A DNA stretch of 60,000 nt from Botryllus schlosseri (taxonomy: Eukaryota): NCBI GenBank assembly GCA_051294905.1, contig CM119372.1:26786001-26846000 (forward strand). Direction: 5' to 3'. The position numbers and the translations under genes are program-made. This document shows, in pieces, positions 1 through 60,000 of the stretch (position 1 is its first letter; every line of letters starts with the position of its first letter). The notes beneath the pieces are model-generated. The model saw only the letters and a list, made by a program, of their open reading frames with translations. It was not told where the DNA came from and did not search any database.

Positions 1-19
1 GCTTATTGAGGTATCTCTA

Positions 20-439
20 ATATTGCTTTCAAAACTATAGTCACTGCAGTGTAATTTATTGACTTGAAGGCATTTTGTATTCCCCTTATCAACAAGAGTT
101 AACGGCACAATAAGAAGCATATAGAAAAAGATACACATGAAATCCAAATTGGCAAAATTTGACGTAACAATGCAATAATAAAAAGGAATGGTAGCTGGCC
201 AAAGTCAGCTGTACCGGTACTCCGGTAGTCATAATAAAGGGGTAAGAGAGAATCAAATTATACAATACACAGAAGACGTTACACAGACAATTAGCGGTAT
301 ATATTATTGGAATATCTAAAGATTGTATACAAACTCTTTCTCCTTCTTATGGTGCCGTTAATTCTTGACAACGGAAACCCGAAAAGCCACTGAGGTAATA
401 AATTCTACTGCAATGAAAGTAGTTCTGAAAGCACTATTC
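20..439. repeat. Imperfect long inverted repeat (about 100-bp arms at 20-118 and 343-439); foldback/MITE-like relic
   Basis: The arm ...gagttaacggcacaataagaag matches the reverse complement of cttcttatggtgccgttaattc, and similarity extends outward to atattgctttcaaaacta / tagttctgaaagcactat. Confidence 0.55.
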
Positions 440-1667
440 AAGTTGAGTACCGCCAGTCACATATTTGAGGTATCTAAGCATTTTTATGACAGCTATTAAG
501 GCTACTAACATTTCAAAATAGGTATTTTGCGAATCACGCAGCCTAATTCTAAAATCGGAATTTGACGAAACTGGACCAGGACGGGGCCCATGCACTTTCG
601 GACCAAAAAGCTATTTTCTCCGTAAGGCTGCAATGACTTTGGTCCGAAAGTGAACGAGCCCCGTAGGTCTGTCAATTACATGTTCCGAAATCATATCGGA
701 AGTGGAAGAAAAAATTGAAAATTTTGACATTTCCGTGGATTTTCGACTTCTCAATCTAAAACTATAAGTCCGTAGACCAGGTTGACAATCTGTCAACGTG
801 TGTGCCGAATAAGTTACTTAAAATTCCTGTGCTCGCGGACTCACCCAGGACCTTCCGCGAACTCGGGGTTGAGAAACACCGCCATAGAAGGTTATAACTG
901 CCAAGAGACTTCTCAAATATGATATTATGACTCGAAACAGGGCAATAATTATGAGATGTAGTAAAAAATATTCGGTTCAATACCTTGTCAAATATAATCA
1001 CTTGCGATGGTGACAAGTGGCATATTATACATTGTTTCGCGATTTTGGCGTCTCGTACCATCTTTAAACCGACTTGAGCTTTGCTCAAAGGTACCTGAGC
1101 ATACATAAGCTAAATCAATACACAATAGCGCGGGCCGCAGGCCATCCAAACTTGTCACTACTTCAAAAGACAAACATTTTTTCTCTGCTGATCGAGAGAA
1201 GAATTCAATTCAGCACTTCTGGGTTGCCATATACCAGGGGTTCTCAACCCGCGGCACGCAGACGTTCCCTTTGCGGCCCGCGACATCTTTCATCATGAAC
1301 GCAATTACTACTGGCACAGTGTTGTTACGTATTAATTTAGCTACTTAGCTCTCTTATCGCATCGTCTCTGTTTCGTTTGATTGCTCATTGTTTGATGTGT
1401 TCTGGTTTCTTGATATATGCTCGAGTTAGATTGTTATTGTTTTGAATCGGTATCCGGCTGGACTCTGCGGTTCAAGAGTAGCCTATCTCGCTGCGTAGTA
1501 AACTTTTAAAGAGTGTTTCACTCACCCTAAATGGTTTAAAGTTTAAACAGAAACAAGAACAAGTAACGGGAAATTACACGGCAAAAACTGGGTTTGTAAC
1601 TCTGCGTGGAACAATGAATTTGCTTTCTCCCCAGTCAACAAAAGTTTGTACATTTAATGCCGAACCA

Positions 1668-1968
1668 GGTGAATAAAGTGCATGAGAGAAGTGACCGCAA
1701 CCGTTTTGACACTACAGCGAGGCGGCACCTTTGAGAGAGAGCCTGCACCGTCGAGATGCTTTGACGACGGATTTGCGATACGGACCTATGAGGTCATCTA
1801 GTCTGCGCCCCCGTTTTTTTTTCTCCTCCATGCTATCCGTGATTGCTGAGCGCCTAGCAGGATAGCTGCGGATACCAATTTTCGAGTCTTTGGTATGACC
1901 CGGCCGGAGATCGAACCCACGACTTACCGCTCGAGAAGCCGGACGCGTAACCATTACACTATCTCGCT
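1668..1968 (-). mobile_element. tRNA-derived SINE, probably with a Meta-type central domain
   Basis: Minus strand has A box TAGTGTAATGG and B box GGTTCGATCTC, followed by GGTCATACCAAAGACTCGAAAATTGGTATCCGCAGCTATCCTGCTAGGCGCTCAGCA, which resembles the MetaSINE domain as I recall it. The 3' end is approximate. Confidence 0.75.
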
Positions 1969-2208
1969 TGATGTACAAAAACTGATCGCTCTCGAATCCA
2001 GAAGCTCGATTGTTCTCCTTTCCATCGGTCGGCCAGGAGATTGGTGTCAGCGTTATTAACCAATCTAATTGCGCTTGATTATCACGCGGTTTCACCGTGA
2101 CGATTCTTCTGCCTAGCTTTGACAGGTTTGTGAGCACTTGAGCGTGGAGTGATTGTGATGTCATAAGTAATCGGATGTTGTTTACCGCTGCACACGTAGT
2201 TCGAATTA

Positions 2209-3131
2209 CACTCGTCGACATTTTTCAACTTTTTTTTCTTTTTCCGGAACGAATAATTGAGTTTACCTAATTTGACGATGCTGACTCCGAATTTGCCGTC
2301 AGAATTCACTCATCACATCACAATTTTTCGTAAAAATCGAATAAAAGTTTTACTAAAAAACGGCTGTATTAAGGACGCTTATACCCGTTTAGGTCCGTAT
2401 ATAATACGAAACACATCCTAGAAAGCTCTCAACTTACTTTATTGGATTTAAGGTGTTATTATCTTAAATTGAACCCTTCAAATAATCGGGATCCTTGGTA
2501 TTTCCAAGAAATTTAGATGCACCTTCAGTGAAAGAGAGTCATGTATTTTTCTCAAATCCGCCTTCCTAATAAGAAATAGGGGGTTTTGGTGAGTGTTCTG
2601 ATTTGAGGTCCTACAAATACACCATTTACTGCATTAACTCAAGTTAGGAAACCTTTCATGAATGTATTTAGAACATGCATTCGCTTTGATCAGAGCCTTT
2701 AAAATGGTATATAATAGTGGAATTACAACATTAGATCTGTCGATAAGAGCAAGCTCTGAAACATTTTATAGGCTGTTGTAAGATACTCCCTCAGCGGTCA
2801 CTTACCTTTAAGTCAATGATTTCTACTGTCCCATTCACACATAAAAGAATGACGCCTTGCGGTTCTAGACAGTTGAACCAGTAGCATATTTATGAATTCA
2901 AAATCAAAGGAAACATTACTGGTTTGAGTAGTGTGAGTACTATATTCCGAATTTGAAATCAAAAGTTTCATATTCTCATAGGAACCCTTAATGCCGGTTG
3001 TACCAGCTACAGGGATAGAAGCACATTGATTTGTATTGTGCGACAAAACAGCCTTTAGGCTTGATGCATAAATAAATAGGCGCAGTTCACAGTTCCCAAT
3101 GTCTCTATGAGACCTTGAACATCGACACATT
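2209..3131 (-). mobile_element. DNA transposon fragment (CACT(G/C)GTCGAC terminus) with degraded transposase; copy 1 of 2
   Basis: Inverted near-copy of 48435-50884. The ORF at 2813-3130 has RLFI..SSLKAVL.HN.N..ASIPVA...MCEWDSR motifs of a widespread metazoan transposase family; superfamily uncertain. Confidence 0.75.
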
Positions 3132-5411
3132 AAGCAACAACATAAGCGTCAGTATGTATGCCAGAAAGCAACAATGATTCAGGTAGCGATAGGGCTAATA
3201 GCGGTTGTAAGCTGCAGTAGCGAGAGGGTTAATGACGGCAACAACGGGCAAAAGTGGCAAAAGTGCGAAAATTGTATCTTTTGAAGCATCATTTTGACAT
3301 CGAATGCGCATGATACGCCGGGAGATCGCATCCCATTTTGTTGACTGGGCAGATCCAAATGGAGATCCGATGTGTAATATTTGTCGAAGAACAGTTGTCG
3401 TAACGAAGAGTAGATACCGCGACAGTTTCTTCTGGAGTCATACATATTGCCTGATCTTAGAACACGTTGCTAGCTAGGTGTCAAGCCCGGTAATCCATAT
3501 TTCGAGGCTTTCTTAATATCGCAGACGACGTTAAAGACTCATCGTCGAGCATTGCTTAGAATATCGCTAAATCCAAGAAATATGCTAGAGAAGCTGTGAT
3601 TTCAATAAAACTTTAACACACTGGGGAATATTCGTTGTTTCTGGCGCTTAGCAGCAAGGACAACAGCACCTGACAAATTTCGAAGCTACAGTTGTCTGAT
3701 ACAACCGTGGCCAAAAAAGTAACAGCAATGTCAGTCGATCTTTAATCGCATGTCCTGAAACACGTTGCCGCGTAGACTACTTTGGCCGCGTAGACTACTT
3801 TAGCCTCCTAGCATTGGACGAATCCACCGACTCCACAGACATTACATAGCTAATTATCTGGGTGCATTATCAGAGTGGACATATTTGCAGAGGAAATGAT
3901 GGCAGGGCAAATGTGATGAGGAGACCAGACATGGCGTAATCGCGATTAGTAATCGTAATCGATTACGACGATTACAGCATTTTGAAGTAATCGTAATCGC
4001 AATCGATTACATTCGAAAAAAATCCGAAGTAATCGTAATCGTAATCGACTACTTCCCATATCTAATCGATTTGTTTGTGAAAGAACGATTACTTTTTGTT
4101 TGTACAAGGACTATGACATAAACTGAATATTCGTGAACAAGAATGAGATAATATACCACGTTAGCGTTAGCACAAACGTCTGTTTTCAAACGCCACTGAC
4201 TCATTATTACGTCAGAAGTATTAGCTCCGCTCGTCATTGCGTAACAGGTATCCACACATAGTAAACAGACATGCGATGGACATTGTAGTGTGATTGTAAG
4301 AACACCTCCCGTGGTGTATATCAGGTTATCAATACACTACAGAAGCCGCTACCTTGCAGCAGGATATTGATCACCACACTGCGTATAGTTTCAAATAGTA
4401 ACTTATGTATTAATGTTTGGTTGTGCTTAGTTAAACGCAGTTTACCATTGCTGCTTGGCGAGCAGGAGGCCTACGTACGCACGTGCACCTGACGAAGATT
4501 CGGAATTTTGTACTCGTCGAATAAGACATTGCAGTTTCCACAACGAAGCATTACAAATAAACAGCTGCTGATATATATCATAACCTAGCCGTGCTTAGCC
4601 GTTTCTCGTAACAGTAGCTTGCTGTATATGTATTAAGTTGAAGGCAGAATTTTTATGTTAACCATATCTTATTCTCTTATTACTACTTGAAACGGCCGTC
4701 AATCGTTATTTCACAGTTCGTTACTTAGCATTTGGACCTACCGCCATAACCATCCGCTTATATAGCCTGACATGTTAGCGTGGGTTGTAGCTAGAATCAG
4801 CAATTCAGCCAATCCAACCGTTGGTCAATTTTCAAAAGTGAATTTCGTCAATAATATTGGTAATTGCATTATATTACTATTCATTTATAACCTCTCTGAG
4901 CCCCGAGTGTCAGATTTACCTGTAAAGCTGGGGCACGTAATTCATATTCATAGCATCTGGTATGTTGTTATAATTACTGTATGTTGTTAATTCGCGACCT
5001 CCAGTCCGTTGTATAATCACAAGATATTGTACTCGCCCAAACGTAGCAGACTAAAAGAATATCTTTTGTGAGACGCACACACAAATTGTCATGACTTAAT
5101 TCCTTTGTGGATGCGCCGGGTGACATTTGCATTGTGGGACCAGATTGGAAGGACAGGAGTTATTAGTCCCGCCCACTCAGCGCGGCTATTGCCAATGGAC
5201 GAATACCCTAAGTTTCGGCCAAGGTATTGCTTTGGTATGACATCCCGTGGAGTTGCGTGTTGGCCGAAACTGCTTATATGTTTTGATGTGTTGTGGGATC
5301 GTGGCGCGGTAATGACCGGCTACGAAATGCCTGTTTCCATAAAATATGGCCTATGTATGTTTTTTCTTGAGGGGAATAGGTATGCATTTCAAACCCAGCT
5401 ATCTACTGGAG

Positions 5412-6273
5412 CAGGGGTCACCAACTGTTTTGAAACAAAAAGCTACTTCTTGTGTAGTGTGTACTGATTATTGCGACGACCGACGGGTTACCACGTACTC
5501 CCGTCGTTTATCCATGTTCAGTTGGATTTCTTCACTTAGAGTAAGACAATCAGAGCACTGGACCGGGTTTCCGCCCCTTACCAAGAAAACAACGCTCACT
5601 CGCAGGGACTCACACCAGCTCCTGCAAGCTCAGTTGCGTTGCTGCAGTGCGCGCAGAAGCGCCGATCTCCGCGTCTAGACTCGGGGATATTAACTATATA
5701 GATTCCCGTTGAGCCGCCGCGTGGGCGAAGACAAGCAATGCCCCGAGCGACTGCGTTCGTATGTTCCTTGGCGTCGGCCGACCCATGTTCAACTGCTGCT
5801 CATATGAAACGAGCTTCAACTATCAAATCTCTCATTTGGATATTTGCTACAGCGCAGTGGTGGCCATACGAACGGAGGGGCCTGGGCGAGACTTACCGGG
5901 GGTCGCCCTATAAGTATCTATCCGTAACTTAAGGGGGGCTTCGCCCCCCAGACCCGTCTTTCGCATCTGTTATTATTATCAAGGTTTGGCCAGGTGCTGG
6001 ATTCGGCCATGTCTATTTTTCCTTGTGTGCAAAGATAGACGACATTAAACTAAGTAGCAGAGATTTGATGATGATTGACACATCTGTACGGAATCCTATT
6101 CTTGCCTTACACGGATTTCCATGTTTATTCGTTATTATCCTTGAAAAAAGCGCATAATCCAAATAGGGGAGCCCTTCGGCCAGCCCCCCAGGCGACCGCC
6201 CACCTCGCCCAACCCAAAAGCCACCACTACTACAGCGACCGCGACCGCATTTGGTCCGCGTTGGTGACCCCTG
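5412..6273. mobile_element. hAT (Buster-type) MITE nested in A1
   Basis: TIR CAGGGGTCACCAAC; TSD tactggag/tactagag; absent at the equivalent site of A2 and A3. Confidence 0.85.
5855..6229. mobile_element. hAT-like MITE nested in 5412-6273 (fourth nesting level)
   Basis: Ends CAGTGGTGGC...GCCACCACTA; perfect TSD ctacagcg (5847-5854 / 6230-6237). Confidence 0.8.
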
Positions 6274-7614
6274 TACTAGAGATATTTGAATCGCAAAGCT
6301 CGAAAAACATTTACGAGAATTAATTAAATTCTCGAAAATGCTCTATAATATATGTTGGTTTACGAAATACTTTTGAGTCCCCATCGAGCACGCTCCCCAT
6401 TCTATTAAGGAATTTGGGGCGCGGCAGGTAAAGACCTGGCAATAATGCAAATCGTTGGATGCGATAAATCATCCACTATAAAGTTGTGCAATTGATATAT
6501 TATGACGTAATAAGCAAATGACGCATGATGTATGAAGAAAGTTGATATCTCATTAAGCCTTTTCATCGCAATCCTTGTATTGCCTTCCCATAAATCATTT
6601 AAGATTATAGTCCTAAGCAAAACAAATGTAATCGTGAGTAATCGTGATTACTTTTTCAATGTAATCGTAATCGTAATCGACTACTTCCTGATTTTGCTGT
6701 AATCGTAATCGTAATCGTAATCGCGTGATTCCGAAGTAATCGTAATCGCAATTGATTACATTCATAAAGTAATCACCCCATGTCTGGAGGAGACCAGCAA
6801 AAAAACATCAACTTTACAAAACTGACTTTTGTAACTATTGCTGCCGGGCTCCAGCCATGGAAGGAAAGAGGAAGGTTGATTGGTTGCTCAGGAATGACCC
6901 CGAACGCCAGACCTGTTCCCAGATCACTGAGGGATCAAAGTGATAATTGCCTCTGTAACGAAAAAGTTACCATAATTTTATGCTTGCTCGCACACGCATT
7001 GAAACAAAGAGGTCGGTTTTCTGGTGGAAAGGTTTGAAGGTATATATACCGGCGACGAATGCAATGCACGCGCCATGAAGGGTTTTACTTGCGTCGCTGG
7101 AAGATACATATTCTCACACAAAAAAGCAGTAACTGCAAACTTACGAACGCTGTCCATTAATGCTGTAGAATGCATAAAAATGTACTAAATCCTCGTATAC
7201 GACTGGTAAATAGGCTACAGTAGCCTAAATTCAAGAGTGTGGTAGCCCATAAATGGCAATAATGCTCTGCGGCTCGCGGCGTCTTTTGCTGTTAAAATGT
7301 GGCCCCTTATACAAGGGAAGTTGAGAACCCCTGCCATATAGGCTAATGGGCTTCGCGAGAGTGGCATTCTACAATATTTGTCCTAATGTAGTATACTCGA
7401 AGTTCAACGTTGCAAGCCACTTCGATTTAAATCCTTGTCTCTTGGATTCAAAAGACATATTATACCTTGCAAATGCCATGACCTTCTAAGGAAAAATCAT
7501 ATTTATCCAAAAATGTGTGCCTCTCATAGGTGCTTGACAGACAGACCGTAATAGCATCAACTAAGAGCTACGCGAATTCACTCAGTTACTCATAATCCAC
7601 AGACATCTTCTGAT

Positions 7615-8047
7615 TTGGTTACCATATTTTGAGATTCAAAAAAGAGGACTTCTTTTCAAAAATTCTGAAAGCTCTGGGACAGGAAAAACTGGCGAGTTTG
7701 AAAACATTTCGACTAATATTACTGCGTTGACGAAAAAAAAAGATCATCACTTTGAATCGACTCCCGAACTGCCCGCATTCTTACGTTGATGTGTGGTGTT
7801 GACCAAAAAAAGTTCATCTTTCCCAACTCTACTACCGAACCACCCGTTGCGCCGTATTTTTCGTTGTTGGCCTCGCCATCTCTGACGTTCGTTGCGTCAG
7901 AGTCAAGTTTGTGATCGCATTTTAATACTTTTCCTAGAAGAGAGGACAAATTCAAGAAAATAGGACACTTAGGCGTCCTCCGAGGGCACTTTTAATTTAT
8001 TGAAAAAGAGGACAAATCCTCTTAAAAGGGGACGTATGGTAACTCTA
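7615..8047 (-). mobile_element. hAT (Blackjack-like) MITE, family B
   Basis: GGTTACCATA-type TIRs, GAGGAC subterminal motifs, TSD cttctgat; inverted homolog of 12070-12403. Confidence 0.8.
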
Positions 8048-8793
8048 CTTCTGATCGGTGTAAGGTCCAGTATCAGTCAAAATCTAGCATTGATGTATGG
8101 ACGGTACGACGCAACTATGACATTTACATCGTGATAAATTAGGATTATTGCCGTTGTTAGAACTTAGAAGTTTATGCACAAATTAAACTCATTCAGAGTT
8201 CAAGAAAAATCCTTTCTCTCCGGCGGATCCGCGCCCTCTTAAGATGCACATCCTCCCCCAGTTTGAGAACCACTGGTTCGCACAATTAAAACCTTATGGG
8301 TTCATGCTAAACAAAGTAATTGACCGCATTATTGCAGTACCCGATTATCTCTCGGCCTCTTTGAGCATTCCAAGTGGAAAACATAGCGATATGCTGGCAA
8401 ACTTTTCGCAAACTCGATTATTATAATTTTGCCTATCGCCGGTAAAATATTGCAAATCGACTTGTGAACTTATTAACCTATGGTTAATCCGTATCGCAAT
8501 TGCATAAATGTCCACAAATGTCGACATCTTTAAATAGCTCACTCGATCCCATAACAATAATGCTGTATTTGATCCAAGCCCAAGTAAGGAAATAGAAGAT
8601 ATTATAATAGATATATAGATACCAAAATAGCTAAAATATGTATATGGTACTTGCTACCATTATACATAATAATTTTTACGAAATATTCAATGGAAAATTT
8701 TTTCGCGCTCGGTGGGATTTGCTTCCGGTTTATTCTTTTTGCTCTGTGTACAGTCAAGATTCCATATTTGAGAAGTATCACAACAGTGATAAC

Positions 8794-9327
8794 TAGGGAA
8801 AATTTTTGCAACTTTTGCAACTCTTTTTTATTGCTTCCGGCAGCTTCCTAAATACTCATAAGTTATGTGGTATGGTGTTTTAAGCTGTTTGGATGAATCT
8901 TATATTGCAACTTTTTGCAACTGTTCTCCATTTTTGTAATGCCACGTTTTCGATTTTTTATGAATCTTTTTGCAACTTTTTTCGATTTTTCATACAACCA
9001 ACTTTTTACTGGAAATATTTTGCACTAAATGTGAATAGATGGCTTGATTATTTCACTGTCGTTTTTGAGGTCCTTTCTGATTTGACGTACATTCAGGCTA
9101 GATTGCCGAAAATTATTTTTTTCACCGGGTCAAATTTTTCATGCTATTGATTTTGTTCTAGTCGCTAACACTGAGTTTTGTTAGAGTGTTTGGATGTGGA
9201 TCGATTCTAGTATCTTATACCCTAATAATTTCAAGGAAATTGTCCATAAATGCAACTGTTTAGTGCAACTTTTGTAAAAAATAAGTACAACTTTCCACGG
9301 ATCTGACTGCAACAAAAACTTGCCCTA
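8794..9327. mobile_element. hAT MITE with TGCAAC subterminal repeats
   Basis: Ends TAGGGAAAATTTTTG...CAAAAACTTGCCCTA; perfect TSD gtgataac. Confidence 0.82.
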
Positions 9328-9552
9328 GTGATAACCTTCCATGGTATCAAACTGTGCGTTGGTATTGCAAGCATTCTGGTGGCTCTTTATAATATTTTTT
9401 ATTATGACGATAAGGAGGGCGCGAAATGTTTCACTGTCATCAAGTGGCATGTGTAAAAAAAGTTCGAGAACCACTGTTTTATGACAACATTTGCCTCCCA
9501 AAGCAGTGATCAATCCTGTGGAACTAATCCAACGCGCGAACAAAACGCACCT

Positions 9553-9605
9553 CTGACGAGTGTCACCCGAAAATATTCGTGCTCTATTCAATATGAATGT
9601 ACTAT
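9553..9605 (+). mobile_element. Diverged fragment of the Penelope-like hammerhead repeat
   Basis: ctgacgagtgtcacccgaaaatattcgtgctc..caatatgaatgtactat matches the 17273-17345 unit; stem I is degraded. Confidence 0.7.
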
Positions 9606-10285
9606 ACAGAACGCATTGGCAATTATCTCACCATGAATAATTATTATCTTATTCGCACCACATACGCCATTATCTTGCGGCACCTTAGAGCTAGAGGGTG
9701 GTTCGTATCTGGTTCGTGTGAACGCGAACCTTTTTGAAAGGTTCTGTGTGATCGCGAACGTGAACCTATGACGTCACATGACGTCATATTTCTAATTCCA
9801 ACCATCTATTTCCGTGAAATCGACGACTCGGGCCATATTATGCCACAATGCTGAAGTGCATGCTGGCTTTTTAAACGTCACCCAATGTATCAACTGGAAC
9901 AATCAAATGCGGTATCAATTCCACAAAATCAATATCTTCCGTTGCTAATCTAAAATTTCGACGACGACTGGGTTAGACCGCATAGACAGGGTTGCGATAC
10001 CGTCCTTATTTCTAAGATTTGTCCTTATTTTGAAGAGCCACGTCTTAAAAAACTCAACTGTCCTTATTTCTAAGATTTGTCCTTATTTTTGACTTGCGTC
10101 CTTATTTTGTCTTAATTTCAACCACTACAGAACTTCGATCATTTCCCTCTGGTATATCTCTGTTGCATAATATTCTAAAATTATGCTTTTATGTCCAGAG
10201 TTTATGACTTCATAAATGAAAGGAACTCCCGTGGCGTACGCGTATCTGGATTTAACTTCGAAGTGGTGCGATAGCTTAGCAAGGG

Positions 10286-12403
10286 TAGGGTTACCATCAG
10301 ACATGGGGTAATCGCGATTAGTAATCGTAATCGATTACGACGATTACAGAATTTTCGAGTAATCGTAATCGCAATCGATTACATTCGAGAAAATTACGAA
10401 GTAATCGTAATCGTAATCGACTACTTCCCATATTTAATCGATTTCTTTGTGAAAGAACGATTACTTTTTATTTGTACAAGACTATGACATAAACTGAACA
10501 TTGGTGAACAAGGAAGAGGGATTATGCCAGTTAGTGATAGCACAAACGTCAGATTTCCAAATGCCACTGCTCATTATTACGTCAGAAGTGGCCAATTAGC
10601 TTGCTCGTCATTGCGTAGGAAGTATCCAATTATCCTACTAGTGAATAGAGATATTCTATGTACATTGTACATTAGTGTGAGTGTAAGAACACTCACCGTG
10701 CTGTAGATAAGGATAAGCAGCAGGATCACCACTTCGCCTAGTTTAATATAGTAACTTTTGTAATGATGTTTTGTTATGCTTAGTTAAACGCAGTTTGACC
10801 GTTGCTGCTTGGCGAGCAGTAGGCCTATGTAGTACAAACGTACACCGGACAATGGTTTGCAATTTTGTGGCCTAATCGTCATATAAAACATTACGGTTTC
10901 CACGACGAAGCATTAAAAATCAACAGCTGCTGATTTATATCATAACCGAGCCGTTTCTCGTATAATGACCCCTTGCATTACATTATCTGTATCAAGTTGC
11001 AGGCAGAATTTGAAGTACACTTTCTCTTATTCTCATATGGTTCTGCTTGAAACGGGCGCCAAACGTTATTTCACAATTCTTTACCCAACATTTGGACCTG
11101 CCGTCATAGCCATCGGCTTATATACAATGTTATCGTGGCTTGTAGCTAGAATCTGGACAAAAACATTAAATCGTCCCCCACTCCAAACGTTGGTCTTGGG
11201 CCCCCATAGGGTAATTAATTTTCAAGTTGAAGATTTAATTCCGTCAATAATATTGGTAATTTTATTATATTACGATTCATTTTTAATTCTCTCTCAGCTT
11301 CCGATGGTCAGATTTACCTGAAGAGCTGGGAGCACGTAATTCATATTTATAACATCTGGTATGTTGTAATAATTACTATTTAGGGTATGTTGTTAATTCG
11401 TGACCTCCGGTCTTTTATATAATCGAAAGATATTGTTGTGGCCAAAATGTAGCAGACTAAAAGAAATACTTGCGTAAGACGCACCTAAACGCCTGTTACT
11501 ATAAATTATGCGTGATTTTTTTTCTTAAGTAGGAGACGTAGCCTATGTATTCCAAAATCAAGCTATCTAGAGACATTCAAATCGCAAAGCTCGAAGATCA
11601 TTTCCAAGTTAATGAAATCTCTCGAAAATACTCTATAATTTATGTTGGTTTACGAAATACTTTTGAGTAGCCTACCCTCCAACCACGCTCCATATCCTAT
11701 TGGGGAATTTGGGGTGAGGCAGTTATGGACCTGGCAAGAATGCAAAACGTTGTGTGCGATAAACCGTCCTCTACAAAATGGGCAATGGGTACTTTATGAC
11801 GTAACGAGCAAATGTCGAATCTTTTTTAAATAAAGTTGTTATCTCATTAGGCCTTTCCAGCGCAATCCATATATTGTCATCCAATATAACTTCTAAGAAG
11901 CAAAATAAATGTAATCGTGAGTAATCGTGATTACTTTTCGAATGTAATCGTAATCGTAATCGACTACTTCCTGATTTTGCTGTAATCGTAATCGTAATCG
12001 TAATCGCGTCATTCAGAAGTAATCGTAATCGCAATCGATTACATTCACGAAGTAATCACCCCATGTCTGGTTACCATACGTCCTCTCTTAATAGGATTTG
12101 TCCTCTTTTTTGAAAGTGCCCTCTGACGACGCCTTTATGTCATCTTCTTTGAGATTTCGCCTCTTTTTTGAGAATTTCGGTTAAATATAGGGAAAATACG
12201 ACTGAGACACAGTAAATGACCACTGAAGTAACGCTCCGGCGGCTATTTCGGGAGCTGAGCCGGAAAGTTGACCTTATTTATTCAGTCAACCGACCACGAA
12301 GTGGGAAAAATTTATCATTTTTCAGGGCTTTCCTTCGGTATTGCAAGTCTGAAAATTTTGAAAAAGTGTCCTCTTTTCAGATTTCCGAAATATGGTAACC
12401 CTA
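10286..12403 (+). mobile_element. hAT MITE family B, split by insertion of A2 into its left TIR
   Basis: TAGGGTTACCAT[A2]...ATGGTAACCCTA; TSD agcaaggg/tgctaggg (6/8); homolog at 7615-8047. Confidence 0.8.
10298..12069 (+). mobile_element. Non-autonomous hAT element, (GTAATC)n family, copy A2
   Basis: TIR CAGACATGGGGT; perfect TSD gttaccat (10290-10297 / 12070-12077). Confidence 0.93.
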
Positions 12404-12784
12404 TGCTAGGGCAGTGAGTGGTGTAGCCACTTCGGCTGTACCAAGCTATCGCAGCGGACGTAATTGTAACTGTAAAAAGCATTACCAGGTTTCTGCTGTT
12501 TAGTCCAAAGCAGAATAACCTGCAGGGAAGGCAGCATTTATTGCGTACTTAAAAAGGGCATCGACACTAGGGTTAAAATGTGAAGCTAAGAAAAATTATC
12601 AATTTACCTAAATTATATTGTACATATAGTGTTAGTTATTAATAAGGCTAAATCTGGTAGTTAAATGAGCAGGCGTAAAAATGCTTATCGTAACGATAAT
12701 GAGAGAGTATTCAAAGGTATCAAACGAAGCTTGAAGGGCGAGTGCTTCGCACATTGCGATTGTGACATTACCCCGGAGCTTGAG

Positions 12785-13029
12785 TGTTGTACCCGTTGAT
12801 AGAACTCAATGCGATCGGTTACTAGGATTTTATTAACGTAAACTTAAAGCTAGTGTATCTGAATACAATACGGCAATAAAACAGAGTTAACGCAGGTACA
12901 ACAAACAGAGACGATACCGCACCCAGCTATCAGTATGAACTTAATAGTCAAGACGTAAAGGCAATCAGAAAGCAATCAGCATATACACCATCTAGTGGTC
13001 AAAAGGTACTGAATCACCAGTTTACCACA
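12785..13029 (-). mobile_element. Solo LTR (245 bp) inserted in the hAT transposase remnant
   Basis: TGTTGTA...TACCACA termini; 5-bp TSD ttgag (12780-12784 / 13030-13034); AATAAA near the 3' end of the minus strand; the transposase reading joins up when it is removed. Confidence 0.8.
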
Positions 13030-14812
13030 TTGAGGCTGTAGGAAAGACCGGTATTTCAACTCATATTTATACCCTAAAACACTAGAAGTGTGTCATAATG
13101 ATTATTTGAGCCAGTCTAATTTTTTCACAAGTCGATCAGCACCAACGACCACAGACTACAAGGCAGCTGCTGCCGAGGGTGTCTGGGCATTCCATACTGC
13201 AAACACCAGTAATCATTCCGCACCAACGATTGCACATCGAAATTATTCTAAGCAATATTCCCCCATTCCAACATAGCATAGAAGTTTGCTTCGGCAAGCA
13301 CCTAGACTACAAGCATTGTTACTGGAGTTCTTGCTCCATCTAAACTTGATGTACAGCCTTTTTCCATCATGGTTGATGCCATAAATCACAACGAGGTGAA
13401 GAAGTTTAGTTTATCACCCCACCTGGGGGCCCAAGATCAACGTGTTTTTGGGGGGCTGACGAAGTCCTGTTTCGGCCCCGAGTAAAGGTAAACCTAGACC
13501 TGAGCTGTCGTGAGATCCATGAAGCACCTCATATAACAAGGAGTCGCTGGACCAGGTTGTTTCTGGAATGTGATATGCCACGGCTCGTATAAATACAACG
13601 TATGTACAATAACGGTTTTTAATGCTTATCTAATTTTTCGACTGTCCTTATTTTTGGGTCCATGTCGATGGCAACCCTGCGCATAGATGTATTTTTAAAT
13701 GTGAAACACCGGTTTCTGTACTTGCGCCAGATATTATCTCAAAAACAAGTTATACAAACACAAACATCCCTATCAGACGGATTTGGTTCTTATATAACAA
13801 TAAGGATATTAATTGTATAAATTTGTAAATGTGAATGTAAATAGTTGATTTGTTGACTATGCACAATTCGCTGACTTCTTACATGCAGTGTGTTTCGTTC
13901 GAGCTATTGTTTGAGAAAGGTCGCAGCAGAGAGTCACTAAAGATTCACCAAAGGAAAGCTGAATATTCTGATAACTTCCGAGCAAATAATTTTTGAAATT
14001 GCCAAGGTATGTGTGCTCGTTTAGTGCTGAGTTTCTTTTCATGCTGCCAGCACCATGCGGAGAGTGGTCCGAGGTCGAAAAGCAAAGAATTTAAACCAAA
14101 GGCGGTATAATGACGTGAAGAATTGTAATACATAATAAAGGTTCAAACTGCAGAACCTACCAAGGTTCGTTTGTGGACGTGAACCTACAAATATCTGAGG
14201 TTCACACACAAATATCTGAGGTTCACACGCAGAACGCGAACGTGAACCTCACGTTCGCAATATCCCTACTTTAGGCATTTCGAATGGCTCCTTAGTTGAG
14301 AACCTCTGGTTTATCCTTTTCAGTTTTTACCGAAATATAGATAATATTTCACTGGTGCGACGACCATTGAGATAAATCGGTCCATCTCCATTACTCTAGT
14401 TATGTATGTGTGTAGTATGACGCATAGTAATTATGTAATACATTGGAAATGAGCGTAACGAATTGCAGGAGTGTTGCTCCTTAAAGAAGCAGTTGAGCGT
14501 GCCGTTGTGAGATATAGAAAACCAATATAGCGGCGGGTTTATTAGCAAAGCCTTTGTACGGTAGACTATCTTTCTAGATTGTGATGTCAGCCTCGTTTCA
14601 GTGTTGTACAGCGATCGTCTTCATCGTAACCGATAGCTGTTCAAACTCATAGGGCGTAAAATTACAGAACGCAGGTAACATTATGTCCAGTTGGACAAAT
14701 TAGTTGTAACAGCGCCGTAGCAACAGGTTGCTCCTAGTATGGTCGACTATGCAGACATCACTGTGCATAGCAAATAATTGCCGCCCGAATGTTATCGAAT
14801 GCATCATGACTG

Positions 14813-16713
14813 CAGACATGGGGTAATCGCGATTAGTAATCGTAATCGATTACGAGGATTACAGCATTTTCAAGTAATCGTAATCGCAATTGATTACATT
14901 CGAAAAAAATTCCGAAGTAATCGTAATCGTAATCGACTACTTCCTATATTTAATCGATTTCTTTGTGAAAGAACGATTACTTTCTATTTGTACAATGACT
15001 ATGACATAAACTGAACATTCGTGAACAAGGAAGATATATTAAATTATACCAGATTAGTGATCAGATAGCACAAACGTTCAAGTTTCAAACGCCACTGCTC
15101 ATTATTACGTCAGAAGTATTAGTTTTGCTCGTCATTGCGTCAAAAGTATCCAGGCCACACATGGTAAATGGATATTCGAAGTACACATTGTACATCGTAT
15201 TGTGATTGTAAGAACACCCGCCGTGCCGTAGGCTATATCACTCCAGCTCCGGACGCCACTACCTCGCAGGAGGATATTAATTACCACTCAGCGTATAGTT
15301 TCATATAGTAGCTTATGTCATTTTTTGAAGTTTGGTTATACTGAGTGAAACGCAGTCTGATCGTTGATGGTTGACCAGTAGTAGACCTATGTATAGTACG
15401 TACGTACGTCGTACGTTCACCGAACAACGATTTAAAATTTTGTACCCGTCGAATAATACGGTACGGTTCCCACAACGAAGCTTAAAAAATCAACAGCTGC
15501 TTATATGTATCATAACCGAGCCTTTATTTGCCGTTTCTCGTACCGGCAGCTTGCAGTATCTGTAGTAAGTTGAACGCAAAATTTTATATTCACTTTAGCT
15601 TATTCTCATACGACTCTACTTGAAACGGGCGCCAATCGTTTTTTCACAATTCTTAACTCAACATTTGGACCTGTCGCCATAGCCACCCGCTTATATACCA
15701 ATATTAGCGTGGATTGTAGCTAGAATCAGGACCAAAACAGCAATTCGCCCTAACATCAATCGTTGGTCTTGGGTCCCCAGGGTGGTCAATTTTCAAGTTG
15801 AATATTGAATTTCGTCGATAATGTTGGTATTTGCACTATTATATTACTGTTGATTTTTAATCCTATATCAGCCCCCGATGGTCAGATTTACTTGTATACC
15901 TCGGGGCACGTAATTCATAATTATAACATCTGGTATGTTGTTATATTTACTTCATTGTTTGTTGTAAATTCGTGACCTCCGGTATGTTATATAATCAAAA
16001 GATATTGTATTCTTTACTCCTCTGTGGGTGCCCAGGGTGGCATTTTCTTTGTGGGCTCAGATTTGAAGGACAGGACTATTTCGGTCAAGGTATTTCTTTA
16101 ATAGCACACTTCGTGGAGTCGCATGTTAGCCGAAACTGCATGTCTTTTGGTGTGTCGTGGCGTGGTAATTACTGGTACCGAAATGCTTATTCCTATAAAT
16201 TATGCATGCTTTTTTTCTTGAAGGGAAGAGGCATGCATTTCAAAATCAAGGTATTTAAAGACTTTAAGTATTTAAATCGCGAAGCTCAAAGAAAATTTTC
16301 GAGGTAATTAAATCTTTCGAAAATACTTTAAAATTTATGTTGGTTTACTTTTGAGTCCCCTTCGGGCTCGCTTCCACCCTGTTGGGCAGTTTGGGTGCGG
16401 CAGTTACGGACCTGGCAAGAATGCAAATCGTTGGGTGCGATAAATCGTCCCCCATAACGTTGGGCAATGAGTACATTATGATGTAACAATCAAATGACGC
16501 ATCTTTTGTAAAGAAAATTGTTATCTCATCGCAATCCTTATATTTTCTTCTAATACATCTTCAAAGATTAGTTCTAAGAAGCAAAATAAATGTAATCGTG
16601 AGTTATCGTGATTACTTTTCCAATGTAATCGTAATCGACTACTTCCTGATGTTGCTGTAATCGTAATCGTAATCGCAATCGATTGCATTCATGAAGTAAT
16701 CATCCCATGTCTG
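14813..16713 (+). mobile_element. Non-autonomous hAT element, (GTAATC)n family, copy A3
   Basis: Both CAGACATGGG TIRs and full internal homology to A1/A2; no matching TSD (catgactg vs atcaatag). Confidence 0.9.
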
Positions 16714-17209
16714 ATCAATAGCTCATGTAGCAAATATTCGTGCCGATATCTAGTAAAGATTATGATATTTCTGTTGATTTTCGGCGATGCTGACTGCAGT
16801 CAGATTTCTATTGCGATCTACGATATATATCAGGACTTCGAAAAGTATATTATCAATTTGCAGTACTCACGAGGTGCAGTATCTGTTTCTCCGGCGTAAT
16901 TGAAATAGCGTGACGCAACGTAGTGTTTTGGAAGCCGTCAGTTTATTGTGCAAAGCGGATGAACAATACTTAAAATCAGCTGAATTTTTGGAACGTCATA
17001 CTACCACTTTCTATGGCAGTGGTTCTCATCCCGGGGTCCAAGGATCCCTTGGGAGTCCTTGATTAAGCATTTGGGAGTCCTTGGTTTCCTTGATGAATTT
17101 TGGGAAATAGCGACAAGCGATTTTTTTTACTGTCATTTCTCTCTTTAAAGAGCTTCTTGGAGGTACAGAACTTCAATATACAATTGAATAGTATATTCAT
17201 ATTGAAATG

Positions 17210-17253
17210 AACCCGAATATTTTCGGCTGACACTCGTCAGGGGTAATCGTCAG
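17210..17253 (-). ncRNA. Minimal type I hammerhead ribozyme (intact core)
   Basis: ACCC-CUGACGA-G(UGUCAGC)C-GAAA-AUAU-UC-GGGU: complete core, 4-bp stem I, palindromic stem III AAUAUU. Confidence 0.75.
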
Positions 17254-17272
17254 GAACTATTCTCAACTAGTT

Positions 17273-17316
17273 GCTGACGATTACCCGTGACGAGTGTCAG
17301 CCGAAAATATTCGGGT
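17273..17316 (+). ncRNA. Hammerhead ribozyme copy with a core mutation (C3 to G), probably inactive
   Basis: gctgacgattaccc-GTGACGA-gtgtcagcc-GAAA-atat-TC-gggt. Confidence 0.65.
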
Positions 17317-17980
17317 TCATTTCAATATGAATATACTATTCAATTCTCTCTTTAAATGCACATGTGTCAAGCTCGAGCACGCCAAAATAAACTGTGAACG
17401 GTATCGGTTTGCGTTAAAATAAATCTATGCTGCTGCCTACAATGTGTACACTGTATATTGACGTCACACTAAAATACTACTTCTACCACAACGCATGTCT
17501 ATTACAGTCAGATCAGCTCTATTACATGATAGAAAGCATGCGGTTTAGTTTCGTAGAGGCAATAACAGCTACCTATTTAAATTTGCCCAAGTTGAATAAG
17601 TTTCGGTCCTACAATTTTACTCACTTTAAAAAAATTCGTAGCTCCGGGAGAAACCGCTTGGCGAAGGGTGACCAAGTGCTAAAAGTGCGAGGTTCAACTC
17701 CCGCTACGAACATCTGGCCATTTTCCTCTGCTGTGCAGATACAACAGGTCAGTCCTCGGCCAATGTTGTCTTTATTTATATATTTTCGCGCAATTTTTTT
17801 TTATAATTTCTTTATTTGAGTATTATGTCGATGGTGTATTCAACTTTTGTTCTTTATTTCGTTTTGAAGTTCTTTCTTTCTTCTTCTTCAACAACAACAA
17901 TTTTACACAGTGCAGTAGTTGAGTAGCATAATTGCTAAAACTGTCAATAGTATGCAGTGGTGACTTTTGGGATGGGCGAG

Positions 17981-18710
17981 AGTAGTGTAGTAGATCGATC
18001 GTGACCTGGCAGGGGCTCTTATGGGCGCGGCGGCACGGTGCCGTGAAAACTCGTGGTGGCACGGTGACCCTTATCTCTTATGGGTGCGGTCGCACGGTGC
18101 CATTGTGTCTTATGGCGGGGGTCGCATGGTTACCTTTTCGGGTATAGGCTGCGGTGGCACGGTGCCGTGAAAACTCGTGGTGGCATGGTTACCTTTTCGG
18201 GTATAGGCGCGGTGACATGGTGACCTTTCAGGTAGAGATGATTTGACTAACGTTGTGGGTATAGGCGGCGGCGGCACGGTGATGAATATGTATCAAGTAA
18301 ACAGTCACGTGATTGGTTCTTAGTTATTGTGTATATCACAAATTATTATGTATGACCAATTTGAAGCAATCCCAACGTTTACGGTGAGTGCGACAATGAT
18401 ATATTGTTATTCTTATGGCGGGGGTCGCAAGCGGCTCTTGTGTCTTATGGCGGGGGTGGCAAGCGGCTATTGTGTTTTGTGGTCGCACGGTAACCGTTTT
18501 CAGCATAGGGAACGGTCGCACGCGGCTTCGTTGTTGGTATGTCGTACTTCGTGTTGAATATGTATCAAGTAAATAGTCATGTGATTGGTCCTTAGTTAAT
18601 GTGTATATTCCAAATTACGGCGAGTACGACAATGATATATCGTTATTCTTATGGACGCGGCGATGATTCGTACTTTCGGGTATAGGCAGCGGGTGGAATG
18701 TCGTACTTTC
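17981..18710. repeat. GC-rich complex tandem repeat starting AGTAGT; candidate terminal region of a Polinton/Maverick-like element
   Basis: Shuffled subunits cacggtgccgtgaaaactcgtggtggca, ttttcgggtataggc and ttatggcgggggtcgca, plus an AT-rich direct repeat at ~18282-18418 / 18555-18654. No partner terminus found in the window. Confidence 0.45.
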
Positions 18711-18714
18711 AACA

Positions 18715-21700
18715 AAAAAAAGGTGTGAAAATAGTTTGCAGAATCTAGGAATCACTAGCAAGGTAATATTTGGTAATTAGTTTACCAGAGAGCCGGCGTA
18801 GACGGTGATTCCAATACCAACAATAGCCGCGTTCACATACTAACACTCCAAATAGGTGTGAAATAGTTTGCAAAACCCCGCGAGCGCTGACAAGATAATG
18901 TCTCGGACATAACCATCTTTCGCAGCTTCGTGTTACAGGCAATCGATCGCTCACGCGGTGAAATTTTCGTAAGCAGTTTGTCACAGAACTTGATTTCACT
19001 CGTAAAGATTTAATAAGTAACGAATAACAGACCGCCAGTGTCGGTAACTTGAATAGCGACAAATTATCACTTATTTCTACTCTAACCCTGATCCTTTGTG
19101 AAGCGTACGCTTATTCAAAAAGGTGCGAAATAATTCTAAAATCCTACGATCGCTCACAAGATAACACCTATAAGACATAACCATCTCTCGTGACTTGTGG
19201 TTACATACATCGCAATCGCTACAATGTAATATGTTGGTAGTTTGGTGCAGAACTGGATTTCACGAGTCTGATATAATAAGAATATTACCTATTAAGTAAT
19301 AAGCACCGAATAACAGAACCGTCGCAGACGGTGACTTGAATATCCAAGATTTGATACTTTTCGCGATCGCTATATGTTTCACGTTGACTTTGGTTGCGTG
19401 ATGCGAATCATGAGAATATTCAATCAATGTGTCAATTTGTCAACTTGAAATGAAACTCACTACACAAACCAAGTTGATTCGTATTTGAATGTGTTGATCC
19501 GGTACAACTCTAATCCTTTGAGAAATCCATTTACCGCGATCAGTTGATTCGAACGTAACTTGAATATTGCTGACTCCAACTTCAATCGCATCGAATTATT
19601 CACACATTCCTCGCTGCTGTTTCATACCTATAGAATCAATACCAACTAACTAAACAAGAATCAAGAATAACAAGTATGCACATACAATAATTGTATTTAT
19701 TACTGAGAAATCAAACGCTTAACAAAACCACGCAACTTATCATTTGTCAACTCTAGCATTACCAAAAAATCCAGGTATTGTTGATTGAGAATCCTTGAGA
19801 CCTTATTATTAAGAATGTTATAGTGCGGCGTCGGAATCCATTCGCGGGATGTACTAAAGGTAAATTTGGGTAATCCAAAATGAAATATCTCGACTTTGAC
19901 ATAGTCTGAATTAAAATAGATTGACAAACATAACTACCAACTTTCACCCAGTCACATTTCGAAATTATACGCATATTGATTTGAGTAATGAAATATTACA
20001 ACTATATTCGCGATCGGACTTTCCGTTTGGCAAAGATAGTTTGAGAAATACTATCACTATGACATCTCAACATTTTAACATCTTGCCATACACAAAAGAG
20101 TAGAATACAAAAACCTTGTCAAGTCAATCCGTTTGTAACTTACCCAACCAACTCAACAGTATCCTTATGAAAAGTAGACAAGACTACGCGAGTAATCACC
20201 ACAATCCAAAATCCATAGCAAGTTCGGTTGTATTCATAGTCCGCCAACTCGTATTTTTTTATTCAACTGTAAAAGTCGTTGCTATTCTGTAACCTAAAGT
20301 AATTACTACTCGGTGCGCACAACTTGAGATTAACATATGTTTTGAGTATATGATATTTGAATGTCTGACCAACGTAGTTAAGAATTCATTTCTTACGATC
20401 GAACACCGGTGTTACATTGAAAGTTATCATGTTGTAAACATTCTTATTAACACGTTGGTTTGACATACGAGATTTTGTAATAGTCGATCACGACTTGATT
20501 ATTAAATTATGACGTAATTAGACCGGGGTTGTGTTGAAAGTTATTACGATATCAACAAACTTTTCAGAAACATTGTCATTAACATGTTGATTTGTAAAAC
20601 TAGGCTTACATGTGCGAAATGTTCTTGATTTGAAAGATATTCCATGTTGGTACAAATCACTCTGTGCATTACGGATATCAGAAAATATTTTTACAAATGT
20701 AATTGTTTCCAGTGACCAAGACTAAAGATGAAACAACAATTTCGTTATTAAAACATTGAACACCCGACGCAAAATGCTTTATTGGTCGAATTCGTGACGG
20801 CTAATTGAAACGACCACGTACAGAGTCAGTATATCATAATTTCATGTCGTTACTATTGAATCCAGCAATTGATACAATTTGTTATCGGAGTTGTGACAGG
20901 AATTGAAACATATGCACTTTACAGAGTGTTAAAATATCACTTTTGGATATCGAGCGTCGTTCGAAGCGCGCGACCAATACTCAATTACATCCACACTCTC
21001 TGTCGTAGGCGCTAAATGTAAAATCATTACAAGGTTACACTTCAAGGCTTTGATCACCACAGAAGCGATCTGGAATATCTTCAATTGGGTGCATCCTATT
21101 CTACTAGACTTGGGTAATATACAAAACTCATAGCGGTATTAAAATCGAAATATGTCCTACATTGAAATCTACATAAATCTGTTTGTATTGTCGTTCATAC
21201 TAGTGATACCGATTTGAACCGCCTAAAATAATTGTCATCATCTAACCAGACTACGAAAGTCGTTGTAATCACAAAAACAATTCGCATGCCGTTTGCTAAA
21301 TGTGTCCTATAGCTAGGCGTACTAGAATTATTTGTAAAACACACACACACGATCAGAGAAATTAGAAATCTTCCTATTGTCATTCGTCAAAGTAGATATA
21401 ATTACAGTCACTAAAAGACCTCACTTGTATGTGATTGAATCACCGACAATTAACTCGCTAAATCAATCCCTAAGAAATTACACTCACTCATCGGATATTA
21501 AACAGCGTCGCTTAATCGGTGTAGATCGTTTTCCTAAATGTAAATCATATATATCCAGCAGAAAACAATTTTCACTCGCTCGGAAATGAAACCGAGGTCT
21601 CCATTCGATATTTTGTTTGTGTCAAATACTTTGCAATGAACACATTGGAGTGGTTGAGCTTTACATCATCAAGCTGTCATTTGTAAATCAAGATTTCGGT

Positions 21701-23300
21701 CAACTTGTAAATGGGTCGCTTAACTAACCGACATTTAGTGATTGATGAACATACCAAACGATGCACATCCACCTCCGAAATACCGCGTTGATCTTAATTT
21801 CCATCATCGTGATAATCGAAGTACATTTCTTTCGAATTCGTAACAACCGACTTTTCTATGACATGATAAATTTTTGACAAGTTATGCTTAGAAGATTGGT
21901 TGCATATCTCGAAAAATAATATACCAGTCATATTGATACTGTTACTCCATTGATCGGTATTCTCGAACGGGTTGATTTTCAAACGAGTAAAATTTATTAC
22001 TTGAGTAGTTCTGCTTACTATATTTAAATGTAAACCCATCCGTCTTTCAACAACAAACAATGATAAAAAAGTACGCAATCAAACACAACAAGTTTTACTG
22101 TAGGACACTAATTATTATCCCACATAACTCATTTCTTACCGAAGGCATATGAAATATATTCATGTTACACGAAAATACTCGATATTCCCATGCTAACAAC
22201 CTGTACAATGATTGGTGGTGCTTTCAAACTGTTTCGATACCTCAAGAACTTTATTGTCTGAATGGATGTTCATGTATCTTAATAATCAAATAGTTCAACA
22301 AAGAACTAGTACGAACAGAAACATCAGAGTTGTTTACACAAAGTTTGTATGTGTACAGTTTGCGAATACCATGTGTAAGTCCAGCACAATTGCGGTAGCT
22401 ATCCGAGTGTAGTTAACACAAATCTATTACAACGAGCCACGTAAACTTTCGTGAAAGAAAAGCATACTCACTTCCCGAGGGTTCTGTCAATGTCATAACA
22501 ATAAATCAGCTACTCCAACAACAGAGTACATATGTTTTCTAGTCACGGCCCCTACATCTTTCACACAGATCAATCTAATTTGCTAACGAGAAGTGCTGAG
22601 TCATCACGTGATTGTCCTCACAACAAAACAACCAGTAGATGGAGCTGTATTAAAATTTTCCTAACCCTTTGCACACCAGTGACAAATTGTTTAGTGAATC
22701 GAGTTGTTGTTCAGCGTCAAGTCTCCATGTTGAAGCGTACATTAAAACATCGCAGTCACAATCCAATTAAAACCACGGATATATTTTCATTTCCTCACAA
22801 ACTGCCACATACAGAAAAATACATTTTATTTTCCCAAAACATACTTGTAACCAATCGCTTTCATTAAACACACAACACCATAAAAGTATTTACTTTCTAC
22901 AACATAGACATTCCGATGTAGTCAAGAAATATTTTTATTAATCAAAATAATCGACTTCTGTTTACGGTGTTACTGTGTGCATGTCATACATGCGGGGTTC
23001 GTATTAAAATGGACACGATGCGACTGAATGTAAGGAGATAGAAGTCTATCGCATAGATTTACATGTGGTCTTCGCTACGGTTTCAAAAAACGAATCATCT
23101 CTTTTGGGTTGATCGAGACCGAAAAAGTTAGTTACATGTATTCACGGTCATGATTGTGTTTGTCATATGCGAATGATAGGGTTACTGTCAAATCTACATA
23201 CAACAACCTTCTGGCACTCATAATAGCAAATTCATTCTCCCCCTTCGTAATTGTATATTCACGACAAGTATATTGTACAACTCGACAGCTACATTTAACA
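18715..23300 (-). pseudogene. Cluster of decayed, co-oriented, intronless orphan reading frames with internal paralogy
   Basis: Minus-strand frames run through sparse TGA/TAA stops (e.g. 19625 to ~19250, 20466 to ~20160, 22078 to ~21500). Diverged tandem duplicates at ~18715/18850/19115 and ~20405/20521. No homolog recognised. Confidence 0.4.
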
Positions 23301-23309
23301 AGACCAATG

Positions 23310-23800
23310 ACACCGAACCCACGACGTTTACCTATGTAAAATCACCACTTTCACTTGGTAGTCCGTCGTTTACCTGAGTAAACATATCATTTTCCTTTGG
23401 ATTTCTGACGTTTACCCAGAGTGACAATACATTTCGACTTGGAAATACATTTTCCCCCCGAGCAACAAACCATGTTCACTTGGAAATATCTTTTTTCCCT
23501 GAGTAAGAAACCATTTTCACTTGGAAATATATTTTTTCCCTGGGTAACAAACTTTTTCACTTGGAAATATATTTTTTCCCTGAGCAACAAACCATTTTCA
23601 CTCGGAAATATATTTTTTCCCTCGGCAACAAATCATTTTCACTTGGCGGTCCGTCGTTTACCTGGGTAAAATATCATTTTCCTTTGGCGATCTGGCGTTT
23701 ACCCAGTGTAACAATACATTTTTCACTTGGCCATCTAGCTTTTCCTAGAGTAACGAAACCATTTTCATTTGGAAATCTGACAAACACACCTGGCAATTTG
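23310..23800. repeat. Tandem array of about 11 units of ~41 bp
   Basis: Consensus accattttcacttggaaatatattttttccctgagcaacaa, with variant units carrying gtccgtcgtttacctgggtaa. Confidence 0.9.
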
Positions 23801-24795
23801 GTATTTGTTGTATTGACGACAGTTTGAAATAGATTACAACGAACAGTGATGGAAATATACACGGACTACTGGTTTCAGAGTATACCCGCATCAGTCGTAT
23901 CACATCAATATCATCGGTTAACCACATGCAGTATGCCCTTGTACACCGAAATGTATGTTTTGGAAAATTGGACAATAAGCTTCGATAGGTCTGTGATGTC
24001 CAGAATCAAAATGTCTGAATTAAACACCCCTCGTCGACTTTGGTAACTGGTTGGTAAACGGATAATGGTGTTCGGAAAACGGATGAATTTATGTTCCCCA
24101 ATGCGCTAACAACTCCGGGTTACTAGTGAGTTTCCTCAGGTCTGTTTACCATATTGTGTCTTTACTGGTCAATACATGTCGCCCCAGTCAGCTGAAACCG
24201 GATGACCATAAGAAAGAAAAATTTGAAATCTTTATCTTAAATTATTCCTGATTAATTAAAAATTTAAATTAACTCTACGGCTGCTTATACTTGTTAGAAT
24301 TGAACAAAATTTGGTGTGCAGCGTTTTATAGAGTAACCTGAAATTGTAATCAGTGAATCACTTAAATCCGAAAAAAAAGTTATTTTTGAACAGCCTTACT
24401 GTTACGTCCATGGTTGTAATCAAGTCACAGTGTTCTAATTCAAAAGTCTCGTATTGTAAAGTTGAACATAGGTCAACTCGAGTCACTTTCATTTTGTCAC
24501 CGAGTCAGTCTGCTGATTCCGAGTGATGCTAGGAAAGGTGGTGTCTAAGCCCAAGTCACAAATTTCGGTCTCGAGTCATCTACGGGTCACGTTTCATCAT
24601 CATGCATAGACAATGTGACGTAATAGCAGATATTCCTCCGCATGGTAGTGTTTGAAAGTGATGTGATAGTGAGGTTTAATGAGTAATTTCCGGTTTTTGG
24701 AGCAATTTTATAATCGATTTTACTTTTAATACCCGAGATAAAATCAGTTTGCACCTAAATATGAGGTTTGCCGGTTCGAAACCCTTACTATAGGC

Positions 24796-25619
24796 CACTG
24801 GTTCTTAATCGGTGTGCCATTTACGTCTCGCAAGTGTGCCGCGAGAGATTTATTCGAAATTTTTGAAATTATGCGCTAAATAATTCTAGTCTATAGCAAA
24901 CGATCAATAATAATGAAAGCGGGCTTGATGTGAAGTTTGTACTGTAGGCCTACATTTGTTAAATCAAAATCACCGCGAATTCGCTTTACTTGACATATCG
25001 CCTACCATTAAAGTTGAATTGAGTTTTGCGCATGCGTCGATTGAACGCAGAGAAGAGCCGTAACTGCCGTGGAAATGCGTTTGGTTCCTTAAACGCCTCT
25101 AAGCCTCCGTATTCGTTAGTGGCGATCGTCCTTGGCCTGTTCGATGCGTTGGTTAATTACATCGACAATGCGGTAGTGGGCAGAGTTTGTTTTCAAACAA
25201 ATCTTATGAAATATAGTATTTAAGCGCAGACCGAAGTTGCAATGAGACCGCAGCAGGCTAGTTATTTGGGCGCAGATGTAATAGCTAAAAATTCAAATCC
25301 GCACTCGGAAGCGGAGAAAGTTATTCTTCGGCTTGCACTAGAATTGTAAAATGATCTTTGGGACCAAAGCTGCGGAAGAATTAAAAATGATTCCCGTGTC
25401 AAATTTGTGCAATTTCTTCTTTGAAGTTGAGCAAATACTATACTTGAGTGCTCCGAAAAGGTAGAAGTACTTAGTCAGAGAACCTTCTGTACGAATGTGG
25501 GTGCTGCTATGTATTCTGGTAGTTTTCAGGTGCCGTTTGCCAGTTGAGAACCAAGTGTGTCGCGAACCATTTTTCATTTCCAAAGGGTGCTGCGAGGTCA
25601 AAAAGGTTGAGAACCATTG
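24796..25619 (+). mobile_element. Internally deleted hAT (Buster/Charlie) element
   Basis: Termini CACTGGTTCTTAA / TTGAGAACCATTG; TSD ctataggc/ctttaggc; remnant ASYLGADVIAKNSNPHSEAEKVI..ACTRIVKMIFGTKAAEELKMIPVSN (~25257-25404). Confidence 0.85.
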
Positions 25620-25953
25620 CTTTAGGCTGCTAAGTATATGTATAACGATGCTTTTTGCTTGCTATTCGTCCGTACATCTGAGACATTAGCTCATCAAAAT
25701 GTTATAATATTATCTCGAGAATGCCCATGGAAGCACTGTGTGATTGTGATCAAGGAATATCGCATATATAGTTGAAATTATCGCCGCTGTGGCTAGAACA
25801 TTCGATGACTTCACATCTGTGCACGCCCTACGAAGAGAACCGCTACAATTTAATAAAGATAGCTGCAAAGCAAGCTATCAGCAAACATTTGCTATGCAGG
25901 TTTGAAATACAATTAGATTTGAAGATCTTCTCTTGGCGACAAGCGATATAGTT

Positions 25954-27174
25954 TAGGGTTGCCACGTCCGGAATTCGCCGAACATGTCCGAATTTCATTG
26001 TTTAAACTGCGTCTGGGAGGAAATGCTGAAATATGACTGAATGTCTGGAATTTTGAAGGCATGAAGGGAACTGAAAATTTTTTGGTAAATAAAGATAAAC
26101 AATATCTTATTTTTGCAAGATTTATGCAACTTGAAATTTTTCTTCGCGCTGCGCGCGATTAATTATCACATATTTTGGTTTTAGTACGGATAACCCTGTC
26201 CTCGCAAAAACTACAATAAAAAATTAAATTAAAAGAACTATCATTTACTGTCATAAGACTAATTGTAATCGCAATTTTAAGAGAACCCTATATATCTTAG
26301 TGTCGGTAAGGCCGTTTGGATGCTTAGTCGAAGTTTTTCTCAAGCTTTTGGTCGTTTTCCCTTTTCTGGGGATCGCGAAGATGTTCAACGTAATCAGATC
26401 TACCACAGACCGTGAGTAAGTCTTGGCAAAGGTCCTGACGATTTTTATAGTAATCAGCTCAACAAATTTTGAAGTGGGCCATGGAACATTTTTTAATTGG
26501 AGAAGGAGTCACGACCATAAAAGTTTGGAAACCACCGGATGTGCAACCTGCTGGTGGTGACCGGCATTTCGGCTCAGTCTTATCCGTGTGACAAGAACAT
26601 GACTTAGCGATATACAGTTTCGTTGCCTACAATTTCAAAGTCATCATCTCCACCAGCTCTACCGCTAACTTTGACCACGTGGGCTGGGAGTGGATCAATT
26701 TTACAGTGATATTTGGAAGAACAAATATTATTGACAAAATACATTCAAAAATTTTAACCACCAGATGCACATAGAAACCAGATGCATGAAGTAAGTACAC
26801 CAGAAGTTGCATCACTTACCCTGTGATGGGCCTCAGACCAGTGTTATTTTTGGAGCGGGCGTCGGCTTAAGTGTTTTTTCGGTCCTGGCTACAACACTCA
26901 GTCACATATCTGTACCGAACTAACAGTACAGCAGGGCTGTCAAAAACACGGCCAGCGCGCCAGACAATTTCATCCGGCCAGTGAAGAAGTCTGTTGCAGA
27001 CCAAATGAGAATACCGACCCTAGTTTAGTTAATTCACGACATATGTTGAAAAAAATCCAATCCTGTATAAAATCGATACGGGCAAAAGTATTGCTAGTAT
27101 GACGTCATTTTCAAACTCGCTAGGGGGCGCTAATGAGTGTCCGGAATTTGGGTCACGAAAATATGGCAGTCCAA
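25954..27174. mobile_element. hAT (Blackjack-like) MITE with GTCCGG subterminal motifs
   Basis: TAGGGTTGCCA...TGGCAGTCCAA; perfect TSD atatagtt. Confidence 0.8.
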
Positions 27175-27276
27175 ATATAGTTGTGATCACAACATCTAGT
27201 GACGAAGCATTGTGACATCAAAATATACGTTTATCAAATGATACGTACTTGGAAAAGAGAAACCAGCTACTGCAGA

Positions 27277-27470
27277 TCATTCCTTCCCATTGATCCTGCC
27301 AGCAAGTCTGCTGCAATGCCCAGACGTACAATAATGTTCCAGGAGGATGGGCCACTTATCCCTGATTGTGGTTACGGTGACACGCTCATTGATTATTATT
27401 TTGATCACTGCAATGGGTAGGTTGTTTTCATCATCATTTTTACTCCCTCGGTGTATCCGTGGGTCTTTCT
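27277..27470 (-). pseudogene. Frameshifted fragment resembling the SAMD3-like accessory ORF of animal EnSpm/CMC transposons
   Basis: Joined frames read EGVKMMMKTTYPLQ...IN..VTVTTIRDKWPILL..H..RL.G, similar to the recalled M..TY..QR..I.......WP.L pattern. Confidence 0.35.
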
Positions 27471-27663
27471 GCATTTTTCAAGCAGTTAATACTCGTTATC
27501 AGTGGTTCCCAACCTTTTTGGATGTCGGAGCCGCATTGCAAACTTCAATATACGTATGGAGCCGCATTAAAACACTCGAGTAGGCTACTTACAACGAAAA
27601 TTGAACGGTAGCTACAGCCTACCTCTGGATCTCACCATCCATCTAATTCAAAAGCATGCACAT

Positions 27664-29870
27664 TAGGGTTATGACTAGATTTTTTTTCAAAATTGTGTGT
27701 GTCCTGTAGTCACAAATGATGAACTTTTGTGTCCTGATTTCAAAATTCACAGAAGTTAAGACTGTTTAAACAAAACATCCCGCACAAAAATTTTACAGTT
27801 TTCACTGTATGAGGGATAGGCTTTCTTTTGTAGATACAGACTATATAATACAGGGGTGGCCAACCTTTTTGCTAGTCACGGCCGCATTTCGATTTCTCAT
27901 TTAGCCTACGGCCGCACTCCAGGCGATAGTCGTAATGAACTAACTGGACGCCAAATAACCAAGGTAAACTGTATATGTCCTTCTCCAGCGATCTCCGGAT
28001 GAGTCTATTTATTCATACTGGCTTACTATACGCACCGAAATAACTAGTTATCATGGAAAAAACATCTGAGATCCGTCGTCATGGTCGCGCGAAGCGCAAA
28101 AAATTTAAAAATTCACGAATGAATTTCGTCATTATTGTTAGTAGTTTCACATATTACTATCACACATTCATCCTTTCCCAGCCCATGTGATCAGATTCAT
28201 CGATAGAGTTGATGGAAGAGGTGCTTTCGGAAATTTACGGAAAGTTGTCAATAATGTTGGACCCGCAGTGGGCCAATTGTTATTAGCCAATTTTTTGCAT
28301 GTTGTTATTTGTTGACATCCCATCCGGATTGTCGGAATGTCAGTATAGTGGAAATATATGCGAATCGCCCAATCGTATCAGAAACAAATTTCTTTCCTGA
28401 GAAGCACACGATTCCAAGTTGATAGTTATATATGGACCGTATCGTGTTCCTCTCCTGTTCACATACTATTGTGGGGCTCAGATTGCAAAGGGCGTTACTA
28501 TATTAAAATCGAAAAATGAAGTTAGGATTGTATCGCACGCAATGCGAAGAAAATTCCAAGATTAATTAAAATCTCTCAAAGATTCGGTAGTCAATTCATA
28601 AATTCAATTCGCATGGCGACGGCCGCCAACACATACTAATTGAATTACGTGACGACGGCCGCACCAATTCCCTTCTACGGCCGCAGGTTGGCCACCCCTG
28701 ATATAATATAGATATCGGCTGATTTCAATTTATCTGACCCGATTCCATTTGGAAAGATTTAAAATAGTATTTTGGTAAATTGTGATCGCCCAGATTGGAA
28801 TATTCCTATCCTGTTCTTGTTTACAGTCAAAATTAAATAATTAATAAATAATTATTAATTCCGATTTTAGATGTAGACTGTATAGATCGTATAATTTAAA
28901 TTTGTCTGACACAAATCAAACTGAGTGTTCGAAAAGGCGAAAGTAGAACAACTCTAGATATTTTCAGCGGTCTAAAAAACCGATTAGAGGAATATGATGT
29001 ATAGGACGATTTGAAAATCTCATATATCATATGTGACACCGTAGCATCTGTTGATACTGGACGGCAGAATGGCGTTGTTTCGAAACTGCAAAATGCAATG
29101 ATGAGCAAGGGTATTCCTGAACCACAATATATTGTTTGCCAACATCATATTATCGATTCTGAAAGCATATATTAGAGTCTTCAATCCAACGTCTTCAGCA
29201 AATCCAACTCTCAGCTACAAATTTGAACGCTAGACTGAGAATATTGATATATTTCATACAACTTACAGTTTACAGGTGTCCAGATGCAGCCTTTCTAGTT
29301 TTTTTTCTTGTTCAAGTATAATAATGGCTGTAAAGATGTTCAAATGAATGCCCTGAAGCTTTGAAAATGTGCTTATATAAATAATATCCAACTTCTTTTA
29401 AATATCGGCTGAATGTATTGGGGTTATCGGTCAAGATGTGAGATATCGGTTTTATCGGTATTGACCCAAAATCCAATATCGGTCGGGTTCTAGAATATAC
29501 CAAAGATTATTTGCTGCTATCTTTGCGGTCGAATGTCCTGCAGCCATAAAGTGCCTTAAAACCCCATTGGAAGTCGGATATGTCCGTCGTAGATGTCCCT
29601 CGCACCAACATAATGACAGAAAGGGAAGTCAAATTGATGGATGAACTTTACGAGAAGTGCAAAAGGACATATATATCAAGATTAAATTAGTAGCAAAGAA
29701 TACCTTTAAAAATTTTTTTTTTCTATATTTGAACCAGTGTTGAAAATTGAAGTTAGTTTGTGCGGAAATTTTTTTTTCGATTTGAACAAAATGATTATAA
29801 TTTTATTAATTTATACCAAAATGTTCATTAATACCTGCTACAGGCAACATTTTTTCAAGTCATAACCGTA
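27664..29870 (+). mobile_element. Decayed hAT-related (hATm-like) transposon with transposase remnant
   Basis: TIR TAGGGTTATGACT / AGTCATAACCGTA; TSD atgcacat/atgcacac; remnant IICDTVASVDTGRQNGVVSKLQNAMMSKGIPEPQYIVCQHHII (~29026-29155; DT...TG motif and CxxH). Confidence 0.82.
27851..28700. mobile_element. hAT (Buster-type) MITE
   Basis: TIR CAGGGGTGGCCAACCT; perfect TSD atataata; CGGCCGC subterminal motifs. Confidence 0.9.
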
Positions 29871-30532
29871 ATGCACACAGACTTCTATAGATTATGTATC
29901 GGGTATTTTAGCATTTATAGACGTATAGATTAGCGAGTGCTATACAATAAAATAAACTGAAATGCATATCCTCACTGCAAAATACTAGTTTGTCGTTATG
30001 CTATAGCTCTTCATACATTCTAGCACACTGGCACACTCATTGCACAAGTTTGCGGGGGATTACACGCTGAGAAATATAGGACGTATTGCCATTTATACTT
30101 GACTATGAGCCGTCAGTTTGATGCTATTAAAGTTGTGTCGATATCAACTCTTCACCAGCAGAACTCAAGCTATATCCTTGTCTTCCGAGTATTAGGACCA
30201 GCAGAACTCAAAATATATCCATGTCTGCCGGGTATTCATCCATGCGTTTCACGCTAGTCTGCAATAATTCTCGTTCCCGATTTTCAGAAGCGGCCTTGGA
30301 CGTCTTTAGACAGAACTATTATCCTTCATTTTAGCATTCATTTACAGAAATTTACTACAACTATTCATAGAATCAAACAACAACTGTCATCTATTATATT
30401 TTTGTGGCATATTTATACTTTAGAGGCCAATCAGAGCCGCAAAAAGGCTACCTTGGAGCCGCATGCGGCTCGAAGAGACTCGGTTGGGAATCACTGCTCG
30501 TTATCTTCCGGTCTTTTCACATTCCTCGTAGG

Positions 30533-31708
30533 CAGTGACGTGCGGTCCAATGAGGCAGGTGAGGCAGTGCCTCACCTGTCGTCTGGATGAGTAGGTGAAA
30601 ATTGTGAAACCCCTCCATCAGTCGATGATTATATTGATGTTACACATTGATGTTCATAAATAACTAAATTGGAACATTTTTTTCACCCAACATCATCAAT
30701 TTGCATCATTATTATTCAAAAATACAGCGCGAAAGGAGAGGTGAGGCACAGGTGAGGCACGGGCGGTCGTGCCTCACCTGCAACAATGCAATTCATCATA
30801 AATAGCTCGGAATTCTTAATAACTGGAATCAATGAAATGCTATAGTCACACTGATTCCGAAATTCTAACTATTAACAATGTCAGAGCACCAGAACCCCCA
30901 AAAATCACCAAGGAAGGTGACCTTTGCCTTTATTACAGACAATGCCATCGTAGAGAAACAATGACTAGGTGAGGCACAAACGAAACTGCTTCATGGATTA
31001 TTCGCTAACAATTGGACAATCGAAACCGAGTGAAATGCGCTACCGATTTCGGAATCCAACAGTCTTGTAGGAATTATATAAGATCGAAGCGACGGCCAGC
31101 CAATGCGTAATGCGAAGCCAAAACATTCCCATACTTATTATGTAGCTGTTATGTATTTTGCACCCATAGCTACGTTAAATTGTGGTATGTGATAGCTATT
31201 TGCATAGCCTGCATTGTCGTTGTTTGTGTCCTTTATGCTGTGTTCGACTGCAATCCCTTTAACCGTTAATTGTCGTATGTGATTGTGATAGTCATACTTA
31301 CAACGCCTGCGTTGTTGTTTGTGGTAGTGGTGCCACTCATAAACACTAGATCTAGTGTATTTTGACTTGACCTAGTGCATTTTCTTTCGAAATTCAGCAA
31401 ATCTAGTGTTTTTTTACTGAATGAAATTTGTACCTGAGGATGCTTTTTTCATGCTCTTCGAATAATCTACACCAGAAGGCCTACTTGAAAAGAAAGTAAA
31501 TATTATTTGTCTAAACATGCCCATTTGGCACAATAGCGACCAGTCCTACATGTATTATAGAATGTGAAATTGCAACGGCTACCAGTGTGCAAAGAAAATT
31601 TTATTCTCATTTCAAGTCTCTTAACGTGCCTGTTGCTCTTTTATTTGTGGGGGGGGCGGGGGATGGGGGGCGTGCCTCACCAGCCGTGAACCTCACCGCA
31701 CGTCACTG
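30533..31708 (+). mobile_element. hAT MITE, GCCTCACC family, copy 1
   Basis: TIR CAGTGACGTGCGGT; perfect TSD ctcgtagg; inverted homolog at 51376-52251. Confidence 0.92.
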
Positions 31709-32229
31709 CTCGTAGGGGAAGGCCAATTGAAACAACCATACCCTTGCACATGATTCTCTGTGTACTTGCCATCATTACGTCACCACGACCAAATTATGTC
31801 TATATTTTTAATTTGGTTGACTGTACTTACTGACGTTCCTTCCTTAAGTAGTCAGTCGAAGAGTTTCGAGCAGAATAAATTCGTCATTATGAACATAATA
31901 TTTGTGATATTGGAGTATTAAACATACGGAATCTTGGCCAGTTTCTGACACACGGTGTTAAAATTGATACACCTGATGTCTGTGTAATCCTATTGCATAG
32001 GAAATTATAGTTTATAATAATCGTTTTTTATCTAATCATAAAAATGCCCCACAGCATTGAGACCAGGGCTTAGGAGCAGCCGTTAATTTGCATTGCTCCA
32101 GCTCCGGCTCCGGAGCCTTCTTCTATCATACAATAGCTCCGGCTCCAGCTCCGGAGCCGCATTATTACCACTGCTCCGGCTCCAGCTCCGGCTCCGGCTC
32201 TGAAAATTATCGAAGGTGTCTGTCTATAT

Positions 32230-32919
32230 CAGGGTGACGTAGCCCGCGGTCTCCGGGCCATATGTGGCCCGTGAGGAGGTTTTGAGTAGCCCGCGAGTTA
32301 GCTTCGCATTATATTATCGAAATCCTATTATATTATCGAAATTGAATTGCTCAGATTGTGAACTTGCAAGGCCAACCAAAAATATAAATTGCCTGACCGC
32401 GACACATGGGATGTTGATGACTAAAATATCAGTTCCGACGTATTGGCAGATCCAGGGTCCAGTCATATTTTTAGTGAATCGTCTCACATTACAGTAAACT
32501 AAGAGAGTAAGTAAAATTTTTCTTCACGCTCCGCGTGTTTAATTGTCACACGATTTCTCTCTTTGTAGCCTACCCCCTCCTGAAAATGAAAAAACGCCTG
32601 ATTTAGCCGATTGAGTCTAACTATACTCGCAATTACGAGAGAAAGTCTTCACACGTTCGCGCTCGCAGAAAGATCGTCGACGATGAAATGTAGGGAAAAA
32701 ATGATTGTCGTATATTAGCGGAAATCTTCGATATCAATATGTCCAGATGCTGAATAGTCATGTCCTTGCAAACTGAGCCCAGCAAGCGGTATACAGTCGA
32801 CCCACAATATACCCAAGTAATAATAATATTAACTTTGAAAATTTTACGCGCCTGCTAGTGGGCAGCGCACTCGTTCGTCAATATCATGTGGCCCTTTAGC
32901 CGAAAAGGTTGGCCCCCTG
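32230..32919. mobile_element. hAT (Buster-type) MITE nested in 32064-34729
   Basis: CAGGG...CCCTG ends, GGCCC subterminal motifs, TSD gtctatat/gtctatgt. Confidence 0.72.
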
Positions 32920-34156
32920 GTCTATGTAGATTACTAATTTACCCGTAGGTTGGATGTCTATGGTAATCTGGAGTCAGTCAGCCGTCAGTAACATCGGATG
33001 CAGCAACGAAGACATAGGTGTCGCCGTGCCGGCATGTGACGTCATAATGGATACTTGATAACTGTCGATAACATATTAGTTGCACTAGAACGCACTTTAC
33101 TCCATGCCATTGCTGTGTACAGCATTAAAATTCTGATGGGGCGTTTTAACACTTGCACTGCACTCACTAACATTAAGTCATACCGCTCAATTCAATCTTT
33201 AAATGTGCGATAATATTATTCAACAGTTACTGAAGTAAGAGCAATATGGGCGGATATCACTACATTATCAATAGAAATTCGATTGGTACCAAATTGTTCA
33301 AATGGCCAATGGTTTGACGTTCGGTACTGGTGCACTCGTTACCAGTCCATCCGGTGTCGATCAAGTTTATCGGAATATAGGATAATATTTTCCCGTTTAA
33401 ACGAATCGGATAATCGAATTAAATACTGCGCCATGCACATAACGATCTAAACTATATGCAGTAAGCACATTGCGCAATGCACATTTGCAAGTCACAGTGC
33501 GCGATAATCCGGGAATATTATAGTATCAAGCAGACATCAAGAATGAATTTACAAAACAGATGATTACAAATTGGAAATCGCGATTCAATTCAGTAATTTG
33601 TCTCCAACATAAAATACCATGGGGTCCTGCCATCGCATTGAGTAGCTCGCACCGCGGCAATTGTTTGCTGAGTGTAACTGCGTTTTGGGCTACTCTCCTG
33701 CCATCCATATTTACGCTCGAAAATCCTCACGGGAGTGAATGGCGATCATGCGCAGTAATGAATTCCAATTCGCATGTATAATTGCATACACAATAACACT
33801 GTCCAATTTCGCGGCCCGATTAAAGAACTATCACGAAAGAACGAGTATTAGCTCATCCGATTCATAGCGACGACGAGATGGAATTTCTGGCCTCGTGCTC
33901 GTCATATCTACATGTGCAACGAAATCACATTTTCATCCTCTCTCCCATTTCGCATAATACATAGTGATCATTATTTTCGAACCGTAAAATTGGCCAACAA
34001 GGTTGTGCTGATGATGAAATTGCGGGTGTGCCGAATACCCACAATATTCACAGGCATATTTAGCATACCGAGGTTCGGCACTCATGTATGAAAATCGAAC
34101 ATTGAACATATGACTGCTCTGCTGTTAAATCCCAAGGAACATGGTTAGTCGGAAAA

Positions 34157-34330
34157 TCATCATCATCATCATTGGTTTATTAGCAATTTTATCAGTTCAA
34201 TACACCACAAAAATGCGATACAATGAAAAGACAGGAAGATGTCGAAGCGACAAGGAGTAGTCTATGGAATCTGACACCCACCTTGGCCTAGGCGATGTAA
34301 AGAGGAGGCATGCACACTGAATGAAAGTAA
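34157..34330 (-). mobile_element. 3' end of a retroposon (LINE/SINE tail) with AATAAA and (ATG)n tail
   Basis: Minus strand ends aataaaccaa(tga)n; the body is homologous to 42170-42300. Confidence 0.55.
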
Positions 34331-36045
34331 AGAAGATAGTATAGAAAAAGAATGCGACAAGAAATAGGGCGGCATGTCATGGGAAGCGAGATCGATAGGT
34401 CAATCGTGGTCCGGTAATCTTGAGGATGGACTGTATTTATTTAGTAGTAATTGCTTGTATTTCGACTTGAAGGTAGCGCCAAAGAGGAAAAGATTCCTAA
34501 TTTCGCGAAGGCCTGCTGTTGAATTATCTGAACTCAGCTGATAAGATTGTCGCATATATAATACCATCTTATGAAATACGTCGGAGCCGGAGCTACCCCT
34601 CGAATAACTGGCTCCAGCTCCGGCTCCAGCTCTGGCTGAATTTTATGTAAAGCTCCGGCTCCAGCTCCGGTAAAAATGCACGGTTCCGGGGCTCCGGCTC
34701 CGGGCTCCGGCTCCGGCTCCAAAGCCCTGATTGAGACAAAAAATATTTTTGGATATGCATAGTAAAGCGAGTTACGATCGCCTATCCGTAACTTATTGCG
34801 TCTCGCATTGCAGTGAATTACCTTGCGCCAATCTTTGTGACTTTGTTACGGCTTACGGCTTAAAGAGGTGTAAATTTACGAATTTTTCTAACTGTGCGGT
34901 TCAACTTACACTGAATATTGCTTGGTGAAATGATAGTGTGCTTCAAAATGTTTTTGCAGACTTCTTGTGTACCGCTATCGCACAAAATTATACTAAAGCT
35001 TTTTTGCACGTCATGCTGCTCGTGCTAAACGTGTTTGTGACCACAATATGTGTTATACAGAATTCGAAATGAGTTTTTGTGGAAAGAACGACATGAAATT
35101 AGCGACGCATACACACAAAAGCAGTGAACTGGTACCTGTAATCGTGGTGTTATGCCATCGTACGCAAGTATATACTGTGTGTATTTATTTTGCAAGTGTG
35201 TCTGTTCCCCACCAGAAACCCTTGAATTTCACTTAAGTTCTCTGTTGGGAACCACTTCTGTATAGTTATACAAACATTTATTAATTGCGATTACGCGGTA
35301 GACAATAATACCAAAAATAATTAAAATCGATGAAATTATTTAACCCTATCATATTAGAGATGCAACCGAATAAATACTTTCAAAGGAAGCGACCATATAA
35401 GGTATAATCATCATGCGGGTGTTGTCGAAAATTAGCCTGAATGAATCAATCATCAAAGCTTGGGGTGCATTTTACAGAATATGTAATACATTCTCATAAA
35501 CTATAAAAGAAATTACGTCGATTGCACACATAGCCTGGGACAAATCGAGTATCCGAGTGATTCGATTTCTAATCGAGTGTTGAGCTTCGAGTCGAGTATT
35601 CGCTAACATTAATTATGTCGTCATATAATTGTATGTATCACGTGGAAATTCCAAATACGTATCTATATTTTCGTCCACAACGAACATAGAGCAATTTATA
35701 GATAATTTATTATTTGTTCGACCATACCAATTTCATTGCGCGATTGGAAAAATGCTACTAGTTAATTACGACGCCACAGTAATGAAATTCTTACTGACTC
35801 GGGTAGATTTGTAATACGTGTTTCTGTTTGCGCGCTGTGATACGACCAATGGAGTTTACAAGGCCTCCACGTCGTGGAGAAAGCACCAAAACTATAATTC
35901 TCGTTGATAAATAACTCCTAATGAAAAGAGGCGTATCATTTCAGTATTCGAAAAATCGTCCTCCACTGCACTACTCGAATAAAGACGATTACTACTCGAA
36001 TCAGATTCAAATACTCGAATCACTGCGCTCAGTCATAATTTAAGC

Positions 36046-37294
36046 CAGTGGTTCCCACAGTCAGTGCCAGCGCCCCCTGGGGGCGTTCGCGAGAGTAAAG
36101 GGGGCGCTGGCCATGAAATGGGCTATTGCGTGTCACTGGCTATAAAATTGGGCAGTAGAGGGGCACTGAGAGCAAATGGGGGCGGTGTAGGTTAAGACGA
36201 CAACTGCTGCGTAGCGTTGAAACAATTGGTAAATAAAGCAGCTAAATACGCTGTAAAATGCAAAATCGATTCAGTCGGGGCAATTTAGGGTCGTCCATCT
36301 ATTCATTCAGCTATACCGGGAAAATTCGTTGTTACATAACAATGTTGATCCTACCCATCAATGGACTAATTTAGCAGTCGGCAGATTCCCTACAAAGCGT
36401 AGTTCATTGTGTGCTGTGAGAAGTACGAAGCATTTGAGCAGTTATTGCTCACTGCAAGGTGTGATTGCTTTTGAATAGAAACTGTCTTGCGTCATTTTAA
36501 TCAATTTCAAATAGTGCTGCGACTGTGGCATTCGACACACCGTTCTAGTTGCTAGAAACGATGTCGCTTCTACTTTACAAGCATATTTTCCAAAACTTAT
36601 GAGTACAATATATTCGTTCTTAGAAATGATAAAACCGGATTCAGTGATAAGCCCGTGACATTCCGTCAAAATTTAGCGACACGTTAACTGTTTCAATTCC
36701 CAAGCTCGCATGAGCTACCGGTCCGGCTCGAATGTCCGATTTTGATGGAGAAACATGAATCAATCATCTCAGAAAACTGTACAAGGATATGATGATTTGA
36801 TTCCAGGATGTATTCCAATTAGGAAATCCTTACCGGATAATCAATACATTTTGTAAAATTTCCGAGCATGAAATGATTGAGGAGCTGAAGTGTAGATCAA
36901 TTTTGAGTTGAACTCAAAGTTCAATATCTCCAATCGATCGTTCTATATACACAATCAAATAGAAATACTGTCACTGGAATCGGTTTGACTTTTTCGTCGT
37001 TGCCCTTCCCCGCTCATATTTGATAGAACGTGTTTTCAGTGCCGTGACCAAGTTTCTGACTAACAGCAGAAACCGACTTGACACACAAAAATCAAGCTCA
37101 ATATTACGAGGATGATGATAATTATAGCCTACACCAGCTTCATCCGTCTCATTATTAGCTGTAATAAATGCAGAACAACTTTCGTTTTATGATTTAGACG
37201 TGGTGAGAGCGTTGGTGAGAGGGTGGGGGGGGGGCACTGTCACTTTATTCGTGGTCCAGGGGAGCGGATGCTCAAAAAACTTTGTGAAACTCTG
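36046..37294 (+). mobile_element. Internally deleted hAT (Buster/Charlie) element
   Basis: CAGTGGTTCCCA...TGTGAAACTCTG; TSD atttaagc/atttatgc; C-terminal dimerisation remnant SYLIERVFSAVTKFLTNSRNRLD (~37015-37082). Confidence 0.8.
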
Positions 37295-37854
37295 ATTTAT
37301 GCCATAAGCTGGATTCTAAGCCATTCACTCACATTGCTATAATTCGTTTGGTTAACGTTAAACAGTCAACAAACTTCTTTGTGATAATGCAAAGATCAAA
37401 TAACTAACCGCGATTAACAATATGACTCGATTTCATTATTAAAGCTAAATTATCTGTCGTGAACTTAAGATGTATACCAGTTCAGACATTTCGCCATGGG
37501 CCTCGGCCGAACTGGCAAACTGTTACTATGTCTGAACTTACATTGCGTGTAATCATGCGCAGCAATTTTAAGCCCCGCTTATGATTTACCGGTATCTTAT
37601 CAGTAGTGCGAGAGTACCATTTTGGATTCATCTGATTCTCGATTCTTCGTCAAGGTAACGGAGGTCTAATGACTCATCAAAGCAACGGAGTCATATTTTA
37701 AGCCGTAATAGTATTACTTTTCGAGAAAGACAGTGTTTCACAATACAAATTCCGCGGCCCAGGAAAGAGGTGAATAAATGGCTTTATTCGGCTTTCAATG
37801 GGTACCTCTGTCGCATGTACGAATATAGTAAATTTTGGCAGTTATGGTCTACGC

Positions 37855-39088
37855 CAGGGGTTCTCAACCTTTTTTGGCCTTGGCCAACTTTGCGGTTTAA
37901 AAATGTTATGTGGCCCACCTCTTAGCCTAAAGTATTAGTCCTGCTCGATGAATGGTTATCGCCGACGCCCATATGCGTTTATTTCTCTAAAATATGCGCA
38001 TTTTCTTGCTATTCATTATGAAACCCGGAGCTCTGGCGACATGAAATCGCGCGAAGTGCGAAGAGAGTTTTCATGCTGAATAAATCCCCGTCAAAATCGC
38101 CGAAACGAAATAATTTCGGGTCTCCTTTGAGCTTCCCTCCATCTCAATTGGAAGGGCCTAGGGTTCGGTAGTTATGACCCTGGCAGCCTGTATAACTATT
38201 GTGTATATTTTGGCCGTCCACTGTTCCACGCATACGTCGCGAAACACAACGATCTAATTCCCGCATCGCACGAAGTCCGTTTGCGTGATTGGGGTTTTAG
38301 TTCATGTATAGTGGGGAAACTGTGGTAGGGCCAGCTTCAAACAATTCTTAACGTCATTTCGGTTAATGGGACACTGCAGAGAAGTGGAGAAAGAATTTTT
38401 ATTATGCAAGCTGTGCGTATGTCTTGTACCTACTGAAGTTGCGATGTCAGAACATTCAATCCAATGATACAAACAATTCATGCGACTGTTACATTGTGTA
38501 GCCTACAATGATTTCTAGGCCAGACATTTATAGACGGACACTCAAAGGATTTATGCACTGCTCTAAATCCTTAATTCAATACGATTCGTAGTCGTGGTGC
38601 CGACTAATTACACTTGAAGTTGATAATGAATTGCAATTATAAATATTTTTATGTTACAATAATACAGAAGTACTGTAAATCTACATCAAATGTACTTCAG
38701 TTCGAGTTTATTGCACACCCTTCTGAACGGCATACGACGTATGACCCTGTAGGAATACTTGGTTACTTCAGCATTAACTTCCAGTTATTACATAAACGAA
38801 ATCATTTCCGTTGCTGTTGACCGTAGGTTTTCATCATAAGCGTAGCTGACGGACAATAGATGTCGTTTCTCCCTCCCATTTTCGACTTGTAAATTGTGAC
38901 TACAAGCGTGTCACTACATATAATCTGAGTCGGCTGAAAAGCTTGATAAAGCCTACCTACGTACAACCCGATAATATGAATATATGTTCTGAGCCAATAA
39001 CGTAATCTTTCACTAAATCTACAATGTTCCGAGTAGTTCTGTAGCCCACCTCAAAATTCCCCTGTGGCCCACTGTTCGATATCCCCTG
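37855..39088. mobile_element. hAT (Buster-type) MITE
   Basis: CAGGGG termini; TSD gtctacgc/gtccacgc; internal 38440-38815 is homologous to ~53995-54388. Confidence 0.78.
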
Positions 39089-40415
39089 GTCCACGCGTCA
39101 GGAAGCCAGCAAGCAAAACAGCAAGCAAAATCGAATCTAATGTCGCCCTGATCTCGGGAAAATGGTTTGGGCTGTGACAGGAAGGACAACCAGCTTAGAT
39201 ATCCAACCAGACTATAACGCGTATCGCAAATTACCGTGATCAAAGAATCCAATGCAAATTTATTTTTGTTTTTATTGAACAGTTTTGGCGCTTATGGCCT
39301 ATTCGATCATTTGCTTTCCGATCATGAATTTTGTATCGTTCAGGTCTTTTACTCCTGGTCCGCTTTTCCGGACGGCTTCTAGTCACGCCTGCATTCATCA
39401 TCTTCCACTCTCTCTCCCAAGCGTCCTCGTCAGTGTCTGTTGCTGTCGATCTTCGAAGCCTCGACTTCGCTTATTGTATCTGGGCTTTTCGTATGACACC
39501 GCATATGCATCGAGATCGGCGATGAGCCAAGATCCAATACAAGTGTATGCGGTCGCATTCGCATACATCTTCTGAATAGATAGGTTCTAGTCTACCTATG
39601 AATGAAATGTACATTTCAGAAGTATAGTAAATTAAACAATTTACTAGAGCTTCCACTTTCTTGATTGTGTTGAGTTGATTCAGTGCGACGGTACCATAAA
39701 CTTGTTACAGTGATCCCAAATCGTATCCATGGAAACGTGAATCGTGATTCGATAAGTGTATGAACCAAATTCGAAGTGAGTATGCAGCTAAATCAGAGGC
39801 GGGCAACTTCTCCAGTGGATGGCCTGATATGGGCTAATAAAGATCCATTAATCGCCTATTTATCCACCTATACAAGGAGCAAATGTAGAAAATGTAAATT
39901 TTAGTTGTAAAGCATAGAAACCAAAAACTCTGCTTGATGAATTTAATAACGTAATGTAGCTTACTTCAATAGCTGTTGAAGTCAATGAGACATCTAAGGT
40001 CGATTAAAGTTGTCGACAAATTTTTTGATATCTGGCCGCATGTCACAAGAAGAAACCCTCAGTAAGATTGCACCTGAATACATTTGAACGCAATCATTTT
40101 TTGTTAATATTCATGGTCGAAAATGTTTGATCGAAAATGTAAGTAGATCCGAGCCGAACAAGTAGATAGTATCATGACCATCTTTGTCACGTTGAAACAA
40201 AATAGTGTCGCAGTAGATGCATGGTGTAGTAGCGACTTACGAATATATTGTATAACAATTGCTCATTATATCCCTGAGTTCTCATTGCAAATTAACATTG
40301 GACAAAATCTGTCAAATGTCAAAATTTGTTTTCGCGCTTGGCACGAAATATTTGCCAACGAACAATATTTGCAACATGTTTCCAGGAATAGCACATTTGA
40401 ATAAAATATTCATAA

Positions 40416-40463
40416 ATATTCCCGAAGCTTTTCGGCTGACCCTCGTCAGGGGATATCGTCAGC
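40416..40463 (-). ncRNA. Minimal type I hammerhead ribozyme in the 3' region of a Penelope-like element
   Basis: AUAUCCC-CUGACGA-GG(GUCAG)CC-GAAA-AGCU-UC-GGGAAUAU; palindromic stem III AAGCUU; about 135 nt downstream of the ORF stop. Confidence 0.8.
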
Positions 40464-40598
40464 AATAATGCGAGAATGCGAATAACTATGTTTTAACAAC
40501 AATGTATATCGCTGATGATGACGTCACACAGAAAATATACAAAGTTGAAAAAACGAGAGGACTGTAGCGTTGGCACGGAGATAGCGAAGCAAAACAAG

Positions 40599-40806
40599 TT
40601 AATGCGCGATTTTTAAATGATAGACAAATTCTTTCTGTTGGCATAGACTAGGTTCACTCATAGTGATGATGATGGACTCAAGAACAGACAAATGAAATGA
40701 ATTGCGACCCTTAGCCAATACAGAGAACATGTCCTCATAATAATTAGTAGCACAAGTATGATTTTCGAATAACTGTTTGCCGATAGAAGACTTTGACCCA
40801 TGGCCT
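40599..40806 (-). pseudogene. C-terminus of a Penelope-like retroelement ORF (tail of the GIY-YIG endonuclease domain)
   Basis: My translation: SKSSIGKQLFENHTCATNYYEDMFSVLAKGRNSFHLSVLESIIITMSEPSLCQQKEFVYHLKIAH*, matching the PLE pattern S.I..HL....F.IL......L..LE...I....P.LC.Q. Confidence 0.8.
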
Positions 40807-41152
40807 GGTTATGTTCGAGAACAAGCGGATTGTTATGCTGTGATTTCGAAAATGATTAACGAAATATACTTGTATCTGAGAGCTACAAAATCGTAAGAAA
40901 ATTTCTTCATCGTATCATAATGGATGATGCTGTTGAGTGTTGTGGTTCACAACCTCGCATGAACGTGATATGATCTGGGTTGCTTTGTTTGGAATACACT
41001 CATGTTAAGATTAAAAACTGGGTGCAGCACTAAATTCAATGTGAGCAAAGATCTCTATAATTTCCAGTTGATTTACTAGTCACATAAGGCATTGGGTCAT
41101 AGCTATAACCATTGTGATGTCATCAGAGTTGGTCAAAGTACTTACCATAGGT

Positions 41153-42021
41153 CAGGGGGGGGGGGCAACATACGGCCCGCGGGCCGGATCCGGCCCGCGG
41201 ACAGTTTTCCGTCTTATATGATAATGCGGCCCGCGGATACAGTCTGCCGAGATTTCCCGCCACTTGCTTACGACGTCAAATTTTAGTGACTGTATGTTAT
41301 TATATACAATACATGTATGCGCACTGCGCAGCGTGCGAGTGTGAAGCTTACTCGTAAGTTCGTCGAAACGGGAAGAGTTGGATTATCGGCATTAACGATG
41401 TACTCATAACCCTAATATCGTTTTTGGTAATCATGGTGTTTGTCGACTACAATGGTCATTTACATCAGGCCGATATTTCCTATTTTTGATTCTGTAGCCC
41501 CCGACTTGTAGCACGAAACACTTCTAGGCTTTTGTAAGACACCGCTTATGCCAGGGGTCGCTAACTCAAAACGGGTCGCGGGCCACTTTTCAAAGGTCGT
41601 AGCAGCCGCGGTACGCATGAATTCAATATCGAGATAAAATAGGCCACACAGTTGAACAACGACGCTATCACTTCACCTATTTAGCCCTAATGAATCGATA
41701 TCTTGGTAAATTTGTGGTACTGAGCTTATCGAACGCCTTGAAATCTTAATTAGTGATTGCTGCGTGTGTTGATTGATCAGAGAGCAGACATGGCGGCGCC
41801 TGTATGACAATGATGTTCTCAAATTCACATTGTCTTCGTCATTATTGGCGAGCAATGGCTTTGAAGTGACATTGCTGTCGTTAAATACATTCATTTAATG
41901 CGATTTACACCTTGTATATGTGGATAAATAATCGAATAATGTATCAATTCAGCAATCCGGCCCGCCAAGTACATAATTTCCCTATATCCGGCCCGCCGAC
42001 TGGAGAAGTTGCCCGCCCCTG
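41153..42021. mobile_element. hAT (Buster-type) MITE with GGCCCGC motifs
   Basis: CAGGGG..GGGCAAC termini; perfect TSD ccataggt; inserted into an AAGTA-repeat element beginning ~41124; a related end lies at 39794. Confidence 0.87.
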
Positions 42022-42866
42022 CCATAGGTACTCAAGTAGAAGTAGGAGTAACAGCGTCAATTCCTGCTCAAGTAGAAGCAAAAGTAACTTTTTATAAGTA
42101 TGTAGAAAACTAAGTATTCAAGGCCTAGTTTTTGATATCAGTATCAATTTAGTAATATTTTCTTCCTTTCAAAACACAACAAGACTGCGATACAATGAAA
42201 AGATAGGAAGGCGTCGAAACGACTTGCAGTAGTCTTTGAAATCAGACACCCACCTGAGTCTAGGCGATGTAAAGAAGAGGTACGCAAAGGACACTGACGG
42301 AAAAATAAAGCGACATTGAGGCTGTGAAGCATTTGAAAACGAAAATCTTTAGCATTTGGTGTGCCAATGGTTTGGAGAGAGACACATGGACATGGAAAAG
42401 ATTGTTACTTTTACTCATGTTTTTTTTTGAATCAGTGTCAAAAATCAGCATAAAATTCTATATCCAATTTGACTTGCACAATACGACTGATTGCTCGAGG
42501 GCTAGATGTCACAATTCCATTACCTTCAAAAGTTTTACAAACAGTTGAAGAAGATGCTGTCGGTGAGGAGACTTAGTCTGAATAATGTTCTCAGCTTGAG
42601 TGTAATGGTGATCAGCAGCTATATAAAGCTCAACTTGTAAAATCTACTTTTTATAACTCTGTTTGGTGATATCTAATGGTTCGCATTAATAATATACTAA
42701 TTTTCCTCACTCTTAGCAATTTCTGGTCGCATTTTCAAGTACCAGTACCAATAGACGAAATCCCAACAGTTGTTGTTGTTGTTGTATAAGTTTAATATTG
42801 GTGCTCGACTTCTAATGGTCTTTTGCACCAGATCTATGATGAGAGTATCAGTTATCCCTCATGTCT

Positions 42867-45800
42867 TTATAACTCTCGACCGGTTAGTAGGGCATATTCT
42901 ATCAGAGTGCCCATGGTAAGAGGATTGACCAGTAATGTTTCCAAGCGGAAGGGAACGGTGTCTCTAATTTGGTCCCGGAGATACTGTCGGGGGCCTTCAT
43001 ACTTGGTGCAGTGAATGACGTAATGCTCAACGGTTTCAGGTACGCCGCAGCTTTCGCACTTTCCAGTATCGTGAATCCCTAATCTATGCAGATGAGAGTT
43101 CAGTTTGCAATGACCGGTTTGCTGACGGATGAGTATAGCGTAGGCTCTTCTTGGCAATGATAGCACCGGGGCATGGAAACTCGTGGTTCGGAACAGATTT
43201 GGGTAAAAGGAATTTTCCGCATTGCTGAAAAACTCTGATTTCCATTTGGAATCGCAATGCTCTTGAATGAGGGACTTGCATTCCCTCGCTGTAATCTCAA
43301 TGGTGCTGCTGTGAGTATGCTCGGATGCCGCTTGCCTTGCCAGCTTGTCAGCGGTCTCGTTACCGCTGATCCCCTTGTGACTTGGGACCCATATTAAGGT
43401 GACTGAGATAGCATAAGAGGATAATGCACCACATCGTGCGGCAATATCCCGAATTAAATCGTTTTCTGTGTGGCTATTTTCGATGGCCACCAAGGCACTA
43501 AGACTGTCCGAGAGAATAAGCAGATCAGCTGATTGTGGGCACTGCTCGACTGCCCAAGACAGTCCTTCTCGAATTTCAATCAACTCCGCAGAAAAAATCG
43601 ACAGTCTTCTGTCTAACGTGATCTTACCTACTTCCCCTAACTCCTGGACATAATATGCTGCGCCACACGTATCCTCTGATTTCGACCCATCTGTAAATAT
43701 CTTCGTATGATTTTGAAAATGATGACTGATATATTCCTTGCATTCGATCTGAATTTGGAGAGGATTCTCCATTTGCTGTGTGAGTAAACACAGATGAGTA
43801 TCCACTACACAGTTTACAACCGACCAGGGAGCTATTGGACACGTTTTTCGAATGGTGATTTCCTCGAAAATTGGCAGTCGTGACAGCATGTTGAAAGTAC
43901 AGAAGAGCGAAGAATCCGGGCCATGAGTCTTCAATAATGTGGGAGCAAATGTGTTCATTGTTGGCGGCAATTTTACATCTTGCTACTGCGCATGCGCGCA
44001 AGTGACGTATGTGTACCGGTAATTCCCTGCACGAATGCAAAAGTGCGTGGATGGGAGTGCTTCCCATTGCCCCACTGCATATTCTCAATGCCTTGTTTTG
44101 AATTTTTTGAATTGCTTTCAGTACATATTTTGGAGATAACAGATATGCTTCGAAGCCATATTCGACGACGGAGCGGATAAGTGCTCTATACAATGAGAGA
44201 AGACTTGATTTTGAGGCGCCCCATTGTGTGCCGCACAGCAGGCGAAGTACATTTATACGTCTGTTGCATTTATCTACTACCGAATCTGTGTGCTGTCTGT
44301 AAGATAGTCGTGAATCAAAGATGATTCCTAGGTATCTATATTCTTTTTTAACAGGAAGCAGACAGTTCGACACTCTCAGTTGAACTGCTGGTGTTTTACG
44401 TTTCCTGGTGAATAAAACTGCTGCTGATTTTTCGACATTTATTCTGAAACCCCACTCGTCACACCATTCAGATACTTCGTTCAGGGATTTCTGTACGTCA
44501 GACAATAGCGTGTCTGTAACCAGCCCGGATTCCCAGAGACAGATATCATCTGCGAATAGATTGATATTTGAAGTAATGTTTTCTGGCAGGTCGTTCATCA
44601 TGACCGTGAAGAGTAGGGGGGACAGCACGCTGCCCTGTGGAGTACCGTTATCTATGGAAAAAATTCGTGATAATGTTGACCCTAGTCGGACTTGCATGGT
44701 TTGTTCAGACAGGAAAGAATCAATCCATTTAATGATATTTCCAGAAAGTCCTATTTTCACCAGTTTTGCTAACATCCCGCCGCGCCACATGCGATCGTAG
44801 GCCTTCTCTAAATCCAGGAAGACGGCAACTGCAGATCGCCTATTCCACAGGGCCTTGTAAACGTCGTCATGGAGTGACAAAATAGAATCTCGGGTCGATC
44901 GATTGGTGCGAAAGCCGCTCTGTGCCGGATGAAGCAATTTGTTCATTTCGAGCCACCAACGCATTCGATTACATATCATGCGTTCCATAACTTTGCAAAA
45001 GTTACTTGTGAGTGAAATCGGTCTATACGAGGCTGGATTACTTGATTCTTTATCGGACTTTAGAAGTGGTATCACTATCGAGTGTTTCCAGCTTTTTGGG
45101 CACTTCCCTTCTAACCACAATGAATTGATACATCTTAGGATATCTTTTTTGCATTCGGTCGACAGGTTGGTGAACATGGGATAACACAGTTTATCGTGTC
45201 CTGGAGACGAGCTTTTTCTGTGTTTGAGTACCCGTACTAATTCTATAAAAGAAAAGGGGGAGTTAATCTCCTCGTGATCGCCAGAATCATTAAATGCTGG
45301 GACGATTATTTCGGATCTCACGACTTCGTGTCGACGCCTAGTCGGTTCATCGATAGTGTCCCTGCCACTTATTGAGGCAAAATGCGCACCCATGGCGTCT
45401 GCCTTCATTCTGTTGTCGGAGATAACGACGCCGTTCGACTTAATGGTATGGATGCGATTCCAGGATACGTTGCCGCTCATGGAGCGTATTGCTCGCCAGA
45501 CCCGAGTTAGTTTGGTGTTGCTGTCACAAGAAGTACAGAAATCTTGCCAATGGGATTTTTTTGCTTGCAACACAACCTTTCTTGCTTCTGCCCGACGTCG
45601 CTTGAACTCTATAACATCTTCTGTGCGGAAGCTGCGTTTCATTTTGCAATATGCGGCTCGTTTTAGTCTGACTGCCTTCGAGCATTCCTTGGTCCACCAT
45701 GGTATGCTCTGTTTCGCTACTGGTCTTGTTAGAGGTATGCTGTCAGATGCTGACGATATTATTGCGTCGGTAATAGCCTCCACCGTATATCGACCGGACT

Positions 45801-46575
45801 CCTCAATCATTGCAAAGTTTGTGCCACTGACCTTTCGGAATTTTTCCCACCTGGCCTTGTGAAGCGACCACGATGTGAAATTGCCTTCTGTCGGATCGGA
45901 TCTGGGCACATTTACTGTCGTTATAATAATGTAGTGGTCACTACCCAGTAGGTGGTCCGTTACCGTTGTTGACATCTTGTGGGCTACATCTTTTGATGCA
46001 AGGGTCAAGTCAAGTAATGATGTAGAACCAGGATTTGGCATCGCAATATTAAGTCTCGTCGGATTCTGGGTGTTCAACACTACCGAGTCCTTTGAACTAA
46101 TAGCGAAGTGAATATGGCGTCCGTTTCCGTTCATACGTTGGCTTCCCCACGTAGGATGATGTGCGTTGAAATCGCCAAGCACGATCGTTTTCGAGTCGCA
46201 TTTTGTAAACAACCGCTTTACCATGGAACGCGATATATGACGATTCGGCGGGATGTAAACGTTTACAATTGTCAGGCCCACTGTTTGGATTGCCTGTGCC
46301 TCAATGGGCCCCATATCGGCAAAGTCGACTTCAGTAAAAGTTAAGCCTTGTTTTATGAAAAGACACAGCCCACCTCCATGAATGTTGCGGTCTTTGCGCA
46401 CTAGAGTGTAGTTGGCTATTTTTGGTTTATACTTGGATACGAGATGTGTTTCCTGGAGTGCGATTAATTCCGGTTTCTTTGTATTTGATGCAATGAAATG
46501 TTTCAGTTCGTTAATTTTTCTGTAGATGCCTCGACAATTCCATTGTAAAAATTTTAATTGGAACTTTCCATTTCG
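42867..46575 (-). pseudogene. LINE ORF2: AP endonuclease, reverse transcriptase, RNase H, CCHC; one frameshift near 43920
   Basis: APE motifs LQWNCRG, LQET, GDFNAHH..WG, SDH; RT motifs YRPISLTS, FLDLEKAYD, GTPQGSVLSP, FADD; RNase H motifs FTDGS, AEL, SDS, WVPSH.GI.GNE.AD; C-terminal CESC..ETVEH...HC. The frame is open upstream of the track's GTG start. Confidence 0.95.
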
Positions 46576-46659
46576 TTATCTATGTGACTATTTATCCTTG
46601 TTAAGTCCATCGCGGCCTCTGACGGGTGGTTTTGTGAACCTGATGGGCTTGGAATGAGC

Positions 46660-48008
46660 TTATGTTGCGGATGTGCGCTGGTCGCTGTTTGATTTGTGAC
46701 GGAATGGCTTGGCGCATTTTGGGGCATGGTTCATGTTATTACGACCGACAGAATTATTCATCGTTGAAAGAGATGTACCTAATCTTGTTTCTACCCTGTG
46801 AACATGGTCGGAGACTTGTCTACTTGGTTTGTTGACCGGTGGCGTAACTGAGGAGTCTCGCCGAGTCTGTTCCTCTGCGGAAAAGAGTGAAAGTGAAAGT
46901 GCCGGAGTGTGGAAGTTTATCCCGAGGTTCTGTCCGGCTGATCTTGCTATTGTCTCAATATCTAAACCTTTACCCTCTGCGATAGACGTCAATGTGCCTC
47001 GAATGACTTCAGCGACGAAGCTGAAGAATTCCATGGCCGGAATAGAGATCATTTCCGAGCTTGGATCACCGACTCTTTGTGTATCACCACTAGGAATGAT
47101 GTTGCGACTCGGCAACGACGGAAATTCAGTTTCTGATACGATGTTCGGTCCGGACTGTTGCTGTTGCAACGTTCGTTTCGCGTCCCAGTAATTAATGTTC
47201 GAGTTAGTCATTATTGTGTTAAGTTTGATCTCTTGTCGGTATCGTGTGCAACCTGCGTAACCCGCGGATATCGTGTGCAACCTGCGTAACCCGCGGAGTG
47301 TGAACCTCCACAATTAACACAATGTGGTTCGTTTTGACAATCTTTGTACATATGTCGCTTACCGCATTTTGTACATCTCTGAGCGCTGCGACAAAATTTT
47401 GCTCTATGTCCAAATCGGTTGCAATTGAAGCAACGGACAGGCGGAGGATTGTATTTTCTGATTCGAAAATTCATGAAGCCTAACTTGACGACTGTTGGAA
47501 GGATGGTCGATGCGAAGCACATCAGTACCGATCTGCTGTCGGTTATCCCTGAATTCGTTCGATATGTGAATCTACGTACAAATGAAACTTTCTGATCGGA
47601 CAACTCGTTTTTAATTTCTTCAGCCGTCATTTCTAATGGCACATCCGAGATTACACCCCGAACTTCAACCGCTCTTGTCCTGTATAACTCAACTTTCACA
47701 AAGATAGGCTTTTCTTGTGTGCCCAGATTGTCACAAGCTAGTAACTTTGCCAGTTGTGTACTATTATTGCATTCTACACATAGTGAACCCGAGGGCAAAA
47801 AGCGAATATCCTTATACGGAATTCCAAGCAAATTGTGAAGGTTTCTGTTTATGACCAAGGGGCTGCAATTTCGAAGTGCCTTTTCCGTGCCTGTTATAAC
47901 GACCGAAAGCGTTGGCGCGGATTGACCAATATTAGACAAACCTTCAGGTTGAGGTCCCCCCAGGGCCTCGTCGGCGGAGCGCTTATGCGCTCCACCTTGA
48001 ACTGACAT
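46660..48008 (-). pseudogene. LINE ORF1 (gag-like nucleic-acid-binding protein, three zinc knuckles), frameshifted by a 29-bp duplication
   Basis: CX2CX4HX4C, CX2CX3HX4C and CX2CX3HX6C; perfect tandem duplication 47240-47268 / 47269-47297; the SAGYAGCTRY peptide occurs in both ORF-track pieces. Confidence 0.93.
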
Positions 48009-48142
48009 TATCTATGCTCTCCCTACCAACAGTAATACTAACTGCACGGACGTAAGAGTTCAGTTGGCTACACGTAGCAGCTCTCGATGTGAAGTATCTC
48101 GCTAAGGCTTGATTACCCCGATGAACGATCTGCAATTTACGC

Positions 48143-48177
48143 ACAACCTTCCTCGGCGACGTCTACCTGCCAACTGA
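48143..48177 (-). promoter_or_regulatory. Internal Pol II promoter of the LINE: Inr plus DPE
   Basis: Minus strand TCAGTT (+1 A = 48175), G at +24, and GGTTG (RGWYV) exactly at +28..+32 (48148-48144). Confidence 0.65.
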
Positions 48178-48227
48178 AATCCCAACAGTGTGGTTACTTT
48201 ACTATTCTTCGAAATGTCGGTCTTGGT

Positions 48228-48434
48228 CGTCTGAGTCTCGAGTCATATGACTTGGTTCGAGTGATGCGCAATGACTCGAGTCCAAGTCGAGTCAATACAC
48301 AGATTGACTCGAGTCGGGTCGAGTCGAGTCATTTCGGTATTTTGAGAAAATGACTCGAGTCAAGTCGAGTCATCATAAAATATTGACTCGAGTCAGACTC
48401 GAGTCGATTCATGACCCGAGTCATTACAACCCCG
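48228..48434. mobile_element. One end of a hAT element with GACTCGAGTC subterminal repeats
   Basis: Dense GAGTC/GACTC array ending GTCATTACAACCCCG. Related AGTCAC-motif ends lie at ~24408-24600 and ~55170-55360. Confidence 0.65.
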
Positions 48435-48832
48435 CTCCTAAACCTCTTTACTCTATTGTGCCGATGTTCAAGGTCTCATAGAGACATTGAGAACTGTGAA
48501 TTGCGCCTCTTTATTTATTCATCAAGCCTAAAAACTGTTTTGTTGCACAATACAAATAAATGTGCTTCTATCCCTGTAGCTGGTACAACTGACATCAAGG
48601 GGTATTACGAGAATATGAAACTATTGATTTCAAATTTGGAATATAGTACTCAAACTACTCAATAGTGTACAGTTTTCGTTGATTTTGAACTCATAAATAT
48701 AGTACTGGTTCAACTGTCTATAACTACAAGGTATCCTTGTTTTATGTGTGAATGGAACAGTAGATATCATTGAATTAAACGTAAGTGGACGATGATGGAG
48801 TATCTTAAACCAGGCTTTAAAATGTTTTAGAG

Positions 48833-50303
48833 CAGTGGTTCTCAACCTTTTTGGTTCCGCGGACCCCTTTAGACCGTCACAGATCCTCGCGGACCCCCTC
48901 AAACTTTAGTTCAATTTTGATTCTATTGTGGTGCAACCTTGATCTGTTTTGTGCAAATATGAACTGCAGGCTTGTGATAAACAGGAAACTAATGATTTTT
49001 CTTGAACATAACATCATACTATTTCTGTAGAAATTGGTAGACTTTTATTATTTCAAAGCTAATTTTGCTGCTGTATTTCTTGAAGTACGTGGTCGTGTCT
49101 TGAAAATCCGCGTCTTCGTTTTGATATGAACGAGGAGTACCGAAAACCATTTTCGCAAAGATAGAGGGAGGCTAATGCAATATTAAAGTATAACGCTTCC
49201 GACGATACTATTGGTGTGAACGCAACATTTATGGCACCAAAATGAGGAAACATGTATTTTATGAACATATCACGCCCAGCATCTAGCGCAGGGACAGGCA
49301 ACATACGGACCGCGGGTCGGATTCGACCGGCGACGGCATTTTGATCGGCCCGCAGAGAGTTTCTACCGTCAAAGTGAAATCCTAATCTAAAAGTATAGAT
49401 GAATTTCATGCGCAAAAGAATGGATCCAAGTTTTCCAACCTGAGAAAGACTGTCATGAAGCTACTTGTTCTGTTCGGGTTTACGTATATATTTACGACCA
49501 AACATTTTCGTTCATAAACAATTGAACATCAACAAGACAAGGCTGCATACCAATATAACTGGTGATATGAATTTCAGGGTTGGAGCGTAATGCTTTGATA
49601 GCAACGAAAAACTCTTCGTTCATCAAAAAACCAGTCTTGTCGATAGGGCATCCGCAATAACTATCTGATAGCCCAGCTTTACAAGTAGGTATATCATTGT
49701 CCAATTTATGACGAGTGTCAGCCGAAAAAATATTCGGGTTCATTTCAACATGAATGTACTATGCAATTGTATATTAAAGTTCTGTACCTCCAAGAATCTG
49801 TTCAAATAGTGGTTATGTATATCACAGGATAAAATGGATTTCTTGGCGAGGTTTCAATCCCTGCATTGGGAAAAATTAGGGAAATGCTTCGGAAATTTTT
49901 ATTCAAACGACTGTTCACTAATTTGATGAGACTGACAACTCAAAATCGAGAAGGTTTCGCAGACATTACGAAGTCACCCTGATTGACGTTATTATCTCCA
50001 TATTTTTATTTTTTCCACAAAACGTCTCTAAACAGTAATATGCTTCTATCAGAAGGTTACTGGAAAATTTGCAGTGAGAATGAATTTCCATACCATGATA
50101 GTTCATGTCAGACGATTATTATGATGATATGAGTCATGAGGTTTTAGCAGTTGAGGTGCGAAACTGCCTCATGCGTTCTCAAATTAAAAAATGAAATAAA
50201 AATTAGGTCATCAACCATTTTAAAAATTTAGAGGTCTCGCGGACCCCCTGAAATTGCTTCGCGGACCCCTAGGGGTCCGGGGACCCCCGGTCGAGAACCG
50301 CTG
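48833..50303 (+). mobile_element. hAT (Buster-type) MITE, GCGGACCCC family, copy 1
   Basis: TIR CAG(T/C)GGTTCTC; perfect TSD ttttagag; the empty site is visible in the host's other copy (~2755-2762). Confidence 0.92.
49709..49797 (+). mobile_element. 5'-truncated Penelope-like hammerhead unit
   Basis: tgacgagtgtcagccgaaaaaatattcgggttcatttcaa...tctgtacctccaagaa. Confidence 0.75.
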
Positions 50304-51375
50304 TTTTAGAGCCTGCTCTTATCGACAAATCAAATGTTATATTTCCACCATTATATATTAAACTGGATCTCATGAAAAAGTTTTTAAGGGCTCTGATCAA
50401 AGAGAGTGCACGTTCTAAATACATTCACAAAAGGTTTCCTCACTTGAGTTAATACAATAGAGGGTGTATTTGTTGGACCTCAAATCGGAGCACTCGCCAG
50501 AACCCCCTATTTCTTATTAGGAAGGCGGACTTGGAAAAAATACATGACTCTCTTTCATTGAAGTTACATCTAAATTTCTTGGAATCACTAAGAATCCTGA
50601 TTATTTGGAGGGTTTCGTTTAAGATAAAAAAAAAACACAAATCCAATAAAGTAAGTTGATAGCTTTGTAGGATGTGTTCCGTATCATATACGGACCTAAA
50701 CGGGCATAAGTGGCCCTGATACAGCTGATTTTGAATAAAATTTTTATTTGATTTTTGCTAAAAATTGTGACGTGATGAATGAATTCTGACTTCAAATTCG
50801 GAATCAGCATCGTCGAATTAGGTAAACTCAATTAACCGTTCTAAAAAACAAAACAAAAAAAAAGTTGAAAAATGTCGACCAGTGTTATTATGTCGCTAAT
50901 ACCTCGAGTGGTCCTCGGATGCGATTCAAGCGCAAAATATTTCCAATACGATTGTCCTAACTCGAAAAGATCGACCGGACTTCAACCTCTTACCTATTGT
51001 TTTTGCTAGTCCTTATAATACGGCAGTGGGCGCCAGACCTAGGCAATTTTTGAAAAGGGGCGCTGGAGGGGAAAAGGTTAAGAATCACTGACTTTAATTA
51101 TGGTCGGTCAACGACGCGTATGCTTGGCAATCTTTATAACAGTCTGTTTTGGCAGCTAACCTACATTGCCTGCTCCGTGCGGTCAGTTACTCATGTCTTC
51201 GATCGAATCGATCTATGGATGTGCATGCTGCTTTATACGCTCAAGCAATCGTTGGGATGTACGCTTTTACATTGCCGTGACACTTGTATTCGTAGACGAC
51301 GTTACTTGCATCAAGTGCAGGAAGTACATCCTCTCGAGAGTTTGGAAAAAGTGGTCTAGCTGTATACAACACATG

Positions 51376-52251
51376 CAGTGACGTGCGGTGAGGTTCATGG
51401 CTGGTGAAGCACGCCCCCCCCCCCCCCACACACACACACTCACACACAAACGCACGTAAATTAGCCTACCTGATAAAGAGATCCAAAATGTGAATAACAA
51501 CAGCAGCGGGTATAGAGAGCATTTTCTTTGCACACTGATAGCCGTTGCAATTCCACATTATACAATACATGTAGCCGTAGGACATGGCCGCTATTGTGCC
51601 AAATGGGCAAGTTTAGACGGAATATAATTACTATCTCTTCAAGTACCGGTATAAATTATTCGAAGCATAAAGCAACGACAATGCACCCTATGCAAGTAGC
51701 TATCACATGCCACAATTTAACGGTAAATAAATAGCAGCTACGTAAGTAAGTGAATGTATTTGCTCCGCATTACGTATTGACCGTCGCTACTATATAATTC
51801 CTTCAAGACAGTCAAGAGTCAAACTGTTGTATTCCGAAATCGATAGCGCGTTTCACTGGGCTGCGATTGTCCAATTGTTAGCGAATAGTGCATGAGACAA
51901 ATTCGTTTGTGCCTCACCTCACCATTGTTTCTCTGCGATGGCATTATTTGTAATGAAGCCGAATGTCACCTTCCTTGGTGATTTTGAGGGGGTTCTGGTG
52001 GTCTGACACTGTTAATATTTGGATTTTCGGAATCAGTCTGATGACAGCAATTGATTGATACCAGTTGTTATGAATTCCGAGCTATTTATGATGGATTGCA
52101 TTGTTCAAATGTTCAAATTTAGTTATTTATGAACATCGATGTAAAATACTTATAATCATCGACTCATGGAGGGTTTTCACAATTTTCACTTTTTCGCCCT
52201 GACGACAGGTGAGGCACTGCCTCACCTGCCTCATTGGACCGCACGTCACTG
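51376..52251 (-). mobile_element. hAT MITE, GCCTCACC family, copy 2
   Basis: TIR CAGTGACGTGCGGT; perfect TSD aacacatg; homologous to 30533-31708 with internal deletions. Confidence 0.92.
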
Positions 52252-52806
52252 AACACATGCACATGCCTTTTAAATCTATCATAACAACGATGAACAGCTG
52301 ATTTGATTAGCTTTTCAAAGCCATTAGAAACGTTGCCGCACCAAGTTTCAATCCTGTTGGTAGTTAGTAGTTGGTAATTCGCATCGTAGTTTGTTTCGTA
52401 CGTTGGTAATGCGCGTGACCCTCCGCCAAAGTCATAATCCGTAGATCATCAGTCGACGTCTGAAGTGCTGACAAAGGAGATTCGGAGAATTAAACATAAC
52501 GCGGTTAATATGTACTCTGACCACGTCTGTAACTAATGCAGCTGTGGGGATCACAGTCTTCGGTTTTTCGTTAGTACTGGGTTCAATCCGCCGATCATTC
52601 CGATATATTTATATAAACAAAATCTTTCGTCGATACTTTTGAAACCAATGTGGTTAGGTCACGAGGTATAAATTAAAATTCTCTGGATTTTAGAGCCGGA
52701 CCCTGCAACTCTCAAATCATCCGAAAGGTTTTTATGATGCTCACAAGCTTTTCGCTGCACGTGTTATGGACACGTGTGTATTTTCGAGTAGTCACAAAAT
52801 GATTCT

Positions 52807-53066
52807 TTTTCGGCTGACACTCGTCAGGGGTAATCGTCAGCAACTAGTAGAGAATTGGAAAGAACATTGTCGATATACTCGTCAGAGGTAATCGTCAGCA
52901 GCTAGTAGAGAATTGGAAAGAACATTGTTGATATACAATGTGCTTTCCAATTCACTATTAAGTTGCTGACGATTACTCCTGACGAGTGTCAGCCGAAAAT
53001 ATTCGGGTTCATTTCAATATGAAAATACTATTCAATTGTATATTGAACTTCTGTACCTCCAATAAG
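52807..53066. mobile_element. Penelope-like terminal-repeat insertion: two partial minus-strand units plus one plus-strand unit
   Basis: About 58-bp tandem duplication (~52819-52936) followed by an inverted full unit. Confidence 0.8.
52965..53008 (+). ncRNA. Minimal type I hammerhead ribozyme (intact core)
   Basis: GCUGAC..ACUC-CUGACGA-G(UGUCAGC)C-GAAA-AUAU-UC-GGGU; stem I is kept through a U-G wobble. Confidence 0.72.
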
Positions 53067-53437
53067 ATATTTAAAATGGTCCTTATTTTCATGGATCCAA
53101 GGATTCACTCAACACTTGCGATGCTAAATCGAATCCATTGCTGTCGACATTGTCGACAACATCGTTGTACAATATTCGTCATATTATTAGCGAACTATAT
53201 GATGATGATTACTATTTGTGAAGGGGAGATTTGCGGCCACTGACTACTCGTTACCACGTTGATGTTAAATATTGCAATTTGTTCACTTTTTGTGATACAC
53301 ATTTAGAGTTGGCAATCTCGGTCTCGTCGGAATGTCTCGACGGAGGATATATGTCTTTCATCAAATATGGTAACGGTTCCTGCATTTTCAGAATTGTTCG
53401 GTAAGAACTAACTATTTAGTACCACGTGATCGACACC

Positions 53438-53510
53438 ATGGCAGAAGGGGGTCAAGAGCAAAATCCAGGTGTCTTAGATGGACCTACACAATTACCATCC
53501 GCGGCAGGAC
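53438..53510 (+). CDS. Candidate first coding exon of an unidentified host gene (MAEGGQEQNPGVLDGPTQLPSAAG, phase-1 donor)
   Basis: Kozak CACCATGG, donor GTAAGT at 53511, and upstream CTAAC..TTTAG acceptor ending 53419; not repeated elsewhere in the window. Confidence 0.4.
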
Positions 53511-54489
53511 GTAAGTTTACACTGAACAGTTTTTCGAGATACTAGCCTACTTCTTTCATCAATATTATTCATATAAAATAGTGTGCTCGGATCAATCCAT
53601 TCAGTCTCTCTCATGTGATCGTAGTTTCGTTCGGATCTATTTTCGCGGGCTCTGCCATCCCATATCGTATGCGTCGGATATATCGGGTGGCATTCGTCCG
53701 TATAGGCTCATGGAACATGTTTTTAAGAAAGTATTTACAGACTGATGGCATAATATGCAACTTGAAAACACACCATTTTTTAAAGGCCTTTGTTTAAAAC
53801 TGTTTAAAACATGTTCTAAACAAAGTTTTTCAAACGAATATTTATTTTATATGCATCCCCAACTGTAATAGCAAAATGATTCTAGCTCAGTTACAACAAG
53901 TTTAAGGTGATTTCGATGAATAACCTATATGAGAGAGAAATGGAGAAACAAATGTTATAAGCAAGCCGGGCATATGTTTTGTAAGTACTGACGGTGCTAT
54001 GCCAGAACATTCATTCCAGTGATACAATCAATTCATGCAACCTTTATATTTATGTACAGTTGTACACCTTACAATGATTATGAATGGTTGATTTCAAGGC
54101 GGGGAATAGTTAGACCGACTGCACAGATTAATGCGCTGCACTAAATCCTCGATTTATTTTGATTCGTTGCGGTGGTGCTCTATATTTTCACCGGAATTTG
54201 ATGATTGATCAATGATCGTAAGTAAGAATTATAGCCATTCTTATGTTACAATATTATGACCAACCGCAGAACCGTAGGGTTACATTTAATACACCTCAGT
54301 CCGAGTTGGCCGGATACCCTTTTGCGCCGCATATGACCCTGCCGGAATACATGGTTACTTCAGCAATGACTTCCCGTTGTTATATAATCAAGGGCAGTGC
54401 TTTTCAACCTTTTCCGTCGTGGTACACCCTTTTGACGTTTACACGAAGCTCGTACACCCCTGAACACATAACACACTGATTCTGTAGAG

Positions 54490-55592
54490 CAGGGGACTCA
54501 AACTCAAATTTGCTCGCGGGCTAATTTCCTAGTTTTTGATGACGCGGCGGGCCGCAGCATCAATAATAGGGGCATCCAATGTGTTATTTTCAAGTTGGCC
54601 TTATTTGACGGGACCTTGCAGGCTGGCATTCCACAAAAATTGTGAAATGTAATTTACTATTGTAATATTCACTCTTGGCACAAAAAAATCACAATTTCAA
54701 ATATTTGAATCAAATGGTTTTAGTGCGAAGAATATTTTTCATTTGAATAAATTGGCCCAAAAAATATTCAACTTTTTGTTGGTTTGCAAAATTATTTTAA
54801 GCTAACATATAGGCCTAATTAAAAAATACATCTCGTACCACCTGATGTGGTGCTTCGTGCCCAGTAGGGGTCCACAGACGCCTGGTTAAGAATCAATGGA
54901 ATAGAAATGTCGAATCGCCGAAGAATCCATTGGTAGAGTCACAGCTGCGGAGCGTACTACTACCTTACTCGCCACCGGCGACAATAACATGGATAAAGAG
55001 ACTAAAGGTCACCCAGGATGAAGCTAACTATACATCATGGGGGCAACAGAATGCCAATGATTTCCATACTGAGTAGATAAGATAGCTGTATACGCTACGC
55101 AACGCAAGCTACGACCTCTTGATATATTACGTTTCCCCATGAAAGATGGTTTTTTGTTGCGTCGGTGGTCGTACCAAGTCACGGCGTTCCGAGTCACAAG
55201 GCCTTCTCTGATTTTTTATCGTTTGGCTAGAATGAACTCCAGTCATTTTAATTTTATCATCCAGTCAGTCCGAATTCGAGTAATTTTACGAACGGTTGCG
55301 TGACTTGCGTGCAAGTCCAAATCACAATTTTCAGTCACGAATCATCAACGGGTCATGTTTTATCGTCAAGAACAATAAAAGTGACATAATAGCTGATCGT
55401 CCAAAGCATAGTAGCTTTTGAAAGTGATGCGATAGGGAAGTTTGATGAGTTTTTGGGTTTTTGGAGTAGTTTTAGAGGGAACTTTAAGTTCTCAAATCTG
55501 ACAGTTGAATATATTGTTGAATACTTGAAAATCCAAAATGCCGTCGCGGGCCGTACAGAATACTCCTGCGGGTCACGTGTTTGAGACCCCTG
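54490..55592. mobile_element. hAT (Buster-type) MITE, interleaved with other fragments
   Basis: CAGGGG(A/T)CTCAAAC TIRs; flanks ctgtagag/tcgtagag; overlaps another apparent element at 54395-54898. Confidence 0.5.
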
Positions 55593-56472
55593 TCGTAGAG
55601 TAAGGCTAAACCAGGCCTGTTCATCCTCTTTGCTAATCACAGCCTTATTTCGATGCGGCCGCATTCCGGCAGAGAGTCTTGATGGCTCATCTGAACGTCA
55701 TATACCCATGATAAAATTGGCTACAGGGAACTTTGCACCGCGGAGATCTCTTGTGGTGTTCTGTGCCATAACTGATTTCTTGAGATATAGCTTGCGTACA
55801 AATATTCCTAAATGTACCATCAGAACGCCCCCCCCCCCCGCGGGCATACTATAAATATACCAAAATCGCAAGTATGAATGCTAGGAAAAGTTATCTGGAT
55901 TCCTATTTTGGTCGAGCCGAGCGCGAAAACATTTTCCAACACGAAAATTAATGATGATGCATTTTCCGGTTTTCACTTTGTTACATGTTGTTATTTTTTG
56001 ACCTCCCATTAGGATTGTAGGCATAGTCGAAACTCGAAACATATATCGGAATCGGTTTAACCTACCAGAAAAACCTTCAATCGTGAGACGCACACAATTC
56101 CGACTTGGTATTTCTTTAAGGGGCGCATCATTTGCCTCAGCGGTTCCCACTTGTATGGTGATGGTGGGGCTCAGATTATACTATTATATTAAAAACGGAT
56201 AACACTGGTCAAAACATTTTTGGTTGACTTCGATCATGCAATTGATTCTGTCTAACTTTTGGGCGCTGAATTCAAAAAAGACCTCAGTATATCTCTATCA
56301 CATCAAGTTTTTGAATTAGTCACCCACCACATTGACTCATAACCCACATAAAAGCACTACTTTTAATCTTTTGTGTTTCTTGTATAAAACGTATTAAAAG
56401 CCACAAGCAGTCGCAAATAAATCAATACTCTTCAAATAAACATTTGCACTGCTTTACTTGGTCGATTTAGAC

Positions 56473-57682
56473 CAGGGGTGTCAAACATACGGCTCACGGG
56501 CCGCATCTGGCCCGTCAGACGATTTCATCCGGACCGCGAAGCAATTTCGAGAAAGCGTAAATAATACTTATAATTATCCAGCACATATCTAACAAATGCT
56601 TAGATTTTTAATTAATTTCAATTATTCGCTCAAGACAGTATGAATGTTCATTGTTCATAGACCACATTATAGCCACCCGACAGCGGTTTTATGGTTTCAC
56701 TCCAGTCGCCATTAGGAACCCCAGGTGATGAGATAGCCCAGTGGTATAACCCATGGCTGCAACACCAATGGGTTGCGGGCTCGAGTCTGACTGAGGTCGA
56801 CTTCAGAATTCCTATCTAGGGGCTGGAAGTTTATCTAGGCTCCTCCTCGCCACCTCATCCGCGTAGGCGGTGTCTTACAAAAAGCCTAGAAGTGGGCCGT
56901 GCTACAAGTCGGCAGATATGGAATCAAAAAATGCAAAAAATCGTCCTGGGTGAATGACTGTTGTTGTCGACAAACACCATGAATACCCCAAACAAACAAA
57001 CATTCGGAACTCAGTCGCTGGTCCAATTTCAGAAAGGCAAAATGTGCACACAAAGGTCAGAGGTTTTTGGAAAAATGGACTAAAAAGTACTTCTTCACAG
57101 AAACGAAAACTCCTATGCGAAACCGTTATGCGCAGGTTACATAGAGAATTAAATAGTCATAAAATATAATTCAAATATTTGACGTCACACAGCTGTTTTC
57201 GGTTTGACTCAAAAGGTCCCCGACCCCCATAGAAACGCGAATCTCGATTTAATTCTGATGAATCAAATTCCAACGTCTGCGGTTACAGTTGAATCTCTTA
57301 CTCACAACGTATATCCAGGGCTAACGCCAGATTATGACTAAAACAAAGATAGCATAGAAATATGCAAACTTATATCGTCGCTAGAGCCACTGTTTTAGGG
57401 TTTATAACTGTATTAAACCGGCAAATCATCCTGTTTTCGACAATTCCATTGTTTGCGAAAGGCGTTGCTAGAATAGAGCCGCTTGATAGTAATGTAATAT
57501 AATGTAATATGATATCACGTATATAGGCTTGTTAACAAGGTATTCAAGTGAAAAAAACAAGGGCATGGATTTGAGGTAACATTTTAGAATCATTTGACCA
57601 TTTGACCATTTGACCATCCCGCCCGCGAGCGATTTCAAGGTTGGAATCCGACCCGCGACATAAGTTGAGTTTGACACCCCTG
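56473..57682. mobile_element. hAT (Buster-type) MITE
   Basis: TIR CAGGGGTGTCAAAC; perfect TSD atttagac. Confidence 0.9.
56727..56940 (+). mobile_element. Degenerate tRNA-derived SINE
   Basis: A box TAGCCCAGTGG, B-box-like GGCTCGAGTC, A-rich end at ~56925-56940. Confidence 0.5.
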
Positions 57683-57751
57683 ATTTAGACAGATATTGCT
57701 TCCGCAGGACAAATAAAGTGCGAGTTTCAGGGTCCAAATTTACGCTAATAA

Positions 57752-58724
57752 CCCATCATTCTGTAGGTTGTCTCGTTTGATACTCGTGCAATAGTCAGTT
57801 AACATATGTAAGTTTCAATCTACTCTGGTATCTTACCCAATCAACTTCAGATATTGGGGGACAGTTTCCCCTTGCCCATCTCTGACTCTGTCAAGGTTTT
57901 CCGGGAAATTATTTAGATATTTTAGCTTTTTTGAATGTTTGCTGTCCGACATAAACATATGACAGTGGTAGATGGGTATCAGGGTTACATGTGCATTCTT
58001 ATTGTCTGGCCACTAAGAAAACACAATATATCTAAGCTGACACATGATCCAATCGGACTTGTGATATTGCAACAATTCAACGTGTCTGTATTATTCTCAA
58101 TGTTTCTGTATTATTCACGAAGACTAAATGAGTGTGCAATTGTTACTGCACCTAAGATGTTGCCATCTTGGAGAATGACATACTTTATGATCCTTTTTGA
58201 GCTACCTATATACATTTGCCATTTCCTGGAGTTGTAAATTTGGATTCCTAACTCCTCCAGCAAGCCATGGTTTACTGTATCACGCCAATGCCAGTAGCAC
58301 GGCAATACACAAAGCTACCTAAAGTAGCCGTGCGATGAAAACGCCTTTTCTTGTGATCGAAAGTGAGATATCTTCTCACTTGCCAAGTAATCTTTTCTCA
58401 ATTCGCAAGGATGCTAAAACTTCCGACTATTTCTATTCCAAGTCCCGAAGCCTATGTCAAATCATTTAACTTGTGTTGATGGACTACTCTACGTTCTGAA
58501 TCATCTTCGATTTCAAAATCTTCATCATTAGGACTGCTATCCCTAAGATCTTCATCTTGTTCCAATTTATCGAGTGTATAGGGGTTTCAAGTTACACTGG
58601 ATAAGCTGAGTGGGGCAGTGGACCTATAGCTGATAGTAAATGTATTGTTTATTTTTCTTGTCATATTCTGCAAATATGTATCTGAAATATTCTCGGATAA
58701 TTGCGTCCGCTAACCAAAAATGGG
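57752..58724 (-). mobile_element. piggyBac-like relic
   Basis: CCCAT...ATGGG termini flanked by TTAA-like ataa/tgaa; minus strand gives an acidic N-terminal tract (EQDEDLRDSSPNDEDFEIEDDSE) and VRLDHV preceding a Cys-rich remnant. Confidence 0.5.
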
Positions 58725-58743
58725 TGAAAGCATCGTCCTAGAT

Positions 58744-59999
58744 CAGTGGTTCTCAACCTTTTTGTCTTCGCGGACCCCTTTCTCACCGTCACGGATCCCG
58801 CGGACCCCCACGAAGTTTTAGTTCAAATTTAGCTCATTAATCGTGCATTCGTCATCTTTCTTGTGCAAATGATAACTATAGCCTTAGTGATAAACATCAA
58901 CAAAATGACTTTTCTGGAAAATAAGATCATACTATTCATGTATAGAAATTGGTTTGACTTCTGTTATTTCAAAGCGAATTCTGCAACTGTATTTCTTGAA
59001 ATAAGTGTTCGCGTCTTGAAAATCTGCGCTTTCGATTTGACATGATCGAGTGCCGAAAATCCATTTCCAAAAATAGAGATGGTGGCGAATGTAATAGTAA
59101 CGCAGAACGCGTGCGACGTCACATTTGGGTATAATCGCAACAAATATGGCACCACAATTGACAAACAATTTTTTCAATGTGGAACATATATTGTCAAGCC
59201 TGATCATTTTTATCTAGCAGCTTATCTTGAAGTTATTATGAAATAAATGGTTATGTATCATCGGAGAAAATAAATTTTTGTAAACATTTCGAAGTCACCA
59301 CGATCAGCTTACTCATCTAACTTTTCTTTCCCACAGTCCCCAACAAAAAATCTCTAAACAGCAAAATGTTTGTATCAATGGGCAATTTAGCAATTAAATG
59401 AGTCTGCACCAGAGATGAACATGGATTAGGATTAGGATTTGGAAAAACCTGGTCTGTAAAATTTGTCGGATTTGGATTGGATTAGGATTTCAGATTTTTT
59501 TTTGTAAAGGATTAGGATTAGGATTGGGATTGGATTTACCGATTTTCGGGGAGATTGATGTCCTATGGCGAATGGCGACGGGCTTTTTCGTCCTACCAAA
59601 GTTACTTCATGTACTTTGGCATTCATTGTGCGTGTTATTTCTTTTTAAATAATTAAAGGCATAAGATGTGATCTTTTTAGGAGGAATTCCAACTTATCGG
59701 ATTAGAATCAGGATTAGAATTGTAATATACAAAAGTGTTGGATTCAGACTAGGGTTAGGATTTGAAGCTTCGGATTTGGATTGAATTATGACATAGAAAT
59801 TTTAAATCGACTCATCTCTGGTCTGCACAGTAGGATATTTCATCTCAGACGGACATTCTGTTGGTTTGAGCTCTGGAGTTTTACTATTAATGAAGCGAAA
59901 CTGCCTCGCGATTTTCTGAATTAAAAAATGCAAATTAGGTTATCAAATATTTTGAGGCTTCGCGGACCCCCTGAAAATGCCTCGTGGACCCCCGGTTGA
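58744..59999 (+). mobile_element. hAT MITE, GCGGACCCC family, copy 2 (right TIR runs off the window)
   Basis: CAGTGGTTCTCAACCTTTTTG start; collinear with 48833-50303. Confidence 0.88.
59410..59820. mobile_element. hAT MITE with (GGATTA/GGATTT)n repeats, nested in the element starting at 58744
   Basis: TIR CAGAGATGA; perfect TSD gtctgcac (59402-59409 / 59821-59828). Confidence 0.88.
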
Positions 60000-60000
60000 A

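Follow-up and report, generated by a model that had tools for sequence, protein, structure and literature searches.

Hammerhead ribozymes of Penelope-like elements (PLEs) have been described as slow, free of tertiary contacts and of debated role (PMC4209133, PMC6155905, PMC11167929). A 2017 review finds them usually without tertiary interactions (PMC6155905), those assayed to date are reported to cleave poorly (PMC4209133, PMC11167929), and in the anole PLE cleavage was reported to be dispensable for insertion in vitro (PMC11167929). A vestigial, palindromic helix III marks the form that needs a dimer (PMC4209133, PMC7229834), and PLE insertions are known for 5′ truncation, an inverted arm and a tail of 30–40 bp (PMC8557442, PMC11167929). 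Compensatory mutation has shown a 6-bp knot to be essential in a hammerhead with a 1-bp stem II (PMC3088659), and crystallography shows for the PK hammerhead, with a rate of 16 per minute, that the knot helix fills the role of helix II (PMC11300833). The knotted hammerhead design is already known from these two reports; what may be undescribed is a PLE-borne form of it that lacks helix IV. Here we analyze such ribozymes in a stretch of 60,000 nucleotides from Botryllus schlosseri, hereafter the window, and in the genome to which it belongs.

Penelope-like elements and their truncated copies

The preliminary description of the window had taken the repeated unit for a non-coding, non-autonomous and possibly undescribed family, a view that did not survive. 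The last ~57 nt of the unit encode the first 19 residues of an element protein (17200–17144, 100% in tblastn), the variant at 40416 carries the C-terminus of an endonuclease at 40602–40790, and the copies correspond to truncated ends of autonomous RT-endonuclease PLEs, intact tandems of which are present in the genome. At locus L068 the full unit of 2,692 bp stands head to tail, with one ORF for an RT-endonuclease of 848 aa; the overlap of 809 bp is 100% identical at a period of 2,692, and hammerheads lie at 225 and 2917. The hammerhead comes after the stop codon and ahead of the next AUG: 109 nt separate the last ORF codon from C3, and the AUG follows 14 nt after the predicted cut, the distance seen in family A, with 3–25 nt in sister families. 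Tandem periods of 2,692 (family A), 2,700 (C) and 2,778 (H) represent a pseudo-LTR (pLTR)-forming arrangement. Among the matches listed in a protein search, 19 of 63 lie in stop-free frames of 857–860 codons, several of them in tandem. When the best 30 family A loci were screened for upstream RT/endonuclease frames of at least 120 aa, nine had one; such frames also precede at least six of 30 family B loci. The 3′ end of the best 30 family A loci is fixed, partly as a result of the choice of query, and their 5′ end is variable.

All three full proteins examined score above the Pfam cut-off for RVT_1. The 848-aa protein has the DKG and YVDD motifs, and the nearest Atlas clusters to the RT protein (scores of 0.97–0.98) are eukaryotic RT proteins. 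GIY-YIG remained below the cut-off in two of the three (E of 0.006 and 0.014) and was absent from the third. The endonuclease region does conserve Y, CxC, YVG-R-T, R, H and E residues, which we take to match those of PLE endonucleases. Inspection of the element proteins revealed no Cys cluster between RT and endonuclease. An AlphaFold model of the endonuclease (pLDDT 51) was too poor for use, and a PDB sequence search with the element protein gave one weak RT match. Judged by how their domains are ordered and by the lack of the zinc finger that Neptune and Nematis have in the linker, the elements look most like the Penelope/Poseidon clade; the element itself is an ordinary PLE. The proteins of five knot families are 55–81% identical to one another. 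In a tree of the endonuclease ends, restricted to the families of the present analysis, two of six branches are well supported, so knot pair types are counted below without a tree.

Most insertions are 5′-truncated, and inverted arms occur at 16 of the 30 loci. Target duplications of at least 10 bp (10–14 bp) flank 14 of these 16 inverted pairs, where a random control gave 1.5% for 7 bp or more, and the arm ends differ by 27–42 nt in 15 of the 16, which corresponds to a tail on one arm. The window holds the same structure at 17150–17343, with its 13-bp target duplication and tail asymmetry (Table 1). Two copies had been proposed at 17150–17345; both hammerheads are indeed there, but as head-to-head inverted arms of a single insertion, and the first pseudoknot pair has been lost from the minus arm. 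We consider it likely, from the sequences compared, that the window copies are 5′-truncated and partly inverted 3′ ends (pLTR plus tail) of autonomous, endonuclease-bearing PLEs.

Table 1. PLE-derived features of the window
Feature	Position	Strand	Remark
Old palindromic PLE end, F type	17..464		Arms ~21–125 and 335–451; broken ribozyme; inside larger repeat
Decayed family A fragment	9549..9608	+	Core kept; no upstream hexamer or stem I
Left target-site duplication	17137..17149		13 bp; inner bases overlap element end by microhomology
PLE tail arm, ORF codons 1–19 of family A protein	17144..17200	-	AUG at 17200; tblastn 19/19 identical
Type I hammerhead, family A	17211..17254	-	Core intact; 5/6 knot pairs; C3 at 17240
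Predicted cut of minus-arm hammerhead	between 17215 and 17214	-	
Inverted 5′ arm, hammerhead	17273..17316	+	6/6 knot pairs; C3 changed to G (17287)
Inverted-arm end	17327..17345	+	At ORF nucleotide ~19, 38 nt short of other arm
Right target-site duplication	17344..17356		13 bp
Decayed hammerhead end of related family, D/I type	31813..31902	+	Absent from preliminary description
Family B PLE 3′ end	40388..40849	-	91% over 464 bp to locus L050; endonuclease C-terminus 40602–40790, 3′ UTR, intact knotted hammerhead 40420–40463, AUG 40413
PLE insertion	49561..49808		Inverted ORF fragment 49561–49707 (-) joined to 5′-truncated hammerhead and tail 49709–49808 (+)
Inverted 5′ arm	52807..52936	-	Partial hammerheads 52807–52845 and 52877–52903 in 58-bp tandem duplication
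Family A 3′ end	52924..53075	+	Complete knotted hammerhead 52965–53008, AUG 53019, tail

Where three copies had been counted (52807–53066), one is complete, with a U–G wobble in stem I, and two are partial, one ending before the cleavage site (52807–52845) and the other before GAAA (52877–52903). The copy at 9553 keeps its core, with stem I and the upstream hexamer gone, and that at 49709 is a hammerhead part with two extra A and with everything 5′ of U4 missing. The variant at 40416 belongs to a sister family (B), with the endonuclease sequence still attached. Among the seven named places, all six knot pairs, the core and stem I are kept together only at 40420–40463 and 52965–53008. A covariance model built in this analysis added three decayed copies (50–125, 335–409 and 31813–31902). 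A further family is represented by PLE endonuclease fragments at 51189–51429 and 52260–52433 on the minus strand, decayed and broken up by other sequence.

The window contains further repeats. A near-complete LINE, presumably of the I group, occupies 42867–48011 on the minus strand; its ORF1 has three Cys/His knuckles (47211–48011), its ORF2 an apurinic endonuclease and an RT (43624–46575), with RNase H in a shifted frame (42867–43982). A composite repeat with GTAATC-rich subterminal arrays is present in three copies (3926–6787, 10298–12070 and 14813–16713), and a minisatellite of about nine copies of 41–42 bp spans 23388–23772. Short ends beginning CAG-GGTTCTCAAC, at 1230, 27495, 27846, 37850, 48828, 54390 and 58739, resemble the termini of hAT-type miniature transposons.

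The hammerhead and its pseudoknot

The core CUGACGA...GAAA...UC, stem I ACCC/GGGU and the palindrome AAUAUU, all reported before, are found in the window letters, as are the variant with UCCC/GGGA and AAGCUU (40420–40463, minus strand) and the complementarity of GCUGAC and GUCAGC. That the motif is real is borne out by the 495.5-Mb genome, where the core pattern has 7,020 matches and a reversed control pattern 7; the exact loop of the window families is present in 5,622 of the 7,020. The order CUGANGA, GAAA and UH around a three-way junction with a conserved core is that of a type I hammerhead, and the earlier assignment to those of Penelope elements was right, helix III being palindromic and of the dimer type.

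We aligned 14 family representatives (alignment A3), two of them from another organism, known from a metagenome. Over the whole structure 98.6% of 210 cells (15 pairs) are paired, with two-sided changes in ten pairs. Stem I, of 4 bp, is 98% paired; stem II is one invariant G–C pair, G10.1–C11.1; C3–G8 covaries with U3–A8; and the palindrome of helix III covaries as well (AAUAUU, AAGCUU and, in family F, an interrupted palindrome). All catalytic core positions are kept across families, the apt level of comparison, as inserted copies decay neutrally and core-versus-flank conservation across copies is an ill-posed measure.

Six base pairs join loop II (G-N-hexamer-C) to a hexamer that lies 14–9 nt upstream of C3. 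The window variants share identical hexamers, so the pseudoknot proposed for them shows no covariation there; it does across the families, where 83 of 84 knot cells pair and five of the six pairs have two-sided changes. Degenerate genome patterns gave at least seven hexamer pairs among the matches listed: GCUGAC/GUCAGC, GCCGAC/GUUGGC, ACUGGC/GCCAGU, ACUAAC/GUUAGU, ACUGAC/GUCAGU, UGUGCC/GGCACA and UCUGAC/GUCAGA. One of the pairs comes from the PLE of the other organism, and the register is constant in all knot families. None of 500 shuffles matched the knot statistic, a result that is not to be read as a probability, since the rows are related and were picked by eye, which inflates shuffle tests; slid registers pair at 14–32%. 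As a minimum that needs no tree, there are at least seven two-sided knot pair types beyond the first, all in one fixed register. As shown by covariation, the knot is maintained by compensatory change in these PLE hammerheads, and a vestigial stem II of 1 bp replaced by a 6-bp knot, as had been suggested, is what the alignment supports.

The metagenome scan yielded two loci from 85 candidate stretches, both on contigs of one metagenome, and these count as one outside lineage. Next to a metagenome PLE copy (L091, minus strand, 3835–4755) lie integrase-like frames that we take to resemble a Maverick/Polinton or Ginger integrase. Excluded from the alignment were the GAAACC copies (L094, L125–L137) and surplus members of families already represented; isolated decayed copies (L073, L074, L076–L083, L086–L088, L090, L107, L111, L118), among which L107 has a mismatched knot, seen once; and pattern matches in which a UH downstream or stem I is missing (L084, L096, L097, L099–L104, L108–L110, L112, L121–L124). 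In this last set, L121–L123, L097/L102/L110, L096/L099 and L101/L103 are repeats present in multiple copies; they have a GAAA box and either CUGAUGA or UUGANAA, show no clear cleavage triplet or stem I, and may be other ribozyme-like motifs or chance ones. In the linker from knot to stem I (GNUN), columns 11 and 13 are G and U in all 14 rows; the base that precedes the hexamer can pair with this G in 12 of the 14, which may be one more tertiary contact.

One variant with a broken knot, marked by GAAACC, has about 95 copies. In all 14 copies read U16.1 and the palindrome are lost; no PLE ORF is present in the single tandem unit read; and all 40 scored matches have in common more than 700 bp that extend well past the PLE end. 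We interpret the variant as a single dead insertion that was amplified as a passenger in a larger, unrelated repeat, and do not count it as a counter-example to the knot. In the window this dead palindromic end (17–464), with an 11-bp duplication, lies within 1–864, inside the larger dispersed repeat, whose ~95 copies also form tandem arrays on contigs C101 and C208.

These ribozymes fall in a blind spot. A Rfam scan of the window found no hammerhead at E up to 1, its only matches being chance miRNA matches on the palindrome, and single loci matched RF03152 and RF00163 only, always below threshold, with a best score of 22 bits where the RF03152 cut-off is 56. The minimum-energy monomer folds of ViennaRNA, a type of fold that cannot hold knots, are not hammerheads. 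Some 7,000 copies in one genome are thus missed at Rfam's usual thresholds and lie outside the published descriptor (PMC4209133), and ribozymes of this sort may have been overlooked in PLE clades from which hammerheads are reported to be absent.

Proposed dimer cleavage and possible roles

In the fold that we propose, the loop hexamer, directly 5′ of C11.1, would form with the upstream hexamer a helix stacked on the single G10.1–C11.1 pair, giving a composite helix II of seven pairs that would do the job of helix II without helix IV and equal in length the helix II that is usual in PLE hammerheads. A bridge of one base across six pairs is compatible with pseudoknot geometry. Helix III is one A–U pair closing a palindrome, so a dimer is expected for efficient cleavage, and it seems fairly probable that two copies, in adjacent tandem units or in two RNAs, must join through a 6-bp intermolecular helix III. 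RNA read through a tandem would then fold two copies together and cut out a unit-length RNA starting 14 nt before the AUG. Tentatively, we suggest this trimming of tandem read-through transcripts as the main role of the ribozyme. Preservation of the knot by repeated compensatory change points, at the level of sequence, to selection for a properly docked ribozyme that is probably active; the variants that occur naturally among the families amount to a ready set of compensatory mutants, and a motif of fewer than 50 nt is cheap to test.

In samples of about 3–6% of each of four raw-read RNA-seq runs, we found no pile-up of read ends at the predicted cut site. Reads occur on both strands, are concentrated on the short end and continue into unlike sequence in 65–97% of cases; they are mostly host transcripts containing dead copies. 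Read joints from 2692 to 1 reflect only the chosen unit start and look the same for tandem and circular RNA. Insertion ends lie 33–71 nt downstream of the predicted cut, so the template copied at that end would have been uncut or re-ligated, which fits both the circular-RNA model (PMC4209133) and uncut RNA as the main substrate (PMC11167929).

The position of the cut, 3–25 nt before the AUG, could instead serve translation, with an uncapped 5′-OH RNA being translated, or else the mRNA being uncapped and silenced, and dimer formation would sense RNA that is tandem or abundant. The short distance in every family examined agrees with this, as do the amplification of the ribozyme-dead copy solely as a passenger and the cap-independent translation promoted by self-cleavage in fungal viruses and, as reported, likewise by HDV-like ribozymes of other retrotransposons (PMC13725137). 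However, the 3-nt leader of the metagenome copies is very short, and the anole PLE is described as cut inside its ORF, so the position is not universal (PMC11167929); we rate a translational role as less likely, though as a serious alternative. A more specific scheme, which we regard as a long shot, would make the ribozyme a dimer-gated switch: the smallest natural pseudoknot hammerhead, carried by a clade of animal PLEs, without helix IV and with one-pair helices II and III, with the speed of the PK hammerhead once two copies pair, cutting a few bases before the start codon and licensing cap-independent translation or circularisation of unit-length RNA from tandem elements only. If true, it would explain the need of PLEs for tandem copies and offer a tractable test of what their ribozymes are for.

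Alternatively, the knotted fold could serve the element's own RT-endonuclease as a signal for binding or folding, with cleavage slow, protein-assisted or incidental. In the available account of the anole PLE, the hammerhead was cleaved only when the element protein was added and core mutants were still inserted (PMC11167929), and the insertions described here run past the cut site. Conservation across families of the catalytic core and of the C3–G8/U3–A8 pair is, on the other hand, what selection on catalysis would produce, and we doubt that a signal function is the explanation.

That the hexamers are complementary by chance, or as a by-product of, for example, inversions, is very improbable: only 6 bp are involved, representatives were chosen by eye and the one 95-copy variant has a broken knot, but the count of pair types in a fixed register and the dead state of that variant speak against it. 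Least credible of all, and already largely refuted, is a non-autonomous, non-coding ribozyme element of retrozyme or SINE type moved in trans, for which one could cite the shortness of most genomic copies, the 21 of 30 family A loci without an upstream frame of at least 120 aa and a 2026 preprint deriving animal retrozymes from PLE pLTRs (10.64898/2026.07.22.740005), but against which stand 5′ ends that vary continuously beside fixed 3′ ends, upstream sequence running straight into endonuclease and RT, ORF codons 1–19 in the unit's own 3′ part, and a tandem period of 2.7 kb, no short tandem array of the unit having been seen.

Comparison with described hammerheads

A 2017 collection by Lünse et al. 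is said to hold very many short-stem-III variants and to find pseudoknots before stem I common. Full-text searches of the literature turned up no account of PLE hammerheads with a knot, although Lünse 2017, Weinberg 2015 and Perreault Dataset S1 may already show it; the text available from PMC5737381, PMC6466107, PMC6765202 and PMC11702757 adds nothing on a knot in PLE hammerheads.

As elements, the B. schlosseri PLEs resemble the described endonuclease-bearing (EN+) PLEs (Craig 2021, PMC8557442; Frangieh 2024, PMC11167929) in their single RT-endonuclease ORF, pLTR tandems, 5′ truncation, inverted arm, 30–40-bp tail from the ORF start and hammerhead at the junction of pLTR and ORF. They differ from the anole PLE, whose cut is reported 26 bp inside the ORF (PMC11167929), in being cut upstream of the AUG by a knotted ribozyme. 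With the minimal PLE hammerheads (Cervera and De la Peña 2014, PMC4209133) they share type I, a short helix I, a palindromic helix III, the U3–A8 core variant and thousands of solitary truncated copies. In 56 of 56 aligned examples of that study (Fig. S3), however, helix II is an ordinary one of at least 3 pairs, and its descriptor demands 3–7 bp, which the one invariant pair of the B. schlosseri ribozyme fails; unlike those forms, the latter combines a single pair with a 6-bp knot, and its A9 and G10.1 have no additional base between them. Non-LTR retrozymes (Cervera and De la Peña 2020, PMC7229834) also carry type I hammerheads, and one axolotl family is reported with a 1-bp helix III, a palindromic tetraloop and poor cleavage as a monomer, but these are non-coding tandem repeats of ~170–400 nt, whereas the unit described here is coding and 2.7 kb long. 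The non-circularly permuted hammerheads of Eckert 2023 (PMC10085705) have the orders SGC, CSG or GCS, and ours is C-G-S, that of an ordinary type I.

The nearest likenesses are to knotted hammerheads. Knots between the regions of stem I and stem II are reported in ~40% of hammerheads by Perreault 2011 (PMC3088659), where the case tested was a type II metagenomic ribozyme. The Rfam consensus RF03152 (RAGATH-1 hammerhead), probably the same as the PK hammerhead, likewise has a 1-bp stem II with a 7-nt loop. In the PK hammerhead (Zhan 2024, PMC11300833, PDB 8YDC), as in B. schlosseri, helix II gives way to a 6-bp pseudoknot that sits on a single G10.1–C11.1 pair. Its 5-bp helix IV is lacking here, and a 4-nt GNUN linker takes the place of its A-rich triplex strand; the four candidate pairs for a helix IV are 51.8% paired, and only the one next to the knot holds (12 of 14 rows). 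The strings Penelope, eukaryot and retrotranspos occur 0 times in that paper; the B. schlosseri ribozyme has a dimer-type palindrome as helix III and lies in a eukaryotic retrotransposon. It probably works like the PK hammerhead, but falls outside that class on helix IV and the A-rich linker.
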